A program made the translations under genes and the position numbers. A stretch of 64,000 nucleotides of DNA. Origin: Botryllus schlosseri. Taxonomy: Eukaryota. Below, one piece after another: positions 1 through 64,000 of the stretch (the stretch's first letter is position 1; the number at the start of each line of letters is the position of its first letter). The stretch lies in contig CM119372.1 in assembly GCA_051294905.1 (NCBI GenBank), positions 40,116,001-40,180,000 of the forward strand, read 5' to 3'. The notes beneath the pieces were generated by a model, which saw nothing but the letters and a program-made list of their open reading frames with translations, had not been told where the DNA came from and did no database searches.

Positions 1-384
1 AGCCAATTTGTTGCACATCTGAACAGAATATTCTTAAATATCTTCATTTTCTTTTTGTATAACAATTTTCGGTGGCTTGTGCGAATGAAATTTATTTTCT
101 AAAAAGAGTGCGAATGAAGCTCAAAAAGGTTGAAAAGCACTGCACTACACAATTCGATAAGGTGCTGTAAGTACGGTTGGACAAAATCTAGTATCATACC
201 GCTCGTGATTCGTTTCAGAGTATCATGGTTCGAGTCCGGTATCACTTGTTATAACTGCATTACAGTATGACGCGGATAGCTAAAATATGTACATTTTATG
301 CGACCAAAATGAGAATAATGCATGTTATTGTTACGTCATACAGACAAAATAGTACCTTCATTTCTAATTTGATTCTCCCTGTTA

Positions 385-431
385 CTGACGTTCGCTACTG
401 ATGAGAGTCAGTCGAAAAGCTTGTAGCGAAT
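385..431 (+). ncRNA. Type I minimal hammerhead ribozyme candidate (Penelope-like), probably inactivated
   Basis: Stem I TTCGCTA(391-397)/TAGCGAA(424-430), core CTGATGA 398-404, stem II GA/TC with loop GTCAG, GAAA 414-417, palindromic stem III AAGCTT. The loop is complementary to upstream CTGAC (385-389). The cleavage-site base is G423, which is non-canonical. Confidence 0.6.
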
Positions 432-3400
432 AAATTAAAGACATGAAGTATTGTTTCGCGTTACTCTGAAGTTCAGTACCCTAAATGGCTTGTTAAAATG
501 TCTGTGTTGCACCGCAAAAAGCAGATTTGGCATTTTTCAACCATACCTATTCCGTTACACTTTCTGACAATGCTGCGAATTCATCATGATATCACAGATA
601 TCTCATTTTCAAATACGTGTGTTCTGCGTGGCTTTGTAGAACATGTTTCGTATGCTGCGATACGACCAATCAAGATTACTAGGCTCCGTAATGGAAAATA
701 CTTTCGAAAATATAATTCTAGTTGATAATTTAACTGGTTTTGGAGAGGGACGAATCATCTGGGACTTAACAATATCGTCTCTCACCACTCTACCCGAATC
801 ATCGCGATTCGTACTTGATTTGGATTCGAGTACTACTCATTGTGCCCAGCCTTAAAACACAACCCATTTAAAACAAGCCATTCGGGATGTTGAACTTTAC
901 AATCACATCAAACTCTACAATTCCACAACAAGAAGTTAACGTACGATGCAGGTATCAGCATGAGCAGGGTGCGACACAATTGGTGATTATCCAGTATCTT
1001 GTGCTACTAAAGCATTGTAAGGACAGGAAACGCCCATTTAAGCACAACTGAATTTCACTCGCGGATAAACCAGCAGACTCATCCGTGGGCGGCTTGCTAT
1101 TCGAAAGGTCGCGCTTCTCGAAGGCCGCTGCTGAATTTCTAAAATGGGCTGCCTGGGAATTCACAAATGTCTCAACTCGTTAGAGTTTGAAAGGCGGAAA
1201 GAGTAGAATCACCGCATGAATCTTGTTGCGACTCATGGCCTACCGAACCGTTTCCCACACGCCAGATTTACGACGGCCTGTCGGAAGTCAATATGTCATC
1301 GGGCGCTGAAATCCATTGTGATTTCTACGCTCGATAGCGTCCCGTTATATCGCGAGGTCTGACCGTGTTTCGATGAAGTTGCCGTTGATAACGAGGCGAA
1401 AATACGTTACCGATGCTACCGTCAATAACTTGGTTCACGGTACATAAATCGAATCCGTTTCGGGAATACATTTATGATAACTATGACTGGACACAATGAT
1501 GCGAGCACTCTGAATCTGAATCGAGTATTCATTCTGATGTTTTGAGTCGTGCAGTGAGACTCTGCAGATTCGTTCGAGCTCTGAAATGATACGAACCTTG
1601 CCAATGAGAGTTGTATTATTTACAACGATAAATCATAGTTTCGATACTATTTTACTCTATGGAAGCCTTGTAAACTGAATTGAGGGTATGGCCGTATACG
1701 TAACGCGTAGTACGAAGGTTCGCACGTTAGAGGAAATGACATATCTTTGATAATCGTGATCACAGCATGGTCACGAACAGCAATGAAATAGGTATGGTCG
1801 AGAAAGTGACAAATTATCTTTCATGTGATGTAAAACTGGCATTGTGATCATTGTTGTCACAAAAAAGTACACATTTGAACTTTTCACATCATTTAGATTG
1901 TTGTCATAATGAGCGATACTCGACTCAGAATCGAATCACTCAAGTGATCACTCAGATTTTGCCCCAACGATAACTCGATGACTTTACGGGTGCATTTTAT
2001 CAAGAGTTAACGGCAGACTAAAGTCACACTTCGTGTTATCATACATGTATTCCTGCAGTGACTGTTGTGATCAAAGCAATGTTACTGGAATCGACAAAGC
2101 TGTCACTTGTCAATAGAACGAATGTCTTTGTGCTTGTAACACGCTATTAAGTTACCTACGCCGTGCGGTCGCACACTTTTGACTGGAAATGACGGCTAGC
2201 GGTTCGTTGTTACGCCGTACCGAACGCTACGATTTCACAGGGAGCTTTTTTAATTCGCCAAATCGCAATCTGATGATGTAATTTGCGCGCGTGGCCAGAT
2301 TGCGATCTTAATTGGGATGTAACGCATCGGAGACGGCTGCGACATAAAGCCAAGTTTATCTTCGCCAGTAATCGGCCTTTGAACGAGCCGATGAACTTTG
2401 AAAACGTTTTTGAGATGATGTTTGACACTGATTTGTATCAGAAAAATGCTCCGGTCGTTTCTTACGGACTAGCGGCAGTGCGGGGTGTTTGATGAGCGAT
2501 TATGGAGATCTTTTAACTATCATAACTAGAGCCGGGTAAAATCGAGTATCTGACTGATTCGGTTCTGAGTCGAGTATTGGGATTCGAGTCCACTATTCGA
2601 GCAGCACTAATTATGACGCCACCACAGTATGAAATATGTGGAAAGTTTAAACATAGACCTTTTATGCTACCACAAGGAATAAAATGCCAGTTATACATAA
2701 TATGAAAAATGACTTTGTATTTTTTCGACCATGCCTATTTAATTACGCTTTGTGGCAGTACTGTGAGTTGATCATAACTTGAACACATAACTGAACACAA
2801 CTATGTCATTTCCACTAACGTGAGTAGCATTTTACTGCATGTTTCGTATGCTGCGACACGACCAATCAAGGTTTACAGCATTCCACAGTGAAAAATATGA
2901 TTGAAACTTTGATTCTAGTTCAGTGGTTCCTAACCGTCCGCGGTTGAGAACCACTGGGGTCCGCGAAGCATTTTTAGGGGGTCCTCGAAACCTCCAAAAT
3001 TGAAAATGATTGATAACGTAATTTGTAATTTTCTAAATTTGGAAAATCACGATGCAGTTTCGCTTCATAACTGCTAAAACTTCAAGACTCGCATCGTCAG
3101 AATGACCTTCTGAGATCAATCATTGATTGATGCCCACTGACCCGGCACCATTATTGCGGGTGAAACGTTTATGTTAACTTGATTCGAGACTTCGATATGC
3201 AACACTGTAGTAGTCTGTGTAGTTCCGCCGTCCCCTGACTTTTACCAGTCTGGCGTAAACCATAAGGACATAACAATACGCATATATACGCGATAGAATG
3301 CATCCCTAAAATTTTCTACCAAAATGGCGAAACGCGTGTCTCTGTTGTGCAATCATTAAAGAGCCTCTACCAAAGGCTGAAAGAGCCGCAGTTTGCCCAC

Positions 3401-3690
3401 CTCTGGACTAGACTGTACAGTGTACGCAAAAGGTTCGTTAAAATATCTTCCCCCATTTTGGGGCCACATATGTTGCGTCTTCGGATGGGTTACGCGTTAT
3501 TATTACATTCGCCTTCACCTATCTTTGTGGAAATGGATATTCGGCACTCGTTCACATCAAATCGAAGGCTCGTATTTTCAAGGCACAACCTTATATTTCA
3601 AGAAATGTAGCTGCAGAATTCGCTTTGAAATAATAAAATAGGCGTAATTTCTACTGACAGTATGATATTATTTACAAAAAAGGTCATCAT

Positions 3691-4692
3691 TAGGGCCATT
3701 TTTATATAACCTTAAGAAATCAATCATATGACTTTATTTTCGGGAAAATATGACTTTATATGACTTTATGCGAAAATCGTGTATTTTTACATGTAACCAA
3801 CGTCACTCATGGAACTGACGAGTAAGACATGAACAACATAACAGTAATACACATCCATTTTTATTTTAAACCACTTTTGTAGTGCAGTTTCATGTAGTGT
3901 GGAATTTGGAGTCTTTAAAGTTACGATTTGGACGTAAAAATGACTTTAGTAAGGAAACTGAGCGCTCCACAGACGCTGATGTTGGTTGACACTTCTGCAG
4001 TTTTGCATACAGCTCTGGTGAAATGTCTTGTCTTTGTAGCTCAATAATTGGTTTCACATCGTTTTTGTCCAATCGCTTCTTAATGTAATTTTTGAGCTCA
4101 AGCGGATCTTTTCCGAAATCGAGGGCATTTAGATCAGCATGAGCCTCTTTGATAGGGCACGTACAACTTTGTCATTTTCAGTATCAAGTTTGAAATATTG
4201 TTGTAGTGGAGGCATATTTCTGTTAACTGACTCGTCAACTTTGGATCGTTCACTGAATCTTTGACGCTCTTTACAATAACTCCTTCAGCTTCCCATGCGT
4301 TGACTAAGTCTCTGAACTTCAAATGACGTTTCACTTCAGTGCACAGAAGTAAAACAGATTGTGTAGCAACACAATGCAATGTGTGACCTCATAGGTCTGC
4401 GACTGTAATGTTATGTAGGCTAACCTTACAGTTTGTCTTCGTTTAATCAGAAATTGCCTTACTTTCTTAGTGCGTAATTGCTTCAATTGGCACTTTTTAT
4501 TTAAAGTATACAACAATATGACTTTATAACTCAAATATGACCTAACCAGGAAAATATGACTTTATATGACTTTATAACTTTCTTAATATACCCCATATGG
4601 ATGCGGTTTTTGCGTTAAAATTGATTTCACGACTTAATGATGCATAGAAAAAAATATGACTTTAATGACTTTAATGACTTTAAATGGCCCTA
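3691..4692 (-). mobile_element. Internally deleted hAT transposon with transposase C-terminal remnant
   Basis: TIR TAGGGCCATTT/AAATGGCCCTA; TSD GTCATCAT at 3683-3690 and 4693-4700; ATATGACTTT subterminal repeats; minus-strand peptide LQKCQPTSASVERSVSLLKSFLRPNRNF matches the hAT dimerisation motif. Confidence 0.9.
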
Positions 4693-4794
4693 GTCATCAT
4701 ACTGTTGTTTATCACTAACATGCAGTTCCTATTTGGACAAAAGAGATGACGGTTGCACGATAATTTAGCTTACTTGGAATTAAAACCTTAGGGG

Positions 4795-4987
4795 CAATGT
4801 TCCCTCTAAGCTGCGCACGTGCGCAAATGCGCACTGCTGACACGGTCTCTGCGCACAGAAAATATAAGTTGCGCACAAGAAATCCGCAGTGATAACCTTT
4901 TTTTAGTCGTTACGCGCTGTATTCCAAGGGTCTGCGCAGTGAGCTGGTGAGTGCGCGCAGACTCGGCAAAAATTAGAGGGAATATTG
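4795..4987. mobile_element. hAT-type MITE
   Basis: TIR CAATGTTCCCTCTAA/TTAGAGGGAATATTG; TSD CTTAGGGG on both sides. Confidence 0.85.
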
Positions 4988-5390
4988 CTTAGGGGTCCGC
5001 AGGGTCCGTGACTGCCCAAAAGGGGCCCGCATCGACGGAAAGGTTGAGAGCCACTGTTCTAGTTATCAAATGAACTCTTAGTGGCAGGGAGCGCATATCA
5101 TGTCAGTAGTCGAAAGAATCATCTTTCACTACACCCGGTTCGAATCATTCGAGTAATACTCGATTCATTGTTTATAGCCCTGGTAGTAATAGATTATTTT
5201 TCTAGTAATGAAATGACACGATCCTTTCCACCAAGAAGTATAGTATCAACAAGATTCGATTTAGATTCTAGTGTGGATTGTAACGATTCGAGTCGCGTTG
5301 TTAAAAACGGAATTCTTTCGAGTACCAATATGTCTCGATGCCTCTTTTCCTTCACGTTGCGTGACAATTGTTATACTTTCTCATTTTCAG

Positions 5391-5566
5391 GGATTCACCA
5401 GCACCGCCATGATCACTACATGCCTCACGGACCCCATTCCCCGTACCCACCCTACGGGCAAGCGAGCCATCACCCCCACCCGCACCAAAACAAGGATATG
5501 GTCAAGCCGCCCTACTCCTACATCGCGCTCATAGCGATGGCCATCAACGACGCCACAGACAAAAAG
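5391..5566 (+). CDS. FoxC: Forkhead box C transcription factor, first visible exon (an upstream exon may exist; in-exon ATG at 5420)
   Basis: Acceptor TTTTCAG ends at 5390. Encodes MPHGPHSPYPPYGQASHHPHPHQNKDMVKPPYSYIALIAMAINDATDKK, with KDMVKPPYSY characteristic of FoxC. GT donor at 5567, phase 0. Confidence 0.92.
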
Positions 5567-6789
5567 GTTCGCCGCATTTTTACGTAATAATAAGCAATCA
5601 GACGCGTACAGACTATTGCGTTTTCATAACTCGGAACTAGACGTAGAACTAGAACTAACAACCTTTAAAAATTCGCAACTGATTAACTTAAACAGAACTA
5701 ATTAGACTCAATTCCGAAGCAACTGATTCATTTTTATTTTATCGGAATCCTAGCGACATTCCACATGAACATCAGTACAAGTTTGAAATGGGAGGGGTTT
5801 CCACCCCGAAAACCCAGCCCTATGGTTACACATTGTTAGTAGTGATGATTCTGAGCCGGCAGTGAATGCAAGAACATCGCGCAACAGAACACCGGTATCA
5901 CGATTCACGCCAAACGATGACACATCCGCTCATAGACACAATATTCCACTTTCGTTTAGTTCGCTATTTCAAAGTCCTTACACGGTACAATCACTGTTAG
6001 ACTTTGTTATATTGTCCACTAGGGACTTATAGTTGTATTAATGAACAGGCATGGTGTAAAAGGCCTCAGTTTACCGAGAAGCACCCCCTCCCTCCAATAC
6101 ATACGTACATGACACATGCTTTTTGGTAGTGGAGCAACTAAATAATTTGTGAAATCCGCAATTAGGTCTGGAACTAGAACTACTCTATTTCCAAAATTTT
6201 CAACTAAAGCTAGACCGTATCAAAAAGTTAGTAGGTAGTTGACCGTCAACTAAATATATTGCTGGTTTGTACAAGGCTGTAAACAATGGAAGTAGCAGAA
6301 TAGCAAGGAGTAATGATTCCGGGAGTAAAATTGTCAGTGGATTCTAAGCAGTCGGTGTTGCTACGCTATATAATTCTGAGTTAGGTTCTGTTACCGTGTA
6401 CCATCTTTAGGGACTGAATACACTGACTATTTTCGCTAAGAGTGAAGTGTCGCAATTAATCTGACGAATTTCAACATCAATCTTCACAGCCAACGCAAAC
6501 GACAATAGAAATGTGTGAAATAATCTAGCAAATCTATAGTCAGTTATCATGATACAGGAACTTTCTCAGACGGTTGTTATGACAATTTCACTCATAAGAC
6601 TAATCAAAAAGCTAATTTCTACTTTTCAAAATCCGAATTACCAAATGTAATGTGGTATAGAAGTAGAAGTAATTGAAAACATAACCTCTTGAGAATGTAG
6701 TGTAAGTAGGCTTTTAGTATTCGGGAGAAGTAGAAGTACATCTTTACTGACCACCTCTGGAATTGGCCATACACGTCGAAGCACTATGA

Positions 6790-6969
<180 letters not shown>

Positions 6970-7244
6970 TAAATGCGTAGCATTTTTAAACACCAGTCAC
7001 CTGTCTGGAATAGCCGGCATCGCAATTATAACATTCGAGTAGTTTTATAGTAGTATTATGTGCAACACATTTAGAAAAAGCTCGCGCGTCATTTGAGCTT
7101 TTGACTTTATCACCCAAAACTAACCTAAATCCTAGCCGCAATATAATGCCTTTGTAATCCTAACGCTGAACGACCCATTGACATAATCCAAACCAACTCT
7201 AACCTTAACTCATATGCTAACATGGCCGATGCCCAAAGCTTATT

Positions 7245-7770
7245 TAATTTTAGCAAAAAGGGTGCGTTTTCACTCCCAAAAAGTGGTACACGAACACAGA
7301 ACCTAAATCTGAATGATACCGCGGTTACAAATCCTATGTTCCTACGTACATGCATAATGTAGATTAAAATGTTGCGTTTTATTTATACCGTGGTGTAAAT
7401 CTGATGTAGGTTCGGATTTCGTGTACCACGGATATATTTTCACACCGTATATCACGGGTGGTAAACAGGTGTGAATACACACTCTTTCTAAGAGTGTATT
7501 AGATTTCACTATAGCGTGGGGTGAAATAGAGTAAACGACATTTTATGGTACGAACTTGTGCTTTCACACCATTCCAATGGGCGAAAATGAGTCAAAAATA
7601 TCAATCCTTTTGTAGATATATCACAGGGATTTGTATATGACCCCCTGTTATGGATTTATCGGGGTGGTACACGTAAACTAAACCCACTACACCACTAGGA
7701 TATATCTCCATATCAATTGTTGTATTGACTCATTTTCACTTATTGGGAAAGTGTGCGTACCCTAGAATAA
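7245..7770. mobile_element. Remnant of a CACT-terminated (EnSpm/CACTA-like) non-autonomous element in a FoxC intron
   Basis: CTCTTTCTAAGAGTG|TA at about 7496 and the reverse complement of about 7250-7310 resemble the right end of the 40197-50709 element; CACACC/GGGGTG subterminal motifs. Confidence 0.55.
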
Positions 7771-7939
7771 CTGTTTTGGGCTACAGTCGCCAATATCTCA
7801 TTCATGTGTAGATCACGAATAAAGCTTGGTATAGTCTAAATAAATTCTACTGATTATGATGAGTCACGGCTGAACGACCCAAAACCAAAGCATAGCCAAC
7901 TAGTTATATGCCGATGCCTGAACGAATATTTGCCGGCAG

Positions 7940-8057
7940 GGACGACCGCAAACCTGGCAAAGGAAGCTTCTGGACCCTGGACCCCGATTCCTACAACATG
8001 TTCGAAAACGGGAGCTACCTCAGACGAAGAAAGCGATTCAAGAAAGAGAAAAAAGAG
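7940..8057 (+). CDS. FoxC: FoxC exon (forkhead wings and basic C-terminal tail)
   Basis: CAG acceptor ends at 7939; (R)[39 protein letters not shown]; donor GTGAGA at 8058. Phase is compatible with the previous exon. Confidence 0.95.
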
Positions 8058-8692
8058 GTGAGATTATATTAACGGTTGGTAGGATATGCACTTTTTTATC
8101 ACCTGAAACATAATAATGCCAGTTCTGCCCCACATAAAGATGTTTTAGTATTTTTCGGACTGTACTTATCTCATTGCATTTTGTGATGATGCTGCGGGTT
8201 GAGCGTGTCATGTCATTTCCACTGACGTGCGTAGTCGGACAACTACAAAAGTTTCAGCCTGTTCGATTTTGGTTAGAATTGGAATCACTGAATTCGCAAA
8301 ACCTTGGAAATTGAACTCAATTTCGAATTGTAAAGAGATAAAACAAAAATCAAGTTCAGTGCATATCAAATCAGAGTTATTTCTCAGAATCATGAAAAAA
8401 GCAAATATCTCTACATCAAGCTGGCCTCGTCTCGCACTACACAGTTATTCTGTAGCATTTTCAGGAAAATCAGAAATTAGATTACAATTAGGATTAGAGC
8501 ATAGAAACATTTCACAAACTAAATAATAATTAAATTACTAGCATTTCGCTCTAATTACAGAACTTCATCGAGTTATGTGGTTGCACAAGTCGGCTTGATG
8601 GTGCATGCTTTGGATGGCGTTTTTTTAGCAATCCAGGTTTATGGGCTACTAAAGTGTAAAATAGTATCTAAACCATAATTGTGGTTGATAAG

Positions 8693-9460
8693 TAGGGCAG
8701 TTTTTTTTACCTAAAAAACGGAAGATTTTGACCTCAAAAATCAAAATTTTGACTATAAAATACGTAATTTTGACCAAATGTTGACCTAACGCATGCAAGT
8801 TCGGTGTTTCTTACATAATGTTAGAATTGTACTACTTATCTTCATTTCAGGTTGGAACTGTCTGTCCTTACGAAGTAGTTTGGCCTGAAAAAACTTTTTT
8901 GACTCAAAAACTGACAGATTTTTACCTGAAAAAAAATTATTTTGACGAAATCTGGCCCTATGAAGAATTCTAGTAGTTACATCACGTATTATGGTGGGAA
9001 AAATTAAAATTTGTTGTAGTACAACGAAAGATACTTTCCTACATTCTCAGTGAGAAAGTGTCTGTCCTTACTAAGTAGCTAAGCACTTGTTGGCTGACAA
9101 CACTGAAGTTGTGCGTACACTGCTGGCGACAAACCGTGTTGCTTCTTTCTGACAATGGTTTCTACATCACAATTTTTCATCATGCTTTTCTTGATATAAG
9201 AACTATTCAATGCCCACGCAGTCTTGCTTGAGTTAGGATATTGCGGTAATACGTTGAGCATAACACTATCGAATGTTAACATTCGATAATAACACCACGT
9301 TAACCTATTTGTTTATGATTCACAATGAGCAGACAAGGGGCTGTCGACAAAGGTAGGCCTATAAAGTAGGCTACAAGCTGTAAAATGATGAGTTCACCGA
9401 CAGTGCAAAATCTACGATACAAACGAAATGCAAGTAGCAAAAATTTTTTTAAACTCAAGT
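8693..9460 (-). mobile_element. Truncated hAT derivative, same family as 46238-47114
   Basis: Starts TAGGGCAGTTTTTTTTACC and is colinear with 46238-46990; peptide AQLQCCQPTSA on the minus strand. Confidence 0.8.
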
Positions 9461-9672
9461 CAGGTCTTAGTAACAAGGAGCGTATTATTTCATTTCACTA
9501 CTCACAGAAATCATTTCTCCCTGCTCAACTCGAATCATTGTTACTAGCCTTATTAATATATCTATCCATCTATCTTAAACCGATAGCGAATAATTATATA
9601 TATATATATAAAGGAAAATGTAAAGCAATATGAGCTATATACAATATAATAATATATAGATCAAAACTTCAG

Positions 9673-10359
9673 AAACGCGACAACACGGAAGATTTCGAAT
9701 TCACCAAAGATCCACAAAATTCCTCGAAAGAATCGTCTGAAATCGCGAACGAAGAAATTAGTCCCGAAAACAAAGCCGAGGATTTGCGAATGCGCCACAA
9801 CTCTGAGGAAAACCCGGATCCGGATCCAATTCCGCGCCATGAAGCTTTACCGGACACGGCGGTGCACGCGGCGAAGTACGCGGAAAATTCGCGCATGACG
9901 CGGTCACCTGCGTCCGACTCGTCTAATCATTGCGACGCGACGGGGGCGTCGTCCGAGATCGGGCGAGAGCGGGAAAACGTTTTTTCGGAGCAAACCGCAA
10001 ACCAAGACGAAGGGAGAGGTTTAATTTGCCGAAACCCTGATGTATTACCCCAAATCGCGACCCCGCCCCCAACCGCTGTCTCTACTAGCAACGGACTGTG
10101 TTGGTTTTCAGATGGCAGTTACGGAATCAACACCCCAGTTTCTTACCACCAAACGCAACCCCCTATATACCCATCCCATGAATTCTACCCCCCGAATCAA
10201 ACGTCGGTGCTTCAATCAGTTCACGAAGACGAAATCGCAATAGCGACGCACGGATATCAACTGCGATATTCCACCCCAGCGCCTCAGACCTACTACCACC
10301 AATACCAGACCATGCACAGGCACGGGAAATACTCGCCCTTCGAGTATCCCAAGTATTGA
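9673..10359 (+). CDS. FoxC: FoxC terminal coding exon
   Basis: Acceptor CTTCAG ends at 9672. Phase-0 open frame continues into ORF 9784-10359 and ends YSPFEYPKY*, reminiscent of the FoxC C-terminal YDC(S/T)K(F/Y). Confidence 0.8.
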   Translation, partial: KRDNTEDFEFTKDPQNSSKESSEIANEEISPENKAEDLRMRHNSEENPDPDPIPRHEALPDTAVHAAKYAENSRMTRSPASDSSNHCDATGASSEIGRERENVFSEQTANQDEGRGLICRNPDVLPQIATPPPTAVSTSNGLCWFSDGSYGINTPVSYHQTQPPIYPSHEFYPPNQTSVLQSVHEDEIAIATHGYQLRYSTPAPQTYYHQYQTMHRHGKYSPFEYPKY

Positions 10360-11672
10360 TGCGCAATTTCTACCATTGTGACGTCGGCGTGTGAAAATGG
10401 CGACCTTCCAGCCTAGCGACATCTATATCTTAGAATCCTAGAAGTGACAAAAATGGAAGGCTAAAAATTTCAATATCAGCATGACTTTCGAAATCAAGTG
10501 ATCAATTAGAGGCCCATTATCATTGGTTCGTTGATCATATCGACTCGATATCACACTTGGAAGGAAATATCGGTGTCGGCCTTAAGAGGTAAATATTATC
10601 GGTTAGTTCGCGACGTCCAGCATGGTGTTATGGAGTCTGAACTGCTACACTGGGAATATTGAGCTTTTTGTTATAGCTTACACACGTCCAGATGCAACCT
10701 TTCTAGTTTCAAGCTTCAAGAATATAAATGGCAGTAAAGCTTTTCAAATCAATGCTATGAAGTTTTTGAAATGTGCCTCAAACTAGATGCTATATCTTTT
10801 GAATATCGAATAGGTCGGTTTTTATCGGTATAGGCTCAAAAATCTGATATCGGGGGCCTCTAGCCACAATGTCTCTAACCAAAACAGTGTTTATTTCCGC
10901 GTTTGATAGAATTCACACCTAACGTTTATGTGCGTTACACAGTGAAAGTCAACGAATTTGTAAAATCAATTTGCACATTCTGTTCTACATATGCGTTGTT
11001 TTCATGCCCGAATTATTTGATGATATTTGATTATCTGTGAATTTTCATGAGAGGTTTAGCGTCGTCGTGCGGAAATATTTGAATCAGAATCCCTTTCAAG
11101 ATACGAATGCTGACATTTTCGATGCGGACGTTGAACTGGTTCTTTTTTCCTGATTTATTTTTGTTTATTGGCGTAAAGGTGTTGCGACTTTAGTTCTGGT
11201 TCAGATTGGACCCGAGATGTGATTATGGTGCGTTCACTGTGTCTCCGTCTAAAGGGGTCGATTTTTCATTTCCGAATCAAATCAGACGCGCTCTTAGTCG
11301 TCGGATGCCTCCGTTTTCCCGTAACTTATGCAGTAAATTCATTTTTTTATTTAAATGGCGTTTTTTCTCTTCTGCTCGTAGGCTGTGCTGTTAGAAATAA
11401 AAGGAATTATGACTGAGATGTGCGGCGTTTTGCAATCGGCCAGTGTATTCAGAATCATATCGTCAATTTTGGATTAAGACAGACCATGATTCGACGATGA
11501 CTCATTTCTATTTCGAGGTAATCTATAGATTGTAACGGCCCAGGAAATGCATTTTCAACGATACAAATTGCGAGCATTATTTTCCGATAAAGGCTAAAAT
11601 TTGCAACGACATTTCGTCGCAATGTCTTGTTACCTTTTCATCAAATACTTGAATGGGTGAGTGACTGGCGAT

Positions 11673-12187
11673 GAGGGTTTGGCAAAATCAAATACCTGAT
11701 TGATTCGGTTCTGAATCGAGTATAGGCTTCGAGCCGAGTGTTCGGGTATCACTCATTATGATATCAAGGCAGTGTGAATGAAGTGAAAAGTTCAAATATG
11801 TATCCTTTGTCCGACCACAAGGAATATAATGCAAGTTCTACATCACAATAAAGATGATTTGGTCTTTTCTACCATAACTATGTCATTACACTTTGTGACA
11901 ATGCTGTGACTTGATAACGACTGCACAGATACATCAATTCCACTAACGTGCGTAGCTTTGTACTACATGTTTCGTATATTGTAATACGACCGATCAAAGT
12001 TTTGAGACTTTCATAGGGAGAAATAGCATCGAAACTATCATTTGCGTTGACAAATGGACTCTTAGTAGCAAGGATGGTATCATTTCAGTGTACTCGAAAA
12101 AAATCATCTTTGAATGCTGCTCGACACGAATCAGTGGAATGAATACTCGATTCAGACTCGAGTACTCCTATAATTGCGTCGGCCCTA
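11673..12187. repeat. Old dispersed ~500-bp repeat, probably a hAT-type MITE (representative copy)
   Basis: Core CATGTTTCGTATGCTGCGATACGACC and GAATCGAGT subterminal motifs recur at about 490-850, 1500-1960 (-), 2530-2920 plus 5057-5180, 8080-8240, 22500-23025 (-), 24461-24662 and 51990-52300 (-). Confidence 0.75.
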
Positions 12188-13250
12188 GTGACATCTCAAA
12201 AAAAGATAGCGTCACAAATTTAGAAGGTCGATCGAATTTTTGTTACAGAATGAATCCGGAATTGAATCGTACGCGACGCACAGCCCGGCATGTCGATATC
12301 GTAATTGTAGTGAATGGTGCGATACGATCGCTCTATTACCAACTTCAATGTTTATAATGATGCCCGAGTTTACAAACAGCGATAAAATTATGTCAAATTA
12401 TCTTCGAGAGTAGATGCATCGCGCAGACTGATTATAGCAATTTCGAAATTCGACCGTTTCACGTAGAGAGAACATGTAGCGGAGTTTTGCTGAGAACTCT
12501 ACGATCTACGAACATATCCGAAAATGACCGAGATGGCACCACGAAGACTTGACACATTTTTCTATTTCTAGGGTTCTGGAAATCCAGCGGCATCAGGCTG
12601 GGAATGTACTGCTTTTACGCAAGCTACGGCGTCTATTATTTATTTCTAAAGTGTTAAGTTGGGCTTATTTTGAATATTTTGATCCTTTTTAAAGACGCCA
12701 TAGGATTGCGACACAATGAAGATATACATTTGGGAATGATACAGTTGTGCTCCGACATACTTGATAGAGCGATGTGTTCTTTGTGGTTGTATAACATATG
12801 GAAGTTGGAAAACAAGGGCGCGCGTATATATTGTCTTATACGCGTTTTTAATTCTGAGGTGAAGAGTTACACATTCAAGTTGAAGCCTTCGTTTTCTGGC
12901 TACGTTTCATGACCCATTGAAGAGATTTGATAGTTCAATCAATCTGATCCGCAACTCGATAAACGGCCGTCACTTACGTGACTTCTTATAATTTATCCAT
13001 CAGCGATTTCGGGTTAAGAACCAGAAAGATTCGATTACAATTAAATCCGAACAAAATTTGATACAAAACTATAAACAAAGGACGGGCGCCGGAGTGAAAT
13101 TGTGCACGGACTATTTCTTATATCAGAATTGAGACATCCTACGGATAAGATACAGTTATTTCGGTTCGATGCGAGACCGCAAAATGGGTGGTGACATATT
13201 TTGTGACACGATTGTTGATGTACCATGTTCTTTCCAATTCTTTACTAGTT

Positions 13251-13299
13251 GCTGACGATTACCCTTGACGAGTGTCAGCCGAAAATATTCGGGGTTATT
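13251..13299 (+). ncRNA. Second, degenerate type I hammerhead ribozyme candidate
   Basis: TGACGA core (C3 altered), short stem II whose loop GTCAGC is complementary to upstream GCTGAC, GAAA, palindromic stem III AATATT, cleavage triplet TTC, stem I ACCC/GGGGT. Confidence 0.5.
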
Positions 13300-14237
13300 T
13301 CAATATTAATATATTATTCATATGTAGACTGCAGTTCTGTAGGGCCTACCTCCAAGAAGTTTTTGAAATTGAAATTGCCAACTGTGAAGTTTCTAGAGTT
13401 CGCGGAAGCCAAATGATAGATATATAATAATCCAGTGATTATTGTAGGCCCTACCTCTATCCAAATGATGACTATAGTTACAGAAAATTGATGAAAAAAC
13501 AGCTCAAAACGAGAATTTGTTTGGTAAGAATCCCCGTAAATAACGGATTGTATATTTTATTCCATAGTTAATAGGAATAAACTTACTCCCAGCTCTTGGT
13601 ATTTGCATGATGTGTGAGTTTGACATGTAGGCTATGAGGTTCTATTTCTTGTGGATATGTCCCAACACTTCCGGATGATAGCAAGCAGCTATTTTCTGAA
13701 GTCTCAAGATCGAGATTTATGACTTATCAACTCAGCATCTTATAAAACCCGATATCTTTAATCACAACCCGCGGACTTGGTGATTTAAATTTCCCAAATT
13801 CGTCACCAATCGGTCGTTATTCGATATACCATCGCATTGTGTCCGTAATACGGCGATTAACCCTCCATTTGCCCAAAACTGTTGAAATGATAAGATAAAA
13901 CAACTTCAAAGGGCCCTTACAAACCGCCTTCTCATAATTGTGAAGGCCTCTCTTATTTAAGACCGGCAATTCTGGCTGATAAAATCGGTGGTAATGGAGC
14001 AGAGTCTATGATCGCACGGTAAAATACAAGATGCCAACTTGGACTCTCGTCTCATTAAAAGATTTGATCAGTATCAATGTCATATATATCCTGCTTGAAT
14101 TCTAATTTCGTCCGCGATCGCTATTAGTTGACGAGAGATCAAAGAAAGCATGAGGTAGTAATGGGTGATTGTGTGCTGGTTATGTTGCAAAAAGTCACTA
14201 CAGTTACGTTGGTGTTGAAATTAAAAACAAAAAACTC

Positions 14238-14311
14238 TGGCCAGTACGGGGATCGAACCCGCGACATTCGCGTTATTAGCACGACGCTCTAACCAACTGA
14301 GCTAACCGGCC
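14238..14311 (-). tRNA. tRNA-Ile (anticodon AAT)
   Basis: Reverse complement GGCCGGTTAGCTCAGTTGGTTAGAGCGTCGTGCTAATAACGCGAATGTCGCGGGTTCGATCCCCGTACTGGCCA folds as a cloverleaf; A and B boxes intact; followed by T-runs (Pol III terminator). Confidence 0.96.
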
Positions 14312-14653
14312 GCGACGACGATGCAGACAACTTACGTATACATACCAGTGAACTGAAATAAAGACTTTTGTTTGAGTGATTCTATTCTATTCAGATTTTC
14401 CAATACCGTATCCCTATTACGTGGCGCTAATTGTGTTTTAAATGCCCAATCCTAATAACATCCGAACTATTTTCTCCGTGTTTACATCAGCAGATTTTAC
14501 TGATCATAGTGCTGGCAATATGTTTCGCTGTCACATTTGCGCTAACTAATGGATTTTCATACTGAGCAAATGACGCCAAATGACAACACGTGTTTTCTAT
14601 TTTTCCGTGAACTAAATTTTAAAGTAGGCTACGCATCTAGAACTACTTAAATT

Positions 14654-16767
14654 CCGTTGTCAACAAAATGAAAAAAATAGCAAAACATCTGACTGCCGTT
14701 TTAGGGGTTTTCGCGGTTGCTGATTACGAATACCAAATAGTTTTGCCAGATTGGCGCTGTTCAGAAGATATGTATTTTTGTATACCCATTATAAAGCCCA
14801 AAATTAGTGTTTTTACCCTCGAATATTTCACTTGGTAGGAAGAAATAGTAGTTTTCCTAATTTTATGCGATGCATATATAGATAGACTATGATGAACAAT
14901 CATGTTCTTATCAGTCAATCTATCAATATTAACATGACCTCATGCGAAATATTTGTTTGTCAAAAAAGCTGTTTGTCAAGCCTAACGGTCGTACTTTTGC
15001 ACAACGGAAATGTACAATTCTCATGCATCAATTGATCATTCTATCCAGATCAAAGAGGAGTATAAAGCTATAACAATTTTCCGTGAAAAGCTTAACTACA
15101 ACCAATCAATCAGTTTTTATTATTATTTTCATCATTTCAAAATATCACAAGACTGCGATACAATGGAAAGATAGGAGATGGGACGGTGTCGAAACAACTT
15201 GGAGTAGCCTTTAAGATCAGACATCCACCTTAGCCTAGGCGAAGTAATGAAGAGGCATGCTCACTGAATGAATAGTAATGCAGAGAATATAAGACACAAG
15301 CGACAAAAAGAGGTGGGCGAGGTCGATGTTAGGTCGTGGTCCCGGTAATCCTGAAGACTGGCTAGTATTCATTAAGAAGAAATTGCTTTTATTTCGACTT
15401 GAATGTGGACATGCTCGGCGACTGTCGAATAGCCGGCGAGATGCTGTTCCACAATTGGGGTCCGGCATACTTAATAGAGCAATGCATTTTCTTGTATTCC
15501 GTCCTGATCGTATGGTGGTTCTTCTCCGTTGACACAACGTGTGTTATATAGGCTATTGTGCGTTCTTGACCCCGAGGTGGAGTAGTAGTTTAAATTTGAG
15601 GGACATTGACCGCAATGGAATTGATACATAAACTCAGCAATGTCTAGCTTCCTCATATCTTCCATGTTTAGAACACCAAATCTTTTGAGAAGCGATTTGT
15701 CAGTTGCACATCCAGGCCCCCGTGGGACTTTGGCAATGATACAGGTGATCCGATGTTGAAGTTTTTTGCAGTGGGTCAATCGCACCCCAACAAAGAATTC
15801 ATATTTGTTCATGTCGTTTGACTAGTAAATGGATAACTTCCCGCTTAGTCATACCTAGTTGCCAATCAAACGAGAAGCTTAAATCTGGTATCTTTGATAG
15901 ATTTCGGATTCCGAAACGGATGAAAGATTCCAATTTCATATTAGGAAGGAGCTCACTGCTGCATGTAATTTCTCCTAAGATGTAGCAAATAAAACTATTT
16001 AGATGATCACAAAGCACCCAACTACAAACAATCAATCCGAAAATTCGTATCTGCATATGGAAAACTTGGAATACCCACAAGCATAAAAGTTCACTTTCTG
16101 TTCAGTCATCTTGATATATTTACTCAGCCTCTTGTTGATTAGCCAGGGGGGAGGTTCCACGAAGACATCAAAACAACAAAAGAAAGATATGGGGGAAGAT
16201 GAGATGAACATAGGCTTATGGCAGACCATTGCTGGGACCTTTCGAGAAACTGCACTTACAGACGAAAATCGTACAAAAAACAATTGTGCTTTAAAATAAA
16301 TTAATATTAATATATTGCAACTAATTATTTCAAATTTATAATAGGTGGTTGGCATAAAACTGTTTGAATTATTGCCACGTTATTTAAATATTATTATTAA
16401 ATAAATAAATTTAGATATTGAATATGTAAATACTTATATATATGATTGGAGTTTATCCGTGAAAGTCTTTAACTGTGATAAATCTAATACCCTTAAATAT
16501 AGTGCTGTTGCTGCATTTTGATTTAAAAGAGTCTTCTGTGTGTAAAAATAACATATAAATTCCATTTATAAACTTTATAGTACGACTGAGCCGATTTTCT
16601 ATCCAGCTATTACAGCAAAAATCGGAGGTTTTGGTCAAAATATCCCCATGAGTTACCTCCAAATCAAGAGACAATTTGAAAGACAAGGTCATATTCGGAA
16701 TCAGTTCCCTTCAGAACCTCCAAAACCACTCTTACTTTGTCTGCATAAAAATATGTGTTGACCAGTG
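14654..16767 (+). mobile_element. Decayed Chapaev3-type (CMC superfamily) DNA transposon, interrupted by a LINE
   Basis: Plus-strand peptides SNEKLKSGIFD (about 15868) and DHKAPNYKQSIRKFVSAYGKLGIPTSIKVHFLFSHLDIF...RFHEDIKTTKERYGGR*...MADHCW (about 16005-16240); right end GTTGACCAGTG|TAA; left end degenerate and approximate. Confidence 0.75.
15100..15790 (-). mobile_element. 5'-truncated LINE (CR1/L2 group): ORF2 C-terminus, 3' UTR and (TTGA)n tail
   Basis: KLQHRITCIIAKVPRGPGCATDKSLLKRFGVLNMEDMRKLDIAEFMYQFHCG, homologous to 63050-63875; AATAAA followed by TGATTGATTG on the minus strand. Confidence 0.85.
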
Positions 16768-19164
16768 TAATTTGTACAGGTCTGACCGACAGATATACCA
16801 ACTCATTTGCATATAACATCATTGTGATGCCTCGTATTTTGGCTACATGTACTAGGCCAAAGTGGGTGCTTGATTGAAACACCGCAACTAGTCGTTAAGA
16901 TTCCATCTCATCTGTAAATTTTATCGCAATTTAGCGGTGTTTTAAAATGATGAAAATGTTAATGAACTGAGTTGAATACAGGCATCCCGGTGAAATGATG
17001 ATTTAATCGCCCGGGTGCATCTCCCAAACATGCCTTACTTTCGTGTTATCAAGTTTCGTGATTCACGAGAATACAGTGTCTTTTCTACACCCTACACGTA
17101 TATGTAAAAAACGCAACCGTTTCCTTCACAGCTATCGCTAGATAGCCTGTAACAACTCAAATAAACTCGTCATCTTTTCCAAATTAGATTTAGGACTGGA
17201 ATTACTGAATTCGTCAAAACTTGAAAGTCGAATTAAATTCATGAATCGAAAGAAATACAACAAAAATCAAGCTCACGTCATATCAAATCAGAATGCTTTG
17301 CCGTAAAAGCGAGAATGGCGAATGTCTGTACAACAAGCTTGGTTCGTTTCGCAAGATACAGTTCTTCTGCAGCATTTTCAGGAAACCCAGAAGTAAGATT
17401 AGAATGCAAATGGAAGTATAGAAAAATTTGACAAATTAGATTAGACTTACATTACCGGTATTTTTCTCCAATTAAAATTATCTAGATGTCCGACCGCGAT
17501 GAATACGTATAATTTGTGGGATAGAAAGCAAGCGTCATCAATAATCGCCGCACGAAATCCGCGTTAATTCGTATTATACCGAAGGCAAATGATGGCGATG
17601 ATGTCGGTGATTTGTAAAGCCATCGTCGAGAGGTCGAGCGGCGAAGATGTGCGCTTTCAGATTCCGATCTGGCGTTTGAAAATGTCGAATGTCGTCGGAA
17701 TGCGTGACAGACGCAACACGGTGATTCATTGGCGAGGCTTTGAAGGGTTTGTAAAATTGCGGATTATATACAAACACTCGGTAGGCTTCAAACGGGAATG
17801 CCATTTCTCTAATCTTGAATCCACGGGGTTGTGGTAGATCGTAGCCTTTTGTTGTAGAGTTGGACAACTTGGAAATTTACAGATTTTCCAAATTAGATTG
17901 GAATAAGAATGATAGCCACAAAGATTTATTCGTAAATTGGATTAGATTTATAATTTCGTAATTCGTAATAAGTAGGAAATTGAGTTAGGCCTACTTCGGA
18001 ATGAGAAAGACATACAACAAAAGAAGTTGATATCTAAGATTTGGTACTCATAAGCTCGACAATGACAAATGTCTGTACACCGAGCTTGGCTCTATTCACA
18101 CGATACAGTTCTCCTGTATCATTTTCACGAGAATCTGAAATTAGAATTAAAATCCACATAGAAACAAATTTCACAAATTGTGTTAGAATTAGATTACCAA
18201 CATCTTTCTCTAACCATAATAATAGTTGCTACGATTGATTGACGTAAGTTGGACAATTATAATTTTAAACGTCCAAATTCTCTAAGCATCGCGAAACTAA
18301 GATTGTGTACGCACCTTCAAGTCGGCGTGATGGTAGCCTTACCACCAGCGGTGGTCAATATAGTGAGCGTAACTACTGTGTACCTCCGAGAAGCTTTTCT
18401 ATACACCAAATGCATGGTTTCAATATGAATATGCTAGTCAAGTTTTTAGAAGGCAAAGTTTTGCAAATTGTCACAATATTATCGTATCATATTTACAAAA
18501 TTCAAAAGATTCCACGCATCATCTGCTAAGACCGGAATATTTTTGAAGATAATGTATACATCTTACCATACCATGCTGTAGATAGAAATATGACCTGTAG
18601 ATTTGGCCTTGGAAATGATGGTGAATCGCGTGATCACGTTGTGTAATTACGGCGAAAGCCTACAAAATGGCGGATAAGAGCCTGCATGAAATGACGGAAA
18701 ATCTCGTCTTCGTTCGAGCTTCGATTTGTCATGATTTTCAAGAATATTGATTCTGTTTTGCGCGCATACCAAGTGTATAAGATTCCGGCAACAATTTATT
18801 AGTCACGGATTAGATAGCACGGTACTTAACAATGTTTGTGGTTGATATTATGCCGCAGAAGTATAGAGTATAGACTCTTTTACATAAACGATTGCAGATA
18901 TAAGTATATTGTAACTAAATGTGGTTCGTTCTAAGGATTGGTCAACGTACTCATCGCTGGTACTCAAGTATAAAAGTAGAAGTAGCGATTCCAAGATAAA
19001 ATCAGAATTACTTGATATGGAAGTAGAAAATAAAGGTCTTCGAAGCACTCGAGTCAGTATAGTTGTACAACGTATATATACATCTGCTCGAGGAATCGCA
19101 TATGCTTCGAACAGTGACTCAGCGGTGGCTTCTTTTGAAATTTCAAAACTATACCTGTCTAATT

Positions 19165-19601
19165 AGACGAATTAGAGCGAAATGCTGCAAATCTAAATCT
19201 ATAACCTAATTTGTTGAATGTTTCTTTGCTCTCATGTTCATTCTAATCTAATTTCTCGCTTTTCTCACAAAAGAACTAAATAGTGCGAATAGTGCCATTC
19301 TCATGCTGATAAGAATGAATTATGATTTGATATGAAATGAACTCGATTCAAAGTCCAAGTTTTTGTGAATTCAGTAATTATATCTTTAATTTAATTTGAT
19401 GAAAAAAAAACTATGAAGTTATCATTCTAATTCTAATATAATTTGACAAAACTGTAGTTATAATTTTTCATTTTTTTCTAATTTGAAAAAATGCGTAACT
19501 ATAACTATGATTAAATTCTAATTTCGAGAAAACGTTGTAGCTGTACTCCTAGTTCAAATCTAATTTGGAAATGCTAAAAATTTTGTGGTTGTCAAAGTCT
19601 G
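19165..19601. repeat. Old dispersed MITE-like family with TTAGAATTAG/CTAATTCTAA subrepeats (representative copy)
   Basis: Shared core and GACTTGGACAAC/GTTGTCCAAGTC-like ends; related copies at about 8250-8560, 17150-17480, 17855-18220, 21200-21490, 28271-28494, 44843-45051 and 48820-49954. Confidence 0.7.
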
Positions 19602-19730
19602 CTCAAAATAATTTTATCCACCGGGTCCGGATGTTATTATTATTAAACTTCCGAAAAAACTGCTGGATTTGAGTGATTGAAATGAGTTTCAGTTTGCATT
19701 TTAAGTTCTTTTGTTTCTATACGAACAGTG

Positions 19731-19732
19731 AA

Positions 19733-19765
<33 letters not shown>

Positions 19766-19791
19766 GAGATAGAGCGAGAGAGCGAGAGAGA
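19731..19791. repeat. (GA)n microsatellite
   Basis: Imperfect GA dinucleotide run. Confidence 0.9.
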
Positions 19792-20559
19792 GGTATTCGT
19801 TTTCGCCTGCACCACCGAGATTCTTTTGACGACGGAGACGCGATACGACCGTAAGGTCATCCAGTCAGCACCCCCGTTTTTTCTCCTCCGTGCTATCCGT
19901 GGATGCTGACCGCCTAGCACAGGGGCGGGCAACATACGGCCCGCGGGCCGGATTCGGCTCGCGGACAGTTTTCTGTCTTATATTATAATGTGGTCCGCGG
20001 CCCCAGTCTGCGTAGATTCCCCACTATATGCTTACTACGTCAAATGTTAGTGACTGTATTTTATTACACGTGTATGCGCAGAGTACGAGAGCGGAGCTTA
20101 CGCGTAAGTTCGTCGAAGCGAGAAGACTTGCATTATCGGCATTTACGATGTACTCAACCCTAGTGTTGTTTGTGGTAATCATGGCGTTTGTCGACTACAA
20201 TGGTCGTTTACACCAGGATGATATTTATTATTTTTGATTCCGTAACCGCCGAGTTGTAGCACGGCACACTTCTAGACTTTTGTAAGACACCGTTTATGCC
20301 AGGGGTTGCCATCTCAGAACGGGTCGCGGGCCACTTTTCAAATTTCGAATAGGACGCGGGCATGAATTCAATATCGAGATTAATTAGGCCACACAGTTGA
20401 ACAACGACGCTATCTCGTCACCTACTCAACCCTAACGAATTGATATCTTGATAAATTTGGGGTACCGGGCTTATCGAACGCCTTGAAATCCTAATTATAA
20501 GGATTGCACCGTGTGTTTGATTGATCAGAAAGAAGCGAACATGGCGGCGCCCGCCCGTC

Positions 20560-20672
20560 GACCGGAGAAGTTGCCCGCCCCTGTTAGCAGGATCGCAGCG
20601 GATACCAGTTTTCAATAAGTCTTTGGTCTGTCCCGGCCGGGGATCGAACCCACGACCTACCGATCAAGAAGC
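20560..20672 (-). mobile_element. Truncated tRNA-derived SINE fragment
   Basis: Minus strand has B box GGTTCGATCCC followed by ACCAAAGACTTATTGAAAACTGGTATCCGCTGC; no A box or complete cloverleaf. Confidence 0.55.
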
Positions 20673-23459
20673 ATCTGGCATCGATCATTTCAAGTACAAG
20701 TTGTCGTATATTAATATCGCAGTCTCACCATGCTTAACTTAATGTTTGTTTGGGATTTATCTCACTTCAACGAGACCGAATCCGGCCATAGAAATAACTC
20801 AACTTTATTATGATACATGGCCGAAAATTATTCACGCCGCCATCAGCTTTTCCAATTCCAATTCGCCCATAATCTGTCAGTGAAGCATTCAGTAGCGAAG
20901 CAACCTCGGAATTTGAAGGTAAGGTGTAAATACGGAGCGGCCTTTGTAATTTATTCGACCGTAAGCGACGCGATGCGCCGGAGAATGATAATATCATAAC
21001 TGCAGATTAATTTTGAAAATCATCGCGACCCGTTACTGCGCTATCTGTCACGAACACTCCTTGGAAACGTGAACTGTAGCGGAATATTCATTCCTACAAA
21101 TTTATTCCTAGAGAGACTTCCACAATTACATCATTCTAGTTGTATAATGAGACAAATTGAAGTGAAAAGCCAGTCTGATTTGCGAACCATTTAATGCTGT
21201 CGTATAAATTTTAATTTTATTTCTCTCGCTATTTAGGAAATGCTACAGGAGAACTGTATCGAGGCAATCTTTGTATACAGACATTATTCATTCTCGTGCT
21301 TATCTAGATGAACTCTGATTTGATATGGAGTCACCTTGATTTTTGCTGTATTGTTTCTAATTCGATTTCAAAATATTTTCAGAATCACTCATTCTAATTC
21401 TAATTAAATTTGGAAAAAAGTGTAGCTATCATGCTTATTATAATCTAATTCGGAAAGTCTGTAAATGTAGTAGTTGGAGAGCTCCAACTTGTTACTAGCC
21501 CAAACGTGAAATGGAACGACCTCACTCGCGACGAGCTGGTTAATCTTGACTGATTTACGGCAAACGAGGCGTCTCGCAGTACGGCGGTGAACCGGAACTT
21601 ATTATATGTGACAATGAATTATTCTGTCAACAATGCAGTGGACGACTGCGAATTCACCAACGGTTTTACGCTCGAAATTTGACGGAATATAGTGAAAATG
21701 TATCGAACCAAAGATGGCGAGTATAGTTAAGTACTTGTGCTTTTGGAGTACTCTAGCACGTGCACTAAAGGGGCCGTGTTTCAGAATACTTCCGATTCTA
21801 CTTGAAGAGTTTTGTAGGCAAAACTATATTAACTACTGACTAATATGCTTGCTACCTACTACGTTACACACTACTTGTTTAAACTTTGGACTTTATAAAG
21901 TAGAAAGTAGTTTGGGATAAGTTTGAGTCATTATTACGAGTGAAATTGTCATGGCAACTGAACGGAATAGTCACTGTATCACGACAACTAAAATATATAT
22001 TTAGAAGATTCTATTTAATCGTATTTCATTTGTTACTTTGATTTAATGAGGAAGATATGTCCTGCAATTTCGGAACTGCAAAAAGTTATTGTTATTTTTT
22101 TTTTTTGATAATAATTGTTAAAATAATGTTGTGATGCTTATAAAGTCGAATATCTATTGCACCACAAGTTTTTCAGGTAATTGTATAAAGAGATGCTACA
22201 TATTCACAATATAAAGTTAATTCTCATGAATCATTCATAACGCAACTATACAAAGTCGATTACATGTAAAATGTTGGTATCAGTCAATAATTTGTTAATT
22301 TATTTGCTCAAATGGCTAAAAGTATGCGATACCTATAGATCAAATCTATTTTTCGGAACAATTTATTTTGTACTTCCACACTTCAGGTACTTTTGTCAAG
22401 TCTCGGCAAATGATGACGCTAGAAATCGACTTGCCATTTCCACTTGAGTAGCAACCTGGATTACTACACCATTTGTACAAAAATCAAGGCCTCGGGACTA
22501 GGGTTGGCCGCAATGTGTAATGCAAAGTGTTCGAATCGGAATCAATAATTTAATCTAATTGATTCGAGTCGAGTAGTTGAAGATGGTTTTTCGATTGCCT
22601 AAAATTACACGCTCTTTGCCAATAAGAATTAATTTACAGACGAGAGCGATACAGTTACGACTCACGCTACTATTTTTCACAGCGGAAGCCTTCAAACCTC
22701 GATCGGTTGTGTCGCAGCGTACGAAACATGTCGTTAGTACAAAAAACGTTAGTGGAAATGAGTCAAAGGACGAATCTGTGAAGTCGTGATCAAACCACAG
22801 CATTGTCGCAGAGTGCAATACATGGTCGAAAAAATAATAAATCATCTTTCATGAGGTGCAAAACTGGCATGATATCCTTTGTAGTCGCGAAAATGGTGAA
22901 TTTGTAAACCTTCCGCGTGTTTTATGCTCTAACTAGGAAGCCATAACGAGTGATACCAAAATACCCAGCTCGGCACCTAATATCCGATTAAGAATCGAAG
23001 CACTCCGATAATCAACTTTGCCAGACCTTCTCGTAGCATCACGAATTTTCCTGTTCGTAATTCCAAACCAGTCCGGAATATCATGGGTGCTTCCCCAGTC
23101 GCGTGCGACAAAACCTCTCGAATTTACAAGTTGTTTTACAAGACCGGCAATATTATTTTAGCGTCGCCGCATTCAAACCGTTTGTTTTGATTAACAACAT
23201 GAGCTGTGTCGCTATTTACGACTGAAGAGAAGCACTCGAGATATTTGAAGCTATTCGGAGGCATTACTTCGTTATACTACCCAAACTGAATGTATTATTT
23301 TGGGCGAACGCGGTTGATATGAAAATATTGTTTCTGACACGAATCGCGTCCGAGCACGTTGTGTTATAACTATTGCTGGGCAAATTCAAGTGGCTGAGGG
23401 ATTCGATTCTGAATCGAGAATTTGGCTGAAGGTTGATGATATGGATTCACAGATATGTC

Positions 23460-24460
23460 TAGGGGTGGTGTGAACGTGAGGTTCACGTTCGCGTTCTGTG
23501 TGTGAACCTCAGAAATTTAGAGGTTCACGTTCACAAACGAACCTTGGTAGGTTCTGGACTGTGAACCTTTTTCATATAATAATATTTTCGCTTCATTATA
23601 ACATCTTTGGTTGAAATTTATTGCATTTCAACTGCGGGCCACTCTATGCATGGCGCTGGCAGGATAAAAAAAATCAACACTAAACGAGCATGCACCTTGA
23701 CAATCTCAAATATTTTACTTGCTTTGTTGCAAAAGTTTGCTCGAAATATCCAGCTTTCCGTTTGTGAATATTTAGTGACGCTCTGCTGTGAGATTAACCC
23801 GCAAGCACACAATATCAAAAGCGAAATACACTACATGTAGACAGCGAATGATTCTTATTCAACCAATCAATAGAATTGATATCGTTGTCTGATTTAGAAA
23901 ATCTAGCAGGCATACGGGGCCAGGGTCGATATTGACTTCATATGTTTATTGCATTACATAAACCAAATCCGTGCAATTGGGGAGTTGGGAACTGTTGTAA
24001 AACTTGTTAAGGTAGTAATATCGGTAGCAAGTATAGAAACCCGTTTTACACTCTGCTCGATATCAACGTAGCAATACTCGGACGCCTAATGCATTGTCCG
24101 GCCTGACCTATATCGTTAAGGCGTAAGCTTATATCTCCTTGCAAGTCCTCGTCGAAATTGTTGGGAACGCGACGGAAGATATTGATTTTATGGGATTATT
24201 ATATCATTTGATTGCCCCAGTTGATACATTTGGCGACGTTTAAAACGTCCGCATTGTGGCATTATGTGACTCGAGTCGTCGCTAGGCATCGTGCACACTG
24301 CACATTAATATAGGCTATCACTTCACTGAAATGTAGGGTTGGAATTAGCAATATGACGTCACGTGACGTCATAAGGTTCACGTTCGCGTTCACACAGAAC
24401 CTTTCAAAAACGTTCGCGTTCACACGAACCTGAACCTTTCATAGGTTCACACCATCCCTA
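23460..24460. mobile_element. hAT-type non-autonomous element
   Basis: TIR TAGGGGTGGTGTGAAC/GTTCACACCATCCCTA; TSD GATATGTC; GTTCAC subterminal repeats. Confidence 0.9.
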
Positions 24461-27369
24461 GATATGTCCTTTCCAGTAAAGTGTGTATCTTTGTACTACA
24501 TGCTACGTATGCTGCGATACGACTGAAGTTTAGCCACTTATTGTGGCAAGGAACGTATTATTTAAGTAGGCCTACTAGAAGGAATCATCTCTCCTGTCCG
24601 GCTCGAATCATCATAATTAAAACTTGACTCAGAATATAGTACCCGAGTCATTGCGCCCAGCTTTATAGCTAGGAGTGGGGTTATATATAATGCGTTACGT
24701 TTGATGGTGCTGATAAATGTGTTATGCAAAAAAAATAGGAACAGTGAGCGACAATTATTATAATATTCGTATTTCAGTTATTATTTTCAATATGCTATCT
24801 TGGCTGATAAACGAGAGAAGATAGGGAGTGAAGTTGCAACGGCGATAGTACAATAGATTTGAAGAGATAATCAAGTCCATGAACATCGGACCTTTCCATG
24901 GAACATGCCGAGATTTCCTATAAGAGTCTCGTGCTGAGAGCGTGAAAAGGCGACACTTGATTCGCGAGTAATCTCTTTAGAACTTTCATTCCCTCGCAAC
25001 AAAAGGCCGCGTTTACACGAAATCCGAAAGGGTCACCCGTGTTGTAATTACCGAAGTACACGGATTCAGGTAATTCGAATCCTACTTCGTATGTTTAGCG
25101 GGATCTCGGTTTTCTTGTTCCTTTACAAATGTAGACTCGACACGGGGACTGCGAAAAGGTTACTATCGATGTGACAGCGTACCAATCGTATACGATGGAG
25201 ATCTGATCACATGAGACTTGGGACAATTGCTATAGCTTTCACAACTATGGTAGAGTCGAGCATCACTCAACAATATAGCGGGATAGTATTCCGTCGTCAA
25301 TCCGACAGTCTCCGAGCGGCACTTTCGTGTCAAAATAGAAACGGATTTTGTCAAACTATAGTCAGCGAACTATGATCTTACACATCTACTTCTCATATAA
25401 CGATGCATGCCAGTTGATTTTCATCGCTTGTCCTTTTATAGTATCTTTAAATAGATCACATCCTATGAAGGCTACTTGCCTATTATTTACATGTTTCAGT
25501 CCAGTGGCTCTTCACCGGTGTTCCGTGGCGCACTACGGGTTCCACGAACCAGTCTCAGGGGTTCCGCGGAGAGGTGGAGACACACACTCAACTCACACAT
25601 ATGATTTGTGATGATCCGCCGGTCTTGGTTACCATTGATTGCAGGCAATTAAAACCGATCAGTAGTCGAATTATGACTGTTACGCCGCGATGACACGTCG
25701 TGTGCACTGGCGTACGCATTATGATATGTGGGGGTTCGAAATCGAATCGTCGACATCCTGAAATGTCTATTCCATCTCTACTATTTATAAGCTCATTTAT
25801 TATCAAGCAATTGACATGATACTGTTGAAGCGCAGTTCATTTTGTGCACTAATAATCTATAGTAATGTATTCCCTGTCTAGTTAGTTATGCATTGTGGAG
25901 ACTGAACGGACATGTAGGCCGTAGGGTTCCGCGAAGGCTTCTAGATTAGCGTAAATGTTCCTTGGTCTAGTAAATGTAAACGTTTAGAACCAAGGTTGGT
26001 ACTTGATTAAAAGACTACTCCAAGTCGTTTCGACACCTTCCTATCTTTTCATTCTTACGGAATCTTCTGATGTTTTACAATGCTGAACTGATCAATAAGC
26101 TGCACGGAACTAACTATTTTCGCGAGATAGTTGTGATACTATGAAAAGAAAGGAAGTGAATTGGATGGCATCCAACGCTCAATATATCATATAGTAATAA
26201 TAAATGAGCTTTTAAAAATGAGCGGTACACGGGAAACACAAAGAAATAGCCTAAAATGGGCAAACAATGACAATAAAAATTCATGCTTCTGAGTGAAGTG
26301 TGGCCAAAAACGTGATTCGCAAAGGGCATGAAAACTATTGAAATTATCAACGATATACGACGAATATACTCTTGGAGGTGCATAACTTCAGTATAACATT
26401 GAAAAGTGTATTCATATTGAAATAACCATACCATGGATGACTTTTCCACTATACCTGTCGAAGCGGAGGTCAAGAAATGTGACTTTATTTTGACAACACG
26501 CAGCCTCGAGTCGATTGTTACGGCACGCGACTTTTATTTAGATAAAGTTCTAAGATGCTCGTGGCGAGTCGGCTAGCGGAAAGTTGTCAGCTTTTGTGCG
26601 ATTTTTACCTCGACAGCTTTTGTGTTCATGCCGTCAATCAACTAAGTCCTAAACATTTAATCGTTAGATACCGAATTCCAAGTTACAGGCAGGTGAGAGA
26701 TCAGTCGTTCGCGTGATCCCGAAATAAGCCCAATGCCCGATCCGTAAAGTCGGGCCCTTGCGTTCAGGGAGACAATAAAACAACCAGCATTATTCGTAAC
26801 AATGACAAGCTGGTTTACCCGCAAAAATAATATCCATTGTTGCGATCAAGGAAGTCGTAAAAATGGCGGTAATTGTATCGAGCACGACTCTTGTCTGAAA
26901 ATAAAACAAACTATAACCGGCAACACAAAACATAGATATTCTTCATTCAGCATCAGAAATATGTCCATTGTTGATATCTGTCAGTGACTTCCAGACCCAT
27001 TGTGAGAAGCGGGTTTGGCCGCGTAGAAGCGCAACGACACGTGACCGCGAGTCAGCACCTTTTCTGAAATTGTCAGAAATAATTCCGACCATCTGGTAGC
27101 GATGTGTTGTTTACCTAACGGTATCATCCTGGAATCACATGAATGGCGGGATGATGATGGCTTGATGGTGGCCGGTTTCTCTCGGAAACTCCGGACCCGG
27201 CTAGCAAGCTAGTTTTCCCTCACGAGCAGAGATCGACAACCAAAACATTTCAGCTTTTTTAAATTAGACTAGAGTTCCAATGATAACCACAATTTTCTAC
27301 GAATTCCATTATAGATCGACTTACTACATTCGTAAAAACTTGAAAATTGAATTCAACTATGAATTAGAA

Positions 27370-28270
27370 CAGTGGTCGGGAACCTATGGCTCGCGAGCCA
27401 TATATGGCTCTTTTGGGTATAAGATATGGCTCTTTGCCAAATATTTATTTTTGTACTGAATTGATCAATATTGCAGCGACATGTTGGTAAATTTTCATCA
27501 CGGCCAGAATAATTGGTCTCGTGGCAGTATAAACTTGTCTTTGAGATGTAAAGACAATGCCGTCTTCAGGTTTAGGGGCTCGGACCACCTATTTTCAAAA
27601 TCCTCAAATTTAAATTACTGTCACGCCGGCGGCCAATATCACTCGCGAACTCTATGTATCCGACTCGAAATCTTCAATTGTGCGATTCGTTGATTAATCA
27701 AAGAGCATAGCATACATGGCGAAGCCCATTGCAAAATGTGGTTTTCAAATACACATTGTCTTCCTGATCTACTGCGCGAAATGAAGTGCTGTGGATGTGA
27801 CATTCATAATTACAAACTTGAATTACAAACAACGCCATAGCTATCCACGTTCTTGATTGCTAAGTAAAGCTCTGTGTAGTACCGGCGATAAAATGTAGGC
27901 GTGTAGCGCAACGTTATGTTACCACCGAATACTTTGAGAATTGAGAAGTCGATAAGTATTAAGATTTTCCGAATCATTGTGACAGTCACATTCGATTAAT
28001 ATCAGTTATAATAAATTCTAAGCTTCTTACGATTGATTGCGTTATCAATGGTGAAGCTTGGCCCGTCGGTGACTTACCTCTTGTTTCGATCTTCATTTTC
28101 GAACAATATATACCAGTTTTTACAGAGAAAATATGGCGTACACGAGGAATCCCATAGAGTGAGTTCCAATTAGTCCTACCATGACGTCACTAATTTGCAA
28201 TTGTGACGTAAGTAGATTGGCATGTATGGCTCTTTGGGAGTTGAGATGGAAAAAAGGTTCCCGACTGCTG
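27370..28270. mobile_element. hAT (Charlie-like) non-autonomous element
   Basis: TIR CAGTGGTCGGGAACCT/AGGTTCCCGACTGCTG; TSD AATTAGAA. Confidence 0.9.
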
Positions 28271-28959
28271 AATTAGAAAGAAATAGAACAAAAATCAAGT
28301 GCACTTCTTATCAAATCGGAGTTCATTCTCATAACAACGAGAATAGCAAACGACTGCACAGTGTACAACAAGCTTGGCTCGTTCTCGCAATATAGTTTCC
28401 TGTAGCATTTCAGTGAAACCAGAAATTATATTAGAATTTAAAGCACATAAACATTTCAGAGATTAAAATTACATTACCGACATATCGCTCTAATCCGGGG
28501 GTTGCCCCTCAAAACGGGTGACGGGCGACTTTTAAAATTTCATATAGAGGTCGCGGGCCACATGCATTCAATATCGAGAAAAATTCTGTCACACAGTTTA
28601 GCAACCACGCTTTTAAAACTTTACGTCAGTACAACGCGGTGCGGTCTGACATAGGTGACAGGCATAGTTGCCACAAGAGAAATATTATTTTAATATGAAA
28701 ATACAAATACAACAAAAAGTATAATGAACATCACTTTCGTTCTATTTCAAACTATTAGCTGTGCACGAAACCCGAAAACACTTGGCGATATTGGGGTTGG
28801 CGAGACACGGTACTTTCTGGAAAATATCTCCTCGTTAAGCTTGTTTTTCTGGGGAATCCCCAAGTTGTTTTCTAAGCTTCTTGGTCTTGGTGGGGTTTGG
28901 GTCATGGAAAGTCAGTGACGTGCGGTGAGGTTCATGGCTGGTGAGGCACGGACCCCCTC

Positions 28960-28988
<29 letters not shown>
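28960..28988. repeat. (CA)n microsatellite
   Basis: CA dinucleotide run. Confidence 0.9.
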
Positions 28989-28990
<2 letters not shown>

Positions 28991-30941
28991 GTAACGTAGC
29001 CTACCTGATAAAGAGATCCAAAATGTGAATAACAACAGCAGCGGGTATAGAGAGCATTTTCTTCGCACACTGATAGGCGTTGCAATTCCACATTATACAA
29101 TACATCTAGGATTGGTCGCTATTGTGCTAAAGGGGCCAGTTTAGACGGATAATAAATACTATCTCTTCAAGTACCGGTATAAATTATTCGAAGCATAAAG
29201 CAACGACAATGCTGCCTATGCAAGTAGCTATCACATACCACAACTTAACGGAAAATAAATAACAGGTTAGGGAATGTATTTGCTCCGCATTACGTATTGG
29301 CCGTCGCTACTATATAATTCCTACAAGACAGTCAAGACCAGTGGTTCCCAAACTTTTTCGGTGTGAGGGCCAAATTTAGAATTTCAGAGTACGGTCGGGG
29401 CCGCAAGAATACTACGGCTATGAAACGGACCCAAACAGTCATCACGGCCATTTCGGAGTAGTTTGATTGCCCTGGCGATATTTCAAAACTGTACACTGTT
29501 TACCGCTACTTATCGGCTACATTGGGTGTCCGTTGAGTGAATCAGCTTTTCGCGCTTAAACGCGCGAAGTGCGATAAATTTTCTTTAGTTTCGTGACTGA
29601 ATCGGTCAATATGATCGGGAATTGCATGTAGGCTATTGCTATCAATTTTCATTCTGTCTCTGTTCACGTAATCTGATTTACCGGTAGAGCTGAGTGAGGT
29701 GTGTTTAAAAGGGTATAGGCCCCCTCAATAGTAATTAAACATCTCCGGGGGTATACCCGTTGGCAGGAACGTAACAGCACTTCGTCAGGACCCCGGGCTC
29801 CCGTAGGGTGATAAACTGACCCCGCATCACGTTGTTCGCTTTTGCCACGAAATTAAAGTTGTGCTGTTTAGTGAGACAGCGCGACGCGCGAATATTGCAA
29901 TAATTTATGATAAAATCGGTGAATAAGATCGGGAGTTGCATGGTTGTCCTCTTTGCCCAAGTAATCAGATTTACCGGTAGAGCTGAATGAGAGGTATCTT
30001 TGATACTGCAGACCCTGTAAAATTAAACATCTTCGGGCGGGCGGACCCCTAGGTATGACTTCTTTACATGATGTTATTTTGTGACCTCCTGTCTGCTATA
30101 TCAAAAAATGTAGAATTGCCCAAACCTACTAAACTGAAAGATCACACGATTTCAGATTGGTATCTCTTCACTGGCATATAATTTTCTTTCCTGCGGGATG
30201 GTACTTGTCTTGTGAGGTTTAGATTGCCAAGACAAGAACATTCGGTGCCAGTCATTTAGGCGCCTATATGGACAATTAAACCTTTCTCTATTTTGTTTAT
30301 ATAACGAAGTTTTTGATATTTCGAAGTTTTTGGTCAGCATAAAAGCAGTCCTTTACGGCCAAGGCTTTCTCGCTGCCGATCGTTCTGACACACTTCTTGG
30401 AGTCACATGTTACATGGCCTAAAATTTTATATGTCTTGGTGCATTGTGGTGCGGTCAAGGCAAACGCTGATGTGCCTATTTCTATAAATCTTGCGTATTT
30501 TTCTTAGGGAAGAGTACCCAATAATCAAGATATGTGGCGAATTGAAATCGCGCGGAGCGCTCAAAATTTTTGAAAAAGTTGCATAAATTTTCTAAAAATA
30601 CTCTATAATTTATGCTACTTCACGAAATAATTTTGGGCCCCCTTCGAGCTCGGCCCCCTCAATTGGGGGGTTTGAGGTGCGGCAGTTACGGCCCTTGTGG
30701 TGATTGTATAAGTGCTGATTACTGTAATTAGTTTACTTTTCTCTGTTCATTCCTTTCGTACCTCATTTGCTTATATCTGTGTTGTCGAGTGCATGTCCTA
30801 GTTCCGTGAAGTTGATTGTAGCCGAATTTCAGTTAATAAAAACCTAGAAAGCTGTCAAGCAGTTTCGTCTTCGTCTACCTACGCTTTCCTCGAAAGGTCA
30901 CCACAATTTTATTAACTGCTATTGACACGATCGACTCTGGA

Positions 30942-33900
30942 ATGGCTTTCTCTCAAGAGAAGTATATCCGCGTGCCGGTTCTAGATTTATTACCGAGCTC
31001 TCAAGACTCTTCGAAAGTATTCAACCACTTGGACAAAATGTTGTCGAGTTTCATATCGGCTGCAGAGTCTTCTTTGCCATCGACCAGCAGCACGGACACT
31101 GGACAAGAATCTAGCAGTGGCCGCCCCGGGGCAGTTCTCGATAAGTTGGCTATTTTGATTGGTTATATATCGCCATGCGTGTACGCTTTGATCGAAGATC
31201 ATGGCACGTTCGAATCTGCCATGGCACACCTAACCAAGTTATATCGGAAGAAAAAGAGCACCATATATGCTCGACATTTACTCGCAACTGCTAAGCAAGA
31301 CTCTGGTGAGACCGTCGCTGATTTCTCACAAAAGTTGATCGCTCTATCGCGTGATTGCAATTTTGAAACTGTTAATGCAGAAGTGCATAAAATGGAGGCC
31401 GTGCGAGATGCCCTAATTACTGGCTTGCGGTCCTCTGGCATTAGATTGCGTCTTCTCGAACATGATGAGTTAACACTCGAAAAAGCCATGCAGATAGCAG
31501 ACTCTCTTGAACGGGCGCAAGCGTTTTCCTCGTCCTATGTAATATCGCCTCCTACCGCTAACATGGTTCCGGGAAATCAGGAAATGCAGAAGACTTTACA
31601 TAGGCCTGATCAATCGCCTGTGTTGTCTTGCGGCTCTGAATTAGCTGCATTACAGAAGTCTCCTGAAAAAAAGAAGTGCTTATTTTGTGGCGGTTTCCAT
31701 ACGATGCTTCGCAAGTTTTGTCCAGCCCGAAACAGCGAATGCTCGAGATGTGGCCGACGGGGTCACTTTGCCAAAGTCTGCAAATTCAATTTGGCTTCGC
31801 TAGCCGGTGTACCCGGTTCTTTGAGGCGTTCGACGTTGGAAGTTTTTGTTGCTGAGAGGTTGGTCAAAGTACTTGTAGATTCGGGAGCATACGAATGCTA
31901 CATTAGCTCATCGTTCGCCAAAATTCTCAATCTCGTTCTTACTCCTCGGGATTACACTATTACCTTGGCATCAAAGTCATCTTCTGCTCGAGTAATTGGT
32001 CACGCATACGCGACACTTCGTATTGAAGATAAAGATTACGGCGCCACTCAATTATGCGTCGTTGATGAATTGTGCGCCGACGTAATTATCGGCTTGGAAT
32101 TCCTCAAACAGCATAAGAGAGTTATATTTGAATTCGGTGGGCCGAAGGGAGATCTCGTAATAGGACGCAAGCATTGTGCCGTAGCTGCCGCTAAAGTGAG
32201 TGATCCGCCTGAAATATTCAAGTTTGTCGATCCAGCTGTAAAGCCTGTAGCTGTGAAGTCGAGAAAGTACAGCTCAGAGGATCGATCTTTCGTACGGAGC
32301 GAGGTGTCGAAGCTCCTGGATGAAGGCGTTATAGAGAAGTCGGTATCTCCCTGCCGAGCTCAAGTTTTGGTAACCAAGGACCCTCGACATAAGAAAAGGT
32401 TAGTGATTGATTACTCGCGGACGATAAATCGACACACCCCTTTGGATGCTTATCCACTACCAAAAATTGATGATATTGTCAATGAAGTTGCAAAAGGTGT
32501 CGTTTATAGCACGATCGATCTCAAGTCTGCTTATCACCAGGTGTCTCTCTCTGCGGCCGACCGACCCTTCACAGCTTTTGAAGCTGATGGCTGTCTGTAT
32601 CAATTTCGTCGCCTACCCTTCGGCATCACCAATGGGGTCGCTGCATTTCAGCGGTTCATTGATAAATTCATAGCGGACAATCACTTGAAAGGCACAATAG
32701 CTTACTTGGATAATGTAACTATATACGGAAGGAATCAGAAGGAGCACAATGAGAGGCTCTCTTCGTTCATGACCGCCGCTGATTCAACAGGTCTGACTCT
32801 AAATAAAAATAAATGTGCGTTCGGGGTTTCGAAGCTCTCACTGCTCGGCCATCTGATATCCCACAATGATATTCGACCGGATCCGGATCATTTGCGACCG
32901 TTAACGCAAATGCCGGCTCCAAGCGATACTCGTAGTCTGAAGCGCTGTTTGGGCATTAGGGCTCTTCAAAAATGACTTTTTTTCTCAAATCGTACTGGCT
33001 ACTTGATAAAATTGTTAGGTTACCTAATTTAAGCCTACACACAAAATTTGGTTCAATTCCAGCCAGTAACCGCTTTGCTACAAGAGAAGAAAGTTTCTAT
33101 TTATTATCTAAAAATAAATAATGAAAAATTTGAAATTTTTCTGTTCACCCCATGAAAGTGTTAGGCTGTCTATAGAAACGATCCTCACCAAATTTGGTTC
33201 AATTCCAACCAGTGGAAGCGGAGTTATTGCCGTCGAAAAATTCGGATTTGAATAAAATAGTATTTACGGTGACCGATTCTTTGCTTATTTATTATAGTTG
33301 TGCTCACCGTAAATACTATTTTATTCAAATCCAAATTTTTCGACGGCAATAACTTCGCTTCCACTGGTTGGAATTGAACCAAATTTGGTGAGGATCGTTT
33401 CTATAGACAGCCTAACACTTTCATGGGGTGAACAGAAAATTTTCAAATTTTTCATCATTTATTTTCATTTAATAAATAGAAACTTTCGTCTCCTGCAGCA
33501 AAGCGGTTACTGGCTGGAATTGAACCAAATTGTGTGTGTAGGCTTAAATTAGGTAACCTAACAATTTTATCAAGTAGCCAGTACGATTTGAGAAAAAAAG
33601 ACATTTTTGAAGAGCCCTATTGGGCATGTTTTCGTACTATTCAAAATGGATTCCGTCCTTTTCCGACAAAGTGAAGCCCCTGTGTGAAAATGTCGTGTTC
33701 CCCTTGCTTGAAAAACAGAGAAACGCGTTTGAAACGTTAAAACAGAATCTACTTCGCGCCTGTTTGAGCTGTGTCTATGATGACGAACCGTTTCAAGTTG
33801 AATGCGATGCTTCCGAAGTTGCGATCGCCTCTATTTTAAGCCAAAAAGGCAGGCCTGTTGCGTTCATGTCTCGAACGCTATCAAAATGCGAAATGAAATA

Positions 33901-35298
33901 CCCCGCTGTAGAAAAGGAAGCTTAGGCCATTGTCGAGTCTCTTCGAAAATGGGATTATCTCTTGAACCGAAATGAATTTAAATTGATAACGGACCAAAAG
34001 GCATTATCTTTCATATTTCGAAAAGACCATCCGAGTAAGATTAAAAATGCAAAGCTCACTCTGTGGAAACTCGAGTTAAGTCCGCTAAAGTATCAAATAA
34101 TTCACCGCCCTGGATCCGAGAATATCGGACCTGATACTCTGTCTCGGGTTTGTTGTTCGTCCCCAGGCCAGCCACACATGAGCCTTCAAGAGATCCATGA
34201 AGCGCTGAGTCACCCTGGGATTCGACGACTTGATCACTTCGTCCGATCCAAGAATCTACCTTTTTCAATGGAGGACGTTAAAAGAACTTGTGCTAAGTGT
34301 CAAATATGTGCTAAATTGAAACCTCGGTTCTTCATGTCTAATGAAACGAACAAGTTGATAAAAGCTACTCGACCATGGAAACGTATTAGCATCGATTTCA
34401 AAGGTCCCGTTGATGGACTCAGAAAGTTTGTACTTGTTATTATTGACGAATGCAGTCGCTTCCCATTTGCTTATCCTTGTTGCGACATGACGTCGTCAAC
34501 GGTAGTCAATTGTCTCTCATCCTTGTTTTCGCTTGTCGGTGTACCGGAATATGTACACAGTGACAGGGGTGCCTCATTTCTATCTAAGGAAATCACCGAT
34601 TTCTTGACACGCAAGCGTATTGCCACCAGCAAGTCGACTCCTTATAACCCCACAGGCAATTCGCAATGCGAGAGGCTTAATCAGACTTTGTGGAAATCCG
34701 TCAAGTTGCTTTTGGAAAGTCGGAGATTGCCGGAGAGACATTGGGAATCGGTTTTGCCGGATGCTCTGCATTCCATCCGGTCGCTCTTATGCAGGGCAAC
34801 TAATTGTTCTCCTCATGACAGGTTCTTCAAGTTTGAAAGGAGATCCATGTTGGGCGACTCCATCCCCGACTGGCTTCTTCATGGCGGCACCGTACTTCTA
34901 CGAAATTTTGTGCGGAACAAAGGCGACCCCCTCGTTAATGAGGTAGAAATATTGGATGCCAACCCTAAATACGCCTTAATACGTTACAGAAACGGCGTAG
35001 AATCAACGGTTTCCGTTAAAGATCTCGCACCCTACCCTGTTTCTACAAAGTCTTCTGAGGCGCTTGAAAGAAAGGAAAAAGAGTTTTCCTCAGTCTGCGA
35101 TACAACGGAACCGTCATCCGATGAACTTACGACGTCGTCCAGCAGCGAAAAACATGGCGTTACTTGTAAAACATTTTCTCCGTGTCGCGACGAAGTAGTG
35201 GAGCCCAGTAGCAGCGTATAGATGTCGGGGAACCTCCACTGCGCCGATCCACGCGCATAAGGCGCGCTCCCGAACGTTACGGGCAAGGGACCTCGTAA
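30942..35298 (+). pseudogene. Single-frame gag-pol polyprotein, disrupted
   Basis: Zn knuckle CSRCGRRGHFAKVC, protease LVDSGA, RT (DLKSAYHQ, LPFGI, YLDN), RNase H (ECDAS), integrase HHCC and D-D-E. Lesions: MITE at 32957-33619, in-frame TAG at 33923-33925, and a late frameshift (terminal LRRSTRIRRAPERY motif is in another frame, stop at 35296-35298). Confidence 0.95.
32957..33619. mobile_element. Foldback hAT-type MITE inserted in pol
   Basis: Near-perfect palindrome with ~310-bp arms, termini TAGGGCTCTTCAAAAATG; 8-bp TSD TTGGGCAT. Removing it restores the frame CLGMFSYYSKW. Confidence 0.97.
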
Positions 35299-36083
35299 AA
35301 GCTAGTCCCTATTTTTCTTGGTGGGGGTGAATGTGGTGATTGTTGTGATTGTATAAGTGCTGATTACTGTAATTAGTTTACTTTGCTCTGTTCATTCCTT
35401 TCGTACCTCAGTTGCTTATATCTGTGTTGTCGAGTGCATGTCCTAGTTCCGTGAAGTTGATTGTAGCCGAATTTCAGTTAATAAAAACCTAGAATGCTGT
35501 CAAGCAGTTTCGTCTTCGTCTATACCTACGCTTTCCTCGAAAGGTCACCACAGCCCTGACTATAGGACTACCAATTATGCTGTTTTTAGCCGGCTAAGCA
35601 GTATACATCTCGACGTATTCAACCGTGAGTAACGTGTTGCACATCTAGTTATCATATGGTTACCATACGTCCTCTTTTAAGATGATTAGTCCTATTTTTT
35701 GATTTATATTAAAGTGTCCTCGGAGGACGCCAAAATGTCTTCTTTTTTGTGATTTTGTCTTTTTTTTGAGGATTTTGGTTACATATAGGGCCAAATTTGG
35801 CTGATATACATTAAGTCAGCAGTAGGAACGCTGCGGCGGCTATTTCGGAAGCTGCTGGACCGGAAAGTTGACCTTTTTTCAGTCAACCACCTGTTAATGT
35901 GAAAGAAAAACTGTATTTTCCGGGAGTTGAGCTTGTTTTTCATTTTTAGTCAAGCTACCACGAAGTGGGAAAAATTTACCATTTTTCAGGATTTTCCTCC
36001 GGTTTTGAAAGTTATCAATACCTATTTATATCTATAGCTAGGGTTCGTTCAACTGGAAAGTTAGGGCACATTGCATTGAAGCA

Positions 36084-37371
36084 CAGAGGTGGTCAAAGTA
36101 GTCAATAAATCTACTCAAGTAGGAGTAGAAGTAGCGATGAAAAAATCTACTCAAGTACGAGTAGAAATACTTCTTCAATTAGCCACCTCAGACTACTTGA
36201 AGTAGAAGTATATTTGACTGGCTTTAAATCTACTCAAGTAAGTAAGTAGTTTTGAAAACAGTCTTAATTAGTTCACATGGACTGTCAGAACCTGCGAATT
36301 GAGGTATGCGAATGGTGCAGAGAGCTTGATTCGTATCGATGCATCCCATGAGGTATCATCGACAGAATAAGCGTTCTTTCGCATCATCGGATGCAAATTA
36401 TAGTACTGATATTAAAATGCGATACTAACCCTTTGTTTACTAGAAGACGCCGTTTTAGAGAATATCATGGCATGGCGCCCTACCCCATATTATAGCCGCT
36501 ATGTTTAGGCGAAGAGCAATACGTAGAAGTTGTATAGGCTACGGTTTCATCACTTTGCGCGATTAGTACGTTAATAACACATATTGTGGAGCGTAAATGT
36601 TATATTTAGTGTAGCTTTATTTTCGGAAAATAGAGACATTACTACACTTGCTTTTATGCTTCAACATGTATGTTTTGCAGACAAAAGAACTGAAAGTAAT
36701 TAGAACTCAAAGTATGATACTCGCATAGTCGCATCGCCATTGAAAGTGAAATACAAATACCACTTGTTAAAAGAGGAAAATATATTTCATGTCTTCTGTC
36801 CATAAAGCTTCAAAGGAGATCTGCTAAAACAGGTGCAACGTTCAAAAAAGCTGGATATTCCACATGACATGCTAAGACGCGTAATGGGCTGCCAGATTCC
36901 GATATGATAGGTGATTGCTACGAAACGGTAGTTTCAAACGTTATGGTGGGCCATATTTACTGTGATGAAATATTTGATATTGGCGACAATGCGGTGTGAG
37001 CGGAACCAAGCAATCCGGTATCTAAATTATATTCACTGATACTTTCGTGAAAACATATTTGTCTCTCCATAACTACTGTGCGCGAAGCGCAACAAAATTT
37101 CCGGGCTTTACTTGACTTTTATGAATATTAAATGTTGGTACTCCGTGAAAACAGCCCCGAAATTCCTCAGGCTATCTTTCGTATTGGGGGATTAGACTAC
37201 TCCTACTTGACAAACTGAAAATAGCGAAAAGTAAGTAAGTAGATCACAAAATATTACGAAGTAGAAGTAGAAGTAGAGAAAATCAGATCTACTTGAGTAA
37301 GTAGCAGAAGTAGAGGAAAACTACTTTAGTACTTCCAAAAAGTAGAAGTACTTCGTTACTGACCACCTCTG
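36084..37371. mobile_element. hAT-type non-autonomous element with AGTAGA subterminal repeats
   Basis: TIR CAGAGGTGGTCA/TGACCACCTCTG; TSD TTGAAGCA; related ends at about 6660-6758 and 52860-53110. Confidence 0.9.
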
Positions 37372-39362
37372 TTGAAGCAGCAGTGACGTAACGCTAGCAG
37401 TCTATACTCACAACTTTCCTGCAATTCTATAATTAAAACTACAGAGGTCAAGCCAAGCAAGAGTATTTTACACTTATAAATTTTATTTTTTGTCATAAAT
37501 CGATTTCTTAATATATTTTGGGAGCCACAAGAAGGCTTATCTGGGGGCCGCGCTTGGGAATCACTGGTCAAGACTGTTGTATTCCGAAATCGATAGCGCA
37601 TTTCACTGTGCTGCGATTGTCCAATTGTTAGCGAATAGTGCATGAGGCAAATTCGTTTGTGCCTTACCTGGCCATTGTTTCTCTGCGATGGCATTGTTTG
37701 TAATAAAGCCGAATGCCACCTTCCTTGGCGATTTTGAGGGGGGTCTCGTGGTCTGACACTGTTATTATTTGGATTTCCGGAATCAGTGTGACGATAGCAT
37801 TTGATTGATACCAGTTGTAATGAATTCCGAGCTTTTTATGATGAATTGCATTGTCGCAGGTGAGGCATGACCCGCCCGTGCCTCACCTATGCAGCAACTC
37901 TCCTTTCGCGCTGTATTTTTGAATAATGATTATGAAAATTGATGATGTTGTGTGAAAAAATGCTCAAATTTAGTTATTTATGGACATCGATGTAAAATAT
38001 CAATAACCATCGACTCATGGAGGGTTTCACAATTTTCAGTGATTCGCCCTGGCGACAGGTGAGGCACTGCCGCACCTGCCTCATTGGACCGCACGTCACT
38101 GTGGAACGTGCATGCCCGTGTCCAATGCCCATTCATGTCAGCGAATGCCTCCTTCATGGATGCTATTGCTATCTCTGGGGCCGTATCAGCTAGTGAAGAA
38201 TAGTGATGTTGGGCACGAGAGAATGGCTTATTTTGAACAACAACAACAATATTTTTAATGGAAATCAATTTCAGCATTTTAAATGCCTTCCGAAATCACG
38301 AATCAGGTCACGGGCCGCGTGTTGGTGATCCCTGTTCTAATTGGTCTTATTTGACACCTGCAGTTTGTAATTCTCCAAAAAAATTCAGTTCGAAACGCAA
38401 CTAGATTTGTAAAGATCGTTTAACCTTTCATTTGGGTTCACGGTTCACTTAAACTCGCCTTATCTGTCTAGCGCGCGACTACCACCACCGCGAGATGGAG
38501 CTATAAAGTCGCAATCGTTACTTACGCTGGTAGTTCCTAATTTCGGTGATTAAAATACATTCATACAGATTCACAGGAAGTGTTGAATTGAATTGTGATC
38601 GTAGAAGATCAACCACTCTGACTTATCATCGACATGGTTATCCAATTCGAGAACAAGACTTTGGGCGTCGATAATAACGTTGGATTAGCAATAAAGTCGA
38701 TTATCGCGTTCGTCGCGATTTATCAACCCAGGAAACCGGTTGATCACAGCGCATGTAGTTAGTGTTAATCACATGATTTAACAAACTACATCTAAAAAAC
38801 TGCGTGTTAGATACTATATCTAAAAATACTGCGTACGCTGCTTACCTTTCCTACGCCCAAATATTTTCGATAATGTGCCGACTGTCTCCTAAATAATGGC
38901 TTCACTAAACAATCAACGAATTATATGTACCCGTCATTGCAGAGCGATATCAATATTCCGTTATCCGTTTCTCAGCTGTACCGTATGAATTGGACACGAC
39001 TATCATTTCGCGATGATGATAATTCTGTGCAACTTTGCATTTATTCATAGGTTAAATGCCGTAATAAATGATCAAACTGAAATACAAAAGAACAGTTACA
39101 TCGATTGGCCTAATCCCTATTGCTCCAACAACTCACAAGACGTGGGTGTTAATATATACATGCACGCACGTCGCACAATCACAACAACAAGAAGACGAGA
39201 TCGCTCATGCGTTTAGGGAGACTACTAGAGAGAGAGATAGTAGTAAGAGATAATCACCCCCCCCCAACTCCTAACGAAATCAACGTGCATTGAGTGAGGA
39301 GTTCAAAATACAGCGTGTAGAGAACGTCCAACCAAATACTCTAATGGCGATTGGAGCGGGAA

Positions 39363-39975
39363 TCAACATAAAATTTGTGCCCCAATAACGTAGTCCTTGT
39401 GCCATACTGGCGGAGTAACATTTCTGCCCGAGCGCTGGCGTCTGTCATTAGACGGTGCGGCAACACTAGTGTCGTCGATCGGTACTTCAACTGGTAGATG
39501 ATCTTCTGCACTCAATTCGGTGGATCTCAGCGCGCCAGGGTCTGCCTCATTTGACTGTCCACTTAGAGCGGGTGGCGAAACGACTTGAGGTGACATGGCT
39601 GTGCCGGGAGACGAGACCGTTGGCTGAAAAGGTGTGTGCTTTTGGTTCTGGAAGTACGGCTCAACCTTACGCAGAAATTTCCTGTTGCGCAGCGTCAATC
39701 TGCCGGAACCGTCCACTTTCACGAGGTACTGGTCATGGTCCCGGCACTGAACCACAGTGCCGGTTCTGTCCCAGCGAAGGGGATAACGACCGTTTTGGTT
39801 TTGAATGCGACAGACATCACCTTCAAGAAGCGGTGATAATGGCTTAGTGTTCAACGACAGAGATTCCAGCTGCTTCGCAAATCTGGTACGTAACGTGTGC
39901 TCGCGACTCTGCCAGAGGTTCCTCCTTAATGGCCTGATATTGCGCTGGGTGAAAACTGGGACCCATGCTTTGATT
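39363..39975 (-). pseudogene. Gypsy integrase C-terminal fragment
   Basis: LSPLLEGDVCRIQNQ...WDRTGTVV...QYLVKVDGSGRLTLRNRKFLR and terminal RSGRNVTPPVWHKDY, typical of Gypsy integrase C-termini; fused directly to the LTR. Confidence 0.85.
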
Positions 39976-41134
39976 GGCAACTTTGCATTTATTCATAGGT
40001 TAAATACCGTAATAAATGATCAAACTGAAATACAAAGGAACAGTCGCATCGACTAGCCTAATCCCTATTGCTCCAACAACTCACAAAACGTGGGTGTTAA
40101 TATATACATATACATGCACGCACGTCGCACAATCACAACAACAAGAAGACGAGATCGCTCATGCGTTTAGGGAGACTATTAGACAGAGAGATAGTACACT
40201 GTAAACGAAAATGGTGTGTTTTCGCAATTCACACCCTAGCGTAGGGTGTGTTTTGGGTCATCACACCTATTGGGTACTAAATTTGTCATTTACATCTAAG
40301 CTATTGGTGGAAATGAGCCGAACTCACCCCTACACACATATACCATAAGATATACACCCCAAGCATTGGCATTTGGGGTGAATTGTTAAAGATTACACCT
40401 TTTGTCAGACAAATATGAAGTTTGGGATTCAATCCGCGCTAGCCGCTTCCACAAAACTTGACTGTTGAAGTTTCAAGTCTGTGTCGCTCAGATTCCTGGT
40501 TAAGCAGGCAGGGGTGCGGCAAGTCTGGATTCTTGTTAAAAATTCAGTCGAATCACTGTACTGATCATTGTATGGGCACTTGAGAACTTCTCTGCTGTGT
40601 CTAACTGTAGGTCGTGTAGGACATATTCTCTTTAGGGTTGAATTATCCACAGAAAATGCGTGTTTTCGCCCACTTTATTGTTGTCCATGTCTTTAAGGCT
40701 TCTTGGGTAGGCTTCGGCAATGTTCCATTGTTCAGTTTTTATGGATTTAACCCGGTTCGATCAAGTAAATTCGCCTACGCATATAGTTTCAGCTTCAGTG
40801 ACAAATAAGCATTCGTTGTATAACATTCGTGTGCTACATTGACATGAATGAATGATAGCTAAGTCCGCAATATCATATTGTAATTCACATTTATCGTGCA
40901 CTGCGGTACTCGTACTTTGGCTGAAATTTCACCCGGTCTACTATAGTGTGACCGATGTATCTCAAGTGTGTCGCAAAAATACGACACATTATGAAGTTGT
41001 CACGATACTGGTTTATAATTTCTTTCATGTCACGTCAAATGCACAATTGTACATTGTACGTAGCCTATATGTACAAAATATATCGGGCCTATTCCGCACA
41101 GCATTAGTGTATAACCACAATATAATGCAGGTTA

Positions 41135-41508
41135 TTATTATTAATATTATTACACATTTTACAGTGGTGCTTCTCGCCTTTTTCAGGCTATGTGCACCAC
41201 GACATGAATGTTTGTAATGTTCATATAGGTCTTTGTCTTTCGTAATGTTGGGGACGACTTCTTCAATCTTTCGCTCATTCAGACAGTCTCTCTCGCATCC
41301 ATGCGCCCCCGTCACGGTCTTTGCTGCCAATTTGTAGCACGGCTCACTTTCGGTCTGGGCTTTTCAAAGCACTGCTACTGCAGTGAGGTCGGCGATGAGG
41401 AGCCCAGAGAAACCTCCGACACATAGAAGTTGGTCCGAACCGGGATTCGAATCACTACCATTGGTGTCGTGGCGCTGGCGTTTAACCAACTGCGCCACTC
41501 GCTTCCCC
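41135..41508 (-). mobile_element. Full-length tRNA-derived SINE
   Basis: A box TGGCGCAGTTGG, B box GATTCGAATCC, (TAA)n-like tail, 13-bp TSD ATAATGCAGGTTA at 41122-41134 and 41509-41521. Confidence 0.88.
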
Positions 41509-43814
41509 ATAATGCAGGTTAAGGGTATTTAGAGCTGCGAATACTAGAAGGAGTTAAATTTCAGCCACAAACTTATATGAGCAGTACGCAATATGGGCGT
41601 AGCAAGAATTCAAATTAGAATGGAACACCAGGTTACGTCACGGAACAATCATTGAATTGGGCGAAAGAGGGACTAAATTGGGCAAAGTTTCCTGGTTATT
41701 TTCATATCTATATTGATGTGTTATTCTATAGAAAGTGACTTTCTATAGTTATTCACTATTTGGTAGCTTTATGAATTGCACACTAAGCCTAACCGACAAT
41801 TCGCATACAGCTTTCGGATCGTATCAATGGTTCGATCTATGAAGATAAATCTAGTACTGCAAGACTTTTTGAAGCTTATTATGATGCAATCTGCAGCTTC
41901 ACAGCTATCAAATCCATATTTTCGATAAATCAATTATAGTATACATACAAATATTCCGGAGATCCTCAACTTCAATATAGTTATTACATCAGTTAGTCAA
42001 TTGTCACATCATAATGGAATATACAAACCGTCGTCACCAGAACAGCTGCTGCTATGTTTGGCTACAGCTATGTAAAATGTTTCGTTATATGCCGTATTTC
42101 CGCGCTTAAGAGACCAGACTGGCTATCGACTGACCGTATTAGTCGTCGTGAATCTGTGAAGAAAGCCTCTTTCGAGATTGAAAATATCTGGATGGTGAGT
42201 TACATTTCGTATCTGTACTATTGTAGTAAAGAACATTTGTTCCGTTGCGTTTCCAGTACAGATCCGATTCCTGTTACTCAGTGTCGCAGCTGTACTGAAC
42301 ACAATTATATGTAGCAAGTTGGAATTTTAAACGTACCGGTAGTGTCGATACATTGAATTAACATAAATTGTTGTATCACCAGTACCGATACCAATCTCCA
42401 AGACACAGTAGCTCAATGTCTCTAATGGAGATACTGTTGACAGGTCCAGCATTAGCTATGATTATAAACTATGGTAATTTGGGTTTGAGCGACATCGTTT
42501 GTAAGTGCATTGAAAAAAAATCGACTCGATTGTCGTTATATTGATTACCAAAGCACATCACGACCTGTTTAAGTGTAAAGGGTAGCCTACCACTGACTAT
42601 GCAGAGCTATATTTATAGGCCTATCACCCTGTCATTATCACTGAGCTATATACACATTATTTATTATGTTATGTTATGGTAGGAAGGTAAACATATTATC
42701 TATTCTACTTCAGACTTGCATGGGCAAAGATCGCAAATTTGGGGCTCTTGAAGCTAATGAAATTATCGATTTCTCCTCATGAGAAAATAAGTGTAACATA
42801 CAAACAGCAAAAGGCTGAAGCATATGAAGCAATGGTATCTGAGGTGAGCAATGGAAATTTCATGAAAGCTTTCGATCCCCGTAAATTGGGGCCAGTACAT
42901 GTTAATGATATTATGACATGGGTGAAAATATGACGATGCTATATTGCCATCACTATGAATATGAGAGACTTGACTAGGAACAGGCTTACCTCATTGAACA
43001 TATTTTGCAGTGGCCAACTCAGACTATCTGTTAAGAGTATGTGACCCATCAACCAGACTACTTCTTTTGAAACTACTTCTCTGAGTTCTGTTCATATATT
43101 TATTTTAATTTGAAGCAGCTTGACATAGCCACTTCTATATGCTTTCATTGAGTAGAAATTGACATCTATTGTTTGAGTAGCAATGCGCACTACTGCGGTC
43201 AACTCGGTGTGCAACAATGCACGGGTTAGCTGGGTCTTCAATGTTTTAACCAATATGAAGAGGCAAACATAGCCTTGCCAAAGTTTATCAAACCATCCTT
43301 TCGATCAATATAAACAAATCATAATATATGCACTTCTTGACTCATGATATGACATACACACGATCTGTGCATATGCACAAATCTGCTTTTTGTTAGATTC
43401 AAGGACTGATTGCTATTAGTAGCAGACTCTTACTCTGTGAATGTGAAATCAAATATGTTGTTGGTGAGTAATATACTATGCGTAGGATAGTTACAAAATT
43501 GTACTTTAACTCGCTTATTTACAAGCATAAAGCAAGTCAAGGCTACAACATCAGTACACATTTCGGATGTCGTGGGCCTTTCGAATCCAATCCAAATTGT
43601 CAACTAAACGTTTACCGTATGCCTTATGGTTATTTTTTCAATTTTAGGATGCTGCTATACAAGCTAATATCATGGAATTTCAACCAAATCGACGTCACAT
43701 TTAACGGTAGAAGCGTATGCTGCAAAACAGTAAAGGATCGTTATCAAACAGCTTATATTTCAAGGTAATCATTATCATTCAGCTAATTTGCAAATTTCCA
43801 TGTATAGGCTAAGG

Positions 43815-44189
43815 CAGTGGTTCCCAACGTGGGCGATATCGCCCCCCAGGGGGCGATTTGGCGGTCTAGGGGAGCGAAAATGACGAAGGGGGCGACACGG
43901 GGGCGAAAATGGACAAAGGGGGCGACGGGGGGCGAAAATAGGAAGGGGCGATAGGGGGGCGATGACGCGTCAAAACGGCTGACCTTTTTTTTTAGTCAAC
44001 CCACGGAAATTTAGTTACAAAAGTGTGTCAAATTAGACATCGAGCCGAAAATTTAACCTTTTTTTTTTAGTCAACCCGCCGGTGATTACAGTTTGTATGC
44101 CCAATTTTCGGTACACAAAATTTTGGGGGCGATGATCGGTGTTGACCTTGAAAAGGGGGCGATGGGTCGAAAAAGGTTGGGAACCACTG
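43815..44189. mobile_element. hAT (Charlie-like) MITE with GGGGGCGA repeats
   Basis: TIR CAGTGGTTCCCAAC/GTTGGGAACCACTG; TSD GGCTAAGG; absent from duplicate copy 2. Confidence 0.92.
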
Positions 44190-45051
44190 GGCTAAGGCAA
44201 GTCAAGGTTTCCTAATCAGACCTGTATCTGCGGTCGCTTTGAATCCATTCTGAAAGTCAATATTGCCCAATTCGAAAACGTTTCGTGTTTTGGATTAATA
44301 CCAAGTAGTCAAATTTAAATCAAGTCCATGCATCTCTTTCTCTGATTATTTTTTAAATTTTAGGATGCTGCTTAAAGACTGCATGCTCCAAGAGCAAGAT
44401 TATATCACTGGAACTAACCGAGTTTAGGAGTATGCTGCGACAACTGAAAGACTCGTTATCAAGCTAGCAGGTATGACAACTTTGTTAACGACACCTGATG
44501 TCAACTTTCGTAGTCGCATATATGAAGTAAACCAAAGCAGAGATGGTCAAAGTTACCAGCGTTGCTACTCAAGTCGATGTAGAAATACCAACTTCAATTT
44601 ATACTCGATTACAAGTAGATGCAACAGTTCCCAATACAAGTCAAAACTACGTCAAGTGGAAGTAGAATACGAAATGTCGGAAAAATAGTCAAGTATGGTA
44701 AGTAGTTTTTCGGAAGTTTGTACTTTGAAAATTGCAATATGAATCTTCGCGACTAATATAAAATTACTAATGGCATATGACACTACTAACAGGAACAATC
44801 TTCAAAAATATATTCAGTTATTCCTGGTACAGGTGGTGTTGCTAGACTTGGACAACTAGATATTCTAGTTGTCTAATTATACTAATTGAAGCTATTCTAA
44901 TTTTTGAAATGTTTCTATGCTCTAATTCTAATCGAATTTATGAAATCTTTCTATGGTCTACGGTAATTTTAATTCTAATCTAATGTCTGGGTTTCCTGAA
45001 AAAGCTAGAGGAGAACTGTAGAATGCGAAACGAGCCAAGCTTGCGGTGCAG

Positions 45052-45699
45052 TAGGGGTGTTCAAAAATGACTTTTTATCTCAAATTCTACTCGCTACTTG
45101 ATAAAATTGTTGGGTTACCTTATTGAAGCTTGCCCACTAAATTTGGTTTGATTCCAACCAGCAGCCGCATTGCTACTGGAGAAGAAAGTTTTTTTAATTT
45201 ATTATATTAAAATGAGTCAAAATTTTCTGTTCACCCATGAAATTGTTGTCTATAAACGATGCCCACCAAATTTGCCACAATTCAAACCAGCCGGAGCGGA
45301 GTTACTGATGTCGAAAAATTTGGATTTGAATAAAATAGTATTTACGGTGGGCACAACTGTAATAACTGATTAAAGAATCGGTCACCGTAAAAATACTATT
45401 ATATTAAAATCCAATATTTTTCAACAGCAATAACTCCGCTTCCACTAGTTGGAATTGAGCCAAATCGGTTGGCAATGTTTCTATAGAAAACCTAACAATT
45501 TAATGGGGTGAACAGAAAATTTCAAATCTTCTTTTATTCATTTTCATATAATAAAAAAAAAACTTTCTTCTCCTGTAGCAATGCGGCTACTGGTTGGAAT
45601 CGAACCAAATTTGGTGTGCAGGCTTAAATTAGGTAACCTTACAATTTTATCAAGTAGCCAGTACGATTTGAGAAAAAAATCCATTTTTGAAGACCCCCA
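45052..45699. mobile_element. Foldback MITE, same family as 32957-33619
   Basis: Same palindromic sequence; right TSD missing because the duplication junction follows. Confidence 0.9.
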
Positions 45700-46237
45700 G
45701 CGCACATATCAGATGAGTTTAGAATCCAATCCAAATTGTCAACTAAACGTTTATACCTCATGGTTATTATTTCAATTTTAGGATGCTACTATACAAGATC
45801 ATGTCAGGGCATTTTAACCAAGTCGACGTCGCATTGAACCATAAAACCGTATTCTGCGAAACAGTGATGGATCGTTATCAAACAGCACATATTGCAAGGT
45901 AATCATTAGCATCCAGTTAATTTGCTAATTTCCATGTATAAGGCAAGTCAAGGTTTTCTAATCAGACCTGTATCTGCAGTCGCTTTGAATCCATTCTGAA
46001 AGTCAATATTGCCCAACTAGAAAACGTTTCGTGTTTTGCATTAATACCAAGTAGTCAAATTTAAATCAAGTCCATGCATCTCTTTCTCTGATTTTCTTCT
46101 AATTTTAGGATGCTGCTTAAAGACTGGATGCTGCAAGAGCAAGATTATATCATAGGAACTAACCGAGTTTAGACGTTTGCTGCGAAAACTGAAAGACTCG
46201 TTATCAAGCCAGCAGGTATGACAACTTTGGTAATGAC

Positions 46238-47114
46238 TAGGGCAATTTTTTTTTACCTAAAACAGGAAGATTTTGACCTTTTTTGACTTAAAATAACTGA
46301 AATTTGACCAAATTTTGACCTCACGTATGCAAATTAGGTGTTTTCGCATATAATGTTAAAATTGTACTACTTATCTTCATTTCTGGTTGGAACTGTCTGT
46401 CCTTACAAAGTAGATTGGGCTGAAAAAACGTTTTTTGCTCAAAAATTGACAGATTTTTACATGAAAAACTAGTATTTTAACGAAATCTGGCCCTATGAAG
46501 AATTCCAGTAGTTACATTTCGTATTCTGGTGGAAATAATTAAAATTTGTTGTAGTACAACGAAAGATCCTTTCCTACATTCTCGGGTAGAAAGTGTATGT
46601 CCTTACTACGTAGCTTGCCAAGAACGGAGAAAGAATGTTCAACAGCAGCATTTGTTGGCTGACAACACTCAAGTTGTGTGCACACTGCTGGTGACAAACC
46701 GTGTTGCTTCATTCTGACAATGTTGTCTATATCACAATTTTTCAGCTTGCGCTTCTAGATATAAGAACCATGCAATGTCCAAGCATTCTTGCTTCAGCTA
46801 GGATATTTTGGTACGTTGACCATAAAACCATTTCCATGTTTGTTTCATTTGACCCTTTATGATTCACAATGAGCAGACGATGGTCCGTTTACAACGGTAG
46901 GCCTATGAAGTAGGCTACAAGCTGTAAAATATCAAATGATAAGTTCACCGACAGCACAAAATCTACGATACAAACGAAATGCAGAGGTCAAAAAATGTTT
47001 GACTTTGTAAACAATTTTGACAAATTTTGTAAATAATTTTGACAAATTTTGACCTAACGCTACAATTTTGACCTAATTTTGACTTTTTTTGACATGTCAA
47101 AAAAAATTGCCCTA
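46238..47114 (-). mobile_element. Internally deleted hAT element
   Basis: TIR TAGGGCAATTTTTT/AAAAAATTGCCCTA; TSD GTAATGAC; TTTTGAC subterminal repeats; decayed dimerisation-domain coding sequence; absent from duplicate copy 1. Confidence 0.92.
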
Positions 47115-47413
47115 GTAATGACACCTGATGTCAACTTTCGTAGTCGCATCTATGAGGTAAACCAAAGCAGAGATGGTCAAAGTTACCAGCGTTGCTACTC
47201 AAGTCGATGTAGAAATACCAACTTCAATTTATACTCGATTACAAGTAGATGCAACAGTTCCCAATACGAGTCAAAACTACGCCAAGTGGAAGTAGAATAC
47301 GAAATGTTGGAAAAATAATCAAGTATGGTACGCAGATTTTCAGAGGATTCTACCTTGAAAATTGCAATATGAATCTTCGCGACTAATATAAAATTACTAA
47401 TGGCATATGACAC

Positions 47414-48769
47414 CAGGGGCGTAGACAGGGGGGTAGAATTGAAGAACGTTCTACCCCCTTCCAGGCTCGATTCTATCCCGAAAATCCCAAGTCAACGCTA
47501 TTGTTATAACAACATTTCATCACGTTATCGCCTAATTTCAATTTGCTGCGCGCGACGCCGATCGCCGACGCTGATTACATGCCCTTTTCTCGTCGATCTC
47601 TCGTCTATGGAAGCGCGTCTATGCAAGCGTGAAAGGGCCATTGTTAGATTTTTCTCTTGGCGAGGGTTAGCGATCAGCTTAATCCCTTCATTTATTCTGA
47701 ATGCAGCCGTCGCGCAACAATAACATTTGTCGCGTCGTTCACGCGTTGTTTTCTCATCAACAGTTCATTGTAAACGATAACGAACATTAATAACATGAAA
47801 ATAACAACTTATTTTTATTACTGAATGAAATGTTTTAAAGCAATCGCATCTCAAGTCTGTTCCCCAAAACAGCGTGAAGACATAATACATTCGATTCGCA
47901 TTTTATATTTGACGCCATTGTTGTGCATCGTCTTGACCTCAATGACCATGTATACGTCATACTAGGTTATGCCTTTCGTGATCGGTATCCCACCGGGACG
48001 CATTCAGCCTTCAATAGCCGCGCCGAAACTTGTTTGGGATTCCCTGGCTTTGCGAATAGGTCATTATTCACACGCCGGTACAATTAGTATATGCGCCTTG
48101 TTCGAAAGAGAGAGAGAGAGTCTTTATTTTTCATCGAACCAAAATACATAACAAACGGCAGTGATGGTGGTACAGAAAATATGCGTGCACAGTATTCGGT
48201 ATTAGATAGGAATGATCGATAAGACCGTGAAGGTCATCTAGTCTGATCACACCAGCATCAAACAGGTACACTTGACTCAGAACAGTCTGGCTGTAAAAAA
48301 GTGTTTAGTTAGGAAAGGAAAATAGAAAAAAAATTAAACAATGGTAGCAAATGATCAATGAAGCAATGTCTGGGCGGGGTAGGGTAATGAATGGAATTAA
48401 AACGCCGAGAAGACGTTACTCTTACACGCGAATTGAATCATGTCAAAATTCATGAAGATATAACAGATTCTGCGCTGTATAGATTGTTCGTCGTGAAATG
48501 TTGTTCTGGTATTGTTTCAAGGTCGATTACTTATTTGAATACAAATAAGATCTCCTGCACTGTCACGGGATGAGCGCGTGCGCATCGTAACATGATCCCC
48601 GTGCAAGTTGTTGATTGCTAACTCGCTTTCGGTAATTAGATCCGCCAATTAGTTACGCTTTCAAAAGCGTACGGAATACAGAAATCGCTAAAGGTATGAC
48701 GCATAGAGGCTCATTCTGCCCCCTTTATTCAGTTCTACCCCCTTTTTATCTCGGCTGGCTACGCCCCTG
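47414..48769. mobile_element. hAT-type non-autonomous element
   Basis: TIR CAGGGGCGTAG/CTACGCCCCTG; TSD TATGACAC; empty site at about 44776-44783 in copy 1. Confidence 0.92.
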
Positions 48770-49029
48770 TATGACACTACTAACAGCAAGAATCTTCAAA
48801 AATATATTCAGTTATTTCTGATATGGGCGGTTGCCAGTATTCTAGTTGTCGAATTATCCTAATAGAAGCTATTCTAATTTGTGAAATGTTTCTATGCTCT
48901 AATTCCAATTCTAATCGAATGTATGAAATCTTTCTATGGTCTAATTTTAAGTCTAATCTAATGTCTGGTTTTCCTGGAAATGCTACAGGAGAACTGTACA
49001 GTGCGAAACAAGCCAAGCTTGCTGTACAG

Positions 49030-49685
49030 TAGGGGTGTTAAAAATGAATCTTTATTCTCAAATTCTTCTGGCTACTTCGTAAAATTGTTGGATTACGGAA
49101 TTGAAGCCTAAACACCAAATTTGGTTCAATTCCAACCAGTAGCCGCATTGCTACAGGAGAAGAAAGTTTTTTTATTTATTATTTAAAAATTGGTAAAAAA
49201 ATTCAAAATTTTCTGTTCACCCATGAAAAATTGTCTATAGAAACGATGCCCACCAAATTTGCCTCAAATCAAACCAGCCGAAGCGTAGTTGGTGATTTCG
49301 AAAAATTTGGATTTGAATAAAATAGTATTTACGGTGGGCACAACAGTCATAAATGATTAAAGAATCGTTCACCGTAAATACTATTTTATTCAAATCCAAA
49401 ATTTTGTGACGGCAATAACTCCGCTTCCACTGGTTGGAATTGAGCCAAATCGGTTGAGCATTGTTGCTATAGACAACCTAACAATTTAATGGGGTGAACA
49501 GAAAATTTTAAATCTTTTTTCGTTCATTTTCATATAATAAATAAAAAAACTTTCTTCTCCTGTAGCAATGCGGCTACTGGTTGGAATCAAACCAAATTTG
49601 GTGTGCAGGCTTCAATTAGGTAACCTAACAATTTTATCAAGTAGCCAGTAGATTTGAAAGAAAAAGTCATTTTTGAACACTCCTA
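49030..49685. mobile_element. Foldback MITE, same family as 32957-33619
   Basis: Palindromic; 8-bp TSD CTGTACAG at 49022-49029 and 49686-49693. Confidence 0.92.
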
Positions 49686-52404
49686 CTGTACAGTAGAAAT
49701 TTGCTATTCTCATGCTTATAAGATGAACTATGATTTGATGATAACGGAGTTTGATTCAACTTTTGGCGATTTCAGTAATTCTAATTCTAATCTAATTTGA
49801 AAAAAACTGTTAGGTAGAATTATAATTTTAATCTAATTTCCAACTGTTTAGCTCAAATTTTAATTCTACTCTAATTCGAAAAAAAAACTTGTAGTTGTAA
49901 TATAATTTCAATCCAATTTGGAAAAAGGGAACGTTTTCTAGTTGTCCAAGTCTGCCTTTTACATGCGGTTTGCATGAAAACTATCCATCAATTTCCATCT
50001 TGTCGATGCCTAATTGCCCACACATACAGTGATCGTGTGTGAACATGTTTCCTATAGCGGTAAGTTCACCCTATCGGACCACAGTCTGTGCTGCAATTCC
50101 TTAGCAAGTGTAACATCTGATTTTTTGTAAGTACTTTGTGAAAATATATATACTTTGTAATGGCTTCTATTTTTGTGGTCTTTCATTAAGTTATGCATGT
50201 TAGCATATGTGATTGTTATTTGGGTTGTGAATATGCATTTTGATTTCAGGATGATGCCACAAGTTCTTGCTGAAGATAGTGACTCAGCCTTCGCCGTACA
50301 AGAGTGTATTTCGGAAACCTGGAGGAGGCGACTTCCCAATACTACATGGGCAATGTTCTTCGAGCAGTATTTTCAGTGAATTTTTTCTCCGTCGCTGGGA
50401 TCTCTGTTTTTGTTATTTCACGAAATATGTTTCCATTTTATGTTATTATGATTCAATTGATATCGAATATATGCAATCAAGAAAGTTTATTTGCAATAGC
50501 GTGCCATTTGGAAGAAGATGCAGGATTTCAAGTGGGGTGTATATATTGAAATTCCGCCCCAATCAATTCTAATGGCTAGGGTGAGATATCCGATATACAC
50601 CTCAAGGAATGGGGTGGATTCTGGTCATTCACACCGGCAGGGTTACGTAAGTTCTGTTTTCGTGTACCACCTTTTGGGGTGTGTATAACCACTCTTTTCG
50701 CTAAGAGTGTAGTAAGAGATAATCACACAAATTCTACCTATTGCAGTGGAGTATCCGTAACAGCAGGCTGCTGTTTCATTCAACAAATTGGCAACTGACA
50801 GAACGCGTTTTCGCATTGTTATTAGGGTTACCATGCGTCCTGCTTTAGGAGGATTTGACCTCTTTTTCGGGTTTTTGTAAATGCTCTCAGAGGACGACTA
50901 AATGTCCTCCTTTTTGGCAATTCGTCCTCCTTAACAGCTTATAGAGCTAAGATAGTGGTGAAAATGGGCATAAATGCCGCTAAGTAGGAACGAACGAAAG
51001 TGACGACCTTTTTTAGTCAACCAATGTAAACTTTGAAAAAAAAACTGTATTTCTGGAGTGTTTTTATTTAGTCAATCAACGGAGAATTTGAAAAAAAAGT
51101 GTTATGCTACCCCTACCACATATAACAGTGGTTCCCAAACTTTTGTGGCTTGTGGCATAAACATTATACAACCCACACGGCACACTTACAAGAAAGTTGC
51201 TTGAAAATCTACTCACGTGGTACTTCGATGGCTATGCTAGTTCATACGAAAATACATTTGACTGAAGCGAGGTTTAATTTTTGACAAACCCGCATTTCGT
51301 CGTTTTCCAAGCAGTGTCGTTCGGTAACAGCTGTAAATGTCAATCAAAACGAAAAGCAATTATGTTCGCATACAAATTATGGAGCAAATGACAATATAAT
51401 TATAATTGTAATATCATGGAATAGGATTTGGAAGGAGGCATGCAAAACGCATCAATTTGTTTGTGAAAACAGCGTTTTAAAAAAGCGGGGCGTTTCATAA
51501 GTCAATCAGCTGTTCCTCTTCAAAACGATTGCTTGATTTATGACTTCCAAATGAACTACCCACCATGCATTTGCTTAATACAAAACTACAGCATATCCTC
51601 GGAAATATTGTTGAAGTGAAGGTTTGGGACACGATTTTTTGTTCATGAGTTGATTTGGAACGAATCAAAGAATTTCTGCGAGACATACCATCCAAATTGT
51701 GATGTGGACATTACCGTACTCAACGGCAATGCCATGATTGCTTTCATGGTCATGGTCTCGTGGGCTTTGTCCGCTATTGAAAAAGTTAGACCAATTCTAA
51801 GTCGGATATGCCAGTCTTACATGCCCTATCTTCAATATTAAGCAGTTCTTTTCCAAAATCCACAGCACACATGACAATCTGTGACGGCACCCAGTTTAGA
51901 ATCACTGACATACAATATAATGCCAGTCGTACACAGAATAGTGGTAATTTGTAGTGTTGTAGCTTGCGGTTTAGATACTATCGATTGGTTGTCCGAATCA
52001 CACGAAACATGTGGTGCAAAGTTACGCTCATTTATGGAAAAGACATTTATCTGTGAAGTCGTGATCAACGCACAGCATTGTTACAAAGTGCCATAAAATA
52101 GGCATGGTCCAAAATATACCAAATCCTCTTTGAACTGATGAACAACTGGCATGCATTATATTGTCTGTGGTCTCATAAAAGGTATCTATATGTATTTCCA
52201 CATCGTTCGTATTGTTTTAACGTCATAATGAGTGGTACTTGAATACTCGACTCCACTAGAAGCTACATAATAGATTCATAATAAAATGACTCAAGTACTC
52301 GATTTGGCCCACTCCTGCTATTGATAATGACCGACAAATCAGGAGGGGAGAGGGGAAAAGTTATTTACAAAAGTCCATTTCACTGATTTTTCTCCCTTCA
52401 TAGC

Positions 52405-52729
52405 TTATTTAAAGTCAGAATCGTCATCGAATCTTATGCGAAACTTCATCTGCGAATAACGCAGCTGTTTGTGGGATAAACCATCATACCACCAGATTCC
52501 TTGGTCGCCTGTTTTGTTGAAGTTTCCATTCAGATTGCTATACCCGCATTCTCCATACCACCAGCCCCCTTCGTAAGTGCGAGCGCAGTGCCAACCAGTG
52601 CCGGGGTCAGCGTCTTTCGTTGAAAAAGCGCGATTGTTGTACGTTGGCAAACCATTGCCGGACGCATTTCCGGAGAACTCGCCTGCTTGCAGTCTGTACT
52701 TCGAGGAAGCAGATGAGACTCGGAAATAC
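52405..52729 (-). CDS. Terminal exon of a fibrinogen-related domain (FReD) protein
   Basis: YFRVSSASSKYRLQAGEFSGNA...AFSTKDAD...CARTYEGGWWYGECGYSNLNG...GIWW...SQMKFR; candidate acceptor ATTATCCAG at about 52730. Upstream exons not found. Confidence 0.8.
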
Positions 52730-54118
52730 CTGGATAATGAGAATTTGAAGACCTTCTTGGAGGTACACAACTTCAATTCTATATTGAAAATGGTAGTGAA
52801 CGTGTTGAAATGGCATGTAACGTGAATTTCGAGATTTCGCGATATATGCCACAGGGACCGGGGTGGTCAAAGTAGCAATCGCCGATATTCAAGTAGAATT
52901 AGAAGTAACTGAGTAAATTTATACCCGAGTACAACTAGGAGTAGCGATTTACAAGTAAGGCGAAATATTCTGGGACTGATTTTCCCTAAAAACGAAAACG
53001 GTCAAGTAGAAGTAGTCTAAAACCATAACCACTTAAGTAATTAATGCAAGAATGCGAACCTACTTGAGTCTTTGGCAAATAATAAGTACTTCTTTACCGA
53101 CCATCTCTGGTCAAGTAGGACTGAAATTGAGACTTTAAAGAAAGATCAGAAGAAAATTAGGCTGAGACAGATCATTTCGTTTTGCATGCCACAAAAGCCC
53201 ATGGCCACGCTGAACTGCTTAGCCAATTCCCTGTGTGTCTGTAGTGGCTTACATGAAATGGAATTGACGAATGCGACAACTTAAAGGAGGACTGCGCTTT
53301 AAAAATGATGTGGTCTCAAATTGAAGGCAAAAACGAACAAAATTTTTTGGCCGCAACCATTTCCTTCAGAACGCCACCGTAATGGAGCTGCAATTTATTG
53401 AAATTTCTACAAGACCTTCACGCTCCAGCTGCCGCGGCTGCTTAACCCGTTGCATGGTACGATGTCTTCATCGTCGCGCTTGCTCGACGCGATAAGGGAG
53501 TCACGCACAGAACGAACTTTGGACATATTACCTTCATAACATCGGCTGACAATTATCTAAAATTCGCTCTCTGACTGCCTCATTATTTCGTCTCGATATT
53601 GCCTTACTGCGACCCTGCTGTAGACTGACTATATATGATGGCTATGACTGGTTGGATCGGTCTCTTGAATCTATAGAAAATGATCCACCGCAATCAATAA
53701 CTTGTCAGAGATTTTCCTCACTAGATATTGCTCAACTGAAGTCTTTTAAGACAGAGCTGAATCACATTCTGTCTGCAGCAATGCGTTAGAGACTGATGAT
53801 CGTGGATATGTATTCCACGTACTTATATATTCTAAGAGCTCTAGTAATGGAAATTACTAACTGAGACAAGTCTGATATCACTATCGTGGAAATGTCTTCC
53901 ACGTATACACCTGTATTCTATGAGTGATCTAGAAATGTAAATCACAAACGGTACAGACAGAGAGACATTTCATTGCTTCGTACAAAATCAACAAATATCA
54001 CTGGAAATTATGGTGTAACTTGTAAAAGGTCTTATTATTACTCGTCGCCAACACAGAATTGGTGTGATACAGTGCATTCATTTTACCATAGGATAGATAT
54101 AGTGTGCAAGACTGCAAC

Positions 54119-56708
54119 TATAGAAATTAAACATGGAACGGCAACGACCGATTTTGCAGCTTCGTTCCGCTTCGCCAAGGCTGGAGTGGAGGATTGTTTT
54201 GCGTAATCGACAGTAGGATTTCTGGCAATCCAAAAGCTATCTTCCCGAGCGCAGAAATTACTGAATCTGGTCTTGATCGAAAGCTACTGTTGCACCGATT
54301 CCAAAAATATAAATTAAAATAATGATTTGGCACTGATCCACCTAGAATCCGCCCTCCAAGTTTGAATTATCGGCATTGTTCGAACAATCGGAGAGTCGCA
54401 ACGGGTCATTGCTATGGCCATTGTGTTGCGGTTACCCGATTGTTCTGAACAATGCCAATATTTTGACTTGGAGGACAGATTCTAGGTGGACAGTACCTGA
54501 TCATTATTTTAATTTATATTTTCGGAATCGGTGCAACAGTAGCTTTCGATCAAAACCAGATTCAGTAATTTCTGCGCTCGGGAAGATAGCTTTTGGATTG
54601 CCAGAAATCCTACAGTCGCTAACCTAAAACAATGGGGCATTTCCAATTCATTCTGAACACTAGGGGCGATAAAGATAACTCGACCCAAAACTGTTTTGCT
54701 GCTATATGCTTTACTATGGGACTGGACTAAACATGAACCTAATTTAGTTTTTTGGCGTACAACGAGGATGGTGAAAGTATCCATATCAATATAAATCATC
54801 CATATGGATATCAAATAGCTGTTAGCCGACGAAAATGATGCTGTTTCTTGGCGTGAGTCGTCGTGATGGAAGTGCTGAAATTACGATTCTATTCTTATCA
54901 CCAATTGTAATGGTTCTATCATTATTATTTTCCCGATTTATCGGGCAAAGCTACACCAGATTGGACTGCATTCAATACATACCCTTTCTAGATATATTAT
55001 GATCTTGGTCAAGTAGCTGTCTGGTTGAAAGACCTTATGTCATTTCAATACCTCCCTATCCTTCAATCTCATCACTATCTGTTGGTGTTTTTAAATGATA
55101 AAATACTAATAATACCAACTCGTTCTGATGATTGACAATGAAAGGATGTACCAGTTGTATTCTTGCAGTTATCTTGTGGAATAAAATGGAACGGTTATAG
55201 TCTATAAAGCAGAGTCCTGAATATTTATTGACCGACCCCGGAAATAAATTGTATGGTAAGCACAAACTTAGGATTGTAAAATTCTAAGCAACGCATTATT
55301 CATGCTCATTATTACTTGGATGCATAACAATTCTTAACTTGAAGGAATGTCAACCTGCTATTTGAGAAACCTATGTATGGGATTGCCCTAGACACAAAGC
55401 AAAATACTACGGTGGGAACTCAATTGATACAAATACCATCACCATATCCAAGAGTATTCAACGAGAATGCTAATGTGAAACTTGCAGATTGTAAAACACA
55501 AGAATGAGCTCGCGAGCATTGGTCATTTGTACTTGAAAATTTAGAAGGTTTAGCTGAGTTCCTTGCGCTACCAACATAATATGTATCAGATACATATAAC
55601 AAGAGTCCCGGTAGCGAGCAACCGACAATAGTCAATAACCGTCCACTCTGGTCTGGCTCATAATCATCCATGGCTTTACACAGCTTCATTGATATACTCT
55701 TCTGGGTTCAATGTCCAACAGCTCTAATTCAATCCATAGGCATCATAATGTCATAGAAGAGGTTGAAGTGACTGTACTTGAAAAAAGTACCGGTACAATA
55801 TTTGATGGATTTATCATTGGAATGCTGGTTGCTTTTCACTAAGTATGCTTCTTAGTTCTTTTGATAACGGGTGAATCACTATAGATTCAGCGAGTCCTTT
55901 CCCAAATTGTTTAATTGTCATAACAAGATGCCATGACTGATGACTCTACGGTCTATTTTTTGCAACAGCTTTTGCTTTTTGGCATAGACGTCTCTTCTGC
56001 AACCTCATTCATTGAAAACAGATGAGACTGCCTCTCTCTTTGAAGTTTCATCAGCTTCATTGTGATTCAAACGCATGATTTTTATATGCTGTAGGACCTC
56101 ATAGCAGCAACTGCACATTACACGATTTCCCATAGCGCACAACACTAATCGGTGAACTGATTTACTGCAGGGGAAGCATGATGAATCATGATGGTGAAAT
56201 GATATTCTGCAGACAGCTTTTCCAGGACCAGGCATCCATATCCATACCTCTTCTTCGTAAACAGAATCATCCTCCCGATAACTTTCTGTTTCTTATTGAT
56301 GCATCTTTTAAGATCAAATGACCATCATCCTTACACAATGAGGAATATAACAACAGCCATATCATACGACTTTCGAAAATTAACAGCAACAGCAACGTAA
56401 GCTGCCAGGATCTCTATGTCCATCACGAGGATAAGACGCCAAGAAACAGCATCATTTTCGTCACTAACGGCTATTTGATAGCCATATGGATGATTTGTAT
56501 TGATATGAATACTTTCACCATTCTCGTTGTGCATCAAGAGACGAAATAATGTCCATGTTTACTCCAGTCCCACAGTTTTGGGTCGCGTTATCTTTATCGC
56601 CCCTAGTGTTCAGAATGAAGTGGAAATACCCCATTCTTCACACCAGCCTCAGCGAAGCGGAACGAAGCTGCAAAATCGGTCGTTGCCGTTCCACGTTTAA
56701 TTTCTATA
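54119..56708. mobile_element. Long-TIR non-autonomous element with 7-bp TSD (P-superfamily-like)
   Basis: TIRs of about 290 bp starting TATAGAAATTAAAC (left arm interrupted at 54195-54631); TSD CTGCAAC at 54112-54118 and 56709-56715. Confidence 0.8.
54195..54631. mobile_element. Foldback element with ~200-bp arms
   Basis: Palindrome TGTTTT...AAAACA; apparent 2-bp AT TSD defined against the uninterrupted right TIR of the host element. Confidence 0.8.
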
Positions 56709-57585
56709 CTGCAACCAGGGCTTTGGAGCAGCCGTAAATTTGCATTGCTCCAGCTCCGGAGCTTTCTTCTCTCATACATTAGCTCCGGAGCAGCATTATT
56801 GCCCCTGCTCCGGCTCCAGCTCCGGCTCTGAAAACTATCGAAGGTGTCTGTCTATATCAGGGGTGTGCAACCCGCGGTCTGCGGGCCATATGTGGCCCAC
56901 GAGAAGGTTTTGAGTAGCCCACGAGCTAATTTCCCATTATATTATCGAAATTCTGTTATATTATCGAAATTGAATTGCTCAGATTGTGAACTTGCAAGGC
57001 CAACCAAAAATATAATTAATATGGCCGGGATGTTGATGACTAAAATGTCAGTTCCGACGCATTGGCAGATCCAGGGTGAAGCAGTCACATTTTTAATAAA
57101 TCGTCGTACATTACAATAAACTAAAAAAGTAGTAAAATTTTTCTTCACGCTTCGCGTGTTTAATTGTCACGCGATTTCTTTCTCTGTAGCCTACCCCACA
57201 CTGAAAATGAAAAAACGCCTGATTTAGCCGATTGAGTCTAACTATAGAGTATGACTGGAGTGACGACTCGATTGTTCTCCCATTGTTAGCCGGCAGAATG
57301 GTCACGGTCAGATGGCTGCACCCAAAACAGGATCGCTCAGTGCTTGTTTCTATGGCGTTCAAGGGGATTCGTCGTGTAATTCTTGAAGCTGCGTCGGATT
57401 TAGTTAGACAGTTCAACATTTAGGTAGCGGTGGCGAGTCGTTATGACTAGTGAATAATGCCGTGTATCCTCTGTTATATTTTTCGCCAGAATTAGATCAT
57501 ACTTCGTCACGCATAGAAGTCGGTATCATTGCTGATTCGCCGCATCACTTTGGCCTTTGGGGATGACTGGGAGGGACTAACTGAA

Positions 57586-58505
57586 ATGGAAATTGAAGAA
57601 TGTTTCGAAGGACTCAATAACTGGAAAGGTGTGTTTTGTGAGGAATGCGAAGCATCCTTTCCTAATGTGAAAGCTTTGAAGAAACATTACAAAAATCATA
57701 AAGTTCTCACCAGTAATTGGAATATATCTGAGGATGCTGTAATTGCTGTTTTGAAGAGGGCTTGTGTAAATAGCAAAAAATACTTTGAATGCGCGCCATC
57801 ATTCGAGGAACTAGACATGACCAAAGCTGTTCCATTGGTGGAAAAACTCCATTCTGAATATTGTAAACTTGGTGTTGACGGATTTTATCAACATTACTCG
57901 AACATCCTGCCATCAAGCTAACAAGTTTCTGGGTTTGCCACAATTGCCAGCTTCAGCATTGCTTTTGAAGATTTTTGGTTCTCTCGTCTGCGGTAAAGAG
58001 CAGCATACAATCATAGATTGGAGGAGTCAACAGCAAGGAATATGGTAAGTAAATAGCCTATACTTTTCCTTTCCATGGAAAAACTTTGACGTGTTTTTAG
58101 ACATACTTGAATATATTTGGTGGAGTGCTTTTGGAAGCCATTTCTAAGCAAGCCAACGAAGCAAAGGCCACATGCCTAACAACTGCAGCGCCATCGGGAA
58201 ACCTCATTAAAGTGATGCAGAAGAAAGACGGTGGATTGAAGAGCCCGTCTAAATAGTTTCATGGCACGGTTCTCCGCTTTTATGTTATCCACAGTAAAGA
58301 AATGGCAAAACCCCTGAAAAAGATACATTTTTTCAGGGTAGTTGAGGCAATTCAATGCGATCCATTCGATAACAAATTGATTCATACTGTATCCCTTCAA
58401 TCTGTTTCAGACCTAAATGAGGTTGAGGATGTCATGGACAAGGCAATGAAACACTTGAATAACATCTGTTCTCACAATTCTCCAAATGTTTGCGACATAG
58501 CTTGA
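57586..58505 (+). pseudogene. C2H2 zinc finger plus P-transposase C-terminal-like domain, two exons, frameshifted
   Basis: FCEECEASFPNVKALKKHYKNH; intron 58045-58100 (GTAAGT...TTTTTAG); then ILEYI/GGVLL and NLIKVMQKKDGGLKSPS, resembling the YIAGYV and RGGLxxPS motifs of P/THAP9 transposase C-termini. Confidence 0.65.
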
Positions 58506-58889
58506 AAACAATGCTATTTTAGCACCATTTTCTATACGTTAAAACCTCTTGTTTCAATCATGACGCTGTTGAAAGTCTTTTTTGTTATTGTTGAAATTGT
58601 ATAAGCCATGGTATTTCTTTACTAATCTGACAATTGCTACTGCTATCACTGTGGGGTTTACTATAATGTAAAGCAGAGGTGTCAAAGATACGGGCCGCAT
58701 CCGGCCCGCCAGACAATTTCATCCTGCCAGCGAAGCAATTCCGAGTAGATTGAAATATTCTTATATTTTCCAGCATATCTGTTACAAATGTTGAGATTTT
58801 TGGCAGGAAATACTTCCATGTTCATAGGTCCCATTATAACCACCCGACTATGTGGTTCCACTCTAGTTACCACTAGTAACAAGTCGGTG

Positions 58890-59291
58890 AAATTTACATA
58901 CAATTTCAAGAAGGTTAAAAGTGAACACTATGTTCAGAGTTTCATACAAATATGGACCAAGAATATGGTCAAGCTAGCAATTCGGCTTTTGAATGGTGTT
59001 TGGAATCAGTATCTTTCAGAGTCCTAACACAAGATGTTCTGGAAGCAGCATTTGGATCTTTGGTAACTCGAGTTGACATTCATTAATATTATTCACGGAT
59101 GTTAAACGTTAACAGCGGTCTTCGATGACATACAGCAGGAATCCAGATATTAGCCAAGTCAGTTACTCAGTAAATGCCTTATGCCAGCGTAAGGTTATAA
59201 AGAGAGGGAGAGGTGCCAATACAACATAGTCAATGGTGATCAAAATCCTTGGACAAAAGTCGGCTAGGAACCCATGACCAAGAAAAGATGA
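58890..59291 (+). pseudogene. P-type transposase 3' remnant
   Basis: FRVLTQDVLEAAFGSL at 59015-59062 (QDxLExxFG catalytic-glutamate motif), then RNPDISQVSYSVNAL and a terminal PWTKV..EPMTKKR*. Confidence 0.7.
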
Positions 59292-59679
59292 AGCGAATGT
59301 AGTTTCTGGTAGTGTTAGTATGGTATTTTTTCTCTCTGTGTCAAATGCTGCCTATCCACATTGAGATTCCCTACCTAAAAAAGGAAACCAATGCGTCGAA
59401 ACCTTGACGTGGTGCATCGGCTTTCTACTAATGTCGACTGGCAGAGGTCTTCCAAGCGAATTCCAGGGTATTCTTGTATTTTTGGCAATGACAACGAGTT
59501 CCATTCAAGTGCGATTTTGCATACTTCCAAGGAGTAAGCTCTGACTATTGTGAATCGAGATCAAGCAGAACATTGACATTACACAAGGCTCTGGTTCTAG
59601 TCATACTCAAGTTTCTGCGGTTATCGGACAGGCACACGAGACTACAAGACTGCTGCGATATTATTTGTTATATTCATAC

Positions 59680-60655
59680 CAGTGTTGGGATGACTCGAGT
59701 CATGACTTGACTCGAGTCAGACTCGAGTCACCTTTTTCGTATGACTTGACTTGACTCGAGTCACTTTGCTAAAATGACTTGACTTGACTTGACTCGGCGT
59801 ATCAGAAATGTGGATTGACTCGTGACTCGGAGCAAAATTCACGAGTCAATTTCAAGTCATCAAGTAATCGGTGTCGATAAAAATCCCTGTATCTTGCATA
59901 TATGGTCGGACTGTTCGCTAAATGCTGGTGTAACCCGTGAGAGTGACCAATCTTTCAGTGATTGTGCGCTTTACTGAACCTCCATTGTTCTCGCACACAT
60001 AAATTGACTGCAAACGGAGTGATCGAAATTTACAGATTACGTTGTCGTAAACTAATACAGTAAAGTAATTTAATAGCAAAATGTCTATTTCTGTTCTCTG
60101 TTCTTTCCTGAACTAAAGCTCTTGTTTTATTGAAATTGAATTCAAATACAGTTGATATAGTCCTCAACCATTAACGTAGGCTTGAATTGTATCATATCAA
60201 TTTGTAAATGCATAATGTATTGCATCTTTTCAATTCGTTTCTTTATTCTCTCTTTTGCCTGGTAACTATAAACTGAGGCTGTTCAATCACTTACGTAGTT
60301 TAGCAGTTCTACGTATATATGAGCGATTCAGCGCCTTATTGCGCTTATATTTAACTTATATTCGCTCATTGGTTCAGAATCAATGACCGCTCAATCTGCA
60401 TTTTAGACAGCTAGCAAAATGCAATGACGTAATCATGCCTCATACTTAAAAAAGGCAACTTGACTTGAATTGTGACTTGACTCGTGACTTGACTTGACTT
60501 GACTCGACTTGACTCGAGTCACCTCCAAAAACCGAGTGACTTGACTTGACTCGAGTCACTTTCGAAAATCGATTGACTTGACTTGACTCGAGTCAAAATG
60601 TGCAATGACTCGAGATGACTCGTGACTCGAAGGTAGTGACTTGATCCCAACACTG
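59680..60655. mobile_element. hAT-type element with GACTT/GACTC subterminal arrays
   Basis: TIR CAGTGTTGGGAT/ATCCCAACACTG; TSD ATTCATAC. Confidence 0.93.
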
Positions 60656-60950
60656 ATTCATACTCGAATTTCTGCAGTTAATTTAGGATATATTTGCAAT
60701 CAAAGCTATTGTGAACTGCATATCGATATAGTTCAAGATCTTTCCACTTGTTCACTCTGTAGTATTCTTCAGTCGTCCTTTCCATGAATTCATTCATTCA
60801 TTCATTTCAATAGCCAATGCACATGCACTGCACACGAACCAGATATTCTATCTACCTTCTGTCATTATATTTATATACGTAGCAAACTCTATAAAGGATC
60901 AAAGTCACAATATCACATCAATCTCGTGAGAAATGTAACATAGGCTACAC

Positions 60951-62166
60951 CAGGGGTGGGCAAACTTTTGAGCTCGTGGGCCGCATTCAACATCAGAATT
61001 CATTCGCGGGCCGCACTATAGAAAATGGGATTATGAACCAAAACGCAATATTGGTATATGATTATATAGTGAGGACATGGAGATAATATATGTGTTTATT
61101 TAAAACAAACCAAACATTGCTTTGATGATATCGTACACGCGAGATTTCATTATAGGCTGGTCGACCTCAATAACCATTTAACCAATTATCAAAACTATAG
61201 AGAGGAAGATCGGTTATCCCGATTCTTGGAACAGGATTGAAATTTAAAACTGTGAGCAGCGATCTGTTCATAGATTTACTCATTTCCCTTTTGGTTCAGT
61301 TCCAGTACACACAATGCTCACAGAAACTAATATATGGTCACTCTGCCAACGAAACCTGGACATGGAAATGGCCTTACATGCTAGCTTCAAACACGCTTAT
61401 ATACTATGTGTAGATAAAATATAAATGCTCCAATTCTACGCATACAGAGAACGAATTTACCTAAGACACGCGCGAATCGGTTTTTATAAGCACATCACTG
61501 AAATAATTAAAACTTGAGTGGCCAATCTAAATCCCACTCGTGATCCGAATTATGTCAATCTCGTTCAGGATTTCTGTGATGTTTAGCAGTTGAAACCTTT
61601 CAAACCCTGTGGGCCTTGAGATCGGGCTGTCGCACCAGAAATTAAACATAAAAAGGAATATAGAAAATATCTACCTTAGAACAGTGGTTATCAATATTTT
61701 TAAGACACGCCCCCCCCCCCTTATGATGGTGAAAGATTTCGCGCCCCTCATCGTCATATCACAAAACGCTACCAGGTTGCTAACAAACATAACGGATAGT
61801 TTGATGACATGGTAGGTTACGGCTATGGACGAAAGATTTTTAAATATGAAATTCAGGGTAAATACAGAGCAAAAATTATGAAATTGGTTTTAAATCGCGC
61901 CGAACGCGAAAAATTTTTTCAGTTGAGCTCGGCTTTGCACCCCACTTTTGATGCTTTCACGCCCCCAGTTTGAGAACCACTGTCTTAGAACTATCACGGT
62001 GAAATAAGAAACTATAAGAAATAGCTTAATCAAGTCCATGCATTATTTCGATTTTTAGTACGCATTTTATCAATATTTAAAAAAAGTTTCTTTAGACTCT
62101 CGCGGGCCGCACAGAACGGTGTTGCGGGCCGCATGCGTCCCGCGGGCCGTAGTTTGCCCACCCCTG
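60951..62166. mobile_element. hAT (Charlie-like) element inserted in the right TIR of the P-like element
   Basis: TIR CAGGGGTGGGCAAAC/GTTTGCCCACCCCTG; TSD GGCTACAC. Confidence 0.93.
61682..61982. mobile_element. hAT MITE nested in 60951-62166
   Basis: TIR CAGTGGTT(A/C)TCAA; TSD CCTTAGAA vs TCTTAGAA. Confidence 0.85.
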
Positions 62167-63049
62167 GGCTACACGGTAATATTCACTAGTCATAACGACT
62201 CGCCACCGCTACCTAAATGTTGAACTGTCTAACTAAATCCGACGCAACTTCGAGAAATACATGACGAATCGCCCTGAACGCCACAGAAACAAGCGCAGAG
62301 CGATCCTGTTTTGGGTGCAGCCATCTGACCGTGACCATTCTGCCGGCTAACAATGGGAGAACAATCGAGTCGTCACTCCAGTCATACTCTGTAGTCTAAC
62401 TATATTAGCAATTACGAGAGAAAGTATATTCGCGTTTGCGCTCGCAGAAAGATCGCCAACGATGAAATGTAGGCACAAAATGATTGTCGTATATTAGCGG
62501 AAATCTCCGATATCGATATGTCCAGATGCCGAATAGTCCTGTCCTTGCACACTGAGCCCAGCGGGCGGTATACAGTCGACCCGCAATATACCCAAGCGGG
62601 CCAAGTAATAATAATGTTACCTTTGAAAATTTTACGTGCCTGGCGCGGCTAGTGGGCAACGCACTCGTTCGTCAATTTCATGTGGCCCTTTAGCCGAAAA
62701 GGTTGGCCACCTCTGGTCTATTTAGATTACTAATTTACCCGTAAGTTAGTTATCTATGGTAATCTAGATTCTGTCAGCCGTCAGTAACATCGGATGCAGC
62801 AACGAAGACATAGGTGCCACCGTGCCGGCTTGTGACGACATAATGAGTACTTGTCAATTGTCGATAACATCATAGTTGCACTAGAACGCACCATACTCCG
62901 TGCCATTGCTGTGTACACTGTACAGCATCAAAATTCTGATGCGGCGTTTTAACACTGGCACTGTACTCGTTAACAGCCCTACAGTTCACTTCAATCTTTA
63001 AATGTGCGATATATTATTCAACTCTAACATATTCAGTCCCTAGAAACTA

Positions 63050-63875
63050 AATTATCACCGAAGTGCGGCCTGTTCTACAGCCTTGGGCGCTTCATGCCAG
63101 CATGGGTTCTTCTGATACTCTTTAAATCCTTAATCCAATCGAAGTTACATTATGGCATCCTCTGGGGGCTGCCCTCTGGGGGGCTGCCAGTAAAACTGCA
63201 CTCAAGCCACTTCAGAAACTACAGCATAAAGTACTCCGAATCATAGCTAGGGCCCCAAAGGGGCCTGGCTGCCCATCCAATAAGTCGCTGCTGAAGAGAT
63301 TCGGCGTCCTGAACATAGAAGATATGCGGAAACTAGAAATCGCCTAGTTTATGTATCAGTTTCACTGCGGTCGTTGCCCCGAATATTTCAATGACTTCTT
63401 TACCTCTGAATCAAAAGCGCACAAGTACAACACACGTGCGTCCACGTCGTCCAAATATCATATGATCGACCGAAAAGATCATCGCTCCATCAAATATGCC
63501 GGACCTGATGTGTGGAACAGTATCCCGCCGGCCATACGACAGTCGACGAGCATGTCCACGTTCAAGTCGAAATACAAGCAATTACTACTAAATAAATACA
63601 GTCCATCCTCAAGATTACCGGACCACGACTGACCTATCGATCTCGCTTTCCATGACATGCCGCCCTATTTCTTGTCGCATTCTTTTTCTATACTATCTTC
63701 TTTACTTTCATTCAGTGTGCATGCCTCCTCTTTACATCGCCTAGGCCAAGGTGGGTGTCAGATTCCATAGACTACTCCTTGTCGCTTCGACATCTTCCTG
63801 TCTTTTCATTGTATCGCATTTTGTGGTGTATTGAACTGATAAAATTGCTAATAAACCAATGATGATGATGATGAA
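63050..63875 (+). mobile_element. 5'-truncated LINE (CR1/L2 group): ORF2 C-terminus, 3' UTR and (TGA)n tail
   Basis: LFKSLIQSKLHYGILWG...LQKLQHKVLRII...HKYNTR...SIKYAGPDVWNSIP...FKSKYK; one in-frame stop and a short duplication near 63160-63190; AATAAA followed by TGATGATGATGA. Confidence 0.88.
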
Positions 63876-64000
63876 CTGTAGTAAGAGCAATATGGGCGGA
63901 TATAACGACGTGATCAATAGAAATTCGATTTGTACAAATGGCCAATGGTTTGACGTTCAACATTGGTGCACTCGTTACCAGTCCATCCGGTGTCGCTCAA

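Follow-up and report, generated by a model that had tools for sequence, protein, structure and literature searches.

A Ty3/Gypsy retrotransposon of Botryllus schlosseri carries, at the position of the primer-binding site (PBS) just downstream of its 5' LTR, a 12-nt stretch that is the exact reverse complement of a stretch inside its own LTR. All the 22 examinable families, which are chromodomain-less and of animal type, have this architecture too, and covariation maintains it. On the evidence of these sequences, the lineage most probably starts minus-strand synthesis with a piece of its own RNA, in the manner of Tf1, and not with a tRNA. Self-priming had already been proposed in the first-pass annotation of the window (the whole stretch of 64,000 nucleotides that was analysed), together with a transcript start at A30831 and the use of the same motif as a polyadenylation signal. 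The core of that interpretation has held: the element is a Ty3/Gypsy, and its PBS position pairs with its own LTR, a pairing retained with covariation. The start at A30831 and the poly(A) role are still candidate features only.

The element is a young Ty3/Gypsy copy. It is flanked by two copies of GCCCT (30691..30695 and 35553..35557), which represent a 5-bp target duplication. RNA reads that stem from other copies of the repeat into which the element has inserted link 30690 directly to 35553, the two sides overlapping by 5 bases, and so correspond to the empty site; these joints confirm both ends of the element and the 5-bp duplication. The 5' LTR (30696-30905, 210 bp, TGTGGTGA...TCACCACA) and the 3' LTR (35332-35552, 221 bp) are direct repeats, for which 98% identity is reported over 183 nt; these and all other oriented features of the element lie on the + strand. 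Alignment with 29 other LTR loci of the host genome indicates that the 5' LTR lacks a 9-bp duplication present in the 3' LTR and in most other copies. A polypurine tract, GGTGGGGGTGAA (35320-35331), adjoins the 3' LTR, and G-rich tracts of a similar kind adjoin the 3' LTR in relatives too. LTRs with TG...CA ends, a target duplication and a polypurine tract, all features of Ty3/Gypsy elements, are present together.

The coding region begins with an ATG at 30942 and encodes, in a single frame, a gag that bears a CCHC knuckle, the protease and the larger part of RT (30942-32956). It is then interrupted, within the RT region, by a foreign MITE-like insertion of 663 bp (32957-33619, as defined against the uninterrupted copy L035), beyond which lie the end of RT, RNase H and integrase (33620-35221). 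The insertion has long terminal inverted repeats and an 8-bp duplication (TTGGGCAT), and it is a high-copy repeat, as indicated by its high read depth and by loose ends at 32954/32957. With this 663-bp MITE and one in-frame stop codon (33923-33925), the copy in the window is dead. Pfam matches follow the order PR-RT-RNase H-IN in pol, and the best relative of solved structure is the Ty3 Gag-Pol polyprotein (E 6e-58; Ty3 is the only Gypsy RT in the PDB). Over the 261 C-terminal residues of an uninterrupted copy, no chromodomain was found, and the only Pfam match there at E<=10 is the end of rve. The domain order, the match to Ty3 and this C-terminal result bear out the earlier description of a Gypsy element with no visible chromodomain.

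An exact pattern search finds CAGTTAATAAAA three times in the window, at 30830-30841 (+) in the 5' LTR, at 35475-35486 (+) in the 3' LTR and at 30907-30918 (-). The copy at 30830-30841, hereafter the LTR arm, is the candidate self-primer, with a core of 11 nt (AGTTAATAAAA) that starts at A30831. The third match, which reads TTTTATTAACTG on the + strand, is the PBS-position arm and the exact reverse complement of the LTR arm. Sequence reading and exact search thus agree with the first-pass annotation in coordinates and description, as they do with its remark that no TGG-type PBS follows the 5' LTR: the site in the window begins TTTT. At the junction, the 5' LTR ends with ...CACCACA and is followed by A30906, then by TTTTATTAACTG. 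The terminal CACCACA and the one-base spacer are unpaired (30899-30906), and the rest of R/U5 lies between the two arms (30842-30898). The match is exactly 12 nt long, 30829/30919 and 30842/30906 being unpaired. Within the LTR, TCAGTT occupies 30829-30834 and AATAAA 30835-30840.

Only at the PBS position can priming generate the LTR end, so that a 12-nt complement found there supports self-priming. Short complements arise readily in A+T-rich sequence such as that of the arms, and the complementarity could in principle be an inverted repeat due to chance, or have come about through recombination, and play no role. This reading can practically be dismissed in view of the three matches to CAGTTAATAAAA against 0.04 expected by chance (0 of 100 shuffles reach three), and of the covarying pairing in 22 families that is described below. 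Furthermore, in a control made with 75 other 20-nt windows of the interior, the reverse-complement match to the LTR never exceeds 7 nt (mean 5.45), whereas it reaches 12 nt for the PBS window.

The family to which the element belongs is young and multi-copy. A search of the host genome gave at least 41 matches, 40 of 122 candidates having been scored, and at least 19 of the matches cover the LTR, the PBS and the leader. Two of the eight full-length copies that were fetched have an uninterrupted frame of 1261 codons. Among 18 loci with both LTR and PBS, 13 keep the complement at 12/12 and four have one change. In L019, at 90.6% the most diverged locus, each arm shows a single A>G substitution, and G:U pairs are left in both cases. 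In older subfamilies, with 82-86% identity, both arms are unchanged, and U3 and U5 are diverged, with indels.

Relatives of the element are found well beyond the host. Among 8000 scored candidates, 1384 are polyprotein homologues at E<=0.001. The 120 matches listed have 46-78% identity and are mostly 1100-1260 residues in length, and the 13 named homologues among them belong to Trichuris, Trichinella, Ciona (one homologue, 56% identity), Mytilus, aphids, a psyllid, a sea anemone, a copepod and a shrimp. They thereby span nematodes, tunicates, molluscs, insects, crustaceans and cnidarians. As a side observation, clusters of look-alike proteins have received the automatic name 'K02A2.6-like' and one match is named 'transposon 17.6', not Tf2, which is a weak hint only.

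The sister families used to study the junction come from environmental or metagenome contigs and not from the host genome. The scan of these contigs with an alignment of 37 homologous proteins revealed 80 loci, with 40-61% protein identity in the best matching segment. A uniform test was applied to 22 gag starts in 21 loci, at least 150 nt of upstream sequence being needed; three further gag starts lie too near a contig end, and the remaining loci are those in which no gag N-terminus was found. In 21 of the 22 gag starts, at least 11 bases are paired with no more than one mismatch, and the 22nd (L090) has 10/11. A scan of whole contigs led to further families with the same pairing. Wherever the passage from LTR to gag is present, the junction has the same form: an LTR ending YCA, one spacer base, which is A in nearly all, and an arm beginning TTT. 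In these relatives, the arm is the reverse complement of an LTR-internal stretch that ends ...AAA directly before RCC. The elements measure about 4.2 kb, with one gag-pol frame of ~1200-1260 codons and LTRs of 80-270 bp. A widespread, compact and chromodomain-less Ty3/Gypsy lineage of animals appears to be the best explanation of these data.

Compensatory changes between the two arms had been put forward as a check of self-priming, and the pairing is indeed kept through differing sequences in 22 families (the window and 21 loci, one representative each, anchored on the last base of the LTR arm). At positions 1-11 next to the cut, 240 of 242 cells are Watson-Crick pairs, one is G:U and one is a mismatch, while 17 different 11-mers occur among the 22 families. 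Positions 5-9, which have 3-4 pair types each, are paired in 109/110 cells, compared with 58.2 +- 4.6 under permutation of the arms between families, and 0/5000 permutations reach the observed value; the families are related by descent, so that these counts are not independent events. For example, a G>T change in the LTR arm, matched by a C>A change in the PBS arm, distinguishes L068 and L064, whose LTRs are nearly identical. Matches of at least 11 nt between the arms of different families occur in only 3 of 132 pairs, all of them between families with an identical arm. In the 21 other families, the LTR arm ends at the same ...AAA/RCC border as in the window. A pairing kept by means of different sequences is what self-priming predicts, unlike tRNA priming. 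In the same way, arms that change in step with their own LTR argue against a tRNA-complementary site, which would not do so.

Among the 22 families, the PBS-position arm begins a single base beyond the LTR end, with the exception of L057 and L043, in which the spacer is T or GT. All 22 arms begin TT, 21 begin TTT and none begins TGG. The gag ATG comes 0-4 nt after the arm in L066, L043, L039, L058 and others, and the estimated gag start overlaps the arm in L045 and in the L063-L068 families; in the window, 23 nt separate the arm from the ATG. An ATG within 0-4 nt of the arm leaves no space for another PBS.

Complementarity, fixed position, conservation through covariation and lack of room for another primer site, all established at the level of the sequences, can be set against another role of the arms. 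They might form a leader hairpin involved in packaging, dimerisation or translation control, the primer being a host RNA, e.g., a tRNA or a tRNA fragment. Stems that adjoin the PBS do exist in retroviruses, as described for the U5-IR stem in the accessible part of PMC10085805. A comparison with host tRNAs, already envisaged in the first-pass annotation, was made for 60 distinct tRNAs with CCA added, and the best complement is 6 nt; this is a weak test, as the sample comprises 7 anticodon types only. The Rfam tRNA search of the genome yielded mostly one tRNA-Lys cluster, and the sample of 60 includes the tRNAs of 20 more places. The result is favourable to self-priming as regards the length of the best complement, and limited in its coverage of tRNAs. 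A search of Rfam detected no known RNA family in the leader region 30600-31050. A leader hairpin combined with a host primer is nevertheless very unlikely, given the near-constant one-base distance from the LTR end, the arms that abut the gag ATG in several families, and the absence of any arm beginning TGG. Moreover, the families have 17 different cores, whereas tRNAs are conserved.

The mechanism that we favour for self-priming is close to that of Tf1. In the LTR transcript, the sequence ending ...AAUAAAA (30831-30841, with a few more upstream bases perhaps included) would fold onto 30907-30918. The RNase H of the element would then cut at the ...AAA/RCC border, as in Tf1, and the new 3'-OH would be extended across A30906 into U5. 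We infer the 5' end of the RNA, the cut and the priming itself from the arrangement of the arms.

The first-pass annotation had placed the start of the RNA at A30831, so that the first 11 nt of the transcript would be the primer. The base located 11 nt from the cut is A in 20/22 families and the next base is G in 21/22, after a T-rich run; this AG context is an initiator-like YYAGTY motif. In the short-U3 relatives L058, L100 and L062, only 39, 34 and 44 nt of LTR, with TATA-like runs (seen by eye), precede the AG, and the pairing is exactly 11 nt. The whole LTRs of these three elements are 80, 91 and 124 bp long. The proposed start is favoured by an AG found exactly 11 nt from the duplex end in 20/22 families, whereas a pairing that exceeds chance at positions 12-16 speaks against a primer of exactly 11 nt. 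We give somewhat less than an even chance to a primer that corresponds to the initial 11 nt of the transcript.

Self-priming could also involve a primer other than the capped first 11 nt, derived either from an upstream start (e.g., A30800) or from the U3-R copy near the RNA 3' end. In the latter case, the partner of the PBS would be on the same RNA molecule or on a co-packaged one. Positions 12-16 are paired in 77/110 cells, compared with 47.3 +- 4.3 after permutation (0/5000), while positions 17-20 are at baseline. Contiguous perfect arms range from 11 to 18 nt, and the pairing often extends 1-7 nt further upstream than the AG. In the window, 30796-30841 can form an imperfect duplex with 30907-30946 (-29.4 kcal/mol). 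This duplex ends near CTAGTT at A30800, a second initiator-like site that lies 28 nt after TATAT at 30772.

The old host copy L169 also has a bearing on primer length. It contains a 25-nt perfect complement of the family LTR, made of the usual 12 nt and of 13 more, and these 13 extra bases stand in place of the normal sequence 3' of the PBS. This is the footprint that would be expected if a longer self-primer had once been copied during plus-strand synthesis. If so, an LTR-derived RNA would have been used at the PBS site, and the 5' end of the RNA could be 25 nt or more upstream of the cut.

Several observations run counter to a longer primer. The AG follows a T-rich run exactly 11 nt from the cut in 20/22 families, and the arm is exactly 11 nt in L058, L100 and L062, whose LTRs leave 39, 34 and 44 nt upstream. 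Furthermore, the duplex energies beyond the core are overall no better for a family's own arms than for cross-family combinations (-8.80 vs -8.32; 1045/5000 permutations as good, not significant overall). We consider it rather unlikely that the primer is longer or that the 3' copy is used. RNA reads (runs X24, X20, X22 and X23; 30400-35800) have a depth of 0-5 in most bins of the element interior. They reveal no start or end site within the element's own sequence, the sole site reported, at 33452, being inside the foreign insertion, and their number is too small to map either transcript end.

Self-priming is established for Tf1 (PMC10085805, PMC6317226, in the portions available). According to the available parts of PMC10085805, PMC6317226, PMC6934838 and PMC5006619, the Tf1/sushi chromoviruses are taken to share it, and predictions exist for the Tcn1 clade and for the TAR lineage of plant copia elements. 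The accessible text of PMC6317226 and PMC10085805 describes experimental demonstration for Tf1-type elements only, and prediction only for their chromovirus relatives and for a single plant copia lineage. The present lineage resembles Tf1/Tf2 of Schizosaccharomyces pombe and the Tf1/sushi elements (sushi-ichi, Maggy, Skippy, Cft-1 and Tj1, among others) by its lack of a tRNA-type PBS (PMC10085805, PMC6317226 and PMC6934838, as far as these sources are accessible). As in Tf1/sushi elements, as these excerpts present them, the stretch just 3' of the 5' LTR complements an LTR stretch located at or near the RNA 5' end. As in Tf1 itself, the core is 11 nt long, and a further helix that may form beside the primer duplex recalls that of Tf1 (PMC10085805, accessible part). 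However, no chromodomain, which is a defining feature of the Tf1/sushi group, was found in the lineage; its hosts are animals, its polyprotein is a single frame of ~1200-1260 residues, and its LTRs can be as short as 80 bp. Its arm also differs from that of Tf1/sushi elements in a fixed ...WAAA end with RCC behind it and, in half of the families, in the presence of a poly(A)-signal hexamer.

The comparison with the Tcn1 clade of mosses and fungi and with the TAR lineage of plant Ty1/copia concerns the nature of the evidence, since self-priming has been deduced there too from LTR-PBS complementarity alone (PMC6317226, accessible part). Unlike the present lineage, Tcn1 elements are chromoviruses and TAR elements are copia, and both belong to other hosts and other clades. 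Mag (A/B/C, including SURL and Jule) and Cigr-1 are likewise compact animal elements with short LTRs. The original descriptions are those of SURL in 1991, Cigr-1 in 2000, Jule in 2001 and Butler et al. in 2001. In the available part of PMC3601003, the LTRs of Mag C end in the motif AYANAACA and average 174 nt in the training set, which resembles the ...CATAACA and ...TACAACA ends of some relatives. As leads, LTR length and end motifs point towards Mag C (SURL), and the Ciona homologue hints at Cigr-1. The accessible parts of PMC6238403, PMC8556966, PMC8220671 and PMC3601003 state nothing about the priming mode of the Mag and Cigr-1 clades, and PMC2774666 makes no mention of Cigr, PBS or self-priming. 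A search of the literature outside subscription journals found no published description of self-priming in a chromodomain-less animal Gypsy clade.

If confirmed, self-priming in this lineage would widen the range of tRNA-independent priming. It would also bear on the idea, raised in the accessible part of PMC3601003, that hairpin priming is ancestral for LTR elements, and it would explain how very short LTRs and a nearly absent leader can suffice for these elements. Defences directed at tRNA primer sites exist (PMC7472051, available part), and confirmed self-priming would predict that the elements escape them. For annotation, LTR tools that require a tRNA PBS will misjudge the lineage.

The single motif of the window had also been proposed to act as a poly(A) signal. 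The arm of the window does contain AATAAA, but AATAAA or ATTAAA is found at the arm end in only 11/22 families, the others having GTTAAA, TTTAAA, GATAAA and similar hexamers. A role as poly(A) signal is thus possible but not general. Separately, 3'-tag reads pile up at 35287-35467 and drop in the next bin (from 57.6 to 2.9 in X22), which fits an RNA end soon after AATAAA and is far too coarse to count as evidence.

A broader reading, which we put forward tentatively and with a good deal of doubt, is that self-priming may be a general and ancient mode in a very widespread animal Gypsy lineage, independent of Tf1/sushi. An 11-nt module would merge transcription start, primer and perhaps 3'-end formation; it would consist, on the same tentative footing, of the initiator AG..., the primer and a ...WTAAA poly(A)-type hexamer, followed by RCC. 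If this were true, LTRs could shrink to 80-124 bp, and the elements would gain freedom from host tRNAs and from silencing based on tRNA fragments.

Some features around the primer duplex recur. RCC directly follows the cut in 19/22 families and pairs with GGY. In 7 families, to which that of the window belongs, the two form a helix that closes the U5 loop, with a bulge of 8 nt; the alternative is a local hairpin. The 8-nt bulge corresponds to the LTR end plus the spacer. In the window, ACCT (30842-45) can pair with AGGT (30895-98) and thereby close a loop beside the primer duplex. Tf1 forms a 'pretzel' of three duplexes, according to the accessible literature, whereas the present lineage shows one adjacent helix: a second flanking helix was not found in these families, and the one that recurs is RCCU/AGGY. 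The 8 nt that immediately precede the PBS arm follow a YAYYWCAA-like pattern in nearly all families.

Complementarity between the LTR arm, the candidate self-primer of the Ty3/Gypsy copy (30830-30841), and the PBS arm (30907-30918) could also be followed in other copies of the host genome. In an old copy, L169 (G000:C3:16043505-16043822, minus strand), the complement to the LTR reaches 25 nt, the sequence that normally follows the PBS being replaced by 13 additional nt of complement, which are likely the footprint of a longer primer. L011/L023 and L013/L025, from the element's own genome, carry single LTR-arm changes that recur in the two LTRs of one copy, with the PBS arm left unaltered. This pattern would be expected if both new LTRs take their first 11 nt from the 3' LTR of the parent.

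The LTRs of three relatives from environmental DNA, L058 (80 bp), L100 (91 bp) and L062 (124 bp), rank among the shortest of any autonomous LTR element, and only 34-44 nt lie upstream of their primer arm.

In the RT active-site motif (residues 621-625 of protein P0001, at about 32700 in the window), 24 of the 37 lineage proteins aligned in A1, including those of the window's family, carry Y-x-D-N in place of the Y-x-D-D found in the other 13. The catalytic role is usually assigned to the second aspartate of Y-x-D-D. Families with Y-x-D-N look recently active despite having asparagine at this position.

The RT gene of the Gypsy copy is interrupted by a MITE-like element of 663 bp (32957-33619), a high-copy repeat whose long terminal inverted repeats start TAGGGCTCTTC. 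Direct repeats lie inside it (33363-33424 and 33509-33570), and its duplication, TTGGGCAT, is 8 bp long. RNA reads are abundant over it (depth up to about 120). The Gypsy copy is itself nested inside a second multi-copy, transcribed repeat (30581-30695 and 35553-35800). The empty site is seen in reads over this surrounding repeat, which link 30690 with 35553; many fixed differences mark these reads as derived from other copies.

As for tRNA genes, the window holds a single one, tRNA-Ile (AAT), at 14238-14311 on the minus strand. About 20 form a dense one-strand cluster at G000:C3:34488000-34508100, and ARAGORN called nearly all tRNAs of the fetched loci as tRNA-Lys (TTT).

What the first reader, a model, noticed from the sequence alone, without database searches (positions are those of the whole stretch)
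40197..50709. 10.5-kb CACT...AGTG transposon carrying an unrecognised spliced gene
Seen: CACT termini, TA TSD, subterminal repeats and an interior with no transposase I can recognise. It holds a run of plus-strand exon-like units with good splice sites and a decayed minus-strand frame at about 40430-40850. Established: EnSpm/CACTA elements can capture host sequence, best documented in plants. Inference: a Pack-type animal CACTA element that moved a host or accessory gene into an LTR.
Basis: partly seen in the sequence, partly recalled or inferred. Interest (0 to 1): 0.7.

Follow-up and report, generated by a model that had tools for sequence, protein, structure and literature searches.

The report
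Enzyme-less CACTA transposon with spliced RNA
This is one of likely hundreds of copies of an animal cut-and-paste transposon with no detectable enzyme gene; the family makes a real spliced RNA, but that RNA has no long reading frame and no host parent gene turned up, so it is most likely a decayed leftover of the transposon's own helper gene, a known and fairly ordinary situation.

Summary
The element is real. It spans 40197-50709, ends in CACT...AGTG with a TA duplication and subterminal repeats, and sits in one LTR of a retrotransposon remnant whose other LTR shows the empty site. About 3.0 kb is later SINE/MITE insertions and 2.1 kb an internal duplication. DNA contigs cover the core deeply with many variants, so it is a multi-copy family, roughly hundreds. 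RNA confirms splicing of 42843>43648, 43764>44364 and exon B/B' to 50250, on the + strand; the reads come from sister copies. The spliced RNA has no ATG-started frame over 66 codons. No transposase, helper or host homologue was found; the two strong protein hits are sister copies read through their introns. Capture of a host gene is therefore unsupported, though not excluded, because no genome was available. Best reading: a non-autonomous CMC-EnSpm family still transcribing a decayed helper-gene unit, as in Schistosoma SmTRC1. Scan notes describe other EnSpm families with multi-exon helper genes in this genome; none matched this one by sequence.

The parts
39026..39258 (-). Left LTR of an internally deleted LTR retrotransposon; holds the empty site (single TA)
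   Evidence: 220 of 232 bases match the split right LTR; AATTC flanks the retroelement at 39021-39025 and 50730-50734, and X1 loose ends show a single AATTC form (23 contigs)
39975..40196 (-). Right LTR, part before the insertion; ends in the first TA
40197..40400 (.). Left terminus: imperfect TIR starting CACT, plus 8 subterminal WCACC repeats in both orientations
40430..40850 (-).
41134..41508 (-). Nested SINE-like insertion with a 12-bp duplication; absent in other copies
   Evidence: joint 41121>41509 in X15 (depth 120) and X1 (3 contigs); SINE label from its shape, recalled
42080..42194 (+). Probable upstream exon E1 (start approximate; donor 42195); inferred
   Evidence: X24 depth rises in bin 42080-42244; X15 contigs end at 42194 and start at 42165, as a branch at the donor would give; the joint itself is not among the 15 of 198 shown
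42714..42843 (+). Exon E2 (donor 42844 shown; acceptor predicted)
   Evidence: joint to 43648: X24 8 reads from 6 starts, X22 1 read, X15 1 contig, X1 none
43579..45717 (+). Internal duplication, copy 1 (exons A and B, MITE)
   Evidence: 85-95% identical to 45718-49683 in blocks
43648..43764 (+). Exon A (117 nt)
   Evidence: joints on both sides
43815..44189 (.). Nested MITE with 8-bp duplication (hAT-like); absent in copy 2 and in an X15 contig
44364..44470 (+). Exon B (107 nt), an old paralogue of exon A
   Evidence: joint 43764>44364: X24 6 reads, X22 5, X15 1 contig, X1 none; A-B score 46, best of 300 shuffles 34
45046..45705 (.). Palindromic MITE, copy 1 (relatives at 49022-49693 and 32954-33622)
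45718..49693 (+). Internal duplication, copy 2, with two further nested elements
45782..45898 (+). Exon A' (21 of 117 bases differ from A); splicing not tested
46109..46215 (+). Exon B' (9 of 107 bases differ from B)
   Evidence: loose ends before exon F match the end of B'
46238..47114 (.). Nested element with 8-bp duplication (relative at 8693-9432)
47414..48769 (.). Nested element with 8-bp duplication
50250..50480 (+). Last exon F; RNA depth ends about 230 bp before the right end
   Evidence: B/B'-type ends before it in X24 11 reads, X23 63 reads, X15 1 contig; depth steps up at 50246-50274 and falls after 50477
50536..50709 (.). Right subterminal repeats and TIR ending AGTG
50710..50729 (-). 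Second TA and the rest of the right LTR

Best explanation
This is a copy of a multi-copy animal CMC-EnSpm (CACTA)-type transposon with no detectable transposase, whose family makes a spliced RNA without a long reading frame that is most likely the decayed remnant of the element's own helper-gene transcript. SHOWN: the ends, the 2-bp duplication, insertion into one LTR, nested insertions, high family depth, three splice junctions, + strand sense, and no long frame. INFERRED: a transposase from an autonomous partner with similar ends moves it in trans; the ancestor lost its transposase gene; the promoter, splice sites and 3' end of the second gene survived while the frame decayed; exon duplication (A/B, then A-B/A'-B') came before most of the spread; the RNA is a by-product, not needed for jumping.
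For: Termini, TSD and subterminal repeats fit animal CMC-EnSpm: 2-bp TSDs and CAC..GTG ends in PMC13189230 and PMC6004678 (passages). Family: X1 summed depth 11-21 thousand over the unique core, against 6-29 for the 16 single divergent X1 contigs listed, and 254 in the bin just outside the right end (the tool warns this is no copy number). Two sister copies turned up as gene calls, and three related right ends lie at 6380-7497. Splicing is seen in RNA and not in DNA. The longest ATG frame in three spliced models is 66 codons. A versus A' gives 4 silent and 15 altered codons in the only open frame. Expressed copies carry single-base insertions in exon F: 14 of 41 X24 reads after 50299, and 26 of 37 and 77 of 130 reads after 50380, the latter just past the stop of the 42-codon frame. 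The RNA ends just before the right subterminal repeats, where a native transcript would end (inference). Precedent: SmTRC1 has 2-bp TSDs, copies inside LTR elements, and spliced transcripts from truncated copies that skip the transposase ORF (PMC1636069, passages and section 8).
Against: No homology to any helper or transposase protein was shown: Pfam 0 of 96 and 0 of 24 frames; no helper hit; ESM Atlas best scores 0.87 and 0.75, below its 0.9 lead level. The origin of the exons is therefore inferred from position and precedent alone. Stop-free runs of 80 codons or more are mildly in excess (9 against 4.0 expected, P=0.03). The autonomous partner was not seen. Only 15 of 198 joints and 40 of 351 variant rows were shown.
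Confidence: 0.6

Rival explanations
1. Pack-type element: the exons are a captured piece of a host gene, later decayed and amplified with the element.
For: Real spliced exons and no match to transposon domains. Pack-TIRs exist in animals: 370 in 100 genomes, a few of them multi-copy (PMC8277862, passages).
Against: No parent protein: the hits are sister copies called through introns with TGA read as W. No long frame. A and B are duplicates of each other. The last exon runs up to the subterminal repeats. The protein searches are weak for short decayed pieces, and exon A was tested against Pfam only.
Confidence: 0.15
2. The transcript never coded for a protein: cryptic splice sites arose in non-coding interior DNA, and tandem duplication of one intron-exon unit multiplied them, giving a transposon-borne long non-coding RNA.
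For: A and B exons are paralogues, and their upstream introns share short motifs (read). No coding signal in any frame. No homologue.
Against: At least four precisely used exons ending near the right end look like an inherited gene layout. E2, A, B and F join in one phase apart from one stop and one frameshift in B, as a decayed coding gene would.
Confidence: 0.15
3. The RNA encodes a small working peptide (the 66-codon frame over E2-A-B, or the 42-codon frame in F) that helps the element or the host.
For: The 66-codon frame stays open with either A-B or A'-B'. Its stop in B lies 43 nt before that exon's end. The 42-codon frame is intact in a sister copy.
Against: 15 altered against 4 silent codons for A/A', and 6 against 1 for B/B'. 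6 of 8 listed variants in F change the residue in that frame. A frameshift lies inside the F frame in 14 of 41 X24 reads.
Confidence: 0.07

Closest known systems
SmTRC1 of Schistosoma mansoni and its truncated copies (PMC1636069; passages and section 8 read)
   Same: Animal CACTA-type element; 2-bp TSD; copies inside LTR retrotransposons; tens to hundreds of mostly deleted copies; spliced transcripts, many from truncated copies and skipping the transposase ORF.
   Different: SmTRC1 ends start CCC, here CACT. SmTRC1 has a full-length copy with Transposase_21 and ORFs of several hundred bases in its RNAs; here no transposase and no frame over 66 codons was found.
Zebrafish non-autonomous EnSpm-N49/N49B (PMC13189230, passages) and ENS1_Cis of Ciona savignyi (PMC6004678, passages)
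   Same: CACT or CAC...GTG ends, 2-bp TSD, mobilised in trans (N49).
   Different: N49/N49B is 2.5 kb with a 15-bp TIR; this element is 10.5 kb (about 7.5 kb without late insertions), has an imperfect TIR and a multi-exon transcript.
Animal Pack-TIRs, e.g. Pack-hAT-N8_XT and Ssk-FB4 (PMC8277862, passages)
   Same: TIR ends around an interior with no transposase; can be multi-copy and transcribed.
   Different: Pack-TIRs are defined by an identified parental host locus; none was found here, and the test could not be run on the genome.
Maize En/Spm and dSpm (TnpA/TnpD as described in PMC1636069; dSpm recalled)
   Same: One long spliced transcription unit; subterminal repeats; deletion derivatives.
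   Different: 3-bp TSD and CACTA ends in plants; no TnpA or TnpD similarity detected here.

Membership tests
CMC-EnSpm (animal CACTA) | CAC...GTG termini with a short TIR | tested here: met
   CACT...AGTG, 15 of 20 terminal bases match
CMC-EnSpm (animal CACTA) | 2-bp target duplication | tested here: met
   TA against the empty LTR; one insertion site only
CMC-EnSpm (animal CACTA) | Subterminal direct and inverted repeats | tested here: met
   8 left and 5 right WCACC motifs; 1107 of 1276 windows have 0 or 1
CMC-EnSpm (animal CACTA) | Transposase_21 / DDE transposase | tested here: not met
   no Pfam family passes. Expected for a non-autonomous copy, so membership rests on the ends alone
CMC-EnSpm (animal CACTA) | Autonomous partner with matching ends | not testable with these tools
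   no genome held; terminal patterns gave 3 metagenome matches with no similarity beyond the pattern and 1 viral match whose flanks are unlike the element
CMC-EnSpm (animal CACTA) | Second (helper) gene homologous to known accessory proteins | tested here: inconclusive
   no hit; no helper-protein profile was available to compare directly
Non-autonomous family | Many dispersed copies sharing ends and interior | tested here: met
   depth and variants; sister copies; related ends
Pack-TIR / Pack-CACTA | Interior matches a parental host locus not linked to the transposon | tested here: inconclusive
   protein searches gave only sister copies; a DNA search of the genome was not possible
Pack-TIR / Pack-CACTA | Interior is not derived from the transposon's own genes | not testable with these tools
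   needs the autonomous parent
Protein-coding gene | Continuous frame across spliced exons under purifying selection | tested here: not met

The most novel reading that the evidence does not exclude
An animal CACTA family captured a multi-exon host gene and spread it to hundreds of sites. It now yields a family-wide spliced RNA and offers its last exon as a splice trap to host transcripts; 4 X24 reads enter exon F from sequence not found in this window. This would be a high-copy, transcribed Pack-CACTA in an invertebrate, where multi-copy Pack-TIRs are rare.
Probability: 0.12. Interest if true: 0.55.

Novelty: new member of a known kind. Interest (0 to 1): 0.2.

Why it matters
It matters mostly for annotation. 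The family produces real spliced RNA and fools gene callers (two sister copies sit in protein collections as 135- and 184-residue calls), yet it shows no protein-coding signal. It is a clean example of layered nesting: repeat, LTR remnant, CACTA element, then SINE and MITEs. If a host parent were found, it would be a rare high-copy Pack-type element in an animal and a case for studying how captured exons spread.

Tried and rejected
Own genome: none held, so sibling cargo and a parent locus could not be compared directly.

Pfam: 96 stop-free frames (best E 0.025) and 24 read-through frames (best E 0.021, CCDC22_N, below its cut-off); nothing passed.

Rfam on 38000-52000: 3 matches, all below gathering score, two of them on palindromic MITEs.

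Minus frame: 0 of 46 candidates. The single phmmer hit (E 3e-5) is a 2082-residue repetitive bacterial-type protein matched in 7 weak stretches; rejected. The other two minus frames were tested against Pfam only, and the minus frame has no ESM Atlas result. A resemblance of this frame and of exon F to 'SAMD3-like' helper proteins was recalled from memory; no call supports it. A family variant at 40715 also turns a codon of that frame into a stop (4178 of 8365 X1 depth; codon read by hand).

ESM Atlas on exon F and on E2: best scores 0.87 and 0.75, leads only. Exon A (38 residues) was too short for the locus search.

Terminal patterns in metagenome and viral contigs: 4 matches, judged chance.

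Run search: no RNA holder listed; RNA evidence comes from laid runs. The X15 label 'RNA' is the tool's guess.

Earlier findings by sequence: none for three stretches.

Literature: 7 searches; no listing described this family or tied SAMD3-like proteins to CACTA. No supplements were read.

Rejected readings: 3-bp GTA duplication; Transib or Chapaev (longer TSDs, recalled); frame 2 of exon F as the coding frame (4 of 8 variants silent, but it opens with a stop).
Full report
Boundaries. The stretch 40197-50709 interrupts the right LTR of an internally deleted LTR retrotransposon. The left LTR (39026-39258) carries the empty site, and the two LTRs match at 220 of 232 aligned bases once the insertion and one TA are left out. 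AATTC flanks the retroelement, and 23 DNA contigs show the form with a single AATTC, so the retroelement itself sits in a repeat. The inserted element starts CACT and ends AGTG; 15 of the first 20 bases match between the ends. A 3-bp GTA duplication is formally possible, but related ends at 6444 and 7497 also finish in AAGAGTG with different bases after them. A WCACC motif occurs 8 times in the first 200 bp, the highest count among 1276 windows, and 5 times near the right end. These features fit animal CMC-EnSpm elements: a zebrafish non-autonomous element has a CACT-starting TIR and a 2-bp duplication (PMC13189230, passages), and ENS1_Cis has CAC..GTG ends with a 2-bp duplication (PMC6004678, passages).

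Anatomy. Much of the length is not cargo. A SINE-like insertion with a 12-bp duplication and three elements with 8-bp duplications add about 3.0 kb. An internal duplication (43579-45717, repeated from 45718) adds 2.1 kb, with blocks 85-95% identical, and each half holds a palindromic MITE. Summed DNA depth over the duplicated B region is 1.68 times that over the unique core, which suggests that most family members carry the duplication (inference).

A family, not a single event. In DNA run X1 the unique core has summed depth 11-21 thousand. The 16 single divergent contigs listed have 6-29, and the bin just outside the right end has 254. The tool warns that summed depth is not a copy number and overlapping contigs inflate it, so I read this only as 'likely hundreds'. 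This copy differs from nearly all others at 5 of the 40 variant rows shown (45 in all) for the 862-bp right-end lay. Three related right ends lie in forkhead-gene introns in the same window; alignment scores are 67, 67 and 42 against shuffle maxima of 30, 31 and 25.

Splicing is real. In one search (4 runs, likeness 85; 15 of 198 joints shown), the joint 42843>43648 (GT..AG) appears in 8 X24 reads from 6 starts, 1 X22 read and 1 X15 contig. The joint 43764>44364 appears in 6 X24 reads, 5 X22 reads and 1 X15 contig. Neither appears in DNA run X1. In one search, loose ends before exon F match the end of exon B/B' in 11 X24 reads, 63 X23 reads and 1 X15 contig. RNA depth steps up at 50250 and falls after 50477. 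In X23, depth on the exon is about 150 for reads with the first mate on the minus strand against 4-8 for the other direction, which I read as + strand RNA (library chemistry inferred). An upstream exon ending at 42194 is suggested by a contig branch at that donor, but its joint was not shown. The RNA comes from sister copies: at 50451, 23 of 23 and 28 of 28 reads carry the family base; at 44465, 10 of 10 and 88 of 88. Nothing shows that this copy is expressed, and the individuals sequenced may not carry it.

No protein-coding signal. Three spliced models give at most a 66-codon ATG frame. A sister-copy gene call shows a TGA just before the ATG (inferred from W standing where the window has TGA). 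Exons A and B are paralogues (score 46, best of 300 shuffles 34) that differ by 10 nt in length. A versus A' has 4 silent and 15 altered codons in its only open frame. Expressed copies carry a single-base insertion inside the 42-codon frame of F in 14 of 41 reads. The minus-strand frame has 6, 8 and 7 stops in about 140 codons. Against this reading: stop-free runs of 80 codons or more number 9 against 4.0 expected (P=0.03), though the longest, 106, is ordinary (P=0.54). Also, E2, A, B and F join in one phase apart from one stop and one shift in B, as a decayed coding gene would.

No homologue. Pfam gave nothing above cut-off for 96 frames or 24 read-through frames. Searches with exon F and with E2 gave one hit each; both are sister copies translated through introns. 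One minus frame gave 0 of 46 candidates and one spurious repeat-protein hit among 1.84 billion. The ESM Atlas gave 0.87 and 0.75. These searches are weak for short decayed pieces, and exon A was tested against Pfam only, so absence is not proof.

How it most likely works. Shown: a CMC-EnSpm-type element with intact ends and no detectable transposase, present in many copies, with a spliced + strand RNA that ends about 230 bp before the right end. Inferred: a transposase from an autonomous partner moves it in trans, and the RNA is what remains of the element's own second gene, kept because copying in trans preserves promoter and splice sites without selecting the frame (0.6). SmTRC1 is a close precedent: 2-bp duplications, copies inside LTR elements, and spliced RNAs from truncated copies that skip the transposase ORF (PMC1636069, passages and section 8). 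Scan notes report other EnSpm families in this genome with 8- or 9-exon helper genes. These are unchecked AI notes that I could not test, and none matched this element by sequence. Rivals: host-gene capture (0.15; animal Pack-TIRs are known, PMC8277862, passages), a never-coding RNA built by exon duplication (0.15), and a small working peptide (0.07). Other papers seen as passages: PMC12730594, PMC11202377, PMC8978399, PMC12905397 and 10.1101/2021.11.16.468883.

Verdict. This is a new member of a known kind, filed on its ends alone because the transposase is absent. Interest 0.2.

Noticed in passing
window 6380-6444, 7250-7305 (-), 7405-7497: Three relatives of the element's right end in introns of the forkhead gene; the two at about 7240-7497 face outward and may form a small MITE with two right-type ends. 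No matching left end was found for the one at 6444.
   Followed up: partly
window 50250: 4 X24 reads enter exon F from other sequence (agreement 0.6) that is not in the window; possibly host exons spliced into copies elsewhere.
   Followed up: partly
window 40760-41090: A + strand RNA peak in the single-cell run X22 (depth 21-28) upstream of the mapped exons; could be internal priming or another exon.
   Followed up: no
window 39026-50729: The host LTR element keeps only about 0.7 kb of interior, with a 209-codon frame that has no Pfam match; a C-run next to the left LTR looks like a polypurine tract on the minus strand.
   Followed up: partly
window 30695-35522: A separate Gypsy-type element with protease, RT, RNase H and integrase matches, LTRs 98% identical, and its pol frame split by the same palindromic MITE family at 32954-33622.
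   Followed up: partly
window 57241-62395: A 5.2-kb stretch bounded by 229-bp inverted repeats (94%), holding a C2H2 zinc-finger frame at 57517-57918; probably another DNA transposon.
   Followed up: no
window 5390-10359: A multi-exon forkhead gene (Forkhead match E 4e-21 for the exon at 6823).
   Followed up: partly
window 52405-52866 (-): A fibrinogen C-terminal domain frame (E 2e-15).
   Followed up: no

Follow-up and report, generated by a model that had tools for sequence, protein, structure and literature searches.

Elements of the P superfamily have terminal inverted repeats (long ones in Galileo, as in the element described here) with a target duplication of 7-8 bp, and typically terminate in 5'-CA. 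No other transposase of the same class is known to depend on GTP. Transposons encoding two proteins include Harbinger and RAG1/RAG2-type elements, where the second proteins are unrelated accessory folds. According to the available text of PMC9587614, the Kolobok element Kol0 also combines a transposase with a second protein, KolX. In the 87-kDa P transposase of Drosophila melanogaster (6P5A/6PE2), as described in the accessible part of PMC7776569, an RNase H helix with a QDxLE-type motif holds the third catalytic residue, and a domain at the C-terminus (CTD), attached by a flexible linker, touches both transposon and target DNA. The same text describes a 66-kDa form, which is produced from one gene by intron retention, lacks the C-terminal part, binds P DNA and represses (PMC7776569). 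A duplication of 7 bp is typical for Galileo and 1360, both described as intronless and without mention of a second gene in the available portion of PMC3698922; zebrafish Pdre2 begins CATACC (PMC10983969, available text).

We analysed a window of 64,000 nucleotides of Botryllus schlosseri DNA, in which a transposon shares with Drosophila P the helix with the third catalytic residue, inverted ends and, through a family profile, a probable CTD in which YIxG and GGL motifs occur. Unlike in the fly enzyme, the core stops before the CTD, and the putative CTD lies in a separate gene together with a C2H2 finger and a middle domain of ~110 aa; the ends are ~248 nt instead of 31 nt, and the target duplication is 7 bp, as in Galileo and 1360, instead of 8 bp. 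The short core recalls the 66-kDa repressor, but here the gene itself is truncated and the tail encoded apart. In contrast to KolX and the second proteins of Harbinger and RAG1/RAG2-type elements, all of them unrelated accessory folds, the second protein would correspond to a domain carried within the transposase of relatives. The element also resembles two convergent two-gene loci, L071 and L073, in its short core ending W..V..EP..K and probably in its partner, which in those loci consists of finger, middle domain and CTD; it differs from them in that both genes lie on one strand with the partner first, the partner forms a long branch and the core gene is mostly deleted.

We interpret this locus as a decayed P-superfamily copy with a short catalytic gene and a separately spliced upstream gene that likely encodes the missing CTD behind a zinc finger, the two proteins likely making up one transposase (probability roughly 0.65). 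No description of two-gene P elements was found in the literature searched, Repbase entries and most subscription papers lying outside the search. Two observations are new: the same-strand arrangement with the tail first, which a rearrangement possibly produced, and RNA evidence on the partner gene.

The element and its genes

The predicted pair of inverted repeats and target duplications bounding 57243-62393 (5.15 kb) proved correct. The inverted ends align over 229 nt with 94% identity (57241-57469/62167-62395) and, after removal of a nested MITE, extend to 248 nt (92.7%). They are flanked by a perfect 7-bp duplication, and other contigs carry the empty site. Such repeats and such a duplication are those of the P superfamily; both termini of the single copy examined read TA, not CA. 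The features are as follows.

57236..57242, no strand: left 7-bp target duplication GTCTAAC (repeat match, empty-site contigs)
57243..57490, + strand: left inverted repeat, ~248 nt, starting TATAGAG (self-alignment of the ends)
57586..58044, + strand: gene 1 exon 1, C2H2 finger and helical middle domain (Pfam, related copies, RNA)
58045..58100, + strand: gene 1 intron, GT..AG, 56 nt (RNA of related copies)
58101..58510, + strand: gene 1 exon 2, region like the P C-terminal domain, with YIGG, GGLKSPS and a basic tail
58674..58960, + strand: truncated MITE, 5' part only, presumably hAT-like from its CAGRGGTGTC end, lying beside the deletion that took away most of gene 2
58961..59062, + strand: gene 2 remnant exon with the catalytic-Glu motif TQDVLEAAFG, one base missing at 59000
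59063..59115, + strand: predicted gene 2 intron, GT..AG, 53 nt (a prediction; splicing not observed)
59116..59291, + strand: gene 2 last exon, RNP motif followed by the end W-x-x-V-x-x-E-P-x-x-K-K-R, one base missing at 59228
59680..60655, no strand: nested insertion, its ends rich in GACTC and flanked by an 8-bp duplication, missing in other copies
60951..62166, no strand: nested hAT-like MITE with 8-bp duplication, inside the right inverted repeat and containing a further MITE at ~61682-61983
62175..62393, - strand: right inverted repeat, outer part, its inner ~29 nt lying at 60922-60950
62394..62400, no strand: right 7-bp target duplication GTCTAAC, matching the left copy

Gene 1 had been placed at 57586-58505 with a C2H2 finger, YI/GG and GGLKSPS. 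All three features are present, but the limits change: the gene contains an intron, starts probably near 57528, since protein P0001 has 17 extra N-terminal residues, and in intact copies ends probably near 58510. Its finger (57637-57699) matches Pfam zf-C2H2_4 with E 8e-4, below the curated cut-off. As predicted, both genes are decayed. Exon 1 of gene 1 is frameshifted near 57906 and 58014, while exon 2 has an extra base at 58116, splitting YI/GG, a stop at 58254 and a short deletion at ~58480; gene 2 has lost, besides the two missing bases, most of its sequence.

Expression was assessed from reads of other copies in four runs, the single-cell libraries being probably end-biased. The gene 1 intron is spliced in 24 reads, coming from three of the four runs and two studies, and the breaks of the present copy are missing from the RNA of its relatives. 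The codon at 58254 is CAG in 112 of 113 reads, and the extra base at 58116 is absent from other copies (9/19, 12/14 and 21/21 reads) and from protein P0029. Reads continue beyond gene 1's own stop into a 3' UTR (58511-58636, depth 33-57 in two single-cell runs), the main loose read ends among those listed (58479-58511) fit its own C-terminus, and none of the five joints listed connects gene 1 with gene 2. Depth over gene 2 stays at 0-5, whereas gene 1 shows peaks of 62 and 134, a difference that copy number or library bias could explain and that is not taken as evidence here. The spliced reads and those running beyond the stop support a separate spliced transcript for gene 1, with its own stop, in place of one more exon within a conventional transposase.

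Gene 2 had been assigned to 58890-59291. It extends from about 58961 only, because contigs with other copies of the MITE align over 58691-58960 and then diverge, which makes 58890-~58960 part of the MITE. The TQDVLEAAFG motif stands, and the stop expected about 250 nt after the catalytic glutamate lies 247 nt past its codon; in most other copies base 59291 is C, moving the stop ~7 codons further on. The proposed loss of the 5' part next to a MITE end at ~58674 agrees with the truncated MITE bordering the deletion. The first two catalytic Asp, the DxxH motif, the GTP-binding insertion and the THAP domain belong to the part deleted in this copy.

Affinities of the two gene products

The evidence relating gene 1 to P transposases passes through a family of stand-alone genes coding for finger, middle domain and CTD, of which ten loci were compared. 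A CTD profile made from eight of its sequences, none of them from this element, retrieved 6P5A chain B, the tail of the Drosophila P transposase, as the best of 177,635 entries (E 3.9e-8), and matched one-piece CTDs with 98% probability. Judged by these profiles, the stand-alone family is homologous to the Drosophila P CTD, which is established at the level of the family and not directly for gene 1.

The link of gene 1 itself to this family is moderate, with P between 1e-3 and 1e-5. Exon 2 reaches 84% against one-piece CTDs (P 7.8e-6, 114 columns) and only 28% against the stand-alone CTD profile (hhalign), and the complete gene 1 aligns co-linearly with the stand-alone family along 242 columns (P 1.1e-4). 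With the finger removed, the score in this comparison is 31.3, the highest among 60 shuffles being 19.9 and that of the reversed sequence 12.4, and the family HMM gives 1.8 bits, equalled by 25 of 2000 shuffles. The same two motifs had guided the choice of the homologues, which makes scores based on motifs partly circular. The score of the middle domain, which the scan pattern did not select, was matched in 10/3000 shuffles; for the CTD the figure was 6/3000 with the motifs held fixed and 178/3000 with the motifs masked. P0029 scored 10.8 bits on a pooled CTD profile (HMMER, E 0.04 in 2362 targets). GGLKSPS (58230) and QDVLEAAFG (59030) are the sole matches of their patterns in the window, and the two turn up together in one of 2000 shuffled versions of 57470-59682.

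The CTD tree puts gene 1 on a long branch that falls outside the stand-alone clade (100/99), although a placement inside is not rejected (p-AU 0.258). The predicted fold of exon 1 alone has pLDDT 55, with 6P5A chain B at rank 31 (Z 3.7, not meaningful); that of exon 2, from 23 rows, has pLDDT 52, with 6P5A outside the top 50. No Pfam P-family match was obtained for gene 1, no P match in a PDB sequence search with exon 2, and no usable feature match in ESM Atlas for P0001 and P0029. Database searches returned 24 matches for exon 1, one a near-identical copy and the rest mostly finger matches, and none for exon 2 (among longer proteins) or for one gene 2 frame, a result of little weight. Gene 1 is probably a remote, divergent member of the stand-alone family by sequence. 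The likeness to the P C-terminal domain claimed in the original prediction thus holds for the family, gene 1 being remotely linked to it and its fold models, of pLDDT 52-55, giving no clear match. Likewise, gene 1 remains a separate upstream protein, and its zinc finger turns out to be the norm in the family, present in all six loci (of the ten) with the N-terminus on the contig.

For gene 2 the comparisons are simpler. Against a profile built from two short cores its read-through reaches 35.2 bits, with 6.8 as the top value among 2000 shuffles, and it scores 28.5 bits on a profile of seven one-piece cores, a score reached by none of 2000 shuffles; members of these profiles carry Pfam TNP-like domains, and the gene 2 fragments alone match no Pfam family. 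Another locus, L082, had been in the short-core profile, and the test was repeated without it; L082 resembled a tandem two-gene element but probably represents a one-piece gene with splicing. Gene 2 counts 69 residues between QDVLE and its end, L071 and L073 have 71 and 73, and the one-piece L074, L083 and L087 have 235-273. The W-x-x-V-x-x-E-P-x-x-K-K-R end is common to short cores. No branch of the core tree is starred. Instead of a CTD following the catalytic Glu in one polypeptide, we thus find a core that ends early and a CTD-like gene upstream of it. The profile scores support gene 2 as the 3' remnant of a short P-type catalytic core.

Gene order and competing explanations

Gene order is informative in two of the ten stand-alone loci, both of them convergent, while gene 1 and gene 2 here are both on the + strand with the partner gene first. 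The searches made yielded no intact tandem element and no intact copy; a metagenome scan for close relatives confirmed 0 of 134 pattern matches, and 0 of 15 loci from a motif scan of viral contigs were P-like. Because both informative relatives are convergent, the tail-first order may be secondary. It is quite possible, and compatible with a split transposase, that inversion or repair flipped the 3' piece of the core gene of a convergent parent, the junction at the truncated MITE being a rearranged spot. On the other hand, one insertion and one deletion suffice without any inversion, no strand-changing joint occurs among those listed, and the right arm contains no THAP or core remnant on either strand (local profiles; Pfam on 12 frames). 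The same tail-first arrangement would suit a single circularly permuted transposase, with finger, middle domain and CTD spliced to a downstream core, and splicing to the lost portion of gene 2 would be visible only as a loose read end. We regard this as highly improbable, given the reads passing the gene 1 stop and the main listed loose ends falling at its own C-terminus.

Two further explanations, both improbable to a similar degree, dispense with a split enzyme. Gene 2 might have encoded a one-piece transposase through splicing, its CTD exon (in 59300-60950) having since decayed, with gene 1 as an accessory or inhibitory CTD-like protein. The one-piece L082 indeed has a likely intron straight after the same W..P.PKK motif, GT sites are present beyond the end of gene 2, and a broken CTD could escape detection, as even an intact divergent one yields only ~10 bits. 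Yet the right arm gives no CTD signal (at most 0.4 bits, while shuffles reach 5.9), only ~670 nt are left ahead of the outer repeat, and gene 2 is nearest to short cores, with which it shares 27 and 24 of 84 residues, the range for one-piece cores being 13-23. Alternatively, gene 1 might be an unrelated captured zinc-finger gene with a chance likeness to the motifs of the P tail, as its low HMMER scores and the lack of a Pfam P-family or fold match would allow. But finger, middle domain, both motifs and basic tail keep the order and spacing of the family, two motif-independent tests give p about 0.002-0.003, and gene 1 lies within the same ends as a core without CTD.

Proposed mechanism and implications

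Under the preferred two-gene reading, intact elements likely build their transposase from two proteins. The gene 1 product would provide in trans what the CTD does in the fly enzyme, namely contact transposon and target DNA, while finger and middle domain would attach either to DNA or to the core. We infer that the two proteins bind each other; a co-folding model pairing the L073 core and its partner, made without alignments, scored 0.00, a figure that speaks neither for nor against. In the present copy, MITE insertion and neighbouring deletion would have taken out the greater part of the core gene. The reads point to the same MITE/deletion structure in other copies, in which case the family would be non-autonomous and its core protein needed from elsewhere.

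A bolder proposal, in our view unlikely, is a half-autonomous P family that lost its catalytic gene, went on multiplying and kept an open, spliced and expressed tail gene, whose subunit activates core-only transposases of other elements. Such core-only transposases would be inert or repressive alone, as the analogous 66-kDa form of the fly suggests.

The present copy is dead and not itself assayable; its value lies in RNA showing that the partner gene is real, spliced and independently transcribed. A natural split would make the role of the tail testable by including or omitting one plasmid and would offer a two-key design for controlled transposition. The copy also hints at the existence of partner-only elements. 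If the half-autonomous proposal were true, tail-supplying elements would control transposition, and the tandem tail-first order would represent another arrangement within the split lineage.

The element and its surroundings

The window is animal DNA, because it contains forkhead- and fibrinogen-like exons. Features in it include:

about 5480-5584, plus strand: predicted host exon, presumably forkhead-like
9634-10356, plus strand: predicted low-complexity host exon
30840-35218 (plus) and 37359-39992 (minus): long ORFs, which we take to be LTR retrotransposon gag-pol and integrase
52408-52866, minus strand: predicted host exon, presumably fibrinogen-domain-like
56859-62716: outer hAT-like MITE around the P element, with an imperfect 8-bp duplication
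57243-62393: P-type element, between perfect 7-bp repeats GTCTAAC

The original prediction that one TIR/TSD pair encloses both genes was confirmed: GTCTAAC lies on both sides, and the inverted arms span 229 nt (94% identity), or 248 nt (92.7%) once the MITE in the right arm is taken out. Three later insertions, each with an 8-bp duplication, interrupt the element; without them 2943 nt remain, about 290 nt of which are a truncated MITE. With the P element inside the hAT-like MITE, nesting reaches four levels. Empty-site contigs were found, and thousands of contig pieces align on the element at 80-99% identity, which therefore belongs to a multi-copy family. This copy is real but dead, and belongs to a two-gene P superfamily variant. 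This variant appears to be undescribed: literature searches, with Repbase outside their reach, found no two-gene P element.

The upstream gene and the P C-terminal domain

Gene 1 (57586-58510) had been proposed to encode the P C-terminal domain (CTD) as a separate upstream protein. We put the probability of this homology at about 0.9. It was borne out as probable by comparison with CTDs of one-piece transposases, which carry core and CTD in one polypeptide (84%, P 7.8e-6), but not by HMMER, where the maximum was 10.8 bits. Gene 1 is co-linear with a family of stand-alone proteins along 242 columns, and two tests independent of the scan-selected motifs were equalled by 10/3000 and 6/3000 shuffles. 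Against the homology, 178 of 3000 shuffles equalled gene 1 with motifs masked, 25 of 2000 did so for its finger-less version, and the match to the stand-alone CTD profile was only 28%. The CTD tree also puts gene 1, on a long branch, outside the clade of stand-alone proteins, although placing it within that clade is not rejected (p-AU 0.258); both structure models were of too low quality to decide on the fold.

Direct sequence searches gave no remote homologues. The stand-alone family comes from metagenome contigs scanned with a degenerate YIxG...RGGL pattern, which yielded 120 loci out of 36 of the 64 parts of the collection. The pattern was in frame and open at 37, from which 26 were retained by eye as P-like and 11 discarded. 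Sixteen of the 26 are, or resemble, one-piece transposases, such as a 935-aa protein (L083) with THAP, HTH, RNase H and GTP-binding domains. The other ten, some near-duplicates, are stand-alone, and in all six with the N-terminus on the contig a C2H2 finger is followed by a helical middle domain. Drosophila P transposase CTD was the top PDB match of both the stand-alone (n=8; E 3.9e-8) and one-piece (E 8.2e-7) CTD profiles, which match each other at 98%.

The breaks of gene 1 seen here are absent from other copies: exon 1 is open throughout in a Logan sequence (P0001, 94% identical), and ILEYIGG to GGLKSPS share a single frame in one from ENA (P0029, 87%). RNA evidence consists of raw reads from three of four runs in two studies, deriving from other copies. 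Splicing of the intron 58045-58100 shows in 10, 4 and 10 reads of these three runs. In place of the stop at 58254, CAG appears in 31/31, 28/28 and 53/54 reads, and 9/19, 12/14 and 21/21 do not have the additional base at 58116. The spliced reads of the single-cell runs belong to the dominant direction class, marking it as sense. Loose ends at 58479-58511, when translated, give a basic tail FAK...EKQKK, resembling the family ends RSFSFAK...KALRK, and then LRDSLKK with a stop; we infer that these pieces join in one tail. Reads extend into the 3´ UTR; of the five joints listed, not one connects gene 1 with gene 2. The UTR stretch 58511-58588 reads ...FNHDAVESLF and resembles a second catalytic-Glu helix (10.3 bits against 5.1 for the best of 900 shuffles; E about 0.2 against the window), either by chance or as a vestige.

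The catalytic core and the order of the genes

The gene 2 remnant (58961-59291; 90 residues, X at breaks) scored 35.2 bits with a profile of short cores (n=2; best shuffle 6.8) and 28.5 bits with a one-piece profile (n=7; best shuffle 9.3), values not strictly comparable. The short cores, from the two stand-alone contigs long enough for a core gene (L071 and L073), end 71 and 73 residues past QDxLE. Their W..V..EP..K end also occurs in gene 2, which took no resolved position in the core tree. One further contig locus suggests where the split arose, since its splice donor directly follows a motif of this type:

L082:7246-9684 and 5447-6067, minus strand: probable one-piece P transposase, with an intron directly after the short-core stop motif

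It is probably a spliced one-piece gene and a candidate intermediate for the core/CTD split. Its donor position keeps alive the alternative that gene 2 formerly extended into a CTD exon, for which no signal was detected 3´ of the remnant. The adjoining stretch 59300-59679 has contig depth above that of the gene 2 exons and no Pfam match in six frames.

The genes of L071 and L073 are both convergent, whereas the order here is tail-first. An inversion out of a convergent parent could account for this, in keeping with both relatives, yet we consider it the less probable course, as a tandem parent needs just a single insertion and a single deletion to become the present copy. None of the loose RNA read ends listed falls at the MITE start, about 40 reads per single-cell run cross 58663, and reads also cover 58943-58964; this hints that expressed copies share the MITE, perhaps also the deletion. 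Reads at 59000 differ from the copy here.

A putative two-protein transposase

The Drosophila 66-kDa P form lacking the C-terminal part is described as a repressor (PMC7776569). A flexibly linked CTD could plausibly act in trans, from which we infer an enzyme composed of core and partner protein in a putative complex. The finger and middle domain of gene 1 would then take over the role of the covalent tether to the core. What the element described here newly provides is expression evidence for the partner gene, together with an unusual gene order.
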